From positions 1-45,557 of the forward strand of contig JBDUDG010000001.1 in the NCBI GenBank assembly GCA_040003045.1: a stretch of 45,557 nucleotides of DNA, in the 5' to 3' direction. The notes under the pieces are model-generated. The model made no database searches. It was not told where the DNA came from and saw only the letters and a program-made list of their open reading frames with translations. This document shows positions 1 through 45,557 of the stretch, in pieces (the first letter of the stretch is position 1; every line of letters starts with the position of its first letter). The DNA comes from Saprospiraceae bacterium. Lineage in GTDB: Bacteria > Bacteroidota > Bacteroidia > Chitinophagales > Saprospiraceae. The position numbers and the translations under genes were made by a program.

Positions 1-496
1 TGTAAGGAGGAACTACTCCATTCGCCAAAATAGTAGTGAAATATTTTCCGCCATTAATACTTCTTTCAACCTTATAGGTAGTCTTCTGATTTTGCATCCC
101 TAATCGGATATTGAAAAAAGTAGTTGGATCTTCATCAACTTTAGTAAACGTAAACCGGTAGATTATATCATCCCCATTTTTTATACCTCCAAGACCTAAT
201 GTTGTTGACGTGTTGATGTTATTGTCAATGTGGATCTCATATCGGACATCTTGTCCAAACGTATAATAATTTGGACCACCATGAGGCAATTGCATCGGAA
301 TGTACATTGCAATAATGGTGATCATGTCAGGCTTATCAGGACTACGAAAAGCGTAGAGATCCGTGTTGTCTGCTAATGGATCATTTGCAATCATCGGCGC
401 TTCCCTATGACTGGATCCGAACAATTGGAAAACCGATGTCATCAACATGATCACAACGCTCATTCGCAAAAAATGATGGGTTGAATTTTTTTTCAT
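1..496 (-). CDS. DUF4331-family secreted protein, N-terminal part only (3' end runs off the window)
   Basis: Absent from the ORF track because the window edge cuts it. Hand translation of the reverse strand from ATG (494-496) gives MKKNSTHHFLRMSVVIMLMTSVFQLFGSSHREAPMIANDPLADNTDLYAFRSPDKPDMITIIAMYIPMQLPHGGPNYYTFGQDVRYEIHIDN... with no stop down to position 1. A signal peptide is followed by the SSHREAP..DP.AD.TD.YAF signature I associate with DUF4331. Confidence 0.65.
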   Translation of the reverse strand, partial: MKKNSTHHFLRMSVVIMLMTSVFQLFGSSHREAPMIANDPLADNTDLYAFRSPDKPDMITIIAMYIPMQLPHGGPNYYTFGQDVRYEIHIDNNINTSTTLGLGGIKNGDDIIYRFTFTKVDEDPTTFFNIRLGMQNQKTTYKVERSINGGKYFTTILANGVVPPY

Positions 497-882
497 TTCA
501 TTGAAGATTTATATGGTTAAAAAGTTAATTACACAATACCGGCCAGGTCACAGTATTGACTGTAACGCCCATGTAATTCATCAAAAAATATTCTGTGGAG
601 AAAAAGAATAGCAAATGACATATCAAATACGGAAAAGAGTATGGTTTGGTTTTAGAAATACATTGAAAGTTTAGGTTTTTATTAACTATTTACAATGGTC
701 TTATACAATAACATTCAAGTTCAACATAATTACAACATGCATCACTACCTTCCTGAAGGACACCTCCTTTCCATCGGAACGCTTACCAATGTATTTCTTC
801 AGACAGGAATCGTTCACTTTCTGATAGATTTCAAATGGATCTGGAAGTATCCTCCGGTTTATCCTTTTTCTTGTATTGCGAA

Positions 883-890
883 TATCTTTG
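883..890 (+). promoter_or_regulatory. candidate Bacteroidota -7 promoter box (TAnnTTTG) for the acyl-CoA dehydrogenase gene
   Basis: tatctttg matches TAnnTTTG 41 nt upstream of the ATG at 931. No clean -33 TTTG was seen. Only 6 bases are fixed, so a chance match is possible. Confidence 0.3.
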
Positions 891-930
891 ACTACAACCG
901 CAGCCTCACCCTTTTGCTTACTTTTACCAA

Positions 931-2100
931 ATGGATTTTATACTCACTGACGAACAGCTCGCCGTCCAACAGGCGGCACGTGATTTCGCAAGAAGAGAGC
1001 TATTGCCCGGGGTTATAGACCGCGACCGAGATATGATCTACCCGACTGACCAGGTCCGCCAAATGTGTGAGATGGGATTCATGGGTATGATGGTTAGCCC
1101 TGAATATGGCGGTGGAGGTATGGATACACTGAGTTATGTTCTCGCCCTTGAAGAAATATCAAAAATAGATGCCAGCGCTTCTGTCATAATGTCTGTCAAT
1201 AACTCACTGGTCTGTTGGGGGATTGAATCTTATGGAAGCCCTGAACAAAAATCAAAATACCTGCCGAAACTTGCATCGGGTGAATGGCTTGGCGCATTTT
1301 GTCTTTCAGAACCAGAAGCTGGCAGCGATGCCACAAGTCAAAGAACTACAGCTAAAGAAGAAGGTGATCACTACATATTAAACGGAACAAAAAACTGGAT
1401 CACAAACGGCGGAAAAGCTTCTCTTCATGTGGTCATGGCTCAGAGCAAAGCAGAATTAAAACACAAAGGTATCAACACCCTTATTGTAGAAAAATCATGG
1501 CCCGGTGTGACGATCGGAGCCAAGGAAGACAAGCTGGGCATACGCGCCTCTGATACGCACTCCATTATGTACAGTGATGTCCACGTTCCGAAAGAAAACC
1601 GAATCGGTCCGGATGGCTTCGGTTTCAAGTATGCCATGAGCACACTGGATGGTGGCCGCATAGGTATAGCCGCTCAGGCTTTAGGAATCGCAGCAGGGGC
1701 TTATGAACTTGCCTTAAAGTATGCACAGGAAAGAGAGGCGTTTGGCAAACCTATCATGCATCATCAGACTATCGCATTTAAGCTTGCAGACATGGCTACG
1801 GAAATCGAAGCTGCAAGACTTCTTGTATACCGAGCTGCACGAATCAAGGACATGGGTCTTGATTATAGCTCCATCGCAGCGATGGCTAAATTATTCGCAT
1901 CAGAGACAGCGATGAAGCACACCACTGAAGCCGTACAAATACATGGCGGATATGGATATGTCAAAGAATATCATGTCGAGCGCCTGATGCGTGATGCGAA
2001 AATCACACAGATTTACGAAGGCACCAGCGAGATCCAGCGACTTGTCATTTCCAGAGCTGTATTGAATGGTGAGCTTTATCAACCCATGGCTTCACGCTGA
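931..2100 (+). CDS. acyl-CoA dehydrogenase (short/medium-chain, butyryl-CoA dehydrogenase-like)
   Basis: 389-aa ORF with ATG start. Family motifs FCLSEPEAGSDA and GTKNWITNG are present, with the catalytic-base context IYEGTSEIQRLVISR near the C-terminus. Length is typical of the family. Confidence 0.93.
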   Translation: MDFILTDEQLAVQQAARDFARRELLPGVIDRDRDMIYPTDQVRQMCEMGFMGMMVSPEYGGGGMDTLSYVLALEEISKIDASASVIMSVNNSLVCWGIESYGSPEQKSKYLPKLASGEWLGAFCLSEPEAGSDATSQRTTAKEEGDHYILNGTKNWITNGGKASLHVVMAQSKAELKHKGINTLIVEKSWPGVTIGAKEDKLGIRASDTHSIMYSDVHVPKENRIGPDGFGFKYAMSTLDGGRIGIAAQALGIAAGAYELALKYAQEREAFGKPIMHHQTIAFKLADMATEIEAARLLVYRAARIKDMGLDYSSIAAMAKLFASETAMKHTTEAVQIHGGYGYVKEYHVERLMRDAKITQIYEGTSEIQRLVISRAVLNGELYQPMASR

Positions 2101-2148
2101 CAAAGAACTTTTTCTGAAGCCTAACCGTTTGCCTTCGTTTATCCACAC

Positions 2149-3240
2149 ATGAAAGGATCTTTTCATATCGCTACTATTTCCGGCATTCCTTTGAAAGTTC
2201 ACTGGAGTTTTGGCCTGCTGTTGCTATGGGTGGCATTCGAAACGAGTAAAGAAGGTTTTCAACCCATTTTACTGGTGTTATCGATAGCCATTGTGCTCAG
2301 CGTTTTCTTTTGCGTGATCCTGCATGAATTTGGACATGCACTTGCAGCAAGAAGATTTGGTGTACAGACTTTTGACATCATCATGACACCCATCGGTGGT
2401 ATCGCACGTCTTGAGCGGATGCCTGAAGGAAAGGGTCAGGAATTCTGGGTAGCTATTGCCGGACCTTGTGTCAATTTTTTAATTGTTGGTGTGATCTGGT
2501 TGTGTTATGCCATTTTCAAAGGAGAGGTATTTCCACTTTTTTCCGGATCGTTCTGGAATTTTGATCAGGAAGCTTCTTCCTATTTCAAAATAATTCTTCT
2601 TGCCAACGGATATCTTGGCGCATTCAATTTATTGCCTGCATTTCCTATGGACGGTGGCCGCATTCTTCGAAGTCTTCTTTCTCTACGCTTGGATCGTAGT
2701 AAGGCCACACAAATTGCATCATACGCAGGGCAGGTAATGGCAGTCCTGATGTTTTCATATGGTATCATGCGAAGCCGGCCAACACTGACGCTGATCGGTG
2801 TTTTTATTTTTTTCGCTGCCCGTCAGGAAAACAAAGCTATGCAAAGACAATCCTGGCTGACGAAAACCAAAGCATCGGATATCATGGACCCCCTTGATCA
2901 TTATCTCCAGGTGGATGAACCCATGAAAGATGTTAAGGAAAAGATGAAGACGATGAAAGGAGAAAGCTTCATTGTCTGGAATGGACCTGATCGGCCCACG
3001 GGCTATGTTACAAGAGATCAGATCCTAAACTACAATCCCGTCATACATCCTGACAGCCTGGTGAATGCCTGGGTCATACCCGCTCCTGCGGTCGTTGCAC
3101 CTGAAACACCGGCGGGTCAGCTCTTTGCTTTCATGCAGCATCACAAAATTCCGCTGGCACTTGTTTTTGACCAATTACATTATCTCGGCGTAGTCCATTG
3201 GAAAAAAGTATCTGATGGCGCTCCGGTATCAAAGTGGTAA
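2149..3240 (+). CDS. site-2 protease family (peptidase M50) membrane metalloprotease with C-terminal CBS-type region
   Basis: HEFGHALAARRFG zinc motif within a hydrophobic segment, second M50 motif FNLLPAFPMDGGR, several TM segments, and a ~120-aa soluble C-terminal extension. Confidence 0.85.
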   Translation: MKGSFHIATISGIPLKVHWSFGLLLLWVAFETSKEGFQPILLVLSIAIVLSVFFCVILHEFGHALAARRFGVQTFDIIMTPIGGIARLERMPEGKGQEFWVAIAGPCVNFLIVGVIWLCYAIFKGEVFPLFSGSFWNFDQEASSYFKIILLANGYLGAFNLLPAFPMDGGRILRSLLSLRLDRSKATQIASYAGQVMAVLMFSYGIMRSRPTLTLIGVFIFFAARQENKAMQRQSWLTKTKASDIMDPLDHYLQVDEPMKDVKEKMKTMKGESFIVWNGPDRPTGYVTRDQILNYNPVIHPDSLVNAWVIPAPAVVAPETPAGQLFAFMQHHKIPLALVFDQLHYLGVVHWKKVSDGAPVSKW

Positions 3241-3244
3241 AAAG

Positions 3245-3275
3245 AAAAAGGGACACTCAACTGATGTCCCTTTTT
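3245..3275. terminator. bidirectional rho-independent terminator between convergent genes
   Basis: Stem gggaca (3250-3255) / tgtccc (3265-3270) with a 9-nt loop. It is flanked by an A-run upstream and tttttctttt downstream, so a hairpin plus U-run is formed on both strands. Confidence 0.55.
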
Positions 3276-3306
3276 CTTTTGGTAATAATTTCTGTTTTGT
3301 CCGGAA

Positions 3307-3819
3307 TTATTTTTTCAGGCGTGATTTTACAGTTTCAGTCAGATCATTTCCTTCTTCTGCAAAAAGTAATGCACCTGAAACGCTTGTGTCAAAGATCATA
3401 GTGTAATGACCTTCCTTACCAATCACCTGGATGATACTGTCTACTTCTGTGAGGATGGGACGAAGCAGCGCTTCCCTTTTCTGCATCACCTTGAACTTGA
3501 TCTGCTGCTCCATAGAAGCTAATGAGTCCTGTTGTGTCTGCAGAGCAGCTTGTTTAGTTTGCGTAGCTACCTGTGACAACGTACCACTGTTGGTCTCATC
3601 TACAAAGGCTTTGTATTGCGCTTCGAAAGCCTTTGACTGAGCATCATAAGGCTCCATAAGGCCTTTCTGATAGGCGTCTAACTGTGTATTCGCAGAGATG
3701 ACCATGGGATGTGCCTGGATGATATCTGATGAATTGACATGTCCGAATTTCTGTGCATTACCCGTTTGAGTAAACGCCAATAGCATAAAAGCTGAGCAGA
3801 ATAATAATAATTTATTCAT
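3307..3819 (-). CDS. OmpH/Skp-family periplasmic chaperone
   Basis: 170 aa. Signal peptide MNKLLLFCSAFMLLAFTQTGNAQ, then a Gln/Ala/Lys-rich helical region (QLDAYQKGL..AQYKAFVDE..QTKQAALQTQQDSLASMEQQ) typical of OmpH family proteins. Confidence 0.8.
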   Translation of the reverse strand: MNKLLLFCSAFMLLAFTQTGNAQKFGHVNSSDIIQAHPMVISANTQLDAYQKGLMEPYDAQSKAFEAQYKAFVDETNSGTLSQVATQTKQAALQTQQDSLASMEQQIKFKVMQKREALLRPILTEVDSIIQVIGKEGHYTMIFDTSVSGALLFAEEGNDLTETVKSRLKK

Positions 3820-3873
3820 GTGTTAGCAATTTTTTGGATTTGAATTACCTGCTGGTGCACCTGAAATCAAATG

Positions 3874-3890
3874 CTTCCTTCAGAAGGAAG
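3874..3890 (-). terminator. hairpin downstream of tatA, weak terminator candidate
   Basis: cttcctt (3874-3880) / aaggaag (3884-3890) form a perfect 7-bp stem with a 3-nt loop. On the minus strand it is followed by catttgatttc, which is only moderately U-rich. Confidence 0.3.
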
Positions 3891-3953
3891 AATAGTTCCC
3901 AGGAACAAATGGCAGAAAGAAGAGCGTTCCGGATGAAGAAAACAAATAAGGAC

Positions 3954-4181
3954 TTAGGCCTCTTTTTTACTTTCTTCGATAGCTTTGCGGTCAGATTCGC
4001 GCATGCCTTCCTTGATCTCATTTTCAATATTGCTCCGCGCGTTATTGAATTCACGGATACCCTTGCCTAAGCCACGCATCAGTTCCGGAATTTTCTTACC
4101 ACCGAACAATAAAAGAACCACGGCCAGAATGATAAACCACTCAGAACCACCTGGCATGCTTAGAAATAAAAAAGTATTCAT
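3954..4181 (-). CDS. tatA: twin-arginine translocase subunit TatA/TatE
   Basis: 75 aa. Single N-terminal TM followed by an amphipathic helix: [40 protein letters not shown], then an acidic/basic tail. The true start may be the internal Met 9 codons in. Confidence 0.9.
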
Positions 4182-4201
4182 TGTCAGAATATTTAAGGAC
4201 T

Positions 4202-4209
4202 CAAATGTA
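4202..4209 (-). promoter_or_regulatory. candidate -7 promoter box for tatA
   Basis: Plus-strand caaatgta is TAcaTTTG on the minus strand, 21-28 nt upstream of the tatA ATG (4179-4181). Confidence 0.35.
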
Positions 4210-4565
4210 CGGGAAAAGTAGGAAAGCTATCTAAAAAGCCATTTTCGTTGTGTTAATGGTATGTTGTATTGACAGCCTTATAACCGAAAAGTTTAATGAC
4301 CTGGGCCCATGTAAGAAAGTATCAGCCTTATTACCCTGAGATATCTATTAGTTAAGATAATAATATGAATTATTCTTCTCTCACCATCCATTTTGTAAAT
4401 TTCTGAGAGGCAAGCCCTGAGCTTTGGAGTTTAATCATTTTCGCAGAGGCAAAAATGTGAACATTCAATATGACAATACGTTCTTCTCTCGTCATTATGA
4501 TCATGATCATCCGGCGATTCCTTCCCGCACAACAAAGATCCGGTATAAAATAAATTTTCCAATTA

Positions 4566-7028
4566 TTGAAAAGTAGAATTCGACATGGGTTGCGTATTGC
4601 CGGAGGAATATTCCTTCTGTTTACCACTGTATGTGTCATAGCATACATTTGGGTACGGGTCCACAAAGATTCTTTTAATTCCATGGCCGAGGCCCAAATC
4701 AACAAACAGGTTAAAGGAAAGGTGGACATAGGCGACCTTGAGATCAATTTTATCAAAACATTTCCAAGTATTTCCGCTGAGCTCTCCAATGTAGTCATTA
4801 GGGATTCTTTGTGGAATGTGCATCATCATGATTTTCTTCATGCAGAGAAAATTTATATCCGTTTTGGCTTCATGAGCCTTTTGAAAGCCAAGCCCGCGAT
4901 TTCTGAGGTGATTGTGAAAAATGGTTCGATCTATCTATATACAGATGAGTGCGGATATTGTAATTTAAATCGCACAAATGATGTTGGGTTCAATAAAGGA
5001 AATTCTGATATTCCGGATTTCAAATTTGAGAATACCCGTATGATTGTGCAAAATGAAGATCAGAATTCATACCATGATTTTGATTTTGAATATTTGAAAT
5101 GCCATCTGATTCATAAAGACAGCTCCTTTGTCTTTAAAATTTCGCTGAATGCTTTTGTACACGGTATAGGTTTCAATATGATACGCGGCAGCTACCTGAA
5201 GGACAAATCTCTTGAAGGAAATTTCTACCTGTCTTATGAACCCGGAAAAAAAGTGGAGTTAAATGAAGTCAAATTAAAGATAGATCATCAGCCTTTCCTT
5301 TTAAGCGGAGATATTTATTTTACAAATACCATAAAGTCATATGATCTAAAAATTCAAACCAAAAAAATAGCCTACCAAAAAGCAACTGGTTTACTGACAC
5401 AATCTCTTCAGGAGAAATTTAAACCCGTTGACATCATGAAGCCCATTGATGCCGGCGCCAATATATCCGGGTTGATGGCCCCTGATGTCGTGCCGCTAGT
5501 GATCACCCATTTCACAGTATATGATACGGATATGGATACACCTGCAGGCCGTCTGACGCATTGCGCCTTCACAGGCAGCTTTACTAATCAGCTGGAACCA
5601 TTGCAACTTCCAAGTGATGAAAATTCGAAGTTTATCTTTAACGACATTAAGGAAACCTGGGAGAACCTTTCGTTCACCACTACGCGGGCTGAGGTCAGTA
5701 ACTTTAAAGCTCCGTATTTAATCTGCGATGTCAGGTCTATCATTGACCTGCAGGATCTAAATAGCCTTTCAGAAAGTAGTTCTATTCGATTTCTAAACGG
5801 ACTAGGCACACTAGATATTAAATTTAATGGGCCCATGATGGAAATAGATTCTTTGAATTCTCTTGTTAACGGAACATTTACCATCAGTGATGCGGAGGTT
5901 AATTATATGCCAAGGAATTTATTATTCAAAAATTGCAGCGGCGTATTTGAATTCAAAGATGAAGACCTGATCATCAGCAATTTTATAGCAACAGCCGGGA
6001 ATACAAATCTCACGATGAATGGAGACATCACTAATTTATTGGCCTTACTCGATAAAAACCCGGAACAACTTGTGATGAATTGGAATGTGATTACTCCTCA
6101 ACTTAATCTCAGTGATTTTATTTCTTATGTCAATGAGCGAGCCACCAGTGCTTCAAAACCGAAACCGACAGGTCGAAACAAACTGATCATCGCCACTGAA
6201 AATATAGATCGTATGCTCAGTGATGGCATTGCCAAACTGAATGTAAAGGCAGCAAAATTAATTTACAAAAAATTTGTGGCTACCAATGTGGCTGCATCTA
6301 TCCACCTTGTAGGTAATAAAGTACTTTTGAAAAATGTCAGTCTTCTGCATGCCGGTGGATCATTGAATCTCCAGGGATCGCTCACGAATGGAAATCATAT
6401 CAACACCCTTGAACTTCAATCGGACATAAAGAATGTAGACATCCCGGGTTTATTTTATGCCTTTGACAATTTTGGACAGGATGCTATCACACATCAAAAC
6501 ATGAAAGGGCAGCTAACTGCAAAAATGAATTTTACCGGATCCATCACAGACAAGGCTGAAGTAGCAGAGAATTCAATGCAAGGAAATGTTGACTTTAGCA
6601 TAAAGGATGGAGAATTGATCAATTTTGATCCTGTAGTAAAAATCGCGGCTACTGCATTCAAAAAACGAGACTTCTCACATATCATATTTGGTGAATTAAA
6701 AAATCATCTGGACATCAATGGATCAGCGATCACCATCCATAAAATGGAAATACGTTCCAATGTCGTCACTTTGTTTGTAGAAGGTTTATATGACACTAAA
6801 AAAGGCACAAACATGAGCATCCAGGTCCCGCTCAGCAATTTATCCAAAGCTGAAAATGAGGATCTTGAAAATACCGGTCGGGTCGGCATGAATATACGTT
6901 TATGGGCCAAAACCGAAGAAGACGGAAAGCTTAAAGTCAGTTGGGATCCTTTCAATAAGGCCAATAAAAAGCGAAAAGTAGAAATCAGGAAAGACTCTTT
7001 GTCCACCTCAGGATTAAATAAGCAATAA
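4566..7028 (+). CDS. AsmA-family-like envelope protein (N-terminal membrane anchor, large periplasmic beta-rich domain)
   Basis: 820 aa. The track start is TTG, and there is no in-frame ATG before the TM segment GGIFLLFTTVCVIAYIWV. The remainder is Asn/Lys/Ser-rich with no further TM, an AsmA/TamB-like architecture. The assignment rests on architecture, not a verified motif. Confidence 0.5.
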   Translation: MKSRIRHGLRIAGGIFLLFTTVCVIAYIWVRVHKDSFNSMAEAQINKQVKGKVDIGDLEINFIKTFPSISAELSNVVIRDSLWNVHHHDFLHAEKIYIRFGFMSLLKAKPAISEVIVKNGSIYLYTDECGYCNLNRTNDVGFNKGNSDIPDFKFENTRMIVQNEDQNSYHDFDFEYLKCHLIHKDSSFVFKISLNAFVHGIGFNMIRGSYLKDKSLEGNFYLSYEPGKKVELNEVKLKIDHQPFLLSGDIYFTNTIKSYDLKIQTKKIAYQKATGLLTQSLQEKFKPVDIMKPIDAGANISGLMAPDVVPLVITHFTVYDTDMDTPAGRLTHCAFTGSFTNQLEPLQLPSDENSKFIFNDIKETWENLSFTTTRAEVSNFKAPYLICDVRSIIDLQDLNSLSESSSIRFLNGLGTLDIKFNGPMMEIDSLNSLVNGTFTISDAEVNYMPRNLLFKNCSGVFEFKDEDLIISNFIATAGNTNLTMNGDITNLLALLDKNPEQLVMNWNVITPQLNLSDFISYVNERATSASKPKPTGRNKLIIATENIDRMLSDGIAKLNVKAAKLIYKKFVATNVAASIHLVGNKVLLKNVSLLHAGGSLNLQGSLTNGNHINTLELQSDIKNVDIPGLFYAFDNFGQDAITHQNMKGQLTAKMNFTGSITDKAEVAENSMQGNVDFSIKDGELINFDPVVKIAATAFKKRDFSHIIFGELKNHLDINGSAITIHKMEIRSNVVTLFVEGLYDTKKGTNMSIQVPLSNLSKAENEDLENTGRVGMNIRLWAKTEEDGKLKVSWDPFNKANKKRKVEIRKDSLSTSGLNKQ

Positions 7029-7131
7029 GCGTAATATGTAAGTGTTAAAATATCATTTTTTCTTTCTTATTTTTGACTAAGCCCCAACCTCAAGGGCTAT
7101 TGAATACGTCTATATTATCTATTAAAAGTGT

Positions 7132-7158
7132 AAGGTGACTCGAGTTTTGTCACCTTTT
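7132..7158 (+). terminator. hairpin downstream of the AsmA-like gene, possible terminator
   Basis: aaggtgac (7132-7139) / gtcacctt (7149-7156) form a perfect 8-bp stem with a 9-nt loop, followed by a short tt(gt) extension giving tttt. Confidence 0.35.
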
Positions 7159-7255
7159 GTACAGCTAAGGTTTTTTCTCTCGTCCGAAGCATTTTGATTG
7201 TTGAATACTTATTATTTTAAAGCTTGTTTTAAAATAATTTAACTAAAATATTACT

Positions 7256-10200
7256 ATGCCTAAATTTTACTCCTGGATCTTCCTATTTATATTAACATTT
7301 CTGTGGTCAGCTTCTTCAGCTCAGACTGTGTTGGGTGCTGGCGATATTATAGTGCTGGGAGTGATCACGGATCAGACCGGATGTGGAAAACCCCAATCAG
7401 ATGAGATCAGCTTTGCATGCTTCAAGGATATCACCACATCCACCACACTTGATTTAACTGACAATGGATGGGAAGTGGCCAACCCCGGTTTTTGGGGTGA
7501 TAGTGAAGGTACATTGGAATTTACCAGGACAGGTGCGACAATTCCCCGTGGTACAGTCATCACCTTCAAAGCACAGCTTAACGGCGCAGTCTGGACATAT
7601 AGCTTTGTAAGCCCTGATAATGGATGGATGGTTCAGAACATTAATATACCGGGTGGATCATTCAACCTTGAACCGGGAGGTGACCAATTCTTTTTCATGC
7701 AGGGTGGCACCTGGAATAACCAGGGTGGTGGAATAAATAAGTCGATCTATAACGGGACCGTTATTTATGGCTTCAGCACCTTGAGCACATGGGCCGCTGA
7801 TGGTACAACACACCAGTCCAATCTTTATCCTGATCTCGATCCATGTTTCTTTATGCAATCTAATGGTGCTGACTTCTATAAATACACTAATCCATTTGCG
7901 ATAGCCAATCAGCTTAAATGGTGGGACAGAGTACAGGATCCTGCTAACTGGAATTCTTTTGCGGATTGTATTGGCTACAGCGCACTTGCCCCGAATTACC
8001 CGGGAGGATTTACGATTCCTATTGGTGATTTGAATATCGGTATTACTTGTTTTAACTGCAATGGTTGTGCTCCTTTTGATGCAGCTATCATATTTCATCT
8101 TCCCCCTGGTACGTTTGATGTGACCTATACAGATGGAACCAATACAATTACTTTATTTGGCATTTCGGATATGCATTTCGTGAGTGTCACTATTTCTGAT
8201 ACAACCACCTATACCATCACCATGGTAATGGTGGTAAACGGATGTCCGGTTCCAGGGCCCTTCCCGAATACAGCTACTATAAATGTTCCTCATAACAATC
8301 CTGGACTTCACCATACGCTTTACATATGCCCTACATATGGAATCATTGCTTTAAGTCCATTCCTGGGGCCACATGATGCCGGTGGGACGTGGACTCCACC
8401 GTTGGATCCGCTTAATGGCATTTATTATTCTTCATTCTGGGGACCAGGTACATACTTCTATGTTTTCAAACACATGGGTTGTCCACCAGATACTGCTTCA
8501 ATAACGATCTATTGGATAGATCCTTCACAAACAACCTATGAGATAGGTTGCGATCAGAATGGGACGCCACAAGATATCACTGATGACCGGATGACGGTTA
8601 CCATCAACTTTACGGCACCAGGTTTTGGTCCTGATTATACGGCCTCTGTTACATATCTCGGAGTGCCGACAGGATCCGTAACTCCAGGTACCGGTCTGAC
8701 CGGTGTGTCGACTACATTTACCCTTGATCCGGGTACTGCTACGAAGAATAATTTGGCATTGGTTGTGCAGGATTTGAGCGGCTTTACATGTGCATTCAAA
8801 TTTCCACTTACCCCACCTGGTTTTTGTTCTGATCCATGCGATCATAACATGACTGCTGCGATTTCAGGAGACGAGGATACCTGTCCTAATAGTTGTCCGG
8901 ATGATCCTGCTACAGTATTCATAGACATCAGTGGAGGATTCCCGGATTACACGATGGATTTCTCTGTGACTGCCAATGGATTTCCCACATGGACTTTTAC
9001 AGGTGTGCCGATTGATGTCAATACGGAAATTACTATTTGTGTTGACAGCATTCCGGCTGCTGTCTATGATGAAGCTTCACACTCACTCATAATACCTGCT
9101 ACACTGACAGGTCATGATGCGGTGATCACACTATTGAATGTATATGATTCGTATGGGTGCACAGCTATTTTAGATAATGCGGAACAATTTCTGACGATCC
9201 ACACTCTTCCGCAACTCGTGGCGCCTCATTTGAGTTTCTGTAAAGGAATTGCGAATAATGTTGATCTCACTGACTTTGACTTTAGTGTCAGTCCCAACTA
9301 TGACGTGTTATGGTCAGATGGAGATCCACTAAATGGTGGGGATATATTGAATAGCCCCAGTGGTGCGAATCTTTTGAATGTCGTTTCACTTTGGGCACTT
9401 GTTTCGGATGATTATTGCCAAAATTCAAAACAGATTCCACTCACCATATTACCTCAACCAAAACTTGATACTGTACTTCCGCTACAAATCTGTAAAGGGG
9501 ATATAGTGGCATTGCAAAATATTCCACTGCATGATCTTGGCAACAGCATGGCTGTTTACACTTTTCACTCGGCTTTGCCACCTGATACCACTAACAAGCT
9601 GAATCCACTGATCTACATTCCAGGTGATACCACGACGGTGTATGTTTTGGCTACAGCAGGTATGTGTTATGACACCATTCCGATCATGATCGATGTGCAG
9701 GATTTTCCTGATTTCACATTGCAGGGTACACCATGTAATTTGTTGCTTCACACTTACACTATTGTATTTACGAGCTCTGCAGATTCTATTCATGTGAATG
9801 CAGGTGTCATCGTCAATAGTGTTGCAGGTCAGGATTCAATAAAAAATATTCCTGAAAATGTCAACGTGTCCATTGAGGTGCTCAATGCTTCAAGTCTTTG
9901 TAAGGATACGTTCCTGATCGTAGCTCCGAATTGCAATTGTCCACTGATCAATCCACCGATTGCCGGCCAGGCTTCTTATTCCATTTGTGAAGGAAATGCA
10001 ATCCCCTTCCTTTCTGTGACGATTGATCCAGGGATGGTCTCTAACTGGTATGATGTCCCTAGTGGAGGTGTCCCTTTGTTGCAGAATAGTTTGACCTTCC
10101 AGCCTGTAAGTGCAGTAAGTGCAATTTATTATGCTGAAGCTGTGGATCCATTAAGCAATTGCTATAGCATCAGGACACAAATACCATTCGATGTTAATCC

Positions 10201-12994
10201 AGTAGCAAGTCTTCAACAGGTTGCTGATCAGATAATGTGCGAACCGGGAACAATAGATTTTAACACCCTGGTGCCTGCAGTATTGAATGGTGTTGGTGGT
10301 TCCGGTCAATGGTTTGATCTCATCACACACCTACCAGTGTCAGGAATTGTGCAGCCTCAGGATGGTGATGCATGGTATTATCTTTTCACCAGCGCACCCG
10401 GCAATTGTCTTAGCTCTGATACGATCCAGGCAACTGTCAACCCACTGCCTTCTGTAAATCTGTATAATATTGATTGTATCGATGCATCGCTTACTTATGA
10501 AATTTCATTTACCACTGATGCGGATGGTATCATCACGAGCACAGGCACATTGACAAATATTAATGGGACTGATACATTTTTGCTTACAAATATCCCCTAC
10601 GATACAGACATTCAGTTTGATCTTCAGAATTCAGTGACGGGATGTGTGAACACTATAAATCAGGCCGCACCCAATTGTAGTTGTCCTGCTTTATTATTGA
10701 ACAGCAGTTTGGAAGTTTGTTCTGACCAGGGAAATGTGGATCTGTCCGCATATGAAGGACTTGGGGTTGCGGGAAGCTGGCAGATGGTCAGTGTTCCTGC
10801 AGGAGTAAATCCAGCGACCCTGAACGGAAGTCAGTTCCAGGGACAAAATAAAGATGGTGGTTCATATGTGTTGAGATTTATTCGATCAGTTATTCTTGCT
10901 GCTTGCGTGGATACTGCAATATTCCAGCTTGAACTTCATGAAGTACCTTTTGTTGATGCGGGATCAAGTGCTACGGTTTGTGCACCTGATGTGATCAATC
11001 TTTTTGGTAGTGGTGGCGGTGACAATGTTACATTCCAATGGCAGGAAAACGGAACTGCGTCTGTGGCGAGTCCAACTGCGCTGAACACAAGTTATACACC
11101 TACTCTGGCAGATATCACTGCAGGTTCGGTTATATTCACATTGACAGCTACTGATCAGAGCGGTTTTTGTCCACCGGCAAGTGAGACGATCACGATTACA
11201 ATAGATGGGTCGGTATATTATATCATTAATGCCGGTTCGCAGGTCTATTGTGATACAGCGGATATCCAGGTCAACTTTGATGATCTCATTTCATTTGGAA
11301 ATAAGAATGGGACCTGGTTTTTCCCTGACACTGTCAATGCACCGATAACCGGATCAAGCAATTTTAATCCTTCAACACTTGCTGCCGGAAATTATACGGT
11401 GTTCTATACGACTTCTAATGCTGCATTGCCATGCAAAAATGATACAACGGGTGTCAACCTCATCATTCGAAATTGTGCATGTCCAAGTGTGGCTTTATCT
11501 GCACCTGTTCAGGGGATTTGCAGTGCATCTGTGACCCAGGAACTGAATGATTTTCTTCTTACAGGCGAACAGGGAACATGGAGCATCGTCAGCACACCTG
11601 CGGGATCAAAACCTGCAACAATTAATGGAACGAAATTTATCACTAACAATTCGGATCCGGGAATTTACAAGCTTCGATTTACTTTAAAAAATCCGGTCGT
11701 CGGTTGTGATGCATTTGCAGAAATTACGCTTGAAGTCATCACGACACCTGTTTTACAAACCGTTTCAGTGAAGTGTGCATCGGATCTGCTGAGTTGGGAA
11801 GTGATCGTATCTTCCAATGCCGGCAATCTCACTACAACGCAAGGAAACCTGACCTCAATAGGCAATAATCAATATCTGATCGATGGTCTGACCCTGCTGA
11901 CGAATGTGCAGGTTTCTGCCTCCAATGGCAATGGTCTTTGCACGGGAAACCTTATTATCCCGGCTCCGGATTGTGCCTGCACACTTGCTATTTCCAATTT
12001 GCCAGATAATGTAACACTCTGCCCGAATGACAAGATCACTCTTGATGCAATAGTATCAGGGGCCAAAGGAAATGTAGTCTCTTATTGGATCTACGGAAGT
12101 GACACTCTTTATCAGAATTCCTTACAAGTGACGACTGCAGGAGCTTATAAATTCGTGAGTGTGGATGAACTTGGATGCAGACAGCAGAAGCTCATCAACG
12201 TGAACTTTTATACTGAGATGGTTCCTGATACCAGCGTAGTAAACATCACCTGCCCTAATGACCAGGATGGACAGATCATATTGAACGCCATCAGTGGTGG
12301 CAATGGGCCGTTCTTCATTTCGATCAATGGTGGTAATATGCAGCCGATCGTTTCATTTCCATATACATTCAAGGGCCTAAGAGCAGGAAATTATAAAATT
12401 GGTATCCTCGATGGATTCAGCTGTTCTATTACATTCAATGTAGTAGTAGAATCAGTTAGTTCAGAAATATTAGATCTCGGACCTGATAAGACTATTTTAC
12501 TCGGAGACAGTGTACAGATCAATCCAACCATCAGCTTCGTACCGGATTCTTTTTACTGGATCGGTGACTTAACGCTGATAGATCCTTTGAATTTGGATAA
12601 TTGGATAAAACCGGAAGCAGATCAGGAGTATATGCTTTTTGCATTGGATGCTAAAGGATGTCTTTACAGTGATGATATCCGGATACACGTGCTTTTGAAT
12701 AGCAGCATATATGTTCCAACAATATTTTCACCAAACGGTGATGGTTTAAATGATGTGCTGGCTCCTCAAGCCGATCCGTCTGTGACATCATTTGAATACT
12801 TTCAGATCTTCAGCAGATGGGGTGACTTCGTTTATTCTGCCACCAATTTTACACCTGGTCAGGTTAATATCGGATGGGATGGCACTTTCGGTGGAAAGAA
12901 AGTATTACCTGGTGTGTATGTGTATCGTCTTTCTGCAACCAATAAAAAAGGAAAAACAATACAGAGTACCGGGGATATTACGGTGATACGTTAA
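7256..12994 (+). CDS. giant (1912 aa) Cys-rich modular cell-surface protein, T9SS type B cargo (gliding-motility-associated C-terminal domain)
   Basis: ATG start, signal peptide MPKFYSWIFLFILTFLWSASSAQ, and a long uninterrupted ORF. It has many Ig-like-sized modules with paired Cys, a SprB-type repeat, and a C-terminal YVPTIFSPNGDGLNDVL...IFSRWGDFVY...WDGTFGGKKVLPGVYVYRL domain. Confidence 0.9.
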   Translation: MPKFYSWIFLFILTFLWSASSAQTVLGAGDIIVLGVITDQTGCGKPQSDEISFACFKDITTSTTLDLTDNGWEVANPGFWGDSEGTLEFTRTGATIPRGTVITFKAQLNGAVWTYSFVSPDNGWMVQNINIPGGSFNLEPGGDQFFFMQGGTWNNQGGGINKSIYNGTVIYGFSTLSTWAADGTTHQSNLYPDLDPCFFMQSNGADFYKYTNPFAIANQLKWWDRVQDPANWNSFADCIGYSALAPNYPGGFTIPIGDLNIGITCFNCNGCAPFDAAIIFHLPPGTFDVTYTDGTNTITLFGISDMHFVSVTISDTTTYTITMVMVVNGCPVPGPFPNTATINVPHNNPGLHHTLYICPTYGIIALSPFLGPHDAGGTWTPPLDPLNGIYYSSFWGPGTYFYVFKHMGCPPDTASITIYWIDPSQTTYEIGCDQNGTPQDITDDRMTVTINFTAPGFGPDYTASVTYLGVPTGSVTPGTGLTGVSTTFTLDPGTATKNNLALVVQDLSGFTCAFKFPLTPPGFCSDPCDHNMTAAISGDEDTCPNSCPDDPATVFIDISGGFPDYTMDFSVTANGFPTWTFTGVPIDVNTEITICVDSIPAAVYDEASHSLIIPATLTGHDAVITLLNVYDSYGCTAILDNAEQFLTIHTLPQLVAPHLSFCKGIANNVDLTDFDFSVSPNYDVLWSDGDPLNGGDILNSPSGANLLNVVSLWALVSDDYCQNSKQIPLTILPQPKLDTVLPLQICKGDIVALQNIPLHDLGNSMAVYTFHSALPPDTTNKLNPLIYIPGDTTTVYVLATAGMCYDTIPIMIDVQDFPDFTLQGTPCNLLLHTYTIVFTSSADSIHVNAGVIVNSVAGQDSIKNIPENVNVSIEVLNASSLCKDTFLIVAPNCNCPLINPPIAGQASYSICEGNAIPFLSVTIDPGMVSNWYDVPSGGVPLLQNSLTFQPVSAVSAIYYAEAVDPLSNCYSIRTQIPFDVNPVASLQQVADQIMCEPGTIDFNTLVPAVLNGVGGSGQWFDLITHLPVSGIVQPQDGDAWYYLFTSAPGNCLSSDTIQATVNPLPSVNLYNIDCIDASLTYEISFTTDADGIITSTGTLTNINGTDTFLLTNIPYDTDIQFDLQNSVTGCVNTINQAAPNCSCPALLLNSSLEVCSDQGNVDLSAYEGLGVAGSWQMVSVPAGVNPATLNGSQFQGQNKDGGSYVLRFIRSVILAACVDTAIFQLELHEVPFVDAGSSATVCAPDVINLFGSGGGDNVTFQWQENGTASVASPTALNTSYTPTLADITAGSVIFTLTATDQSGFCPPASETITITIDGSVYYIINAGSQVYCDTADIQVNFDDLISFGNKNGTWFFPDTVNAPITGSSNFNPSTLAAGNYTVFYTTSNAALPCKNDTTGVNLIIRNCACPSVALSAPVQGICSASVTQELNDFLLTGEQGTWSIVSTPAGSKPATINGTKFITNNSDPGIYKLRFTLKNPVVGCDAFAEITLEVITTPVLQTVSVKCASDLLSWEVIVSSNAGNLTTTQGNLTSIGNNQYLIDGLTLLTNVQVSASNGNGLCTGNLIIPAPDCACTLAISNLPDNVTLCPNDKITLDAIVSGAKGNVVSYWIYGSDTLYQNSLQVTTAGAYKFVSVDELGCRQQKLINVNFYTEMVPDTSVVNITCPNDQDGQIILNAISGGNGPFFISINGGNMQPIVSFPYTFKGLRAGNYKIGILDGFSCSITFNVVVESVSSEILDLGPDKTILLGDSVQINPTISFVPDSFYWIGDLTLIDPLNLDNWIKPEADQEYMLFALDAKGCLYSDDIRIHVLLNSSIYVPTIFSPNGDGLNDVLAPQADPSVTSFEYFQIFSRWGDFVYSATNFTPGQVNIGWDGTFGGKKVLPGVYVYRLSATNKKGKTIQSTGDITVIR
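10673..10948 (+). repeat. internal protein module copy A (NCSCP...GSWQMVSVPAGVNPATLNG...YVLRF...ELHEVP)
   Basis: Aligns with 11471-11749 using one gap. By hand count about 34 of 92 residues are identical, including NC.CP, G(S/T)W..VS.PAG..PAT.NG..F, D.G.Y.LRF and a conserved Cys. Confidence 0.6.
11471..11749 (+). repeat. internal protein module copy B (NCACP...GTWSIVSTPAGSKPATING...YKLRF...LEVITTP)
   Basis: Paralogous to 10673-10948 (see that entry). Confidence 0.6.
12251..12335 (+). other. SprB-type repeat motif inside the giant protein
   Basis: CPNDQDGQIILNAISGGNGPFFISINGG resembles the C..(D/N)G.I......GG..P(Y/F) pattern of SprB repeats. Confidence 0.45.
12707..12991 (+). other. T9SS type B C-terminal sorting domain (gliding motility-associated C-terminal domain type)
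   Basis: The last 95 aa are IYVPTIFSPNGDGLNDVLAPQ...FQIFSRWGDFVYSA...IGWDGTFGGKKVLPGVYVYRLSATNKKGKTIQSTGDITVIR, a motif-for-motif match to the type B CTD consensus as I know it. Confidence 0.85.
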
Positions 12995-12999
12995 TACAA

Positions 13000-14319
13000 T
13001 TAATCTATTGCCATTTTCCCTTTATTATTCGTCACGATCAGGAAAATCAATCCAAGGATAAAAAATCCGGTCAGTGCAAAAATGGAATTACGCATATTTC
13101 CCGTCATGTGCTCAATAAAACCAAATGAGAACATGCCTATGACGATAGCTAATTTTTCAGTGACATCATAAAAACTAAAAAAAGAAGCTGTGTCATGTGT
13201 CGGCGGCATGATCTTGGAATAGGTGGAGCGGCTCATCGATTGAATGCCTCCCATCACTAAACCTATCAAAATGGCTACAAGATAAAAATGCATCGCAGTG
13301 GTGATAAAATAGGATGCAATACATATTCCTATCCAGATCACAACAGTGAGCATCAGCACTTTGATGTTACCTATTCTTTTTGAAAGCCTGGCCATCAGCA
13401 TCGCACCAAAAATGGCTACTAATTGAATGAGCAGGATGGTAATGATCAGATCTTGTGTTTCCATATTGACCCATACACCATTCACTTCCTTCTTGATCTC
13501 CTTGCTGACGAACTCGGCAGAAGCCAACATGACAGTCTGAACACCCATGCTATAGAAGAAAAATGCAAGAAGATAGGATTTGAGAAATGGCATTGCCTTA
13601 ACCTGATGCCATACTTTTTTCAATTCCCTAAAACCGTTAAATAGAAAACTATGTGTTTTATCGGAGGTTACAGCTGTTCCCAATGGCAAAACGTGAAAGG
13701 CAATTTGCGCGAATCCAAACCACCAAAGCCCCACCAGAAGAAAAGAAATCCTTGATGCCAAAGATTTATCTGTCATCGTCATCACAAAAGCGAAACAGAT
13801 CAATTGAAGTATCACGCTTCCTACGTATCCATAAGCATAACCCTGAGCACTCAATTTGTCCCTGTAGCCAACTTCAGCAATTTCCGGAAGAAAGGCGTTA
13901 TAGAACACAAGGCTTCCGCAAAAACCAATGGCTGCCAAAATCGCAAGGATGATGCCCAACTCAAGATGTGTAGGGTAGAAAAAAAACATACAGGCACAGG
14001 CTCCCGATCCAATATAACAGAAGAGCTGCATGAATCTTTTTTTATTCCCTTTATAATCAGCGATGGAGGAAAGTATCGGGGACAGGATGACGATGACGAG
14101 ATAAGCAAACGCGAGAGCGTAATTAAGCAGGGCTGTATTGATCACTTTCCAGCCAAAAAAACTAACATAATCCAACGTGGAATCATCTGAATCACCCGTG
14201 ATGGCTAAATAATAAATCGGAAAAATAGTAGCAGTGATGACAAGATTATAAGCAGAATTCGCCCAGTCATACATACTCCAGGCGCGATGAATTGTTTTGA
14301 GAGAGAAATTTTTAGGCAT
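13000..14319 (-). CDS. MFS transporter, UMF1 (Atg22-like) family
   Basis: 439 aa with ~12 TM segments. The N-terminal WSMYDWANSAYNLVITATIFPIYY signature is typical of UMF1-family MFS proteins. Only 12 nt separate it from the upstream GT-C gene. Confidence 0.8.
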   Translation of the reverse strand: MPKNFSLKTIHRAWSMYDWANSAYNLVITATIFPIYYLAITGDSDDSTLDYVSFFGWKVINTALLNYALAFAYLVIVILSPILSSIADYKGNKKRFMQLFCYIGSGACACMFFFYPTHLELGIILAILAAIGFCGSLVFYNAFLPEIAEVGYRDKLSAQGYAYGYVGSVILQLICFAFVMTMTDKSLASRISFLLVGLWWFGFAQIAFHVLPLGTAVTSDKTHSFLFNGFRELKKVWHQVKAMPFLKSYLLAFFFYSMGVQTVMLASAEFVSKEIKKEVNGVWVNMETQDLIITILLIQLVAIFGAMLMARLSKRIGNIKVLMLTVVIWIGICIASYFITTAMHFYLVAILIGLVMGGIQSMSRSTYSKIMPPTHDTASFFSFYDVTEKLAIVIGMFSFGFIEHMTGNMRNSIFALTGFFILGLIFLIVTNNKGKMAID

Positions 14320-14331
14320 GCTGTGGATAAA

Positions 14332-15993
14332 TTATTTTGTATTTAAAAATTTTACCAGATACATTTTCTTATCGAAGCGAAGATTATTGTCAGCAAAAGT
14401 GTATGGGAATTGAAGATAGATCTGATGCGGATATTTGTTGAGATAAATATCATCCACCAGATAATAGCTGTCGTAATTTAATTCACTGGTCAACCGGAGT
14501 ATTTCATTCCTGTACCTTTCTTCATAATATGTGATGCCATCATAATAGCCTGCAGGAAACTCTGCCATGATATAAAGCTGAGCCTGTTTTACCTGTTCAA
14601 ATATTTGGCGCGAGGTCTCTGTTTCCTTTAGTCCATCTTTTATCCTGGAAGGGATGACAAACCAGTTAAATGCAAGTCTTACGAGAATAACTGCACCTAT
14701 AAATAAATACAGTCTGGTATTGTTACTCTTTAAAAACATTATAAATAAAAATGAAAATGAAAGGCATAAAAAAATGGATTTGCCCCAAAGAAATGTGATA
14801 TCTGAAAGTTTGTCAATAAAAGGAACATATAGTGAAGTGACGACCATCATTCCAATTCCAACTCCCAGGACTATATGGATTCCTCTCTTGAACATGGATG
14901 GTGCCCCCGGCCGGAAATAAAGATAAAATAGAAAAGGAAACAGCAAAGGGAGCAGAAAATATAGATAATGCGGGTTTTTTAAAGCTGCAAACCAGTATAT
15001 AGGACTATTGGTCAGAAATAGCAGGATGCCATACCAGATGAATTTATTTTCACGGGCAATCGCCAGAATATTTTTATTGAGGAGTAGTATAGTAAATAAT
15101 GTCCATGGCAGAAAATGATAGAGAAAGTCTACAGGAAAATCAACAATGATGTGGAAAAAATTTCCGATGTCTTTAAAATAATATCGTTTGGAGCTTTCAT
15201 GAAAAACGGTAGACCAAATATTTTCGGGGGCAATGTGACTGCTTATAAAAAATGGAATGTAGTACATGGCCAAAGTGATGAAAAATACCAGGATTCCCGC
15301 AATATGATAGCGGCTAAAAACTAATTTTTTCTGACCAAAAAATCCAAAATATACCACAAGTGCAATGCCATGGTGCACGATAGCAGGCAATCCTTTGACA
15401 AGGAAGCCGAGTGCGGCAATAAAATAACTGACCGTAAAAAGTAAAAGAAATTTTTTCTTCTCGCCGAAAATAAAAATGGCAATAAATCCCAGATACATCA
15501 TGAGTGCCAGTGTATGTTCAAGCAGGCCGAGCATCGAATCAAACATCAGTGTCCGTCCATTGGTCAGGTAGGCTAATGCAGAAATAGCAGCAACGGATTC
15601 ATTGCAATATTTTTTCAAAATAAAATAAATCACCATTCCATGCACAAGAAGAGATACAATCACCGGAAACCGAAGGGCGAATGCCGAATAATTTCCAAAC
15701 AGATGATACGAAGCAGAAATGATCCAGCTATAGAGAGGTGGTTTGTTCAGATAAGGCTCACCATTTAATGTAGGGATCATGTAATTGCCGGACAAATTCA
15801 TTTCCATAGCAACGAGGGCGCGTCTGCACTCATCAGCAATTAAATGAACTGGAATTTCCCCCAAATGAGTCAGGTAGACAAAAGCTATTGCGACGAAGCA
15901 AATAAAAAATAGAAGTTGCTGCCGATGAGGTGCCAGGTACCTCTCGTGCGAAAGATGGTCTTTTGCGCCTTCCAAATTGGACATCATACTCAC
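14332..15993 (-). CDS. ArnT/PMT_2-type GT-C glycosyltransferase (GT39/GT83-like)
   Basis: 553-aa polytopic protein. The first external loop has ADE (D54-E55 in track numbering) followed by NGEPYLNKPPLYSW, the KPPL motif of ArnT-like enzymes, and there is a C-terminal soluble domain. The track start is GTG at 15993; the first ATG is at 15987. Confidence 0.8.
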   Translation of the reverse strand: MSMMSNLEGAKDHLSHERYLAPHRQQLLFFICFVAIAFVYLTHLGEIPVHLIADECRRALVAMEMNLSGNYMIPTLNGEPYLNKPPLYSWIISASYHLFGNYSAFALRFPVIVSLLVHGMVIYFILKKYCNESVAAISALAYLTNGRTLMFDSMLGLLEHTLALMMYLGFIAIFIFGEKKKFLLLFTVSYFIAALGFLVKGLPAIVHHGIALVVYFGFFGQKKLVFSRYHIAGILVFFITLAMYYIPFFISSHIAPENIWSTVFHESSKRYYFKDIGNFFHIIVDFPVDFLYHFLPWTLFTILLLNKNILAIARENKFIWYGILLFLTNSPIYWFAALKNPHYLYFLLPLLFPFLFYLYFRPGAPSMFKRGIHIVLGVGIGMMVVTSLYVPFIDKLSDITFLWGKSIFLCLSFSFLFIMFLKSNNTRLYLFIGAVILVRLAFNWFVIPSRIKDGLKETETSRQIFEQVKQAQLYIMAEFPAGYYDGITYYEERYRNEILRLTSELNYDSYYLVDDIYLNKYPHQIYLQFPYTFADNNLRFDKKMYLVKFLNTK

Positions 15994-16091
15994 TGCCTTT
16001 ATATCCGCGGGTTTGAAGCAACCCGATCAGAGCGCAATGTAATCCAACTAAATATATCTATTATTGCCTGTTAATCCAATCTTTCATTGTC

Positions 16092-16631
16092 ATGAAAATC
16101 TTACTCGCCATCAGCTTCTGCCTGGTATTTATTTGTTGCAAATCAGCTACTTCGAAGAACGAAGAGGTCCAATCCAAAATTGAATCCTTTCTCAAAGCCC
16201 ACGGTCAGGCAGGAGATGGTTATAAATTCATCGCGATTACTTCCATTGACACGGTGACCGGTAAAGAATTTCTTGACAGACAGCTGGAAGTGGTTGCTCT
16301 GGCTTTGACCAATAAAACAGGGAGACTACGCAGACTTGATTCGCTTGAAGCTGTTATAAAAAAATCCCTTATCCAGAATCCCGATGACGAAACACTACAG
16401 TCGAATCTTAAAGACATCACCAGATCCAAAACTGAAATGTATGTCGCCCAACACAAACTTGACAGCCTTACAGCGATGATGACGCCTGAATTGTCGAAAC
16501 AATTTAAATTTATCGGGATGAATTTTGATTTTAAGGTGAATGATTTTAATGGAAAGCCTGTGCTTCATCACTACTATATAAAACTGGATGACCACCTCAA
16601 TGTCATCGACGTTGTCAATCTGGCGAATTAA
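16092..16631 (+). CDS. small lipoprotein of unknown function
   Basis: 179 aa with ATG start and a lipoprotein-like signal MKILLAISFCLVFICCKS. The mature part is helical and charged, and I recognise no domain. Confidence 0.55.
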   Translation: MKILLAISFCLVFICCKSATSKNEEVQSKIESFLKAHGQAGDGYKFIAITSIDTVTGKEFLDRQLEVVALALTNKTGRLRRLDSLEAVIKKSLIQNPDDETLQSNLKDITRSKTEMYVAQHKLDSLTAMMTPELSKQFKFIGMNFDFKVNDFNGKPVLHHYYIKLDDHLNVIDVVNLAN

Positions 16632-16676
16632 TCATGTGCGCTTGTTTATTCCATTGATGATCTTTAAATCAAAGGC

Positions 16677-18344
16677 ATGAAATTACTTCTCCGGAATGAA
16701 GTGATTATTATTGTCATTCTTGGCTCGATCTTTTTCTTCCCGTACCTGGGTGCAGTGCATCTATTTGACTGGGATGAAATCAATTTTGCGGAGTGTGCCC
16801 GTGAGATGCGGGTGCTGCATGATTATAGCCGCGTTTATATCAACTTCATGCCTTTCTGGGAAAAGCCTCCACTTTTTTTCTGGATGCAAAGTGCATCTAT
16901 GGGAATATTTGGTGTAACCGAGTTTGCTGCCAGATTTCCGAATGCTCTATGTGGCATCATCACTTTATTAGTATTATTTATTGGCGGCACGAGATTATTT
17001 GATCGGAAATTTGGCTTATTCTGGGCTCTAGCCTTTGGTGGGTCACTGTTTCCAAATCTATATTTCAAATCAGGGATCATTGATCCATGGTTCAATCTCT
17101 TCATTTTCATTTCCGTATATTTTTTCATCCTATATCACTGGAAAAGAAATAAAATGGACAAGGAAGATCTCCGGCATCATCCTTTGACCTATCTGACAGT
17201 TTCCGCGATTAGCATAGGGCTGGCGCTTCTGACGAAAGGCCCTGTGGCGCTGATACTTTTCGTGATCATTCTGATGCTTTATTTACTTTATAACAGGTTT
17301 GAACTATATTTTAATATTGGCCATGCCCTTCTTTTTATTTGTATCCTTCTGGTAGTTACTCTTCCCTGGTATGCGTATGAGACTTTAAAAAACGGACCGT
17401 GGTTTGTCACAGAATTCATTCGATATCAATACAGGTTACTGAGCACACATGATGCAGGGCAAAGGGGTTTTATAGGTTATCATTTTGTAGTAATACTCAT
17501 CGGTTGTTTTCCTGCATCAATTTTAGCAATACCCGCTTTTTTCAAAATGCCATTTGCAACCCGATATGAAAAGGATTATAAAATCTGGATGTTCCTGCTG
17601 TTTTGGGTGGTGATGATATTATTTACAATCGTGAAATCACGCATTATACATTATTCTTCCCTCGCATGGTTCCCCGTGTCTTTTCTTGCGGCTTATTCTT
17701 TTTATAAATGGGAACGAAAAGAAAAGATGGTGCAAGCCTATATTCCTGTTCTTATTTCGATCATAGGAGGAATTATTGCATTGTTCTTCATTGCATTTCC
17801 TTTCGTGGCAATGAATATCACGCAATTGATTCCATATGTCAGGGATGGATTCGCGAAAGAGGCCATGAAAGCTGACGTATACTGGTCCGGTTTCGAAAGT
17901 TTCATCGGTGTGTTCATGTTAATGGTCATCATCTATGGTCTTCGCAAATTGAATAAAAGTAAATTCATCTCTGCAGCCTGGATATTTTTCGGTGGTATGG
18001 CCATTGTCACCTTTTTTGCATCTGCCATTCTTATCCCAAAAGTGGAGCGTTATTCACAGGGTGCGGCCATAGATTTTTTTATCCAGCATCAACATGAGGA
18101 TAGCTATATAGCAACACTTGGATATAAAAGCTATGGCGATCTGTTTTATACGCAAAAAACAAAACCACTGAATCCACAATCGGATGATATCAATTGGCTG
18201 CTCTCTGGAGATATAGATAAGACAGTGTATTTCGTCACTAAAGTTACGAGGACGGATCGCTACAAAGACTACAAGGATATTCACGAGCTCTATCGCAAAA
18301 ATGGTTTTGTATTTCTGGAACGTGATCCAGTAAAACCCAGATAA
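16677..18344 (+). CDS. ArnT/PMT_2-type GT-C glycosyltransferase (GT39/GT83-like)
   Basis: 555-aa polytopic protein. Loop 1 reads LFDWDEINFAECAREM (D33-E34), followed by FWEKPPLFFWMQ, and there is a C-terminal soluble domain. Confidence 0.85.
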   Translation: MKLLLRNEVIIIVILGSIFFFPYLGAVHLFDWDEINFAECAREMRVLHDYSRVYINFMPFWEKPPLFFWMQSASMGIFGVTEFAARFPNALCGIITLLVLFIGGTRLFDRKFGLFWALAFGGSLFPNLYFKSGIIDPWFNLFIFISVYFFILYHWKRNKMDKEDLRHHPLTYLTVSAISIGLALLTKGPVALILFVIILMLYLLYNRFELYFNIGHALLFICILLVVTLPWYAYETLKNGPWFVTEFIRYQYRLLSTHDAGQRGFIGYHFVVILIGCFPASILAIPAFFKMPFATRYEKDYKIWMFLLFWVVMILFTIVKSRIIHYSSLAWFPVSFLAAYSFYKWERKEKMVQAYIPVLISIIGGIIALFFIAFPFVAMNITQLIPYVRDGFAKEAMKADVYWSGFESFIGVFMLMVIIYGLRKLNKSKFISAAWIFFGGMAIVTFFASAILIPKVERYSQGAAIDFFIQHQHEDSYIATLGYKSYGDLFYTQKTKPLNPQSDDINWLLSGDIDKTVYFVTKVTRTDRYKDYKDIHELYRKNGFVFLERDPVKPR

Positions 18345-18398
18345 AACTTTTATACTAAAAGCATTCCAAAACTTATAGGATAAATAAATTGGGATTAG

Positions 18399-18437
18399 AA
18401 AAAAAGAAAGGGTTCCATAATTACTTATGAAACCCTT
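18399..18437 (-). terminator. rho-independent terminator downstream of SusD-like gene 1
   Basis: aagggtt-c-cata (18408-18419) pairs with tatg-a-aaccctt (18426-18437), giving 11 bp with one mismatch and a 6-nt loop. On the minus strand it is followed by tcttttttt. Confidence 0.55.
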
Positions 18438-18471
18438 CCGTGAATAATACTAATCTGGTAATTAATTCAAA

Positions 18472-19794
18472 TTACATATCCCACCAAACCGGTGTGAAAA
18501 GATTTACCTGTGCAGGGGTTGGACAATTGTGATTGTACAAAACCTCTGTTTCAGGATAAGGTAAACGTCTTGGAATCTGTGTCCCTGTATTCGGAGTCAA
18601 TGCAGGAATCCCAGTTCTCCTCCAGTCTGCAAATGCTTCAGGATCCAAAAACATAGCGAGATACTTCTGTGTCATGATCATATCAAGTGTCAGATTACCG
18701 GAGCCATTGGCTACAGAAGGTTGAGCAAGATATGCGTCGATCGCGGCCTGATCAGTAATTTGAGCGTCTGCCATAGACAGACCGATTGCTTCCAGGTACG
18801 CATCATATGCACCAGCTACATCGCCTGTTCTGAATTTAGCTTCTGCCTCAATGAATGTCTGCTCTGTGTAAGTGTAAAATGGCAGTGCATAATCCGGTGT
18901 GAGTATAGGGTGATCCGTATTAAGTTCAGCCCCATATGTAGCATCACGTGGGTCATTCAATGAAGTCAGAATCTCTTTGTACCGTGTGCCGATAGCTATG
19001 TCATTCCTTTGTTCATTATACTGATACCAAGGCTCATTAGCTGTTGAAGCCGTACCATAAGGAAGACGTGCATCACCACCTGCTTCAACACCACCTGCGA
19101 TTGCATCTAAAACAGCCTGATAGTTACCTGATTTTTTAGCTAGTCTTAAATTAACCCTGGCCTGGATACCATTGGCAAATCCGAGCCATTTTGTAATATC
19201 ACCTCCATAGACCAGATCATCAGCACCTGGTTTCTTTGAAGAAGGGCCTTTAGCAAATTCGGTTCTTGCTTCTGTCAACAATGAATTGATGGAAGCAAAT
19301 ATTTCCTGCTGCGTATCAAATTTTGGCTGAGGAACATCTAATCCCTGTAATGCTTCAGAATAAGGAATATCACCAAAACAATCTGTTGTGAACAACAAAG
19401 TATACGCCTCAATAACATCTGCAATTCCTACATATGTTGATTCTGTTGCGGGATCTGCGATGGATTTAAGTTCCTTTAGATTATTCAACACTTTAGGATA
19501 GATCAGGCTGATCCACATATTGTCTGTTGAATTCCCTACAATGTTATAGTTGTTAAAAGCTACAAATTGACGACTTGCACCAGTGGCCTCTTGTGTGAAC
19601 AAGCTTAGAAATCTCGAGCCATCTCCCCAGTACACATAGCTCAAAGCTAATTGCGTGGTTGGTAGCAATACACTGACAGGAACAACATTGGGTGAATTCG
19701 GGTTGGTATTTGCATCCTCGAAAAATTTATCACACGAGGTGGTAAAAATGGAGATGCAAATAACAGCGACTATGAATATTTTATTCGTTTTCAT
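18472..19794 (-). CDS. SusD/RagB-family outer-membrane lipoprotein (pair 1)
   Basis: 440 aa. Lipoprotein signal ...ISIFTTSC, helical repeat-like body, C-terminal FADWRRTGIPAL motif. It lies 26 nt downstream of a SusC-like gene. Confidence 0.85.
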   Translation of the reverse strand: MKTNKIFIVAVICISIFTTSCDKFFEDANTNPNSPNVVPVSVLLPTTQLALSYVYWGDGSRFLSLFTQEATGASRQFVAFNNYNIVGNSTDNMWISLIYPKVLNNLKELKSIADPATESTYVGIADVIEAYTLLFTTDCFGDIPYSEALQGLDVPQPKFDTQQEIFASINSLLTEARTEFAKGPSSKKPGADDLVYGGDITKWLGFANGIQARVNLRLAKKSGNYQAVLDAIAGGVEAGGDARLPYGTASTANEPWYQYNEQRNDIAIGTRYKEILTSLNDPRDATYGAELNTDHPILTPDYALPFYTYTEQTFIEAEAKFRTGDVAGAYDAYLEAIGLSMADAQITDQAAIDAYLAQPSVANGSGNLTLDMIMTQKYLAMFLDPEAFADWRRTGIPALTPNTGTQIPRRLPYPETEVLYNHNCPTPAQVNLFTPVWWDM

Positions 19795-19820
19795 TTTTTT
19801 GTTTTTTGAATTGATTCAAA

Positions 19821-22800
19821 TTAGAATTTAAGTCCAATTGTGACAGTATAGCTCTTTGTATTCGGTCCCTGGAAATAATCCAGGCCCTGACCATTTGAAT
19901 TGGACCCTACTAAACTTGTCTCAGGATCTACACCTGTATATTTCGTGTGTAGCCAAAGATTGTATCCGGACAATGTCAGCGTAGCACCCTGTAAGACCTT
20001 ATGGTTCTTCATCATCTTTGTGAAATCATAAGACAATGCAACATTTCTTAGTCTTACAAAAGAAGCATCTTCAATGAAGTCTTCTGAAACAACTCCAAAT
20101 CCTCCTCCATTATCCTGGTACCAGCCCTGATCCAGTACAGCCGAGATATCGTTAGTTTTTCCGGCAAGCACTAGATTTCCATCAACATCGAAATGTCCGT
20201 TGACACCTGTAAATACTTTTTCTGAACCTCTGTTAAGTGTATTTGCGGAACGTCCGAAGAAGGTAAGAGCACCTTTGGTTCCATTCCACATCTGACCACC
20301 TGACTTGATGTCAAATAAAAATGAAAGACTTAGGTTCTTGAATCTAAGATGATTGTTGATGCCGAGTAAGAAATCAGGATTTGGATTTCCGATATGCTCC
20401 TGTAATGGATCGGCTAAAGGATAACCATAATAATCGCTGGTAGGATCGTCACCAATGACGATATTTCCTTGTCCATCTCTTAACCATGCTCCACCGTAAA
20501 GTTGTCCGTATTCATAAATCGTTTTCTTGCCATTTGCATCCGTCGTTGGACCAAGGTTATAGATAGATGAACCCTGGAAACCGTCCAGATAGATTTGGTT
20601 GACACCATCTGCAATAGACAATACATTTGTTTTCCATTTTGTAAAAGCAAATCCAAGATCCCAATTGAAATCAATTGTTCGAACCGGTGTCAGCGTTAAA
20701 TTCACATCGATACCTTTTGTTTCCAATTCCCCTGAATTGATCGTAGCTCTTTGGAAGCCAGTAGAGGCAGCAATCGGAACGGTAACTATCTGATCGACAG
20801 AATTTTTCTTGTAGACAGAAAGGTCAAGATCGACTCTCTTGCTGAACATTTTCAGATCAAGACCGAGCTCAATTTCTTTTGTGGTAGATGGCTTTAATTT
20901 AGTAGCACCAAGTACATTGTCTTTTTCAAAACCGGTAACGCTTCCATTGAAAGGAAATGCAATACCATTGGTCCATCCGTCATTCAGGTCATTGACTGTA
21001 CCTGCTGTAGGCGGAACAACAAATGTTGTGGATGTCAGATAAGCAGCGGGAGCACCGGCACCCACTTCAGCATAGGATACCCTTAACTTTCCATAATCCA
21101 GGAAATTGGCATGTACATTTTCTGAGAAAATATATCCCAATGAAACTGATGGATAGAAAACAGCGATGTCACTCAGATTTAACGCTCTTGACGGATCGAT
21201 CAGAGAAGATAACCAGTCTTGTCTTCCGGTTACATTCAGGAAAAGAATATCATTAAAGCTTAAGCTTGCACTTCCAAATACGGAGGCTGATTTACTATTG
21301 GTGAGTGTCTTCACAGTTGAGATCGAACCCGCATTGGCAAGATTGGGAAATCCGGGGAAACTGAAACCATCGCCCTGGATGTAATCATTGACAATATTTT
21401 GCCTGTTCAAATTAGTACCCAGAGTATAATCCAGTCCAAATTTATCAGACAACGAACCTCTTCCCGAAGCTGTTAAATACCAGTCCTGATCATTGAAGAT
21501 GTAGGTATCATCAAATATTCTTCCTGTTGGGAAATTTCTTGAGCCAAGCTCAAATGATTGTGTACGGTTATCTGAATAGCTATCGAGACCTACATTTAAT
21601 CCAAGTGTAAACCATTGGCTAAAGTCATAGGATCCCTGGAAAGACCCGAGCAACCTGTTCACATTATCTCTGAACGGATTATTAACTATACTCCAAAATG
21701 GGTTATCATAACCTCCACCACCTCGATAATTTCTTTGTTTTCCATTTGGCTGATAGATAGCGTCTCTGAAATCAACTGCATCTGAGCCGTGTCCATAGCT
21801 ATTGTCAAATGAAATAGGGGTCCTTAATAATCCTAACATCAAGCCAGAAATATTTGAACCTTGCTGAATTCTCCTTCCACCGGAATTGATATAGTTTGCA
21901 TTGCCAGTCAGATGCATTTTATTATGCATGAGGTTAGTTCCAAGCGATGCAGCTACCGTAGTTCTTTTGAACGTATTTAACGGCGTTATTCCATCCTCTG
22001 TAGTATTTCCTGCAGATATCTTGAAATTGACAATATCAGTACCCCCGGAAAATCCCAGGTAATTATTATATGTCATTCCTGTTTTGAACAGGTTGTAATT
22101 ATCGTAGGGTACAAATTTTTTCTGCGCATTTGGATCGCTTTGGCCAACAATGTTTCCATTTGCATCAAATGGATTGCCAGAAGCTCCATCCCAATACAAT
22201 GTATCTGCAGCAGGACCCCAGCTTCCGCTTTGACCAGTAGCTGGTGATCTGTAATTTCCACCTGTACCCTGAACATATTTATTTTGCAATTCGGGGAACT
22301 TATTGGCTTCAGAAAAAGAAAGAGATGTATTGAAATCCACGTTTACTTTTCCCTGTGTGTTTTTTCCTTTTTTAGTAGTGATGACTAATACGCCATTGGC
22401 CCCTTCCGCACCATACAAAGCTGATGCTGCGCCTCCTTTGAGAACTGTAACAGATTCTACATCATTTGGATTGATGTCAATAGCTCTGTTCGAATTGGAT
22501 ACACCTCCCAGTGATCGTTCAGAATGATTTTCAGCGTTGTTTACACGCACGCCATCAACCACAATTATAGCCTCATTATTGCCATTAAAGGTGGAAGGAC
22601 CACGCATAACGACCCTGGTAGGGGCGCCAGCATTACCATTTGATTTCGTGGCTTGCAAACCTGCGACCTGGCCTTCAAGTGCTTCCAGAACACTGGTCGC
22701 ATGATTTTCTACCAGGGCATCGCTGTTGACCTGTTGAACCGAATAGCCGAGGGATTTTTCCTTTCGGGTAATTCCCAGGGCGGTGACGACTGTTTCACCA

Positions 22801-23093
22801 AGCACCACACCCTCTTCAAGGAGGACATTCATATTTCCTGCATTGGTCACTGTCATTTCGTGAGTAGCATAGCCTGTGTAACTAATGACAAGGACATCAG
22901 AGCCTGCAGGGACTGTGATGTTGTAATTCCCGTTAAAGTCAGAGACCGTCCCAATGGAGGTGCCTTTAACCTGGATGTTTGCTCCTATCAGAGCTGTGCC
23001 TTTTCCGTCAGTAACCATACCGGATACAACTTTTTGGGCAGAGAGCTCCAATGTCATGAGCAATAGTGAAAAAAAGAGTAAGAACTTTCTCAT
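19821..23093 (-). CDS. SusC/RagA-family TonB-dependent outer-membrane transporter (pair 1)
   Basis: 1090 aa. Signal peptide, CarboxypepD_reg-like N-domain (VSGMVTDGKGTALIGANIQVKGTSIGTVSDFNGNY), plug (VLKGGAASALYGAEGANGVLVITTKKG), and a long barrel ending ...TVTIGLKF. Confidence 0.95.
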   Translation of the reverse strand: MRKFLLFFSLLLMTLELSAQKVVSGMVTDGKGTALIGANIQVKGTSIGTVSDFNGNYNITVPAGSDVLVISYTGYATHEMTVTNAGNMNVLLEEGVVLGETVVTALGITRKEKSLGYSVQQVNSDALVENHATSVLEALEGQVAGLQATKSNGNAGAPTRVVMRGPSTFNGNNEAIIVVDGVRVNNAENHSERSLGGVSNSNRAIDINPNDVESVTVLKGGAASALYGAEGANGVLVITTKKGKNTQGKVNVDFNTSLSFSEANKFPELQNKYVQGTGGNYRSPATGQSGSWGPAADTLYWDGASGNPFDANGNIVGQSDPNAQKKFVPYDNYNLFKTGMTYNNYLGFSGGTDIVNFKISAGNTTEDGITPLNTFKRTTVAASLGTNLMHNKMHLTGNANYINSGGRRIQQGSNISGLMLGLLRTPISFDNSYGHGSDAVDFRDAIYQPNGKQRNYRGGGGYDNPFWSIVNNPFRDNVNRLLGSFQGSYDFSQWFTLGLNVGLDSYSDNRTQSFELGSRNFPTGRIFDDTYIFNDQDWYLTASGRGSLSDKFGLDYTLGTNLNRQNIVNDYIQGDGFSFPGFPNLANAGSISTVKTLTNSKSASVFGSASLSFNDILFLNVTGRQDWLSSLIDPSRALNLSDIAVFYPSVSLGYIFSENVHANFLDYGKLRVSYAEVGAGAPAAYLTSTTFVVPPTAGTVNDLNDGWTNGIAFPFNGSVTGFEKDNVLGATKLKPSTTKEIELGLDLKMFSKRVDLDLSVYKKNSVDQIVTVPIAASTGFQRATINSGELETKGIDVNLTLTPVRTIDFNWDLGFAFTKWKTNVLSIADGVNQIYLDGFQGSSIYNLGPTTDANGKKTIYEYGQLYGGAWLRDGQGNIVIGDDPTSDYYGYPLADPLQEHIGNPNPDFLLGINNHLRFKNLSLSFLFDIKSGGQMWNGTKGALTFFGRSANTLNRGSEKVFTGVNGHFDVDGNLVLAGKTNDISAVLDQGWYQDNGGGFGVVSEDFIEDASFVRLRNVALSYDFTKMMKNHKVLQGATLTLSGYNLWLHTKYTGVDPETSLVGSNSNGQGLDYFQGPNTKSYTVTIGLKF

Positions 23094-23118
23094 AACAATC
23101 TGGTTTTGAATTGATTAA
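22922..23118 (-). repeat. high-identity duplicated segment: SusC-1 5' coding end plus 25-nt leader
   Basis: Ungapped alignment with 28046-28242 gives 167 of 197 nt identical by my hand count. This includes an exact 27-mer gggcagagagctccaatgtcatgagca and 22 of 25 nt of the non-coding leader next to the start codon. Confidence 0.8.
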
Positions 23119-23137
23119 ATAAATGATGGTTTTATTC

Positions 23138-23159
23138 CAACCTGTGGTCATACAGGTTG
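23138..23159 (-). promoter_or_regulatory. leader/operator hairpin upstream of SusC-1
   Basis: caacctgt (23138-23145) / acaggttg (23152-23159) form a perfect 8-bp inverted repeat with a 6-nt spacer. It begins 45 nt upstream of the start codon. Confidence 0.3.
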
Positions 23160-23404
23160 TCCTTTTCATACTTGCCCTAAGATAGAAAATGATCTTTTGA
23201 TTTAACTATTTACTTATTACAATATAAGCTTGCCTACGATAAAATATATTTCTTCTTCTAATTAGTTGATTTTTAGTACTAAAGTTGATGATTAAATTTT
23301 GTAACTATTTAAACTTATGTTCATTATTATGAATAATGTTTAGTCAAGATTTTAAATATTCTTTTTATCTGATTTTCAAAAAATAAATCAATTCATTTTT
23401 CAAT

Positions 23405-23433
23405 AAAAAAGCCGGCTCATCAGATGAGCCGGC
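23405..23433 (-). terminator. rho-independent terminator downstream of SusD-like gene 2
   Basis: gccggctcat (23411-23420) / atgagccggc (23424-23433) form a perfect GC-rich 10-bp stem with a 3-nt loop. On the minus strand a T6 run follows (plus-strand aaaaaa 23405-23410). Confidence 0.8.
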
Positions 23434-23472
23434 TCGATTTATTTGAATTTTAAAAATTCTCCTAAACAAGAA

Positions 23473-24933
23473 TCAATGAGTATCGAAAAACAATTTTGTT
23501 TCCGGTAGATCACCACCAATAGCTGCTGCTGCTGAGGTGTATCCTGGAGGGTTAACTGTTTGTTCGTTTATCGGGTAAGTTAAGCGTGCTGGATAACCTG
23601 AAACCGCAGCATCTGGCAATTTCAGCTCAGGATAATCCAATCTGCGAATAGAAAGCCAACCTTCGAAACCGCGGTTGTAAAATCCAATCCATGCTTGTGT
23701 TCCGATCCTTTGCTGCCATGATCCTCCGGCTGTATTGTACGCTACTGTAGGTTGAGCAAGATATGCATCTGCATCTGCGTCGGTTCCACCCCATTCAAGG
23801 ATTGACAACCTTACTGCGTTGTTGTAATGTTCTTCGGCAGTTCCACCAACATTGTAACCTCGTTCTACTGCTTCAGCCAGAAGGAATTCAGTTTCAGAAG
23901 CAGAGAAGATAGTACCAGGGAATGTTGGTTTTCTTAGTGCCTCATTCACATGTGTGAAACTGCCATAAGTCTCCGTATGGCCAGGTCTGCCGCCGACATA
24001 TTCAACTTCAGGTGTATTTGGATCATCCAGATTTGGTTCGAAGTAATACTCTCTGCGTGGGTCATTCAAAGAATCCAATGCATTTACAAAAGTATTTGTA
24101 ATGATATAATCCTGACGACTTGATAATACCTGGTCAGCATATAGCGGATTAGTATTTGGTGTAGCGCTGAGATAATCCATAGTGGCATTATCATCATTGC
24201 TGAGGATCGGATCTGCAGAACCTGACTCAACCAATTGGTGAGAAAGCGCACTTTCAGAAGGAAGGTCAGCTAAAACCAAACCCATACGAATCTTCAATGA
24301 ATTCGCAAACTTGATCCACTGAGCCGTATTGCCCTGATAGATATTGTCTGAACCAGGTTCGAAGCCACCTACACTTGCATCCATAGCACTTACAGCCGCA
24401 TTAAGGCGGGCTGCAAGGTCTTTGTAAACAGTGAGGCCATCATCATACGCAGGTGTCAGTGTGTTAATATCCAAAGCTTGTGAATAAGGTACGTTTCCGT
24501 AAGTTTCAACAAGGTGAGAATATGTATACACTTCCAACAATTCAATCAACGCGAGCTTATTCACCTTTGCTTTAGCCTGATCATCGGAAAATGTAATCTC
24601 ATCCGTAATCAATCTTGCAGATTCCTTGAAGTTAGCTAATGAACGTCTGTATAACTCATCCCAAACCTGTTGAGAAAGATTACGCGTGGTGACGTCAAAA
24701 TTGGCTTCTTCTGTGTAGGTCGTTTCTGTCCAATACTGATCCCAAAACCGGTAGGCGTTGTAATTGACATTGGTTGAAACGATTTGATCCGTCATGTTCT
24801 TCTGCGCAGATGTGAACAGTGATTCACCGCTGACAGCAATCGGATTCTTTTTATCGACATTTAGATCCGCCAGGTCCGTGCAAGCCGTAAGGAAGGCAAA
24901 ACATAACCCAAGGATTAGAAATTTATTTTTCAT
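23473..24933 (-). CDS. SusD/RagB-family outer-membrane lipoprotein (pair 2)
   Basis: 486 aa. Lipoprotein signal MKNKFLILGLCFAFLTAC, and it aligns in blocks with the 440-aa paralogue (e.g. GNVPYSQAL vs GDIPYSEAL; WIKFANSLKIRMGL vs WLGFANGIQARVNL). It lies 11 nt downstream of SusC-2. Confidence 0.85.
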   Translation of the reverse strand: MKNKFLILGLCFAFLTACTDLADLNVDKKNPIAVSGESLFTSAQKNMTDQIVSTNVNYNAYRFWDQYWTETTYTEEANFDVTTRNLSQQVWDELYRRSLANFKESARLITDEITFSDDQAKAKVNKLALIELLEVYTYSHLVETYGNVPYSQALDINTLTPAYDDGLTVYKDLAARLNAAVSAMDASVGGFEPGSDNIYQGNTAQWIKFANSLKIRMGLVLADLPSESALSHQLVESGSADPILSNDDNATMDYLSATPNTNPLYADQVLSSRQDYIITNTFVNALDSLNDPRREYYFEPNLDDPNTPEVEYVGGRPGHTETYGSFTHVNEALRKPTFPGTIFSASETEFLLAEAVERGYNVGGTAEEHYNNAVRLSILEWGGTDADADAYLAQPTVAYNTAGGSWQQRIGTQAWIGFYNRGFEGWLSIRRLDYPELKLPDAAVSGYPARLTYPINEQTVNPPGYTSAAAAIGGDLPETKLFFDTH

Positions 24934-24944
24934 ATTTCTATTGA

Positions 24945-27900
24945 TTAGAATTTAACTTTTAGATTAAATGACAAATCCCTTACTGATGGCAATGAAGAGG
25001 TGGTCACTCCCTGAAGATTTCCGGAACCTAAACCTGCTTCAGGATCGGCGTATGGAATATTCTTGGAGATAATCCAAAGATTGGTGCCCACTAAACTCAG
25101 TTGCAAATCTTCAAAGATGGATTTATTCGTAAAGCTCTTAGGGAATGAATAGGTAAGAGCTACTTCACGAAGCTTCACATAGCTAGCGTCATAAACAAAA
25201 GCGACATTAGGCTGTGCAGCATAACCGGCTGTATAAGTATTGCTTCCATCTACGCGGTAAGTGTTCGGAGTTCCGTCGGCATTTACACCTGGATAAAGTA
25301 CACCACCTGATGTTGCATCCGCTGTGACCGGATCCCGGATAGGGTTGCCAAGTTCGTTGTTGCCTGCAGATTCTTCATAAAGACCTGTTCCTGCTGCATA
25401 CCATTGGTCGATCGAGAAGATAGAACCACCGTGTTGGAAGTCAACAAGGAAGCTTAAATCAAAATTCTTGTAAGAAAGTTTGTTGCTGATACCACCTATC
25501 CAATCTGGATTAGGATCACCTATGAGAAGATCTGAAGCAGCTGTTCTCTGATAGTTGCCTTTAGCAGCACCGCTGGCACGAACCAACTTGTTGCCATTAG
25601 CATCATACACATAATCTTTTCCAAACAGAACACCATATGGCAAGCCAATTTTAGCATTGACAGTTACACCACCTTGGAATGAACCTAATTGAATGTTGGT
25701 CAAGCCTTCTGTCAATTCTTTTACTTCATTTTGATTTTTGGTCCAGTTGAACATCACAGACCAGTTGAAATCTGTTGAACGAACAGGAACAACATTCAAA
25801 GTCACCTCAACACCTCTGTTTTCAATATTACCTGCATTAACAGTTTTGAAAACATAACCTGTAACAGAAGAGGTTTTGATTGGCAGAATTTGGTTGATCG
25901 AATTTGTTTTGTAAAGAGCGACATCAAATCCAAGACGATCAAGGAAGAAGCGCATTTCAAGACCAGCTTCATAACCTTTGGTACGTTCAGGTTTAAGTTC
26001 AGCATTCTTCTTTGTGTTTGGCAATGAAGAACTTCCACCATTGAAGCCAGTATTTACGATGTAAGCATCCCGGAGGTTGTTAAAGCCACCCGGAGCTCCC
26101 ACTTCTGCATAGTTGAGACGCAGTTTACCAAATGACAACCAGTCGTTTTCAATCAGGTGACTGAACACGAAGCTACCGGAAACTGAAGGATAACTATATA
26201 CTGCATTTGCTACGGGCAGTGTGGAAGATTTGTCAAAACGAATCGATCCATCTACATAAAGGAAATTGTCATAGCCAAGTGATACGCTACCGAAATAACC
26301 ATTGATACCAGTACGCTCATCTCTTTCGATTGGAAGCGGAAGTGGATCTACTGTATTCTGAAGAGCATATAATCCGGGTACTACAAGACCGCCATTCGTT
26401 GCTGCAAAAACAGAATTGAATTTTGTTCTGCGTATGCTGGTTCCAAGAAGACCTGTCAAATTGAATTTATCGGTAAGATCTTTATGGAAATTAAGGAACG
26501 CATCGAAGTTGTTTTCATTTGCTACGATGTCTCTTCTTGAATATCCACTTGGTGCATCCAGACGACCGATACTACCATCGACACGGTCTGTTCCGATACC
26601 AAAACGATTAGGCACTGAACCTACTGCAAGTCTTTGCTCCTGAAACTCATCATAAGTATCAACAGAAGCGCGACCGAACACGCTCAGCCAGTCTGATAAT
26701 TTGTATTCAGCAGTCACATAACCTAACAAACGGTTACGGCTGTCATTTTCATAGTTCTCATATTGTACCCAGTATGGGTTGTCCCAATAGATAGGTTGGC
26801 CTGAGAAAGGTGCTGACCAGTTCCATGTCTGGTTTTCCTTAGTCTTTTCGTAAAGGTCCTTGAGCTCAGTGATATCTACATTTGATTGCCACCACTGTCT
26901 CATGCTGCTTAATACACCATTGGAGTACCCTGTACCATTACGTCCGAGGGCATCAGTACGAGTATAGTCAGCTAAACCTGATACTGTCAGACGATCTGTT
27001 ACTTTCAAAGTAGTCTTGGCAGAAAAGTTATTTCTCTTCAGCCAGCTGTTTGGAAGTAAACCATCATGATTGTAATTAGTGAATGCCAATCTGAAATCAC
27101 CTGAATCATATGCTTTATCAACAGCCAGTGTGTTGGTCAGCGTGATAGGTGTTTCGAAAAATTCAACTGGATCATGTGCAGCCGCTACCCATGGTGTAGC
27201 TGTTTTGTAGTTAGGAGAAGCGGGCACGAATGCATCCCACTGATATATCAGTTTGGACGCATCAAATGCACTTCCATAAGAAGCATCTTCTGTAAGTGGA
27301 ACGACTTTATCATCGACACCATCGCCATTTACATCATACAGAATAAAACGGTCAGCTGTGTCATAGAAATCACCATATCCTGCACCGTATTTTTTCTGGT
27401 ATTTAGGAAATGTGCTCCTGTCAACACTACCGACAGATATGTTTGAATTTAAAGTAACGCCTACTCCACCTCCTCTTTTTGAACCGCCTTTGGTAGTGAT
27501 CATGATCACACCATTAGCAGCACGGGAGCCATAGAGAGCAGTTGCGGCAGCGCCTTTCAATACGTTGATGGAAGCGATGTCTTCCGAGTTGATATCTGAT
27601 GCTGCGTTTCCAAAGTCGTAGCCTGGAGTACCTTGTTCCTGGGCACGAGTATTTGTGTTCCTGTTAGCGATGGGTACACCATCGACAACGAAGAGCGCCT
27701 GGTTGTCACCACTTAGGGAGTGGATACCCCGGATGTTGACGTTTGTAGAACCACCCATGTTGGTGTTTCGACGGATTTGTACGCCAGAAGTCCGACCTGA
27801 CAATGCATTCAGGAAATTGTCGGATTTCACAATGTTTAAGTCTTCCCCACTGACTTCCTGGGTGGCATAACCGAGAGATTTTTTCTCACGGGTGACTCCA

Positions 27901-28217
27901 AGAGCTGTTACCACCGCTTCACTGAGGACAAGGCCCTCATTCATGGTGATATTCATTGTGGAAGAACTGCCGACGGTGATTTCCTGAGTAGAATATCCTG
28001 TGTAGGAGACTACCACCTTATCGGAACCGTTGGGTACTGTGAGACTGTAATTCCCGTTAAAATCAGACACCGTACCAACGGACGTCCCTTTAACCTGGAT
28101 ATTTGCTCCAATCAGAGGACTGCCTTTGTCATCTGTTACCATACCGGAAACAGATCTCTGGGCAGAGAGCTCCAATGTCATGAGCACTAAGGAAAAAAAT
28201 AGTAATAACTTCCTCAT
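24945..28217 (-). CDS. SusC/RagA-family TonB-dependent outer-membrane transporter (pair 2)
   Basis: 1090 aa with the same architecture as pair 1: VSGMVTDDKGSPLIGANIQVKGTSVGTVSDFNGNY, plug VLKGAAATALYGSRAANGVIMITTKGG, barrel ending ...SFNLKVKF. Confidence 0.95.
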   Translation of the reverse strand: MRKLLLFFSLVLMTLELSAQRSVSGMVTDDKGSPLIGANIQVKGTSVGTVSDFNGNYSLTVPNGSDKVVVSYTGYSTQEITVGSSSTMNITMNEGLVLSEAVVTALGVTREKKSLGYATQEVSGEDLNIVKSDNFLNALSGRTSGVQIRRNTNMGGSTNVNIRGIHSLSGDNQALFVVDGVPIANRNTNTRAQEQGTPGYDFGNAASDINSEDIASINVLKGAAATALYGSRAANGVIMITTKGGSKRGGGVGVTLNSNISVGSVDRSTFPKYQKKYGAGYGDFYDTADRFILYDVNGDGVDDKVVPLTEDASYGSAFDASKLIYQWDAFVPASPNYKTATPWVAAAHDPVEFFETPITLTNTLAVDKAYDSGDFRLAFTNYNHDGLLPNSWLKRNNFSAKTTLKVTDRLTVSGLADYTRTDALGRNGTGYSNGVLSSMRQWWQSNVDITELKDLYEKTKENQTWNWSAPFSGQPIYWDNPYWVQYENYENDSRNRLLGYVTAEYKLSDWLSVFGRASVDTYDEFQEQRLAVGSVPNRFGIGTDRVDGSIGRLDAPSGYSRRDIVANENNFDAFLNFHKDLTDKFNLTGLLGTSIRRTKFNSVFAATNGGLVVPGLYALQNTVDPLPLPIERDERTGINGYFGSVSLGYDNFLYVDGSIRFDKSSTLPVANAVYSYPSVSGSFVFSHLIENDWLSFGKLRLNYAEVGAPGGFNNLRDAYIVNTGFNGGSSSLPNTKKNAELKPERTKGYEAGLEMRFFLDRLGFDVALYKTNSINQILPIKTSSVTGYVFKTVNAGNIENRGVEVTLNVVPVRSTDFNWSVMFNWTKNQNEVKELTEGLTNIQLGSFQGGVTVNAKIGLPYGVLFGKDYVYDANGNKLVRASGAAKGNYQRTAASDLLIGDPNPDWIGGISNKLSYKNFDLSFLVDFQHGGSIFSIDQWYAAGTGLYEESAGNNELGNPIRDPVTADATSGGVLYPGVNADGTPNTYRVDGSNTYTAGYAAQPNVAFVYDASYVKLREVALTYSFPKSFTNKSIFEDLQLSLVGTNLWIISKNIPYADPEAGLGSGNLQGVTTSSLPSVRDLSFNLKVKF

Positions 28218-28242
28218 AACGATTTGGTTTTGAATTAATTAA
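28046..28242 (-). repeat. high-identity duplicated segment: SusC-2 5' coding end plus leader
   Basis: Partner of 22922-23118 (see that entry). Confidence 0.8.
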
Positions 28243-28264
28243 TAGTATTATTCGATGCAAGTCA

Positions 28265-28285
28265 AACTTGAATTGTCTTCAAGTT
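28265..28285 (-). promoter_or_regulatory. leader/operator hairpin upstream of SusC-2
   Basis: aacttgaa (28265-28272) / ttcaagtt (28278-28285) form a perfect 8-bp inverted repeat with a 5-nt spacer. It begins 48 nt upstream of the start codon, the same relative position as the SusC-1 hairpin but with a different sequence. Confidence 0.3.
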
Positions 28286-28700
28286 AACATTTTGATAACG
28301 CCTCCGGGCAAGAAAACGCTGACATGAGGTTACGATATTCTTACACTATTTTAACCTGGACGGGAGGGAAATAAAAATATTTTCCTAACTATTTGATTAT
28401 GAGATATTTAAAGTAAAGCTTTCGAATCCAGGTTTCTCCTATTAGCTATAAAAAAAAATGAAAATCTTCCTCAAGAATTGGGATCTGGGAAGGGAATTAA
28501 GGAATGCCGGTCAGTGTGTAAATAATTCCTTGAAACAAAAGGAGTTGAATCAGTATAAAATCAATCTATATGCCTTCAGTTGTTACATCCACAACTCCGT
28601 TCTTTGACGGCAGATCGCGATTTTACTTTTTTGTCCTTGATTTCAATGAAACCGTCGCAGATGATCCGGTAACCTTGAAAATTAAAGTCAATATTCAATT

Positions 28701-30167
28701 TCAGAATTTAATCAGCTTCAAACTATTAATCTTGTTTTGGTGTGATATTTTTAAAAAATAGACTCCGCTGCTCCATCCAGTATTGTCAATTTGAAATACC
28801 GACTCATTAAAATTATCGTGTAACACTTTATGATAAACTATTTGCCCGCCAATATCGAATATCTCGATTTTTGATCCCTGAATTATATCATTTCCAATCA
28901 GTGTCCATGCATACATCGAAGGATTAGGGAAAACATGTAGAGATTCATTCCTCACTTCTCCTGTACTTGTGGATACTTCATAAGTGCCCCATCTAAATTC
29001 TACTGTGCCCGAGTTGTAATCTTCCCAAACGACAATAATATTACCATTTCGGATAGCTACATCTGTATTGAAGACACCATTCGTAGCCACTGTATCGAAT
29101 TCAGGCTGATGTCCGGATGTAACATTGGTAGTGAGGCTGATTAAGGCCTGATCATTTCCATTGATATTTTGCTTCCAGGCGATCGCAACCGAATTACCAG
29201 ATGATGAGATACGTGGAAAATTTTGCTGTGTTGATCCGGGCAATGCGCCTGTCACAAATGATCCTGGTAGTGATGCAAAGTCTGACAAGGAGGCTTGATT
29301 CTTATACACTCTGGCTGTACCGCTTACAGCATTCATGAATGTTGAATAAAGCGTATCACCTATGATTACGGCATCAGGGCCTGAGGAAGGACAAGCATTG
29401 ATCATCCAGTTTTGTTGATCAATATTGATACCTGAAGTGAATGACAATCCTCCATCGGTAGATAATGCAGCCCATGTATCCCTGATATTATTATTGTTGT
29501 CACGATATAGCACTACAACGTTATTTCCGGAAGCCACAATAGATCCGGGACAGCAATCGCATACGACCGAAGTGGGACTGCTCAACCTGCTGGCCAATAC
29601 GTCTTCTGTAAATGAATTTCCAAAATCATTTGATCTTGTCACAGCCCACTGTGCTTCTGAAAAGCCAGATTCAAATTTCATAAATGCAATCACTGGTTGG
29701 CCTGAAGCATCCGCGGTGACAGTAGGAAATCGTGAAAGACTATCGCCTGTAGAATCTACACTGACAGGATTAGAAAATGTCTCCCCTGCATCGAAAGAAT
29801 GCAGGCACCAGATATGGCCAGTATTTTCAGGTACTTCCTTGAACACCACATAAACTGTATCTCCGGAAGCCGCAATATCAGGACCCATCCAGCTGGCTCC
29901 TGCTGAAGTGATTGAAGGATTCAATATTTTTGAAGGTTCAAATTTACCATTGTGCCATCGCGAAAATCTGATGGCACCAGCATTAAACCAAATGATCATC
30001 GGGTTACCTGTTGCATCCATTGTGATCCTTGGGTGGTTATTGCCATGATTGGATTCATCTACTGATCCCTCCATTGTCCAATTGATCTGGCATTGAGAAG
30101 ATGAGTAAAGGAATGACAAAAAGAAAGTAAATAATAGAATTCGAATTACGGTGGGCGAGATTGTCAT
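28701..30167 (-). CDS. secreted Asp-box (BNR) beta-propeller protein, sialidase-superfamily-like, T9SS type A cargo
   Basis: 488 aa. Signal peptide, and three Asp-boxes (SFDAGETF, SNDFGNSF, STDGGLSF). Seven blade-like repeats follow the pattern (F/H)P.(I/V)..(D/S).SG..(V/I)(I/V).(W/F), e.g. HPRITMDATGNPMIIWFN, RFPTVTADASGQPVIAFMK, NFPRISSSGNSVAIAWKQ. A C-terminal sorting domain is present. Confidence 0.8.
   Translation of the reverse strand: MTISPTVIRILLFTFFLSFLYSSSQCQINWTMEGSVDESNHGNNHPRITMDATGNPMIIWFNAGAIRFSRWHNGKFEPSKILNPSITSAGASWMGPDIAASGDTVYVVFKEVPENTGHIWCLHSFDAGETFSNPVSVDSTGDSLSRFPTVTADASGQPVIAFMKFESGFSEAQWAVTRSNDFGNSFTEDVLASRLSSPTSVVCDCCPGSIVASGNNVVVLYRDNNNNIRDTWAALSTDGGLSFTSGINIDQQNWMINACPSSGPDAVIIGDTLYSTFMNAVSGTARVYKNQASLSDFASLPGSFVTGALPGSTQQNFPRISSSGNSVAIAWKQNINGNDQALISLTTNVTSGHQPEFDTVATNGVFNTDVAIRNGNIIVVWEDYNSGTVEFRWGTYEVSTSTGEVRNESLHVFPNPSMYAWTLIGNDIIQGSKIEIFDIGGQIVYHKVLHDNFNESVFQIDNTGWSSGVYFLKISHQNKINSLKLIKF
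28704..28940 (-). other. T9SS type A C-terminal sorting domain
   Basis: The last 79 aa are LHVFPNPSMYAWTLIGNDIIQGSKIEIFDIGGQIVYHKVL...WSSGVYFLKISHQNKINSLKLIKF. The FPNP start, the (I/V)(F/Y)D..G. core and the GVYF(L/V)K ending are typical of Por-secretion CTDs. Confidence 0.75.
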
Positions 30168-30213
30168 GATCCAAATTTACGACGTAAATGAGAAAATCTT
30201 TACCCATCTCACT

Positions 30214-30237
30214 GTTCGCGGTCAGAGACACGCGAAC
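30214..30237. promoter_or_regulatory. GC-rich inverted repeat in the divergent promoter region
   Basis: gttcgcg (30214-30220) / cgcgaac (30231-30237) form a 7-bp stem with a 10-nt spacer. It sits between the divergent starts at 30167 and 30329. Confidence 0.3.
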
Positions 30238-30250
30238 GTCCGTGATTTTT

Positions 30251-30285
30251 TACCTGTTACCAAATACCGTTTACCGTTTACTGAT
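30251..30285. repeat. five consecutive heptads starting TAC(C/T)
   Basis: TACCTGT TACCAAA TACCGTT TACCGTT TACTGAT read directly from 30251-30285, 44-78 nt upstream of the ATG at 30329. Confidence 0.6.
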
Positions 30286-30328
30286 ATTCGATTGCTACAT
30301 TTAGGCTTGATTCGGTGAAAGTATTCTT

Positions 30329-32080
30329 ATGACAGAAAAAAAACAAAAAAAGAAGATACCAAGCCCGGTAAAGGCGAGCGGAATAAGGTCTAAAGTCCGC
30401 TTTGATTATTCAGTTACTACAAAAAAGTATGTTGGTCCTCTTGGCTTCGGAGTAATCGTCACAGGGCTGCTGCTTGTCTTCAGTATTTTTAAAAATATAT
30501 CTCATCCCCTTTTCTGGGCAGATGAAAGTATGACTGCAATGGGCTCAGAAAGAGTGATCCATTATGGATATCCAAAAGTACATGATGGGAAAAATGTGTT
30601 TTATGATTTACGGCACAGCAACCCCACGCTTGGAATTAATGAGAAAAATGACGCTTATGTAGGTGGTGCCGGATGGCTTCAGTACTATTTTGGAATTATC
30701 GGATATAAGCTTGCTGCCACTTCTGATGATTTGTTTACAAAAACAGGGATTTACAGATCCACATTTGCAACTGCAGGTTTGTTGGGTCTATTCCTCTTCG
30801 GATTTTTAATTTCACGTTTGTTTGCAGATCAGTTTTCACGGTATGCATTTTTATTTTTATACTTTCTGCTCGAGTTATTTTCAGTTTCTTTAGCCTTATT
30901 GCTGAGGGAGGTGAGGTACTACTCTTTGGTCATGTTGCTGACCTCTATTATTCTGGGAATGTATTCTTTGTACCGGTTTCGCGGTTCATTTAATAAGATT
31001 GGTTTTACTGTCTCGGTATCGATTGCATTATGGCTACTCTTCAACACGTTTGCGCCTGTTTATTTCATCCTCGCTGCTTCAATTGGCGCATCCGAATTAA
31101 TCATGGTGATCGGTCAGGGCATTAAATCAAATCTGAAGAAATCCATCCTGGAAGCTTTGCCTGTAATTATAGCACTCCTTATTTCTTTTATGGCCATTAT
31201 ACCTCTAATGTCTTATTTCAGGACATTTGAAATATCAAAGGCAATGAGTGATTTTAATAATTATAATAATGAGATATATAAAACCAACCTGGCAACTGTG
31301 TTTAACTATTTTAAAAATTTTGAATTGTTGTGGTTAATGTTGCTTTTAAAAATCCTGATGGCTACCCAGTTCAGGTCAATCCTGAAAGAAAAATCTCCTG
31401 CGTTTAAAACTTCTTGTTTTCTGACACTGGTTTTCATCCTATTTGTGTTCGCCATTTCTAAAATTCCCAATTTCATTTATACTCGGTACATTATTTATAT
31501 GCAGCCTGTACTGGTGGCGATTATTCTTATTGATTTCTTTACGGTCATAAGGCAATTCACGAAGGGAAGTGAAAAAATGTGGCCGATTAAATTATGGATC
31601 CCGGTAGCGGCGTTTATATGCGGATTTTTTCTGATGGTGTTAGAAAATTTCAACTATATATCGGGCCACGTTTATGAATTGACTCATATCTATAAAGGGC
31701 CATTAGATTATACAATCCCTTATCTTAAAGAAAAATATCCACAATCAGATTCACTGGTTATAGCTGCTAATTACGAAGAGACGTCCTACATGTATTATCT
31801 CAATAGTAAGGTGATCATGGGTTTTGCGGGCAATAATTTACAGCAAGATTCGATTAAACAGCCGGATGTAATAGCATACCGGAAAACATGGGGTAATAAT
31901 GCAAGCATTTACAACAAATTTTTATCGATGGCACCTTTTGAGCCTGAAAAATTTCCTATAAAAGACAATCCTGTCAACAATATACCTGAGCTCAATTTCA
32001 GGCCTGCCTTTAATCACCAATTCAGGACATTGCTGCCAGCAGATGAGAAGGATGCGACGTATCTGTACATCAAAAAATAA
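30329..32080 (+). CDS. large polytopic membrane protein, putative GT-C-fold glycosyltransferase (family not recognised)
   Basis: 583 aa with ATG start and a Lys-rich cytoplasmic tail MTEKKQKKKIPSPVKASG. After TM1 comes LFWADESMTAMG (D65-E66), then ~11 further hydrophobic segments and a ~130-aa soluble C-terminal domain. There is no KPPL motif. The coding call is strong; the functional call is inferred from architecture. Confidence 0.5.
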   Translation: MTEKKQKKKIPSPVKASGIRSKVRFDYSVTTKKYVGPLGFGVIVTGLLLVFSIFKNISHPLFWADESMTAMGSERVIHYGYPKVHDGKNVFYDLRHSNPTLGINEKNDAYVGGAGWLQYYFGIIGYKLAATSDDLFTKTGIYRSTFATAGLLGLFLFGFLISRLFADQFSRYAFLFLYFLLELFSVSLALLLREVRYYSLVMLLTSIILGMYSLYRFRGSFNKIGFTVSVSIALWLLFNTFAPVYFILAASIGASELIMVIGQGIKSNLKKSILEALPVIIALLISFMAIIPLMSYFRTFEISKAMSDFNNYNNEIYKTNLATVFNYFKNFELLWLMLLLKILMATQFRSILKEKSPAFKTSCFLTLVFILFVFAISKIPNFIYTRYIIYMQPVLVAIILIDFFTVIRQFTKGSEKMWPIKLWIPVAAFICGFFLMVLENFNYISGHVYELTHIYKGPLDYTIPYLKEKYPQSDSLVIAANYEETSYMYYLNSKVIMGFAGNNLQQDSIKQPDVIAYRKTWGNNASIYNKFLSMAPFEPEKFPIKDNPVNNIPELNFRPAFNHQFRTLLPADEKDATYLYIKK

Positions 32081-32179
32081 ACATCTTGTATCTTGAGCCT
32101 TGTGGAAGGTCCTTTGGATTTTCAGATCTTAATACCTTCAGGCATGATGTCCGTCCTTTCTACATCTTAACACTATCGA

Positions 32180-34222
32180 ATGAACCAAAAAAAACAAAAA
32201 CCAACAGGTAAGCCAAAAAAGAAAGTTGCAGCGGAAAGAGTTGTTGCTGCTTCTCCTGCAAAAGAACGCAAAGCTGAATTTGAATTGATCCACTTCGACA
32301 CCAAAGTGTGGATTTTTATTGGCGCCTGCACATTTCTATTTTTTCTATTCGTTAGTTTGAAATGGCATAATTCATCGATTCCTCATTGGAGTCAGGTTGT
32401 ACCGGATGGCGGAGATCCGAACCGGGGGTTGGTAGCAGGTGAACCATTGTTCATCAGATCGGATGAATGGCTGGTGTATACCAGTTTTATATTGTCACAG
32501 GGGAGATTAGGATTTCCGGTTTCGAATGAGGCCTGGGGTGCGGGCAAATCACCATTGACATTTGGACTACCCACGAAAAATTTAGTGAGTGTCATTAAGC
32601 CATCCTTTTGGGGATACTATTTTCTTGATCTGGAAAGAGGTTTTTCATGGCATTGGAATTTCAGGATCTGGCCTTTTCTGATAGCTTCATTCCTGCTACT
32701 TATGCTCTTTACAGGGAATAATTTTTTGATAAGTGTTTTTGGCAGCTTATGGCTATTTCTGTCTTCCGCTATACAATGGTGGTCTATGAATACAGAGATA
32801 TTTACCTTTGGAAGTATAGCCGTTATTTCCTTCATTTATATCTTATATTCAGAAAAGCCCAGAACAATCCTGATCAATGGGATACTATTTTTGATATTCT
32901 CCTTCTCATTTGTCACCGTACTTTACCCTGCTTACCAGGTCCCTATGGCGTATTTTTTATTGGCCCTGATAGTTGGCTACCTTATTAAAAATAAAAACAC
33001 GACTAAATTAAAGTATAAAATAAATTTACCCTGGAAATTAATGGCACTGGGTGGAAGCTTGTTACTGTTGATAGTATTAATCTTAATGTTTTACCAGGAG
33101 ACAAAAGATACAATACATCTGATGTCCGATACTGTGTATCCAGGAAAACGTGATGAAAGGGGCGGAGACTTCGTGTTCTTAAAATTATTTGCGGATAATT
33201 TTGGCATGTTCATGGATATCAATAAATACCCTGCAAACTGGGGCAATATCTGTGAAGCATCAGCCTTCCTTATGCTGGCTCCATTTACGTCAATTATTAT
33301 TTTAATTGATTTTATTAAGACCAAAAAGGCAGATCCTTTGCTTATCTCCTTGTTGATATTTCAATTCGCGATGCTCGTCTGGATGTTAATTGGATTACCT
33401 GGAATTCTGGCCAAAATCACTCTATTAAATACGAGTCCTACCTATCGCACATTTTTCATTTTTGGCTTCGCTAATGTGATCACCACAATCGTATTTATGG
33501 CTCATCATAAAAATTCTATTTTAAAGAATACTCTTGTGACTAAAATTATTTCATTTGTAATTATTGCCGGACTTGTTTTTTCAATTAATTACTTTCTGAA
33601 TAAGCAGGCGAATACATTTTTTACCATGCCACAGGTATATAAATCAACAATCATATTGACTGGTCTTATTTGGTTAATGCTGTTTTTCAATTTTAATAAA
33701 ATATTCAAAATATCTTTTTTTGCACTTGGCTTACTTATCATTCTTCCCAATATCAAAATCAATCCGTTGAGTGTAGGTTTGTCTCCATATTATGACAACG
33801 TCGTATATAAAACCGTAACGGAGGTTGAGAAATCAGATCCCGGACAGGGTTGGATTCTTTTTGGCAAATTCACCTATGGTAATTTTCTTAAAGCGGCAGG
33901 CGTGAAATGCTTTAACGGTAATCAATGTGTGCCGCCTTTTGATAAACTTAAAATATTAGATCCTGAAATGAAAAGCGATAGTATTTATAACCGGTATGCT
34001 CATATTGATGTGCTTCCATTTATTGATGCTGATTCTGTTAAGTTTTCTTTAGTACAGAATGATCGCTATACCATAAAGATGGATCCATGTTCGCCCCGCA
34101 TTGTTCAGATGGGTATTAAGTACATCGCGTTCACATATCAGCCACAGCCTATTGAAGTGGAATGCATGACTGAGGTCAAAGAAGCGCCTGGACTATTTAT
34201 CTATAAACGAAATGATTTATGA
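32180..34222 (+). CDS. large polytopic membrane protein, putative GT-C-fold glycosyltransferase (family not recognised)
   Basis: 680 aa with ATG start and a Lys-rich tail MNQKKQKPTGKPKKKVAAER. After TM1 the external loop reads GEPLFIRSDEWLVYTSF (D95-E96). Many TM segments follow, then a ~140-aa soluble C-terminal domain. Its stop overlaps the next gene's start (ATGA). Confidence 0.5.
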   Translation: MNQKKQKPTGKPKKKVAAERVVAASPAKERKAEFELIHFDTKVWIFIGACTFLFFLFVSLKWHNSSIPHWSQVVPDGGDPNRGLVAGEPLFIRSDEWLVYTSFILSQGRLGFPVSNEAWGAGKSPLTFGLPTKNLVSVIKPSFWGYYFLDLERGFSWHWNFRIWPFLIASFLLLMLFTGNNFLISVFGSLWLFLSSAIQWWSMNTEIFTFGSIAVISFIYILYSEKPRTILINGILFLIFSFSFVTVLYPAYQVPMAYFLLALIVGYLIKNKNTTKLKYKINLPWKLMALGGSLLLLIVLILMFYQETKDTIHLMSDTVYPGKRDERGGDFVFLKLFADNFGMFMDINKYPANWGNICEASAFLMLAPFTSIIILIDFIKTKKADPLLISLLIFQFAMLVWMLIGLPGILAKITLLNTSPTYRTFFIFGFANVITTIVFMAHHKNSILKNTLVTKIISFVIIAGLVFSINYFLNKQANTFFTMPQVYKSTIILTGLIWLMLFFNFNKIFKISFFALGLLIILPNIKINPLSVGLSPYYDNVVYKTVTEVEKSDPGQGWILFGKFTYGNFLKAAGVKCFNGNQCVPPFDKLKILDPEMKSDSIYNRYAHIDVLPFIDADSVKFSLVQNDRYTIKMDPCSPRIVQMGIKYIAFTYQPQPIEVECMTEVKEAPGLFIYKRNDL

Positions 34223-35160
34223 TCGTTTCCGTTGTGATACCATGCTATAATGTGTCGAGACACATCGAACAGGTCATCAGGGAATTGCCTGAATCAATTA
34301 CTTATATCATCACTGTTAATGATTGTTCTAAAGATGATACAGAAAATATTCTGGTTAGACTTGCACCTGTAAACCAAAAAATCATTTATATCCCACACCC
34401 TGCAAACCAAGGGGTAGGTGGTGCCCTGATCACTGGCTACATAAAGTCAATGGAACTGAACTCTGATATAACGATTAAAATCGATGGTGATGGTCAGATG
34501 GATGCTTCATACATTGATGCAATGATCGAACCGCTCATCACCGACAAAGCAGATTTTACAAAAGGGAACCGCTTCAGGGATTTCAATGCACTACGAAAAA
34601 TGCCCCTGTCCCGAAGGTTTGGTAATCTTGGTCTTAGTTTCTTGATCAAGGCCGCATCAGGCTATTGGAATATATTTGATCCTAACAATGGTTTTACAGC
34701 CATAAAAAATGAAACACTTAAAAGCATTGATTTAGATAAAATACACAAAAGATATTTTTTTGAATCATCCATGCTGATCGAACTGTACCATGCAAATGCT
34801 GTCGTTCAGGATATATCAATGAAAGCCAGGTACGGTGATGAAATATCAGGTTTGTCTGCGACAAGATCTTTTTTTGAATTTCCGCCTAAACTTTTTGCAG
34901 CATTTATCAAACGTATCCTTCTAAAATATTTTCTATTTGAATTTAATATTGCCTCTTTGTATATTTTATTTGGAGTACCTCTTTTTTTTGTAGGCTTCAT
35001 TTACGGGTTGGTCAATTATATAAAATATGCGAGTAACCATTTACCTGCTCCGACCGGAACTATAGTAATTCCTACATTACTGATTACGCTTGGTTTTCAA
35101 TTGCTCCTGTCTGCCGCCAATTATGATATCGGCAATTATCCTCAAAAAAATAAATCTTAG
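34219..35160 (+). CDS. GT2 polyprenyl-phosphate sugar synthase (GtrB/ArnC/DPM1-like)
   Basis: 313 aa. Motifs VSVVIPCYNVSRHIEQVI, NDCSKDDT, IKIDGDGQMD and KGNRF are present, plus two C-terminal TM helices (LYILFGVPLFFVGFIYGLVNYI; IVIPTLLITLGFQLLLSAANY). This architecture is characteristic of lipid-phosphate sugar-forming GT2 enzymes. Confidence 0.8.
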   Translation: MIVSVVIPCYNVSRHIEQVIRELPESITYIITVNDCSKDDTENILVRLAPVNQKIIYIPHPANQGVGGALITGYIKSMELNSDITIKIDGDGQMDASYIDAMIEPLITDKADFTKGNRFRDFNALRKMPLSRRFGNLGLSFLIKAASGYWNIFDPNNGFTAIKNETLKSIDLDKIHKRYFFESSMLIELYHANAVVQDISMKARYGDEISGLSATRSFFEFPPKLFAAFIKRILLKYFLFEFNIASLYILFGVPLFFVGFIYGLVNYIKYASNHLPAPTGTIVIPTLLITLGFQLLLSAANYDIGNYPQKNKS

Positions 35161-35201
35161 TTCAATTCCCATATTTTCAATCTTTCCATGTTGCACGTTC
35201 T

Positions 35202-36083
35202 ATGAAAATTTCAATCCTCATACCTGTCTACAATGCAGAAAAATATCTGGAGGAATGTATTGTTTCTGCTTTAGATCAAACGTATCGCGATATAGAAATC
35301 ATAGCTATCAATGATGGCTCAACAGATGGATCACTTTCGATTTTGGAAAAATATTCTACTCAAATCCGAATCATCAATAAGACGCAAGGCGGTGTGGCAT
35401 CAGCCAGAAATGCAGGAATTAAAATAGCAACAGGCAAATGGATTAAATTGCTTGACAATGATGATGTGCTTTATCCCGAAGCACTGGCCGAAATGATACT
35501 TGAAGCCGGAAAAATAGATGTAGAAGATAAAATTCTTTATTCCAATGTAGACTATATAGACGCTACAGGAAAGGTGATCGGACATCTGAATGAACCTAAC
35601 TATAATGGACTAAACGATTTCGAACGGAATACAATTTTACTTGATCATAATATTGGCATACCTTCTACATGGCTAATACATAAATCGGTCATTGAGCATT
35701 GTGACCTGTTTGATGAAATCACTGAACATGATGATTATGAATACCATTTAAGAGTATGCCTGCTTTATAACTGCAAGTTCCATCTCGTGGAAAAGAAAAC
35801 GGTCAAGTACAGATTTCATGCGCAACAATTTACATGGCAGGTCATGCGTAAATTTCAAAACCAGGATGTATTGGTCACCAATATTCTGGCGAAGCTAGAT
35901 GAAGATGAAAGAAAAAGGTACCAGAAAGCATTAATCCACCTTAGAGCAAATCGATCTTTATTTGAAAAAACGGCCCATTGGATTAAGCCTGTTTTGAAAT
36001 ATATGCCCATTAAACTTGAAATCCGTTTGAGAACTATTTATCTGCAAATAGCAGAAAACAAAAAATCCAAATCAAAAAATTAA
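35202..36083 (+). CDS. glycosyltransferase family 2 (soluble, GT-A)
   Basis: 293 aa with ISILIPVYNAEKYLEECIVSALDQTYRDIEIIAINDGSTDGS and a DxD-type LLDNDDV motif. Confidence 0.85.
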   Translation: MKISILIPVYNAEKYLEECIVSALDQTYRDIEIIAINDGSTDGSLSILEKYSTQIRIINKTQGGVASARNAGIKIATGKWIKLLDNDDVLYPEALAEMILEAGKIDVEDKILYSNVDYIDATGKVIGHLNEPNYNGLNDFERNTILLDHNIGIPSTWLIHKSVIEHCDLFDEITEHDDYEYHLRVCLLYNCKFHLVEKKTVKYRFHAQQFTWQVMRKFQNQDVLVTNILAKLDEDERKRYQKALIHLRANRSLFEKTAHWIKPVLKYMPIKLEIRLRTIYLQIAENKKSKSKN

Positions 36084-36109
36084 ATACTGCTTTTGTAGCC
36101 TTCGCATCC

Positions 36110-36412
36110 TCAGATCTTTATTCTGTGATAGTAAATTGCCTGCCCTGTAGGCAATTTTTGTAATACACCAGGTTTATCTCTAAAAAACAGATCTACTAAT
36201 TTTTTGGTTTCCGCATAATCAAAAAAACCATAATCATCCAGAAGAATAATTCCATCATTTACCAATCGTGGCAAGAAGAATTCAAGTGCGGCAAGAGTAG
36301 GCTGCGAAGAATTCAAATCAATATGTAAAAACATAATCTTATCCGGCGGTGAATCTATGAACGTATCAGGAACAAATCCTATATGATATTTAATGATGTC
36401 CTTAAACTCCAC
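36110..36412 (-). pseudogene. C-terminal remnant of a TylF/MycF-type (macrocin-O-methyltransferase-like) SAM methyltransferase
   Basis: The ~100 codons match only the C-terminal half of the family (GFVPDTF...IMFLHIDLNSSQPTLAALEFFLPRLVNDGIILLDDYGF). The track start is GTG, and the first ATG is 27 codons in. The frame is closed by a stop at 36476-36478, inside the 3' end of the upstream gene, so there is no room for the SAM-binding N-terminal half. Confidence 0.5.
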
Positions 36413-36432
36413 CAGATTTTTAATTATATTAT

Positions 36433-37386
36433 TTATTTCGTACTGTAATAAACAACTGTGTCGCCTTTCATCGATTCATTCAATCGCAAAGCTTCCTTCC
36501 GGTATGAAGCTCGTTTGGCGGAAAATAACACGTTGAGCAAACTCTTAATTGGACCTTTTTTAGCTTCGCGCATTGAGATATTATGCATGTAATTTTCAGA
36601 TACATAGAATTGCTCATCTCTCGAGTCACAATAAATACCAGCCTGTGTCAACCCGGCTTTGTCCAACATCATTTTGATTCCCTGTAAAGATTGAAGATGT
36701 AAATGTCTTGGGGCATCAAGCTGGAACCAATTTTCCGCGTACCTACCAAATGAATAAGATACCAGTGGTGTTCTGATGAGGATGGTTCCGCCATATTTAA
36801 GATGCATTTTGGCCATCTTTAATGTTTTAACCGGATCAGGTGTATGTTCAAAGGAATGATGAAACATAATCAAATCAAACATTTCACTCTCTGGCAGGTC
36901 TTCTAAATTAATTCTCCTGATATCAACAGGATAGATTGATTCTCCAATAAACGGATCTATACCCATCAAATTCGTGTACCCCATTTTTTTTAGCATAAAT
37001 AATAGATGTCCCGCACCCGACCCAACATCTAAAATACGCCAGTGCTTCGGAGGTGATAACTTACCAATAGATAAAAGCGAGTAATCATAAAGTGCGTAGT
37101 GATCTATAAGCTTGAATAGCAATCCTCTTCTGTGAAATGAGCTTTTTGAAATAATATCAAAATAAAATGAAAATAATTTATTCTTTATCGAAACCGAAGA
37201 AAAGGAATAATATTTCTTGTCGGGATAATATTGGCCCAGGTTTTCCGGGATCTGATTTATTTGAATGGATTGGCAATGATTGCAAAAATCGTATTGAAAC
37301 TCATCACGCATCCCTAACTGCATTTCCCTTACCACGAATGATCTGAAATCTGACGTATTATCACATATTTTACAAGTATAATTCAT
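36433..37386 (-). CDS. class I SAM-dependent methyltransferase with N-terminal Cys4 zinc-ribbon
   Basis: 317 aa with CKIC...CNHC near the N-terminus, SAM motif I ILDVGSGAGHLLFMLKKMG, and a downstream FDLIMFHHSFEH / GGTILIRTP pattern. Confidence 0.8.
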   Translation of the reverse strand: MNYTCKICDNTSDFRSFVVREMQLGMRDEFQYDFCNHCQSIQINQIPENLGQYYPDKKYYSFSSVSIKNKLFSFYFDIISKSSFHRRGLLFKLIDHYALYDYSLLSIGKLSPPKHWRILDVGSGAGHLLFMLKKMGYTNLMGIDPFIGESIYPVDIRRINLEDLPESEMFDLIMFHHSFEHTPDPVKTLKMAKMHLKYGGTILIRTPLVSYSFGRYAENWFQLDAPRHLHLQSLQGIKMMLDKAGLTQAGIYCDSRDEQFYVSENYMHNISMREAKKGPIKSLLNVLFSAKRASYRKEALRLNESMKGDTVVYYSTK

Positions 37387-37460
37387 AATTTAAAATGAAC
37401 TTTATCAGTCATAAAAATGGAAAATGATCGCTTAGTTTCCATGTTGCGAAATTAAATTTT

Positions 37461-37468
37461 TATTTTTG
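37461..37468 (+). promoter_or_regulatory. candidate -7 promoter box for the 37502-40929 operon
   Basis: tatttttg matches TAnnTTTG, 34 nt upstream of the ATG at 37502, in a 115-nt divergent intergenic region. Confidence 0.35.
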
Positions 37469-37501
37469 CATTGAACCTCATTCTTCTTTTGACCAAAAGC
37501 A

Positions 37502-38296
37502 ATGCCCGACCATTCTTTTGCCGTTATGGCTTACCACGATTCCCCATATCTTGCTGCATGTCTGGAGTCATTAAAGGCCCAGATTGTCAAAAGTGAAATA
37601 TACATTACTACATCTACGCCATCTTCCTTTATTGAGAATATAGCCAGGAAATACGAAGTTGAACTTTTTATTACAACAAAAGGACAAGGTATAGCGCATG
37701 ACTGGAACTTCAGTCTAAACATGGCCAAAACCAAATATGTAACTCTGGCTCATCAGGATGATCTGTACCATAACGCGTATTCAACAAGTTGTATTAAGGC
37801 AAGCGAAAAGTATAGAGATACTTTAATCTGTTTTACCGGATACGACGAAGTAATAAACAATGCTAAAAGAACACGAACACTACTATTAAGTGTAAAAAGA
37901 TTGATGCTCAACTCTGCTATGCCAATTACTAATTACATTCATAGTAAAATCAGGAAGAATTTACTTCTGATCGCTGGTTGTCCTATCGCAGCTCCGAGTG
38001 TAATGTTTAATCTGGAACTTTTAAAGGATTTTCAATTTTCCTCTGAATTCTCAATCAATATGGATTGGGATGCCTGGTTCAGATTAGCGAATGTGGAAGG
38101 GAGATTTGTCTATGTAAAAAAGGTACTACTCACCCACAGAATACATCCTGGATCCGCCACGACAGCAGGATTAAAAGCAAATACAAGACAAGATGAAGAT
38201 TTGAAAATATTCAAACGATTTTGGCCGAATTTACTTGCTAAGTGGTTGGCGAAGATTTATGCAAAAAGCTACAAATCGAATATTGACACAGACTGA
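37502..38296 (+). CDS. glycosyltransferase family 2
   Basis: 264 aa with FAVMAYHDSPYLAACLESLKAQ at the N-terminus and a HQDDLY acidic motif, a pattern seen in GT2 enzymes of polysaccharide loci. Confidence 0.7.
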   Translation: MPDHSFAVMAYHDSPYLAACLESLKAQIVKSEIYITTSTPSSFIENIARKYEVELFITTKGQGIAHDWNFSLNMAKTKYVTLAHQDDLYHNAYSTSCIKASEKYRDTLICFTGYDEVINNAKRTRTLLLSVKRLMLNSAMPITNYIHSKIRKNLLLIAGCPIAAPSVMFNLELLKDFQFSSEFSINMDWDAWFRLANVEGRFVYVKKVLLTHRIHPGSATTAGLKANTRQDEDLKIFKRFWPNLLAKWLAKIYAKSYKSNIDTD

Positions 38297-38308
38297 TTAA
38301 TCCCCGCC

Positions 38309-39331
38309 ATGAATTCAAAATTTCTGTCCATCGTAAAATATATTGTCCTGCTTGGGGTTGCATTTGCTTTGCTTGCTTTGGCATTTAAAGGGATAAGTGT
38401 GTACGCCATACTGGACGAAATGCTGCAGGCAAAATTATCCTGGTTACTCCTTGCAATCATTATCAGCCTTACGGGATTTGTCAGTCGTGCAATTCGCTGG
38501 AAGTTACTGATTGAATCATTAGGCTATACACCATCCTTAAAGAATACAACTGCTTCCCTGATGGTCGGATATTTTGCAAATCTCGCTTTACCCAGGCTAG
38601 GAGAGGTGACACGATGCGGAACATTGAGCAAAGCTGAGTCGATTCCATTCAGCAGTTTGCTGGGTACAGTCATCGTAGAGCGGGTCATTGACGTCCTCAG
38701 TCTGCTTATACTATTATTCCTTTCATCACTCCTGGAAATAGACCGGTTAGGAAATTTCTTACACGCCAATATCATTCAACCACTTGGAGAAAAGCTTCAA
38801 AATGTCATGTCATCACCAAAGACAATGACTATTGTTATAATTCTTTTCATCGCGCTACTCATGACTATTTTCATCATCATGAGACGATCAAAACAAAATA
38901 AAGAAGAATCAAAAATTATTCATCTGATCAAAGGTCTTTTGAGTGGATTGCAATCTGTAACAAAACTTAAACGACCCTGGCTATTTATTTTTCATTCTGT
39001 CTTTATCTGGTTTCTTGCATTCCTTGGGATGTATGTCAGCTTCCAGGCATTGCCGGCGACAAGTGATTTGGATATAACTGCAGCTTTATTTATCCTGGTC
39101 ATCAGTGGATTAGGCATGGCAGCTCCGGTACAGGGTGGAATAGGAGCTTTTCATTTATTGGTTTCGCAGGGATTGACCTTTTATGGCTTGACTCAAAAAG
39201 ACGGTCTGGCATTTGCAACTTTGGTGCACACACTTTCACTGGCTTTGGTAGTACTATGTGGAATTACTTCGTTGATATTTCTTTTTTCAACTAATAAAAA
39301 ACGTTTAAACGAAAGCAAGCTTCAACAATAG
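38309..39331 (+). CDS. UPF0104 / lysylphosphatidylglycerol-synthase-TM-region family protein (flippase-like domain)
   Basis: 340 aa with ~8 TM segments. It has the characteristic RAIRWKLLI motif after TM2 and LPRLGEVTRC, and lies 12 nt downstream of a GT2 gene. Confidence 0.7.
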   Translation: MNSKFLSIVKYIVLLGVAFALLALAFKGISVYAILDEMLQAKLSWLLLAIIISLTGFVSRAIRWKLLIESLGYTPSLKNTTASLMVGYFANLALPRLGEVTRCGTLSKAESIPFSSLLGTVIVERVIDVLSLLILLFLSSLLEIDRLGNFLHANIIQPLGEKLQNVMSSPKTMTIVIILFIALLMTIFIIMRRSKQNKEESKIIHLIKGLLSGLQSVTKLKRPWLFIFHSVFIWFLAFLGMYVSFQALPATSDLDITAALFILVISGLGMAAPVQGGIGAFHLLVSQGLTFYGLTQKDGLAFATLVHTLSLALVVLCGITSLIFLFSTNKKRLNESKLQQ

Positions 39332-39402
39332 CCCATTTTAAAACAATGAAGCTTTAAAAGGGTATATTAGTTATCTGTTTTAGAATAAAACATTTTCAAA
39401 CC

Positions 39403-40125
39403 ATGTTTTCATTAAAATTTCAGGAAATAATCCGCAAACCCATCATTGGCATAAGCGCACTAATGCACAAAACAGGTGCTGCTAAAGTCTGGATGAGATT
39501 TACATCTGCGACGCAACGCTTTATCATATGGCGGTCCCCATTCATGCGATCGTTGAAGGCAACTCATTTCATTGACATCGGAGCGAATACAGGTGAATTT
39601 GCTTTAATAGCGAGAGCAGCATTTCCATCTGCTAAAATAATTTCCTTCGAACCGCAACCTATCGCATTTGATGCACTGAATAAGGTGATGAAAAAGGATA
39701 AAAACTTTCTGTCCTACCAAGTCGCCCTGGGAGAAAAAGAATCAACGGCCGTCATGTATGTTTCCCCTTTTAGTCCATCCAGTTCGTTTCTTTTCAAGAG
39801 CGAAGACGCTCAGGCACAGGAAATGCATTTGAAGACGCTGGACCAATACGAAAATTTTATAACCCCCGCTGACACAACGATCATGAAGATGGATGTTGAA
39901 GGATATGAATTGTCCATATTGAAAGGTGCGGAATTATTTTTAAAAAAGACCGACTGGATATATATCGAATGCAGGGCCACTGAACCTATTGGTTGCAGTT
40001 TTAGCGAGATTTATGATTTCCTCATTCATCGAGGCTGGGAATATCATGGTGCATATGACTCTGCATTTTCTACAAATGGCAGGCTAATGTATTTTGATGC
40101 TCTTTTTAGGAACACAAAAAAATAA
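39403..40125 (+). CDS. FkbM-family methyltransferase
   Basis: 240 aa with FIDIGANTGEFALIARAAFPSAKIISFEPQP and MKMDVEGYELSILKGA, the two FkbM signature blocks. Confidence 0.85.
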   Translation: MFSLKFQEIIRKPIIGISALMHKTGAAKVWMRFTSATQRFIIWRSPFMRSLKATHFIDIGANTGEFALIARAAFPSAKIISFEPQPIAFDALNKVMKKDKNFLSYQVALGEKESTAVMYVSPFSPSSSFLFKSEDAQAQEMHLKTLDQYENFITPADTTIMKMDVEGYELSILKGAELFLKKTDWIYIECRATEPIGCSFSEIYDFLIHRGWEYHGAYDSAFSTNGRLMYFDALFRNTKK

Positions 40126-40152
40126 AATTTAGCTGATCGGCATCCAACATCC

Positions 40153-40929
40153 ATGAAAATAACTGTCATCACTCCAGTGTATAATGGCGAATTAACCATC
40201 CGATCATGCATTGAAAGTGTGTTAAACCAGACTTATACTGAGGTTGAATACATCATCATGGATGCCGTCTCAAAAGATAATACCCTGAGCATTATTCATG
40301 AATATCCTCAGGAAAAAATAAAGCTCTTCTCTGGAAAAGATCAGGGTCTTTATGACGCCATTAATAAAGGTATGGATATCGCCTCAGGAGACATAATGTG
40401 CTTTCTCTGTGCTGACGATATGTACGCCGATAATTTTGTTCTTCGAAAAGTGGCCCATGCATTTCAGTCAGATCCTGACATTGATATCGTTTATTCAGAT
40501 ATTGTCTATGTCAACAGAAACAATATTTCCAGAATAGAACGCTATTGGAAATCTTCTTCATTCGTGCCTGGATTGTACCGGAAAGGATGGCTTCCTCCCA
40601 ACACTTCATTTTTCATCAAAAGAACATCAATGTTGCATCACGAAAAATTCAATATTAAATTCAGATATGCAGCAGATTATGAGTTGAATTATCGTTTGTT
40701 AGAAAAATACAGGCTAAAATCTGTCTACTTACCGGAAATTTTAGTCCTTATGAGAAGTGGAGGGGTTAGTAATTCAAATATGACCAATATTTACAAAAGC
40801 CTGAAAGATTGTTATGACGTATTACTATTTCATCATGTCAAATATCCATCCCTTTATATTATCAATACAATGTTTTACCGATTGAAACAAATTTATATTC
40901 CGTCTAAAATCAAAAGGAAATATGGGTAA
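40153..40929 (+). CDS. glycosyltransferase family 2 (WcaE-like size class)
   Basis: 258 aa with ITVITPVYNGELTIRSCIESVLNQTYTEVEYIIMDAVSKDNT and an acidic motif CADDMY. Confidence 0.85.
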   Translation: MKITVITPVYNGELTIRSCIESVLNQTYTEVEYIIMDAVSKDNTLSIIHEYPQEKIKLFSGKDQGLYDAINKGMDIASGDIMCFLCADDMYADNFVLRKVAHAFQSDPDIDIVYSDIVYVNRNNISRIERYWKSSSFVPGLYRKGWLPPNTSFFIKRTSMLHHEKFNIKFRYAADYELNYRLLEKYRLKSVYLPEILVLMRSGGVSNSNMTNIYKSLKDCYDVLLFHHVKYPSLYIINTMFYRLKQIYIPSKIKRKYG

Positions 40930-40935
40930 TAAAAT

Positions 40936-41601
40936 TTAATTTACCCAATAACACAAAATATCATCTTTAATCTCCAACTGATAATTTGAATTTTTTGCTC
41001 TGATATATCCAGTCACTTTGACTACTTCAGGATAATCGCGTTTGCCGGTGAATAGTCTTGCATCATCAATCAAAATGATGTGATTAAACTGGTTCTTTCT
41101 ATTAAAAATCGCATCTATTTCCTCATATATTGGGCAGGATTTGTCACCCTTTGCAGTTACACCTGCAGAATAATGGCCATCCAGCCAAAAAACGACAGGT
41201 TCATGAATATTATTTAATATTTCCGGTAACACCTTGCCGCTATCTCCCTGAACGATGGTGACTTTTTCATTATTTCTAAATCTTTTTTTTGCTTTTCTAT
41301 ACAAATGACCTGCTAACTCTATCGAAATAATTTTATTAAATCTATCTTTTTGAGCTTCTACCATATCTCCTAAAAATGTTCCGGTCTCGATGAAGACATG
41401 GTATCCGGATTTTCTTTGGTAGTCTTCAATAGCCATTTGTTTTACGAAATGAGGCGGAGGGGCAGGGCATCCGGCTTTCTGCCAATTATCAAATTCTCGT
41501 TGCTGGTAACTGTTGTTCAATTTGTTCAAAACAAATAGTGGCAGAAAAGGCTTCAAGTGATACCTGAGGACATTTTGAACAAAAGAAATTAAGTTTCCCA
41601 T
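40936..41601 (-). CDS. putative class I SAM-dependent methyltransferase
   Basis: 221 aa with FIETGTFLGDMV (motif I-like), IISIELAGHLYRKAKKRF, VTIVQGDS and VFWLDGHYS. The assignment is by pattern only. Confidence 0.45.
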   Translation of the reverse strand: MGNLISFVQNVLRYHLKPFLPLFVLNKLNNSYQQREFDNWQKAGCPAPPPHFVKQMAIEDYQRKSGYHVFIETGTFLGDMVEAQKDRFNKIISIELAGHLYRKAKKRFRNNEKVTIVQGDSGKVLPEILNNIHEPVVFWLDGHYSAGVTAKGDKSCPIYEEIDAIFNRKNQFNHIILIDDARLFTGKRDYPEVVKVTGYIRAKNSNYQLEIKDDILCYWVN

Positions 41602-41708
41602 TTACTGCTTTGTGTAATTACATCAAGTTGATCGCTTCGGACTAAAATACCGAAATGCGCGCTACAATGTGGAAATCCAAAAATCAAAATTTTATTTAAA
41701 CAAGATAT

Positions 41709-43385
41709 CTATCCCTTCCTCTTAAACACCTTAATCTGCTGATCACTTTTTGGTGCATATCCTGTAACTTCTGCATCCCATTTATACATGGTCGTTTCAT
41801 TGTAGATGTCCACAATGCCCACCATGTCATAATTGGCAGCTGAATATCCATTGAACCAACCGAATATTGTATCAGGTGCACCCACTTTTCCAAGCCATGA
41901 TGCTGAAATCAGGCAATAGACAATAAATTTCGGTTTATTTTTTTCAATTTCAGCAGCCATTTCATTTTGCATCTGCTGATTGAATGGCTGGATCTCCACC
42001 AGAGGATAGGTATATATATAACCAGTTGCGGAAAGACGATCGGCATAAAACATAATCTGTGGTTCGGAACCCATCACGGCGATCCTGTCCGTGTCGGCTG
42101 AATTCTTTTTTATATACTCCGCAATTTTTATGGATTCGTTGAATGGGTTATTTCCATATTGCTTTTTGGCAATCTGCGCCGTAGTTGAATTAAAATAAAA
42201 ATCTTTGTTTCCTGAAACTGCTGCGATTCCTGCGAAGCAGAAAATAAGAAATGGCATGATCGCGATATACCTGCTTTTGGAATAGCGGCTGAGGATATCT
42301 GTGAGATAATATAAAGCCACACCTCCCATCAAACCAATCGCAGGTAAAAAACAAATGAAATAGTGCCGCCTGAAATAAAATCCGGGACACACTGTCAGAA
42401 AGGCTGAAATGCTGAAAAGAAAAATAAACAATTTCTGTTTCACAGTAAATTTTGAAAGGAAGGTTAGAATGATCCCTGCAAAAAATAGAATCCAGAAAAA
42501 AGTAAATTCACTCAGCATTGGTTTGAAACGAGCTACAAATTCTTTCATGCCGTCATCTACTGAAAGACCAAGTGCATATTTGCCTGCATAGGCCATTGTC
42601 CAGAACCAGAATTTATCGAATGTCCCTGCTCCTTTTAAGATAAGGACCAAAATGGCATATGGCAGTAAAGCTGCAACGCTGTAAACGAGTCCTTGTAGTA
42701 ACACCGGGCCTATTTTAACAGGCTTTTCCATCAAACCGGTCATGACTACCGCAATTCCTCCAAACACAATGAAGAAAACTGCCTGCTGCTTCATCATAAA
42801 TGCAAGACCCATCATTAGCCCAACCAGACCTGCTGTAATGATCGTCCTCTGATCATAGAAGCGAGAGAGAAAATATAATGCGATGGCCACAAAAAAAGTG
42901 ATGAAGTGTGTAGCATGCGCAGCGAAGCCTAACACTGTCGGGCTCACTGACATGATCGCATAAACACCAGCGGCAAATAGAGCCACCTGCGCATTAAATA
43001 ATTTTTTAAACGCCAGGAAAAGAAATAAGATGGTACCTATTCCCATCACAAGAACTCCAAAATGAATACCAGAATTTGTCTCTCCGAAAATGGTCATTAT
43101 AAATGCATACATGGCAGAGGTCCCGGGAAGCTTCATCGTGTATGCCTCTTTAAAAGGAGCAATACCTTTCATCAGCAACTTGGCGATATAGGCATACTCA
43201 CCTTCATCTCTTTCAAAAGCAATGTTCAATAAGCGAAGACGAATCAAAGAAGTGCAAAAAATGACAATACCTAACGCAGCCCAATAGAATGTATCACTGA
43301 TAGGCTTTTCCTGAGGGGCAACACGAGCAGATTTTTCAGAAACTTTCTTTGACTTAGGAACAGGTTTTTTGCCGGAATTACTCAT
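41709..43385 (-). CDS. ArnT-like GT-C glycosyltransferase (divergent)
   Basis: 558 aa with a Lys-rich tail MSNSGKKPVPKSKKVSEKSAR. After TM1 comes NIAFERDEGEYAYIAKLLMKG (D60-E61), followed by ~12 TM segments and a ~150-aa soluble C-terminal domain. Confidence 0.65.
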   Translation of the reverse strand: MSNSGKKPVPKSKKVSEKSARVAPQEKPISDTFYWAALGIVIFCTSLIRLRLLNIAFERDEGEYAYIAKLLMKGIAPFKEAYTMKLPGTSAMYAFIMTIFGETNSGIHFGVLVMGIGTILFLFLAFKKLFNAQVALFAAGVYAIMSVSPTVLGFAAHATHFITFFVAIALYFLSRFYDQRTIITAGLVGLMMGLAFMMKQQAVFFIVFGGIAVVMTGLMEKPVKIGPVLLQGLVYSVAALLPYAILVLILKGAGTFDKFWFWTMAYAGKYALGLSVDDGMKEFVARFKPMLSEFTFFWILFFAGIILTFLSKFTVKQKLFIFLFSISAFLTVCPGFYFRRHYFICFLPAIGLMGGVALYYLTDILSRYSKSRYIAIMPFLIFCFAGIAAVSGNKDFYFNSTTAQIAKKQYGNNPFNESIKIAEYIKKNSADTDRIAVMGSEPQIMFYADRLSATGYIYTYPLVEIQPFNQQMQNEMAAEIEKNKPKFIVYCLISASWLGKVGAPDTIFGWFNGYSAANYDMVGIVDIYNETTMYKWDAEVTGYAPKSDQQIKVFKRKG

Positions 43386-43408
43386 TTTAGCTTTCGCATG
43401 ATTTGATG

Positions 43409-43416
43409 CAAAAGTA
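43409..43416 (-). promoter_or_regulatory. candidate -7 promoter box for the 43385-41709 gene
   Basis: Plus-strand caaaagta is TActTTTG on the minus strand, 24-31 nt upstream of the ATG. A possible -33 TTTG (plus-strand caaa, 43433-43436) has a 16-nt spacer, which is slightly short. Confidence 0.35.
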
Positions 43417-43591
43417 GATTAAAATGACGGACCAAAATGAACCTGAAAAAAGGCTATACAAGGAGCAATAGCATGTCACCTCTCTTAATTATTCTTTTTA
43501 GCTTCCGAAGATTGGAGCCCTATCTCGATATGAATCGGCTGTTTAGTTTGTAAAATGTTTACAACGCATTCAGGCCATTTATCTTCTCAAT

Positions 43592-44671
43592 TTAAGCACA
43601 AAACCTAACCAACAACTCCACTATTTTCTCAGACGCCTTCCCCGATCCATAAAGCTGAACATCATCTCCCCTGACACTGGCCTGCTCATGAATCAAAGAC
43701 ACCATATCCACATCTTTCGATGGCGGAAGCACTACATTCCAACGATGCTGGACCAATTCAACCCACTCCGTTTCAGATCTCAGGGTCACACAAGGCACGC
43801 GATGGAAATACGATTCCTTCTGCACGCCTCCTGAATCCGTAATGATCAATGCTGCCTGGCTTTCCAGTTCGATCATGTCCAGGTATCCAAGAGGTTCAGT
43901 CAGAAATACATTTTGCAGACTAATATTAAATTCATTCAGCTTGGTGCGTGTCCGGGGATGCAAAGGCAATATCACAGGCACTTTTTTCGCAACTTCATCC
44001 AATACATCACAAATCAATTGCAATGCTTCTGCTGTATCCGTATTCTGCGGACGATGAATTGTAGCGAGATAGTATTTCTTGGGCTCGATATTCAGATGCT
44101 TCAGCAAATGAATCCGCTTATGCGCTTTTTCAGCATAATACAATGCCGCATCATACATCACATCACCTACCTGGAAGATTTTATCTGATGAAAAACCTTC
44201 CACTTTCAAATTATAATCAGCTGTATCCGTTGGCGTGAAAAGTAAATCAGCAATATGATCCGTCATCATGCGATTGATTTCTTCAGGCATCATTCGGTTG
44301 AATGAACGAAGGCCCGCTTCAATATGTGAAATCGGAATATGCAATTTTACCGCTGCAAGCGCGGCTGCCAATGTTGAATCTGTATCACCAAAGACATTTA
44401 CAATATCAGGTTTGATTTCTTTCAGTAATATTTCGATCTGTTCCATCATCCGGCCCGTCATGGCACCATGACTTAAGCCATTTATACCCAAATGATAATC
44501 CGGAGCTTTCAATTCCAATTCATCAAAAAATATATCTGACATGTTCGGATCAAAGTGTTGGCCGGTGTGAATGATGATCTCTTCCACTCCACCATGTTTT
44601 GCCAAAGCCCTGGACACAACGGATGCTTTTACAAATTGCGGTCTGGCTCCCAGTACCGTGACAATCTTCAT
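43592..44671 (-). CDS. wecB: UDP-N-acetylglucosamine 2-epimerase family (non-hydrolysing; WecB or WbpI-type)
   Basis: 359 aa with MKIVTVLGARPQFVKASVVSRAL, IIHTGQHFDPNMSDIFF, GDTDSTLAAALAA and ITDSGGVQKE. The substrate (UDP-GlcNAc versus a 2,3-diacetamido uronate) cannot be decided from sequence by eye. Confidence 0.88.
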   Translation of the reverse strand: MKIVTVLGARPQFVKASVVSRALAKHGGVEEIIIHTGQHFDPNMSDIFFDELELKAPDYHLGINGLSHGAMTGRMMEQIEILLKEIKPDIVNVFGDTDSTLAAALAAVKLHIPISHIEAGLRSFNRMMPEEINRMMTDHIADLLFTPTDTADYNLKVEGFSSDKIFQVGDVMYDAALYYAEKAHKRIHLLKHLNIEPKKYYLATIHRPQNTDTAEALQLICDVLDEVAKKVPVILPLHPRTRTKLNEFNISLQNVFLTEPLGYLDMIELESQAALIITDSGGVQKESYFHRVPCVTLRSETEWVELVQHRWNVVLPPSKDVDMVSLIHEQASVRGDDVQLYGSGKASEKIVELLVRFCA

Positions 44672-44707
44672 ATCGTGGAATGTTTCAGTAGGAAGAAAAG
44701 AATTACG

Positions 44708-45557
44708 TTAATGATTTCCTGAAAACGGATGTACCGTTGTATGTAATTGAGTCAGTGGATGTTTCTCTCCTTCATCACTCAGGTTGCCATTGCGAATATC
44801 ATACACCAATTGTATTGAAGGCTTTGCATCTTCCATCGTAAATCCATTCCCATCAAGTATTTGCTGATAACTGATCGTATGCAGGTCTGCAAAACCTTCA
44901 CTGAATTCAAATTCCTCCTGCTCAATGGTGATCGATCTGTAAGTTCGCCCGCCTTTTTTCCTGATTTCCTCCGGTATCGTATCTGCATTGATACTTAAAA
45001 ACCAACGTACTCTCGCTTTTTCAAATTCAAGATACCCCGCGGCACGGTCATGCAGATGCTGGTGTACATGATTGACCTTAACTGGTCCAAATATCCATAA
45101 TAACATATCAAAAAAATGCACTCCGATATTTGTGGCGATACCACCTGATTTTCGCTCCTCCCCCTTCCAGCTCGTGTAATACCAATTACCTCGTGAAGTA
45201 ATATAGGTAAGATCGACATCATATATTTTATCAGCAGGGCCTTTCTGAATTTTTTCACGCAATGCGATCACATTCGGGTGCAGTCTTAATTGTAAAATAG
45301 TGGATACTGAATGATGCGTATCGTACGCAATCTCACTCAGAGCATCGACATTCCATGGATTCAACACGATTGGTTTTTCGCAAATCACATCCGACCCATA
45401 ACGCAATGCAAATCGTATGTGTGCATCGTGAAGATAATTGGGCGAACAAATACTGATATAATCGACTCCCGAGCCTTTCCTTTTGAGCTTTTCAAGGTGC
45501 CTGTCGAAACGCTCGAACTCCACGAAAAAAGCAGCTTGCGGAAAATAGCTATCGATG
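44708..45557 (-). CDS. Gfo/Idh/MocA-family oxidoreductase, WbpB-like sugar-nucleotide dehydrogenase (5' end outside the window)
   Basis: The track ORF starts at a GTG, but the frame stays open to the window edge (IDSYFPQAAFFVEFERFDRH...), so the Rossmann N-terminus is missing. ISICSPNYLHDAHIRFALRYGSDVICEKPIVLNPWN is typical of WbpB-type enzymes. Confidence 0.8.
   Translation of the reverse strand, partial: IDSYFPQAAFFVEFERFDRHLEKLKRKGSGVDYISICSPNYLHDAHIRFALRYGSDVICEKPIVLNPWNVDALSEIAYDTHHSVSTILQLRLHPNVIALREKIQKGPADKIYDVDLTYITSRGNWYYTSWKGEERKSGGIATNIGVHFFDMLLWIFGPVKVNHVHQHLHDRAAGYLEFEKARVRWFLSINADTIPEEIRKKGGRTYRSITIEQEEFEFSEGFADLHTISYQQILDGNGFTMEDAKPSIQLVYDIRNGNLSDEGEKHPLTQLHTTVHPFSGNH

Follow-up and report, generated by a model that had tools for sequence, protein, structure and literature searches.

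A Saprospiraceae gene island predicted to combine a polyprenyl-phosphate-sugar donor with GT-C glycosyltransferases

A 45,557-nt stretch of Saprospiraceae DNA (hereafter the window) contains a glycan island that very probably pairs a polyprenyl-phosphate-sugar donor with GT-C transferases rather than being a Wzx/Wzy or ABC locus. A more specific proposal, to which we give roughly an even chance, is that the island directs polyprenyl-monophosphate-based, GT-C-dependent extracytoplasmic glycosylation that dispenses with a phosphoglycosyltransferase, Wzx, Wzy, and WaaL. Families were assigned to the island ORFs with Pfam and NCBIfam profile searches. The genes are as follows:

p1, 30329..32080, + strand: GT-C-fold glycosyltransferase (AF2 model and Foldseek); no family match in Pfam or NCBIfam
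p2, 32180..34222, + strand: DUF7657 + DUF7654 protein with a GT-C fold (Pfam 1.3e-115 and 9.8e-33, respectively; AF2; Foldseek)
p3, 34219..35160, + strand: DPMS/GtrB/GacI-type GT2 (Pfam GT2; DGDGQ and KGNRF motifs; C-terminal TM segments)
p4, 35202..36083, + strand: soluble GT2, no TM helix, no DxDxQ (Pfam 2.5e-35)
p5, 36110..36412, - strand: 3' remnant of a TylF/Methyltransf_24-type methyltransferase (Pfam, C-terminal part of the profile only)
p6, 36433..37386, - strand: soluble class I SAM methyltransferase, Methyltransf_23 (Pfam 8.5e-21; no TM helix)
p7, 37502..38296, + strand: soluble GT2 (Pfam GT2 and Glyco_tranf_2_3)
p8, 38309..39331, + strand: stand-alone MprF-type TM domain, UPF0104 / COG0392 / LPG_synthase_TM (Pfam LPG_synthase_TM 1.8e-36, whole profile)
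p9, 39403..40125, + strand: soluble FkbM-family SAM methyltransferase, RfbT-like (Pfam 2.6e-16; TIGR01444, 94 bits versus a 38-bit cut-off)
p10, 40153..40929, + strand: soluble GT2, no TM helix (Pfam 2.5e-27)
p11, 40936..41601, - strand: 221-aa soluble protein with weak matches only (RrnaAD 0.017, Erm 0.003)
p12, 41709..43385, - strand: PMT_2 (ArnT/PMT-like) GT-C (Pfam PMT_2 3.4e-13)
p13, 43592..44671, - strand: WecB, non-hydrolysing UDP-GlcNAc 2-epimerase (TIGR00236, 311 bits versus a 210-bit cut-off; Pfam Epimerase_2)
p14, 44708..45557, - strand: GFO/IDH/MocA sugar oxidoreductase, truncated at the window edge (Pfam)

The 12 ORFs across 30329-43385 are real, conserved, and glycan-related, as judged from their coordinates and from Pfam and NCBIfam; this segment is 96% coding and has a lower GC content than its flanks (0.373 versus 0.41). 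A first-pass annotation of the window had called these ORFs correctly and described all of them as glycan-related, but it closed the island at 43385, and wecB and the oxidoreductase gene lie beyond that limit. The whole of p14 can be seen on a longer contig (L001:2283-3254, 323 aa). The neighbourhood of p13 is the same in a relative (L083, a 1.58-Mb contig), and WecB is a conserved neighbour that may serve donor supply. Two further ArnT-like GT-C genes are located elsewhere in the window (14332-15993 and 16677-18344), and a sixth sits past its right edge.

Families for export, polymerisation, initiation, and ligation were conspicuous by their absence. Zero matches to the Wzx, Wzy, Wzz/Wza, ABC-exporter, WbaP/WecA, and WaaL families were obtained among the scanned window ORFs of at least 100 aa, in agreement with the first-pass annotation; the scan left out ORFs 695-1018 (107 aa), 4370-4798 (142 aa), and 6704-7006 (100 aa), along with two others that are SusC/SusD-like by similarity. 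It had been anticipated that wzx/wzy and an initiating transferase just past the right edge would make this an ordinary O-antigen locus. However, the 2.4 kb beyond that edge hold only the remainder of the oxidoreductase gene, an OmpA-type lipoprotein gene, and the additional ArnT-like gene. Genes for Wzx, Wzy, an ABC exporter, an initiating phosphoglycosyltransferase, or a ligase are missing from this stretch and from the equivalent chromosomal slot in L083, where wzx, wzy, and initiating transferases were absent to a distance of 10 kb. When 122 neighbouring ORFs from nine loci were surveyed with Pfam, GT2, DUF7657, methyltransferases, LPG_synthase_TM, and PMT_2 predominated, and none of the classical export/initiation families appeared among the top 25.

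The three polytopic proteins, p1, p2, and p12, come from three mutually unrelated families and share the features first noticed in them: an N-terminal tail with 8-11 K/R within residues 1-35 and an Asp-Glu dyad just past TM1 (D65E66, D95E96, and D60E61, respectively). p1, with its Lys-rich tail, TM1, and W63-D65-E66, has ∼11 TM helices and closes with an alpha/beta domain (∼residues 455-583), and p12 likewise ends in a soluble C-terminal domain. The best 18 Foldseek matches to the AF2 model of p1 (pLDDT 88.6, pTM 0.89) were all GT-C enzymes, including ALG12, ArnT, AftA, STT3, AglB, ALG9, DPY19, and PglB (E 4e-6 to 4e-4, TM 0.4-0.5), and the top matches to p2 (pLDDT 91) were AftA, PglB, EmbA/B, STT3, and AftD. 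Transporters appeared in the two lists at probability <0.2 only. No sequence-level similarity of p1 or p2 to solved GT-C enzymes was found, the structural TM-scores are modest (0.3-0.5), and all three proteins fall short of the NCBIfam ArnT equivalog score. The dyad regions are well conserved: W63/D65/E66 of p1 are invariant among 39 homologues, and in p2 D95 is invariant and R93/E96 are nearly so among 41. p1 has at least 361 homologues, one of them named 'RgtA/B/C/D-like'; its family is represented in Bacteroidota, Nitrospirota, Desulfobacterota-type MAGs, Omnitrophota, and CPR. An orthologue of p12 holds the equivalent position in L083. Together, the folds of p1 and p2 and the PMT_2 match of p12 support the initial view of these proteins as GT-C-type; Wzy, WaaL, Wzx, and transporter identities were rejected on the same grounds.

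From its sequence, p3 is predicted to be a polyprenyl-phosphate sugar synthase, the type originally proposed for it. It carries the DGDGQMD (DxDxQ) and KGNRF motifs and two C-terminal TM segments (233-265 and 282-300), and its best PDB sequence match is the Dol-P-Man synthase of P. furiosus (5mlz, 6e-9); its best NCBIfam matches, AglJ and PpgS, are both far under cut-off. DxDxQ is a signature of DPMS/WpsA (PMC10821137), and a motif check found it in none of p4, p7, and p10. An ATGA overlap joins the p2 stop codon to the start codon of p3, and the two genes are translationally coupled. A DUF7657 gene is followed by a GT2 gene in 16 of ∼18 loci, with DxDxQ present in all of these GT2s that were motif-checked, and we propose that p2 is a GacL/YfhO-like partner of p3. 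As a point against the specific proposal, a p3-like GT2 lies within 5 kb of a p1 homologue in only ∼36% of loci. At three Cytophagales loci, the place of p3 is taken by a short GT2 with DGDGQ, and an ORF of the DUF2304 family comes next; GacJ and Rv3632, the activators of GacI and PpgS, belong to that family (bioRxiv 10.1101/180810). In Longitalea, the DUF7657 gene is located within a rhamnan-type ABC-transporter locus that also holds Bac_transf, RgpF, Wzx, and Wzy_C genes, which fits a polymer-decorating role.

The remaining enzymes appear to be cytoplasmic. As first described, p4, p7, and p10 are soluble GT2s, and p5 is a remnant: it lacks the N-terminal SAM-binding half, which has been deleted, and corresponds to the last 96 residues of an intact TylF-like methyltransferase of 276 aa in a relative (L054:4743-5573), with 89% identity over residues 178-273 of the latter. 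Of the three intact methyltransferases originally counted, p6 and p9 are clear, and p11 is probably a divergent class I methyltransferase, judging from weak Methyltransf_24 / Methyltransf_23 matches to the p11-like domain of two homologues. Its family (7190 representatives) is frequently fused to GT2s or other methyltransferases and has counterparts in islands L006, L021, L033, L054, and L084. Because the methyltransferases are SAM-dependent and have no TM or signal segment, the periplasmic-face methylation suggested at first is unlikely; methylation must instead be cytoplasmic, with a nucleotide- or lipid-linked sugar as its substrate, and the soluble GT2s, similarly without export signals, act in the same compartment. 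Gene content is variable inside the conserved chromosomal slot. In Saprospiraceae and Cytophagales alike, the GT-C/GT2/flippase core is accompanied by soluble GT2 and methyltransferase genes, with no phosphoglycosyltransferase. The p10-like genes are often found 3' of a DxDxQ GT2 (L007, L026, L029, L082, L084).

The only flippase candidate in the island is p8, which was already singled out as UPF0104/MprF-like. It has 340 aa, ∼8 TM helices, and no aminoacyl-PG synthase domain, scores 64 bits against TIGR00374 (cut-off 43), and has close homologues that, among those listed, are all ∼340 aa. We know of no UPF0104 protein so far demonstrated to flip a polyprenyl-linked sugar, and p8 is considered a candidate flippase for a lipid-linked glycan. 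The gene for p7 ends 12 nt 5' of p8, and this pair is kept in relatives L006, L009/L083, and L054; a GT4 or, in L033, a GT11 takes the p7 position at other loci, such that a soluble GT (GT2, GT4, or GT11) is immediately 5' of a p8-like gene in four different loci. L084 and L087 both repeat a trio made up of a p8-like protein, a polytopic protein that carries a Lys tail and a DE dyad, and a p3-like GT2. The L087 island additionally holds a Wzx-type gene, which means that the MprF-like protein is not necessarily the donor flippase, and p8-family proteins are also found in housekeeping contexts without glycan genes. Although p8 stands as a non-GtrA flippase candidate, the idea itself is not new: in 2015, a role as glycosylation flippases was already predicted for archaeal MprF-like domains adjacent to GT2 and PMT/STT3-like genes (PMC5898192).

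The DUF7657-GT2 pairing, the GT upstream of p8-like genes, and the recurring trios fit a GacIJKL-like polyprenyl-monophosphate pathway. Based on its architecture, motif, and synteny, p3 would transfer a sugar, which may be a HexNAc made with WecB, from a nucleotide sugar to undecaprenyl phosphate at the inner leaflet. Part of the lipid-linked sugar would then be elongated in the cytoplasm by p4, p7, and p10 and O-methylated by p6, p9, and probably p11, much as WpsC-F of lactococcal PSP and AglG/I/E/P of Haloferax act; that such elaboration of the monophosphate-linked sugar precedes flipping by p8 is a possibility we rate a little short of even. The flipped mono- or oligosaccharide would serve p1, p2, and p12, for which modelling shows the GT-C fold and which may transfer, and perhaps polymerise, sugars using the Asp-Glu dyad in the first periplasmic loop. 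Like the first-pass annotation, we infer that the acceptor is pre-existing; it would be synthesised elsewhere, and a surface polysaccharide or LPS is the likeliest candidate.

To our knowledge, lactococcal PSP is the only bacterial scheme with a role for every gene class of the island. In that pathway (WpsA/B, WpsC-F, WpsG, WpsH/I, WpsJ), which is experimentally supported, synthesis starts with a GacI-type enzyme on undecaprenyl monophosphate, the sugar is lengthened on this carrier by cytoplasmic GTs, and a flippase is followed by GT-C enzymes that polymerise/attach the product (PMC10821137). It differs from the island in that its flippase is Wzx-type rather than MprF-type, it has no methyltransferases, the rhamnan acceptor and its genes belong to the same cluster, and its carrier-bound oligosaccharide has only a predicted counterpart here. 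The archaeal Agl systems offer a second parallel: neighbourhoods of AglD / arCOG00899 link an MprF-like TM domain to GT2 and PMT/STT3-like GT-C genes (PMC5898192), and Haloferax N-glycosylation assembles a Dol-P-linked oligosaccharide with a methyltransferase step (PMC5898192; PplT preprint 10.1101/2022.03.11.483950). The island shares the MprF-like domain, GT2, GT-C, and methyltransferases, and p3 has AglJ as its (weak) best NCBIfam match; however, its host is bacterial, p7 and p8 are separate genes whereas AglD is a fusion of GT2 and flippase-like domain, and no AglB/STT3-type oligosaccharyltransferase was recognised in it by sequence. GacI/GacJ/GacK/GacL of Streptococcus pyogenes, CsbB/GtcA/YfhO, and GtrA/B/C are three- or four-component extracytoplasmic glycosylation systems (bioRxiv 10.1101/180810; PMC11127046) which pair a DPMS-type GT2 that produces Und-P-sugar with a GT-C enzyme that transfers the sugar outside the membrane. 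The same layout is found here at the level of genes, with a DUF7657 gene coupled to the GT2 and, in the Cytophagales relatives, a GacJ-family partner. On the other hand, the island host is Gram-negative, p3 bears its own TM tail in place of GacJ, the flippase slot is MprF-type rather than GtrA/SMR, Wzx (GacK), or MATE, the GT-C enzymes number three and come from three families, and soluble GT2s and methyltransferases are added.

Similar comparisons underlie the simple form of the first-pass reading, in which, as in GtrABC, ArnC/ArnT, GacIJKL, and RgtA-E, the lipid carries monosaccharides only: p3 makes an Und-P-sugar, p8 flips this donor, and the one sugar is placed by p1, p2, and p12 at different sites of a pre-existing acceptor, while the soluble GT2s and methyltransferases build that acceptor (Und-PP-linked or other) in the cytoplasm with an initiating enzyme, flippase, and ligase encoded elsewhere. 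In Rhizobium RgtA/B/C/D with RgtE and E. coli ArnC/ArnT, a polyprenyl-P-sugar synthase serves ArnT-like GT-Cs that decorate lipid A/core, and the island resembles them in having one donor synthase for several ArnT-like GT-C enzymes, but p1, p2, and p12 score below the ArnT equivalog and no ArnE/F-type flippase is present in the island. We regard this reading as tenable, if doubtful. It is favoured by minimal modules without soluble GTs, in which a p1 homologue adjoins a p3-like GT2 alone (Nitrospirota, CPR, and Gammaproteobacteria MAGs), by the L084 and L087 trios, by the classical locus surrounding the Longitalea DUF7657 gene, and by the Wzx-type gene of L087. However, it leaves 6 of the 12 genes roleless within the island, the soluble genes travel with the core in the absence of a phosphoglycosyltransferase, and the gene immediately 5' of the flippase candidate is a soluble GT rather than a DxDxQ GT2. 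The donor synthase and GT-C parts of the GtrABC/ArnCT-like scheme hold, but the soluble GT2s have no role in it and are better explained by oligosaccharide assembly on undecaprenyl monophosphate, for which lactococcal PSP is the precedent (PMC10821137).

Oligosaccharide assembly on the monophosphate carrier must also be weighed against a glycolipid/lipoglycan pathway, which we consider unlikely. Here p7 would glycosylate a membrane glycerolipid and p8 would flip it, as in GpgS/GpgF or HexS/HexF, with the glycolipid being either the end product or a primer extended by periplasmic GT-Cs with p3-derived donors, following the logic of mycobacterial PIM to LM/LAM. The experimentally studied stand-alone UPF0104 relatives, GpgF and HexF, do function in glycolipid rather than polyprenyl pathways, and the only such proteins with genetic data adjoin a GT in glycolipid operons (PMC12713373, PMC10128005). 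MprF itself is a phospholipid flippase, GT-5'-of-p8 adjacency persists across changes of GT family, and p8 relatives occur in lipid or housekeeping contexts too. GpgSDF (Pseudomonas aeruginosa) and HexSDF (C. difficile), with a soluble GT gene adjoining the UPF0104 'flippase' gene, yield glycosylated PG or diradylglycerol, and both contain a deacetylase (PMC12713373; PMC10128005), whereas the island has none. In addition, they lack a GT-C enzyme and a DPMS-type GT2, p7 is a GT2 while GpgS and HexS are GT4 or MGDG-synthase type, and the GT11 (fucosyltransferase family) at the p7 position in L033 suggests an oligosaccharide acceptor over a bare lipid. We also know of no PIM/LM/LAM-like lipoglycan in Bacteroidota.

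Finally, an ordinary O-antigen/capsule locus, with Wzy/WaaL/Wzx as the polytopic proteins or export/initiation genes just outside the window, would account for the low GC and the variable genes in a conserved slot, as at O-antigen loci, but is largely refuted and highly improbable given the exclusively GT-C top matches of p1 and p2, the PMT_2 match of p12, and the content of the 2.4 kb past the edge and of the L083 slot. The preferred polyprenyl-monophosphate pathway, which may be elaborated in the manner of lactococcal PSP or archaeal Agl, would follow a known scheme, here with an unusual candidate flippase and two enzyme families that are uncharacterised.

The island at 30329-43385 comprises 12 open reading frames (p1-p12), with 96% of its bases coding. 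Operon boundaries were drawn from strand and intergenic gaps only, and a scan for promoters and terminators between 30 and 45.5 kb returned fewer sites than shuffled sequence.

Strand blocks of the island and their continuation to the window edge
p1-p4, plus strand: polytopic proteins p1 (30329-32080) and p2 (32180-34222), membrane-tailed GT2 p3 (34219-35160), soluble GT2 p4
p5-p6, minus strand: gene remnant p5 (36110-36412), methyltransferase p6
p7-p10, plus strand: soluble GT2 p7, MprF-type protein p8 (38309-39331), methyltransferase p9, soluble GT2 p10
p11-p12, minus strand: probable methyltransferase p11, polytopic protein p12 (41709-43385)
Running on from the p11-p12 block: wecB (43592-44671), then a GFO/IDH/MocA oxidoreductase gene cut by the window edge

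The names of homologues point to a Saprospiraceae-type Bacteroidota genome as the setting of the window. The GC content of the island is 0.373, versus 0.412 and 0.419 in its flanks. Conservation relative to three related loci (L005, L006 and L054, compared over 30329-41601) is mosaic: the flanking genes for SusC-like and T9SS proteins are 69-73% identical to those of relatives and p2-p10 are 75-92% identical to their counterparts, except for p8 in L005 (60%), while p1 is just 62-63% and p11 63-66% identical. These mosaic identities, together with a GC content below the 0.41 of the surroundings, suggest that the inner block may have been laterally exchanged or that p1 may be under diversifying change.

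The first-pass annotation had described p1, p2 and p12 as GT-C-like on the basis of their layout, and this description held up for all three. p12 clears the Pfam PMT_2 gathering score (50.6 versus 26.1), with no NCBIfam ArnT match. p1 and p2 match neither the ArnT nor the PMT_2 model; for p1, relaxing the threshold to E = 10 still gave no match in Pfam or NCBIfam, and the only Pfam matches of p2 are DUF7657 and DUF7654. Because searches of solved structures found no match, either with the single sequences of p1, p2, p12 and p8 or with profiles from the p1 and p2 alignments, the GT-C assignment of p1 and p2 comes from predicted fold only. Confident AlphaFold (AF2) models were built from 39 homologues for p1 (pLDDT 88.6) and 41 for p2 (pLDDT 91.0), with a pTM of 0.89 for both. 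In Foldseek comparisons, the best 18 matches of the p1 model were all GT-C enzymes (ALG12, ArnT, AftA, STT3, AglB, ALG9, DPY19, PglB, Pmt and Emb; E 4e-6 to 5e-2) with moderate TM-scores, mostly 0.4-0.5, and so were the best 13 of the p2 model (AftA, PglB, EmbA/B, STT3 and AftD), again with moderate TM-scores of 0.3-0.44. Transporters ranked below GT-C enzymes in both lists (probability < 0.2) and no Wzy, WaaL or Wzx structure was among the matches; these identities were rejected for the polytopic proteins. All three start with a disordered, Lys-rich tail, and right after TM1 each has an Asp-Glu dyad that is invariant or nearly so within its family, as fits GT-C-fold transferases, whose first external loop bears acidic residues. 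They are not recent paralogues, BLASTP showing no significant mutual similarity. Literature searches found no papers on DUF7657 and nothing applicable on a Bacteroidota GT-C O-oligosaccharyltransferase.

A Lys/Pro-rich disordered tail of 25-35 residues opens p1 (30329-30430), p2 (32180-32280), p12 (43300-43385) and a 555-aa protein of the related locus L084 (L084:9081-9170), the families being unrelated; no such tail is present on the two ArnT-like proteins encoded elsewhere in the window. The shared tail may be a localisation or interaction signal.

p3 combines a GT2 domain carrying DGDGQMD and KGNRF with two C-terminal TM segments (hydrophobic segments 233-265 and 282-300). Its best match among solved structures was the Pyrococcus Dol-P-Man synthase 5mlz (6e-9), and its top NCBIfam matches, AglJ and PpgS, fell well under their cut-offs. 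DGDGQ is an instance of the DxDxQ motif, which p4, p7 and p10 lack and which a study of lactococcal WpsA describes as a metal and diphosphate site common to DPMS, GacI and WpsA (PMC10821137). On sequence and architecture only, p3 belongs with the DPMS/GtrB/GacI-type membrane GT2s, and its motifs, TM segments and 5mlz match bear out the earlier reading of a TM-anchored polyprenyl-phosphate-sugar synthase. It is very probable that the product of p3 is a sugar linked to polyprenyl monophosphate, and that p1, p2 and p12 act as GT-C transferases which face the periplasm and draw on lipid-linked donors.

To place these genes in context, 80 related loci were fetched with the alignment of the p1 family, which occurs in Bacteroidota, Nitrospirota, Omnitrophota, CPR and other groups. 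In MAGs of Saprospiraceae, Chitinophagales and Cytophagales, p1, p2 and p3 form a conserved triplet, often with an MprF-like gene, a PMT_2 gene, a p10-like GT2 and p11 nearby; a p3-like GT2 lies within 5 kb of the p1 homologue in only ∼36% of loci. The DUF7657 gene is followed by a GT2 in ∼16 of 18 cases, and every such GT2 checked for the motif has DxDxQ. At three Cytophagales loci this GT2 is short (240-246 aa) and precedes a 3-TM ORF of DUF2304, to which GacJ and Rv3632 belong, small proteins that activate GacI and PpgS (bioRxiv 10.1101/180810). The adjacency and the DUF2304 ORFs make DUF7657 and p3 a putative GacL/GacI-like pair. When Pfam families were counted over the 122 ORFs surrounding nine triplets, GT2 (18), DUF7657 (10), Methyltransf_23 (9), LPG_synthase_TM (6), FkbM (5), PMT_2 (4) and DUF2304 (3) led, and the 25 commonest families, to which the count extends, included none for classical export or initiation; single Wzx- or Wzy-type genes may still lie at those loci. 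A Wzx-type gene is present in one relative island, L087. In Longitalea luteola the DUF7657 gene, which comes with a DADGQ GT2, is part of a rhamnan-type locus that also encodes Bac_transf, RgpF, Wzx, Wzy_C and an ABC transporter; its product there most plausibly decorates a conventionally made polymer.

Export and initiation genes were sought in all window ORFs of at least 100 aa, minus 695-1018, 4370-4798 and 6704-7006, with two SusC/SusD-like ORFs covered by similarity. In agreement with the first-pass annotation, no scanned ORF had a match among the Wzx, Wzy, Wzz/Wza, ABC-exporter, WbaP/WecA and WaaL families. Sequence beyond the right edge came from a Logan contig that is identical to the window and extends 2.4 kb further, and a related 1.58-Mb contig (L083) carries an island in the same slot.

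Gene order beyond the right edge and in the same slot of L083
Beyond the right edge: rest of the oxidoreductase, YiaD-type OmpA lipoprotein, ArnT-like gene on the other strand
L083, first half: TonB receptor, T9SS-tail protein, two p1 paralogues, two methyltransferases, GT2, DUF7657
L083, continued: TM-GT2, p7-like GT2, MprF-like, PMT_2, DUF3667, wecB, GFO, OmpA

The components of a Wzx/Wzy locus (WbaP/Bac_transf or WecA/Glycos_transf_4, Wzx, Wzy) were found neither in the window nor in the 2.4 kb beyond it nor in the L083 slot, and those of an ABC locus (Wzm/Wzt, ABC2_membrane plus ABC_tran) neither in the window nor in L083; the latter pair was seen only around the Longitalea DUF7657 gene. 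An ordinary O-antigen locus, with wzx/wzy and an initiating transferase just past the right edge, is thus not supported, given that no export or initiation genes lie in the 2.4 kb past the edge or within 10 kb in L083.

Flippase families of the GtrA/SMR-like, ArnE/F, Wzx-like GacK and MATE types had no match on the island ORFs or any other scanned window ORF, leaving the MprF-type p8 as the island's only flippase candidate. p8 aligns over the full length of the LPG_synthase_TM profile (1.8e-36) and scores above the cut-off of TIGR00374 ('flippase-like domain'). At 340 aa it consists of the TM domain only, without the aminoacyl-PG synthase domain (DUF2156), and it is not a bifunctional MprF, scoring 20.5 bits with the bifunc_MprF model versus a cut-off of 600. 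In L084 and L087, an MprF-like gene is followed by one for a 523-555-aa polytopic protein (Lys tail, TM1, 'WRDEHQ') and then by a short p3-like GT2, which in L085 comes directly after the MprF-like gene. The L084/L087 trio has three components, with the MprF-type protein at the place presumed for the flippase, and it matches an archaeal neighbourhood described previously (PMC5898192). Directly upstream of the MprF-like gene lies a soluble GT of varying family: GT2 (window, L083), GT4 (L005) or GT11 (L033). Upstream of the L085 p8 homologue, a gene for a DUF2142 membrane protein (L085:5623-6828) is broken into two ORFs, 107 and 255 aa long; it is a pseudogene, or else the assembly carries a frameshift there.

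That p8 is a dedicated glycan-island component does not hold as a general rule, as two of six sampled contexts are housekeeping. In other Bacteroidota (L086:5784-8501 and the JGI contig of homologue P0314), a close p8 homologue (54-55% identity) sits in an operon ordered panC, panD, p8 homologue and a small cytidylyltransferase overlapping the end of the p8 homologue; L086 has a second LPG_synthase_TM paralogue. The glycan islands and the panC-panD operons indicate at least two conserved contexts for the family.

The three GT2s predicted to be soluble, p4, p7 and p10, indeed have no TM helices. The accompanying count of three intact methyltransferases plus one remnant stood in part. p6 (Methyltransf_23) and p9 (FkbM) are clear members, and p5 is a true remnant, corresponding to residues 178-273 of a TylF-like gene that is intact (276 aa) in L054. 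Relative to that gene ∼177 N-terminal codons are lost, and a 100-codon ORF with a GTG start is left 20 nt downstream of p6. Direct searches with p11 gave only marginal matches to methyltransferases. Its family has 7190 representatives (E<=1e-3, library clustered at 50% identity) and no Pfam model; among homologues P0349-P0498 the domain frequently occurs in fusions with GT2s or with further methyltransferase domains (FkbM/Methyltransf_11), and in two homologues it shows weak Methyltransf_24 or Methyltransf_23 matches. Through these fusions and weak homologue matches, p11 is indirectly marked as a probable methyltransferase, and its domain looks like an unmodelled glycan-methyltransferase family.

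Envelope genes and ArnT-like GT-C genes elsewhere in the window
4566-7028: AsmA/YhdP-like protein
7256-12994: 1912-aa SprB/CHU_C-type T9SS adhesin
14332-15993, minus strand: ArnT-like GT-C (PMT_2), Asp-Glu dyad after TM1, no Lys-rich tail
16677-18344, plus strand: ArnT-like GT-C (PMT_2), Asp-Glu dyad after TM1, no Lys-rich tail
18472-23093 and 23473-28217: two tandem SusC/SusD-like pairs

An ATG22/MFS-type transporter gene (13000-14319) lies 12 nt downstream of the first ArnT-like gene on the same strand, and a 179-aa ORF with one TM segment (16092-16631) precedes the second. With the GT-C-like gene past the right edge (L001:1-897), there are six GT-C genes in ∼48 kb. The gene for a T9SS-secreted protein with BNR-like repeats and a Por_Secre_tail sorting domain (28701-30167) and p1 diverge from a 161-bp spacer; in L003, L005 and L083 the corresponding position also holds a T9SS-tail protein, and T9SS-tail genes also flank the L085 and L087 islands.

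For the island as a whole, we tentatively favour a scheme in which p3 would load a sugar onto polyprenyl monophosphate, p4, p7, p10 and the methyltransferases would elaborate this product in the cytoplasm, p8 would flip the elaborated lipid-linked sugar, and the GT-C enzymes would transfer it to an acceptor. Extracytoplasmic glycosylation by a GT2 plus a GT-C enzyme is well known from GtrABC, ArnC/T, Rgt, GacIJKL and CsbB/YfhO; this general logic is textbook, and the functions assigned to the island are predictions. The Agl pathway of Haloferax includes a methyltransferase step on the Dol-P-linked glycan, and NCBIfam matches to AglJ and AglG are weak. An experimentally supported precedent using every gene class of the island is the lactococcal PSP pathway, in which GlcNAc-P-C55, the product of a GacI/J-type enzyme, is lengthened by cytoplasmic GTs while still on its monophosphate carrier; after export by a flippase, GT-C enzymes polymerise and attach the glycan (PMC10821137). 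Agreement of the island with such PSP- or Agl-type elongation before flipping is in inventory and synteny only.

The likeness to GtrABC or ArnC/ArnT drawn in the first-pass annotation extends to the GT2 donor synthase and the GT-C enzymes, and a monosaccharide-only model, in which the soluble enzymes would belong to a pathway whose genes lie elsewhere, would keep to it; we consider this model possible but rather doubtful. The simple GtrABC/ArnCT form leaves half of the genes idle, and the periplasmic-face methylation proposed with it is unlikely: soluble, signal-less and SAM-dependent as they are, the methyltransferases would work on the opposite, cytoplasmic side of the membrane. On these two counts the PSP-like scheme is favoured. 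A GpgSF/HexSF-like glycolipid or lipoglycan role for p7-p8 (PMC12713373, PMC10128005) would fit the adjacency of the two genes but is improbable, the GpgSDF/HexSDF operons joining a GT, a polysaccharide deacetylase and a UPF0104 protein whereas the island has no deacetylase. No acceptor pathway lies in the window. A surface polysaccharide or LPS is the acceptor suggested by the Longitalea context and by the ArnT-like genes nearby; a protein acceptor is possible, since PMT_2 enzymes include protein mannosyltransferases.

We know of an oligosaccharide-on-undecaprenyl-monophosphate route only from lactococci, and of no test of the flippase role predicted for archaeal AglD. That prediction, for an MprF-type protein, dates from 2015 (PMC5898192); the 2024 pentofuranose systems are a further GT2 plus GT-C case, and the flippase component differs between systems (PMC11127046). 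New here are a bacterial island whose candidate flippase is an MprF-type protein, the co-occurrence within it of GT-C enzymes from three unrelated families, of which two are uncharacterised, and the combination of several methyltransferases and soluble GT2s without any phosphoglycosyltransferase, Wzx, Wzy or ligase.

More broadly, Bacteroidota, and by extension many p1-carrying phyla, could possess a self-contained Und-monophosphate glycan pathway that starts with a DPMS-type GT2, builds a short methylated oligosaccharide with soluble GT2s and SAM methyltransferases, flips it with an MprF-type protein, and transfers or polymerises it with two uncharacterised GT-C families (DUF7657/DUF7654 and the p1 family), without phosphoglycosyltransferase, Wzx, Wzy or WaaL. 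We regard this broader reading as rather unlikely. Annotation pipelines keyed to Wzx, Wzy or ABC hallmarks overlook such islands. If the predictions are true, DUF7657/DUF7654 and the widespread polytopic p1 family, which has no Pfam model, would become GT-C glycosyltransferases, and the island would be the first bacterial genomic case for an MprF-type flippase of polyprenyl-linked sugars, p8 being the first polyprenyl-glycan flippase of its superfamily. The Und-monophosphate oligosaccharide route would then reach Gram-negative bacteria, as a counterpart there of archaeal Agl and the eukaryotic lumenal ALG stage.

Follow-up and report, generated by a model that had tools for sequence, protein, structure and literature searches.

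Organization of the locus

The window analyzed here is the whole 45,557-nucleotide stretch of a Saprospiraceae contig (JBDUDG010000001.1). It encodes two adjacent polytopic proteins on the + strand, protein 1 (583 aa, 30329-32080) and protein 2 (680 aa, 32180-34222), whose open reading frames are exactly those given in the initial annotation; with their homologues they form families 1 and 2. As that annotation proposed, both genes stand at the head of an operon that also encodes a putative lipid-phosphate sugar synthase. Protein 1 is followed, after a 99-nt gap, by protein 2, whose stop codon overlaps the start codon of GT2a by 4 nt (ATGA), and a 41-nt gap leads to GT2b, the final gene of the four. 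GT2a is translationally coupled to protein 2.

GT2a (313 aa, 34219-35160, +; Pfam Glycos_transf_2) is a DPMS/GtrB/AglJ/PpgS-like GT2 whose C-terminal transmembrane (TM) segments form a hairpin. Its best NCBIfam matches, AglJ and PpgS, are both under the cut-off, and its best PDB match is the Dol-P-Man synthase of Pyrococcus (5MLZ, 6e-9). Judged from its sequence, GT2a is probably a polyprenyl-phosphate sugar synthase. GT2b (293 aa, 35202-36083, +; Pfam Glycos_transf_2, 2.5e-35) is a soluble GT2 with no TM segment, kept at 87% in two related loci, L005 and L040. The same conserved block contains a Methyltransf_23 SAM-methyltransferase (36433-37386, -; Pfam 8.5e-21) with 80-82% identity in these loci. 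In other phyla, distant Methyltransf_23 homologues lie directly 5' of family-1 genes, with such a methyltransferase gene abutting family 1 in L033-L036 and L038.

Further downstream, positions 38309-39331 (+) encode an LPG_synthase_TM membrane protein (Pfam 1.8e-36) annotated as flippase-like by TIGR00374 (64 bits, above the cut-off of 43.2 bits). No canonical GtrA, SMR, Wzx or MATE flippase was found within the window. The window contains three ArnT-like PMT_2 genes and not two, as first counted: those at 14332-15993 (-) and 16677-18344 (+) are joined by PMT2c at 41709-43385 (-; Pfam PMT_2, 3.4e-13). The PMT2c orthologue is found immediately upstream of family-1 genes in several other genomes, as PMT2c-like open reading frames in L011, L016, L020, L025, L028 and L054. 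A Por_Secre_tail (T9SS) gene is divergent from protein 1, and an orthologue is retained in L002 and L004.

Family assignment of the two proteins

The two proteins had been described as impossible to place in a named family. This holds for protein 1: neither it nor 35 homologues matched a Pfam or NCBIfam model, the Pfam search failing even at E<=1. Family 1 is spread over many phyla and resolves into about 1,050 clusters when grouped at 50% identity. The description does not hold for protein 2, which belongs over its full length to Pfam DUF7657 (aa 46-441, nt 32315-33502, +; 1.3e-115) and DUF7654 (aa 537-677, nt 33788-34210, +; 9.8e-33). No sequence or profile link was detected between protein 2 and PMT_2, the PDB, other Pfam families or any characterized glycosyltransferase, and DUF7657 is not mentioned in the literature searched.

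Protein 1 was connected to a known family through a bridge sequence. An Omnitrophota protein (L038:3502-5250) passes the Pfam PMT_2 model with 35.5 bits (gathering threshold 26.1) and also matches positions 39-561 of the family-1 HMM (5.7e-29), with which it has the motifs FWxDE, PKV.DG, RYY, RY, YxE..MxY and NIPE in common. Comparison by hhalign of the family-1 profile (A1) with an independent 14-sequence PMT_2 profile gave a probability of 88% (E 3e-6, 314 columns). Because of this bridge sequence and this profile match, protein 1 is, at the level of sequence comparison, a remote and highly divergent ArnT/PMT_2 branch not covered by Pfam or NCBIfam. By contrast, hhalign of protein 1 versus protein 2 gave only 7%, with no detectable sequence relationship. 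By this comparison, the two are not paralogues of one another, and the architecture they have in common is therefore a matter of fold only. Of the four longer family-1 proteins inspected, three have TPR repeats at the C-terminus, which protein 1 of the window does not have. Both families are functionally uncharacterized.

Predicted structures

GT-C enzymes transfer a sugar from a polyprenyl-phosphate carrier to an extracytoplasmic acceptor at the periplasmic face of the inner membrane. AlphaFold2 (AF2) models of protein 1 (pLDDT 89.6, pTM 0.89) and protein 2 (pLDDT 90.7, pTM 0.89) were compared with the PDB using Foldseek, and the high-probability matches were all GT-C glycosyltransferases, which made up 18 of the 20 highest-ranking hits of protein 1 and 11 of the 12 of protein 2. 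The best matches of protein 1 were ALG12, ArnT, ALG9, AglB, PglB, AftA, STT3, DPY19 and Pmt4 (probability 1.0, TM 0.41-0.57). Those of protein 2 were PglB (2.6e-4), AftA, ArnT, EmbA/B and STT3, a modest likeness to the solved structures (TM 0.31-0.41). Both proteins are thus predicted from these models to be GT-C-fold integral-membrane glycosyltransferases. The proposal that they represent uncharacterized GT-C families is supported by this result, except that protein 1, as a PMT_2 branch, is not wholly separate.

Among the best matches of protein 2 are the mycobacterial arabinosyl and mannosyl GT-Cs AftA (8IF8; TMt 0.37-0.41) and EmbA/B/C (probability 0.96-0.99). Like these enzymes, protein 2 has a C-terminal domain on the periplasmic side, a possible binding site for the acceptor glycan, and in both systems several GT-Cs would share one lipid-monophosphate donor. 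Protein 2 differs from them in having no sequence similarity and in its DUF7654 domain, far smaller than the Emb carbohydrate-binding modules. The hosts also differ, being Gram-negative (Bacteroidota and Lentisphaerota), and a GT2 serves as donor synthase in place of a PRPP-dependent enzyme.

The presence of PglB, AglB and STT3 among the best matches raises the idea that both proteins use polyprenyl-diphosphate-linked oligosaccharides, transferred en bloc as by oligosaccharyltransferases, ligases or polymerases, in place of single monophosphate-linked sugars. We consider this unlikely: the WWDxG motif is absent from both proteins, the monophosphate users ArnT, ALG9/12, AftA, Emb, DPY19 and PMT score equally well or better, and the conserved genomic partner is a monophosphate-sugar synthase of DPMS/GtrB/PpgS type, with ArnE/F- or GacJ-type accessories.

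Topology and acidic dyad

The architecture initially described for the two proteins was recovered in its main elements, namely a Lys/Arg-rich N-tail, TM1, a loop bearing a DE dyad and a soluble C-terminal domain (about residues 440-583 in protein 1 and 527-680 in protein 2). From AF2/DSSP strings and hydropathy, we counted about 11 TM helices in protein 1 and about 13 in protein 2; the helices following TM1 accordingly number about 10 and 12, so that the range of 11-13 first given is too high for protein 1. The N-tails, disordered in the models (pLDDT <50), contain 9 and 10 Lys/Arg in their first 30 residues, the average per N-tail being 4.9 and 6.1, respectively, and in protein 2 the short "in" loops carry more Lys/Arg than the short "out" loops. 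The topology of both proteins is consistent with the positive-inside rule.

The dyad corresponds to D65-E66 in protein 1 (HPLFWADESMTA; FWADES, codons at 30521-30526, +) and to D95-E96 in protein 2 (PLFIRSDEWLV; IRSDEW, codons at 32462-32467, +). In the AF2 models, the former is located at the N-terminus of helix 64-79, straight after TM1 (27-54), and the latter, about 35 residues past TM1, at the N-terminus of helix 94-109 inside the external loop 60-163. Both dyads are thus predicted to lie in the first extracytoplasmic loop, and not in the cytoplasm, at the N-terminus of a loop helix. Conservation is almost complete. Among 260 family-1 homologues compared, the aspartate is found in 255 and the glutamate in all of the 256 that are ungapped at the dyad; in family 2 the aspartate is present in 132/132 and the glutamate in 129/132, the other three having an aspartate there. 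The family-2 dyad is also invariant in the Lentisphaerota-type subset, only 17-22% identical. The external loops hold this invariant dyad together with an Arg/Tyr constellation.

Similarities and differences with ArnT/PMT_2 (PF13231; CAZy GT83/GT39-type GT-C_A), exemplified by Cupriavidus metallidurans ArnT (5EZM/5F15), were considered, this being the nearest known system for protein 1. First, protein 1 displays the same GT-C fold (TM 0.49-0.53), a cytoplasmic N-tail, TM1, an external loop with L-F-x-x-D-E-x-x-x-A, about 11-13 TM helices overall and a periplasmic alpha/beta C-terminal domain. Secondly, in a MAFFT alignment its dyad shares a column with the DE of the three PMT_2 proteins of the window, the DE of the 16677-18344 protein aligning with the "PDE" of ArnT 5EZM, and R386-Y387 of family 1 aligns with the conserved PMT_2 "HY". 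Thirdly, protein 1 differs by an invariant G-x-P-K-x-H-D-G-K-N 18 residues past the dyad, by the family's own invariant motifs REVRYY, YKGPLDY, NYEETSYMYY and NIPE, and by its own C-terminal domain, which is strongly conserved. The KPP(L) motif, present in the ArnT-like proteins of the window, is absent from both protein 1 and protein 2, as originally reported. Protein 2 has no sequence relationship with ArnT/PMT_2; in a weak MAFFT alignment its dyad falls nearer the "EKPPL" position of the ArnT-like proteins than their DE.

Sequence identity to the solved structures is low throughout (8-15%), which, together with the modest scores of protein 2, could suggest that the GT-C likeness is a generic helical-bundle artefact and that the proteins are transporters or scaffolds. 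This is very improbable, since transporter folds reached a probability <0.2 and TM ~0.1 compared with probabilities of 0.95-1.0 for GT-Cs, the external loops hold the dyad and the Arg/Tyr constellation described above, protein 1 is linked to PMT_2 at the sequence level, and linkage to lipid-sugar synthase genes recurs in several lineages.

Genomic linkage to putative lipid-sugar synthases

Linkage to GtrB-like genes is strong for family 2. Of 19 loci with enough flanking sequence, 16 have a same-strand GT2 adjoining the family-2 gene, normally a DPMS/GtrB-like GT2 directly 3'. The arrangement is conserved in Saprospiraceae, Cytophagales and Chitinophagaceae, the last represented among others by the isolate Longitalea luteola, and in two metagenome contigs without taxonomic placement. 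In L059, DUF7657 and an AglJ-like GT2 are followed by two small EamA proteins with ArnE (1.2e-9) and ArnF (8e-5) as best NCBIfam matches, a pair filling the equivalent position 3' of the GT2. In L063, the order is DUF7657, a 236-aa GT2 and DUF2304; members of this last family, GacJ/Rv3632, activate the synthases GacI and PpgS (10.1101/180810; PMC3485146). LPG_synthase_TM recurs in family-2 loci L004, L005, L008, L020, L023, L025, L040, L054 and L058. For family 1, a GT2 lies directly 3' in Nitrospirota, and a Woesebacteria array reads FAM1, PMT_2, FAM1, PMT_2+TPR, GT2::GtrA_DPMS_TM. The linkage is not universal, however: the Lentisphaerota-type family-2 genes L061 and L062 and many family-1 genes (L007, L010, L064, P0056 context) are orphans without GT2. 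Related genomes cluster up to three GT-Cs (PMT_2c, family 1 and family 2) with one synthase.

Proteins 1 and 2 are adjacent and co-directional, family 1 lies directly 5' of family 2 in 13 of the 16 loci carrying both, and heteromeric GT-C complexes such as EmbA-EmbB (7bvc) and Pmt1-Pmt2 (6p25) figure among the Foldseek matches. They might therefore be obligate partners in one heteromeric enzyme, an arrangement we regard as rather improbable. Only 16 of 56 family-1 loci also contain family 2, L057-L063 carry family 2 but no family 1, and each family is widely found alone. Even within this locus the two genes have different evolutionary histories, with 61-62% versus 87-88% identity to the same relatives. 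Moreover, unlike the Emb and Pmt partners, they are not paralogues.

A somewhat less doubtful alternative, which nevertheless remains the weaker reading, is that one or both act as protein glycosyltransferases that O-glycosylate secreted or T9SS cargo proteins in the manner of bacterial PMT/TMTC enzymes, instead of modifying polysaccharides. The remote PMT_2 relationship of family 1 fits this, as do its TPR C-termini, reminiscent of TMTC and PMT_2-TPR enzymes, the TPR proteins flanking family 1 in L030, the PMT_2+TPR protein in the L050 array and the T9SS gene beside protein 1. That neighbor, however, is conserved only in close relatives and may reflect mere synteny; protein 1 itself is one of the members without TPR; and family-2 surroundings (RgpF, ABC2/ABC_tran, Wzy_C and Bac_transf in Longitalea, rml genes in L059, epimerases in L063) suggest polysaccharide work.

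Proposed model

We compared the locus with three-component glycosylation systems, which include GtrA/GtrB/GtrC, ArnC/ArnE-F/ArnT, GacI-GacJ/GacK/GacL, PpgS-Rv3632/Rv3779, CsbB/GtcA/YfhO and the Citrobacter GT136 system (PMC11127046). As in these systems, a polyprenyl-P-sugar synthase GT2 adjoins a GT-C-fold polytopic protein, homologous loci carry ArnE/F-like or GacJ/Rv3632-type genes, and family 2 sits in polysaccharide gene clusters. The differences are that DUF7657/DUF7654 lies outside all characterized GT-C families and that the sole flippase candidate in the window is a TIGR00374 protein similar to the MprF flippase domain.

We favor, as the probable reading, two GT-C glycosyltransferases that would each move a sugar from a polyprenyl-phosphate carrier to an extracytoplasmic acceptor at the periplasmic face, with protein 2 as the transferase of a three-component periplasmic module. 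In the cytoplasm, GT2a would charge undecaprenyl phosphate with a sugar taken from a nucleotide-sugar, and this lipid-linked sugar would next be flipped to the other side of the membrane. The candidate flippase of this lineage, from its co-occurrence and family name, is the LPG_synthase_TM protein; our literature search returned no support for such a role, and TIGR00374-type proteins are not known to flip Und-P-sugars. An ArnE/F-like pair would take this place in other lineages. Protein 2 would finally transfer the sugar onto a periplasmic glycan, with D95-E96 as catalytic or acceptor-activating acids and the conserved R93, Y249, R324 and R423 binding the phosphate. Protein 1 would be an independent and strongly diverged GT-C of the ArnT/PMT_2 type, with D65-E66 equivalent to the loop-1 "DE" of ArnT/PMT. 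Its sugar probably comes from the same polyprenyl-P-sugar pool or another one, and its target is probably a different position or acceptor, which may be a polysaccharide or a protein.

Architecture of the two polytopic proteins and their operon

Two adjacent genes on the forward strand encode polytopic proteins of 583 aa (protein 1, 30329-32080) and 680 aa (protein 2, 32180-34222), with the positions and lengths reported in the initial annotation. Their N-tails are rich in Lys and Arg, with 9 and 10 such residues, respectively, among the first 30, and lead into a hydrophobic helix, which agrees with the earlier description. Translation returned the acidic loop motifs quoted there, HPLFWADESMTA in protein 1 and PLFIRSDEWLV in protein 2, in which the Asp-Glu pair (DE dyad) corresponds to D65-E66 (nt 30521-30526) and D95-E96 (nt 32462-32467), respectively. 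The 11-13 TM segments that had been counted in addition to a first one are instead the totals: judged by hydropathy and by the DSSP strings of the structural models, protein 1 has ~11 TM helices and protein 2 has ~13. Soluble C-terminal domains span residues ~440-583 and ~527-680.

The gene order of the operon is as previously described. After a 99-nt gap, protein 1 is followed by protein 2, whose gene shares a 4-nt ATGA overlap with that of GT2a, a DPMS/GtrB-like GT2 (34219-35160 (+)); GT2b, a soluble GT2 (35202-36083 (+)), comes after a further 41 nt. Scans for sigma-70 promoters and intrinsic terminators between 30000 and 37600 returned no more hits than expected from shuffled sequence and were uninformative; the promoter consensus of Bacteroidota is a different one.

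Elsewhere in the window, the content of 4566-12994 and 18472-28217 fits a Bacteroidota (Saprospiraceae-like) envelope region, with an AsmA/YhdP-like protein (820 aa), a 1,912-aa T9SS adhesin with CHU_C/SprB repeats and two SusC/SusD pairs. A UDP-GlcNAc 2-epimerase (43592-44671) and a GFO/IDH/MocA oxidoreductase (44708-45523) could be the source of an unusual HexNAc-derived sugar.

Placement in sequence databases

Protein 2, which had been judged impossible to place in a named family, is a full-length member of the Pfam pair DUF7657 (aa 46-441, 1.3e-115, 386.8 bits for a gathering threshold of 26) and DUF7654 (aa 537-677, 9.8e-33, 113.3 bits for a threshold of 27). Both domains were matched by all 36 aligned homologues of protein 2 (family 2) and by no part of protein 1, and no NCBIfam model covers protein 2. 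Protein 1 had no Pfam or NCBIfam match even at E<=1, and neither did 35 of its homologues (family 1). PMT_2 (PF13231, ArnT-like GT-C enzymes; threshold 26.1 bits) gave no match at E<=1 with either protein or with any of the 36+36 family members. The genuine PMT_2 proteins of the window scored 48-57 bits against the same model; they are three in number (14332-15993 (-), 16677-18344 (+) and 41709-43385 (-)), not the two canonical ArnT-like genes first recognized.

Searches of PDB sequences with single sequences and profile HMMs found nothing meaningful for either family. The Pfam and PDB comparisons proposed as a check brought up no well-characterized non-glycosyltransferase family; they placed protein 2 in a DUF pair and left protein 1 without a match. 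The possibility that the two proteins are paralogues was discarded, family 1 and family 2 reaching only 7% in hhalign. A literature search found no mention of DUF7657, and a broad one on GT-C enzymes in Bacteroidota found nothing specific.

Predicted folds

AlphaFold2 models, built from one 36-sequence alignment per family, reached a pLDDT of 89.6 and a pTM of 0.89 for protein 1, and 90.7 and 0.89 for protein 2, with disorder confined to the N-tails. When the protein 1 model was compared with the PDB by Foldseek, 18 of the 20 top matches were GT-C enzymes (ALG12, ArnT, ALG9, AglB, PglB, AftA, STT3, DPY19, Pmt4 and EmbA), with a probability of 1.0, a best E-value of 8e-6 and TM scores of 0.41-0.57 across the top twelve. 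The remaining two were transporters with a probability of ~0.15, a level also seen for transporters ranked lower. All high-probability matches of protein 2 (0.95-1.0) were likewise GT-C enzymes, namely PglB (2.6e-4), AftA, ArnT, EmbA/B and STT3. Its TM scores were lower (0.31-0.41 for the best six), which makes protein 2 a more divergent example of the fold. The suspicion that both proteins are GT-C enzymes is borne out at the level of the predicted fold: with ~11 and ~13 TM helices, within the 7-13 of such enzymes, and with similarity to solved GT-C structures, the models place both in the GT-C fold superfamily (GT-C_A class), protein 2 more weakly.

The WWDxG motif found in the C-terminal periplasmic domain of the oligosaccharyltransferases STT3, PglB and AglB (GT66) is absent from proteins 1 and 2, and neither has a Pfam STT3 match. 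Because of this absence, an oligosaccharyltransferase-like function is unlikely. It also argues against the use of Und-PP-oligosaccharide donors by these proteins, to which we assign a low probability.

Conservation and position of the DE dyad

All collected homologues were aligned to the family HMMs, and ungapped sequences were counted. In family 1, D65 is present in 255/256 sequences and E66 in 256/256. D95 of family 2 is found in 132/132 sequences and E96 in 129/132, the other three having an Asp; the dyad is invariant even in a Lentisphaerota-type subset of family 2 only 17-22% identical to the reference. In the models, the dyad lies in the first long loop after TM1, at the N-terminus of helix 64-79 in protein 1 (TM1, 27-54) and of helix 94-109 in protein 2 (TM1, 41-59). 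Family-wide loop statistics give averages of 4.9 (family 1) and 6.1 (family 2) Lys/Arg residues in the N-tail, and more Lys/Arg in the short cytoplasmic loops of protein 2 than in its short external ones. These statistics are consistent with an N-in topology of both families, which would place loop 1 and the C-terminal domains outside. A dyad that is poorly conserved or cytoplasmic would have spoken against the glycosyltransferase assignment; it proved near-invariant, in a loop placed outside by a topology that agrees with the positive-inside rule. On these models, both proteins carry the conserved acidic residues in the first extracytoplasmic loop that characterize GT-C enzymes, and we give hardly any credence to a non-enzymatic role for proteins 1 and 2.

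Other residues are also near-invariant: K83, R143, R196-Y197-Y198, R386-Y387 and D402 in family 1, whose C-terminal domain is heavily conserved at G457, D460, Y482-E483-E484, Y490, R518 and N550, and R93, W201, Y249, Y320-P321-G322-x-R324, G328-G329, N356, E359, R423, N528-P529, R605 and D628 in family 2. Judged from conservation, these positions are candidates for phosphate or acceptor binding.

Protein 1 is a remote relative of ArnT/PMT_2

Three independent lines of sequence comparison indicate that family 1 is a remote branch of ArnT/PMT_2. A bridging protein from an Omnitrophota locus (L038:3502-5250, 582 aa) scores 35.5 bits against Pfam PMT_2, above the gathering threshold of 26.1, and also matches positions 39-561 of the family 1 HMM (5.7e-29); it retains the family 1 signatures FWQDE, YGVPKVTDG, RQCRYY, LRYL, YGEYPIMFY and NIPEP. 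With this bridge left out, a 14-sequence PMT_2 profile aligned to family 1 by hhalign with a probability of 88% (E 3e-6, 314 columns), placing R386-Y387 on the conserved 'HY' of PMT_2; an earlier 3-sequence profile, too shallow, had given 4.7% for family 1 and 0.9% for family 2. When the N-termini were aligned by MAFFT, the protein 1 dyad shared a column with the DE of each of the window's three PMT_2 proteins, with the common spacing L-F-x-x-D-E-x-x-x-A, and HMMER aligned the PMT_2 DE with the 'PDE' of ArnT (5EZM).

In PMT_2 proteins, the loop-1 DE is followed ~25-30 residues on by (E)KPPL. The three proteins of the window have DE at 54, 33 and 60 and KPP/KLP at 84, 63 and 85, respectively; proteins 1 and 2 share the DE and lack the KPP/KLP, a difference from the ArnT-like proteins already noted in the initial annotation. 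The remote kinship of family 1 with PMT_2 explains why its member P0005 (Ca. Opimibacter skivensis, L005) is named 'Glycosyltransferase RgtA/B/C/D-like domain-containing protein' in UniRef, yet has no Pfam PMT_2 match at E<=1.

Family 2 showed no such link: hhalign against PMT_2 gave 5.6% with the 14-sequence profile, and a deeper search that started from the most divergent DUF7657 members retrieved DUF7657 proteins only, with no bridge to another Pfam family. The idea that both proteins may represent uncharacterized GT-C families must accordingly be divided, protein 1 being assigned to a remote PMT_2 branch and protein 2 to an existing DUF family with no sequence link to a known glycosyltransferase.

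Distribution and neighbours of family 1

An exhaustive HMM search with the family 1 profile retrieved 1,051 representatives (50%-identity clusters) at E<=1e-3, 328 of them at E<=1e-30, nearly all full-length (520-600 aa). The phylogenetic distribution, which had been singled out for examination, spans at least 10 phylum-level lineages, as judged by record titles: besides Bacteroidota (Saprospiraceae, Cytophagales and Bacteroidales), family 1 loci were found in Nitrospirota, Omnitrophota, Saganbacteria, WOR-1, Patescibacteria, Myxococcota and other 'delta' groups, Thermodesulfobacteriota, Auribacterota and Pseudomonadota. The 56 loci all come from MAGs, and the family turned up in this analysis solely in MAGs and metagenome contigs.

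Family 1 is an orphan in many Bacteroidota. In a Woesebacteria locus (L050), the order is RmlD, family 1, PMT_2, family 1, PMT_2+TPR and a GT2 fused to a GtrA/DPMS TM domain, and in a Nitrospirota locus (L030) a GT2 directly follows family 1 amid TPR proteins and a methyltransferase. A Methyltransf_23 gene directly precedes family 1, often with a 4-bp overlap, in five loci (L033-L036 and L038, with the match at ~8001 in each) from Pseudomonadota, delta-type, Thermodesulfobacteriota, Auribacterota and Omnitrophota MAGs; its homologue in the window (36433-37386 (-)) lies 4 kb downstream. The sugar or the acceptor may, from this linkage, be methylated. Just downstream of the window's Methyltransf_23 gene, a 100-aa ORF (36110-36412 (-)) aligns with nothing but the C-terminal third of a TylF/Methyltransf_24 O-methyltransferase (positions 173-240 of a 264-position profile) and probably represents the remains of a gene.

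Three of the four longer family 1 members examined carry C-terminal TPR repeats. Given these fusions and the PMT ancestry, a protein acceptor may be considered for protein 1, although we regard it as rather unlikely. Protein 1 as an ArnT/PMT_2-type transferase separate from protein 2 is the reading retained here. Family 2 is present in 16 of the 56 family 1 loci, and an obligate heterocomplex of proteins 1 and 2 appears improbable.

Other neighbours were also recorded. Orthologues of the window's third PMT_2 gene (41709-43385 (-)) lie immediately upstream of family 1 in L011, L016, L020, L025, L028 and L054, giving clusters of PMT_2, family 1, family 2 and GT2. Radical-SAM genes, one of them B12-binding, adjoin family 1 in three unrelated loci (L007, 10017-10961; L056, 7073-7852; L038, 5372-6769), with a polyprenyl synthetase gene also alongside in L056.

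Family 2 is linked to a probable GT2 polyprenyl-phosphate sugar synthase

Family 2 is smaller, with members in Saprospiraceae, in Chitinophagaceae, among them the isolate Longitalea luteola, in Spirosoma (for example Spirosoma sp. KUDC1026) and in Lentisphaeria/Victivallaceae. Examination of its linkage to GtrB-like genes, as had been proposed, revealed a same-strand GT2 adjoining the family 2 gene in 16 of the 19 loci whose available flanks are long enough; loci listed with a GT2 beside family 2 are L001-L006, L008, L020, L025, L028, L031, L040, L054, L057, L058, L059 and L063. The partner is absent at the family 2 genes of L023, L061 and L062, the last two being Lentisphaerota-type orphans. 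GT2a itself has C-terminal TM segments, and its best solved relative is the Pyrococcus Dol-P-Man synthase (5MLZ, 6e-9); its best NCBIfam matches, both below cut-off, are AglJ, a Dol-P-hexose synthase, and PpgS, a synthase of polyprenyl-P-GalNAc. Protein 2 and GT2a thus display the feature of Gtr-type three-component systems in which a GT2 polyprenyl-phosphate sugar synthase stands beside a GT-C enzyme.

Several loci extend this context. In L059, rml genes, DUF7657 and an AglJ-like GT2 (245 bits) are accompanied by two small EamA proteins (115 and 110 aa) whose best NCBIfam matches are ArnF (8e-5) and ArnE (1.2e-9), an arrangement corresponding to the ArnC/ArnT/ArnE-F layout. L063 combines DUF7657, a 236-aa GT2 and DUF2304, the GacJ/Rv3632 family, whose members bind and activate the synthases of Und-P-GlcNAc (GacI) and of polyprenyl-P-GalNAc (PpgS); these synthases supply the GT-C enzymes GacL and Rv3779 (10.1101/180810; PMC3485146). 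In Longitalea (L057), the DUF7657-GT2 pair lies within a polysaccharide cluster with Bac_transf, GT4, RgpF, ABC2_membrane/ABC_tran and Wzy_C.

Homologues of a 221-aa protein of the window without Pfam match (40936-41601 (-)) come right after the GT2a-like gene in L020, L031 and L054; a 203-aa protein at the equivalent position in L058 (10014-10625) was not detected as its homologue, and the two proteins show weak methyltransferase-like matches only (Erm, 0.003; MetW, 2.7e-4). The DUF7657 cluster of L058, a Chitinophagaceae-like contig, also encodes a 573-aa protein (12498-14219) without Pfam or NCBIfam match, which was tested as a family 1 member and rejected. Beside it (1196-6798) are three tandem ~613-aa proteins with faint TPR matches only, and a PMT_2+TPR gene. 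The 573-aa and ~613-aa proteins may be further unclassified GT-C-like proteins.

A flippase candidate

The window shows no gene of the GtrA, SMR/ArnEF, Wzx or MATE type. The product of 38309-39331 (+) matches LPG_synthase_TM (1.8e-36) and the TIGR00374 'flippase-like domain' (64 bits for a cut-off of 43.2), and a gene of this type is found in ten family 2 loci, namely the window, L004, L005, L008, L020, L023, L025, L040, L054 and L058. In L059, the ArnE/F-like pair takes its place. This co-occurrence makes the protein a candidate Und-P-sugar flippase of unusual type; a literature search on LPG_synthase_TM/PF03706/TIGR00374 in this role returned nothing relevant.

Mosaic divergence of the locus

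Protein 1 is 61-62% identical to its nearest relatives (L004, L005 and L040), and the T9SS-tail protein upstream, present only in L004 among these three, is 69% identical. Against the same loci, identity is 87-88% for protein 2, 86-90% for GT2a, 87% for GT2b, 80-82% for the methyltransferase, 77% for GT2c and 83-84% for the flippase-like protein. In comparison with L001-L003, the two proteins have diverged to the same extent (protein 1/protein 2, 72/72, 63/63 and 59/62%). A breakpoint inside protein 1, at the C-terminal domain, was discarded, the identity profile per 50 aa being the same against all relatives. At the DNA level, the high-identity block starts in the conserved 3′ end of the protein 1 gene (~31664), and the identities suggest a recombination or transfer breakpoint near 32080-32180. 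Since identities differ and the breakpoint does not fall within protein 1, the block 32180-~39330 has, through recombination or transfer, a history unlike that of protein 1. This separate history speaks for a co-inherited functional module made up of protein 2, GT2a and the other genes of the block, with protein 1 as an independent neighbour.

Discussion

We consider it fairly likely that GT2a, a flippase and protein 2 constitute one glycosylation route, modelled on the three-component glycosylation systems (reviewed in PMC11127046), with protein 1 as a separate ArnT/PMT_2-type transferase. At the cytoplasmic face, GT2a would attach a sugar to undecaprenyl phosphate, and the lipid-linked sugar would be flipped, here by the candidate TIGR00374 protein and elsewhere by an ArnE/F-like pair. 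Protein 2 would then pass the sugar to a periplasmic acceptor via D95/E96, most likely a polysaccharide as judged from the family contexts, and protein 1 would act as a distinct transferase via D65/E66.

A more far-reaching proposal, which we hold to be doubtful, is that DUF7657/DUF7654 and family 1 each found a new glycosyltransferase family. Together with a PMT_2 enzyme, they would make up, in Saprospiraceae and Cytophagales, a periplasmic assembly line of several GT-C enzymes that draws on one Und-P-sugar synthase and resembles, in concept, the synthesis of mycobacterial arabinan/mannan. The TIGR00374 MprF-flippase-domain protein would represent a previously unrecognized class of Und-P-sugar flippases, and what the line makes, a surface glycan or glycoprotein modification that may be methylated, would be undescribed in Bacteroidota. 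New CAZy families are still founded on single characterized examples, such as GT136 in 2024 (PMC11127046).

The general mechanism is already well known, and the gain lies in annotation and new targets, not in a new principle. Uncharacterized GT-C families are common. Outside the cytoplasm, GT-C enzymes add decorations to LPS, capsules, cell-wall polymers and proteins, with effects on antigenic diversity, phage receptors and antimicrobial resistance. What is new is a testable functional hypothesis for DUF7657/DUF7654, a pair with no sequence link to a characterized glycosyltransferase, comprising its likely catalytic residues, donor synthase and accessory proteins. A multi-phylum family of ~1,050 clusters missed by Pfam and NCBIfam is recognized, from sequence comparison, as a remote ArnT/PMT_2 branch, and the recurrent TIGR00374 pairing suggests a candidate for the often-missing flippase of such systems.
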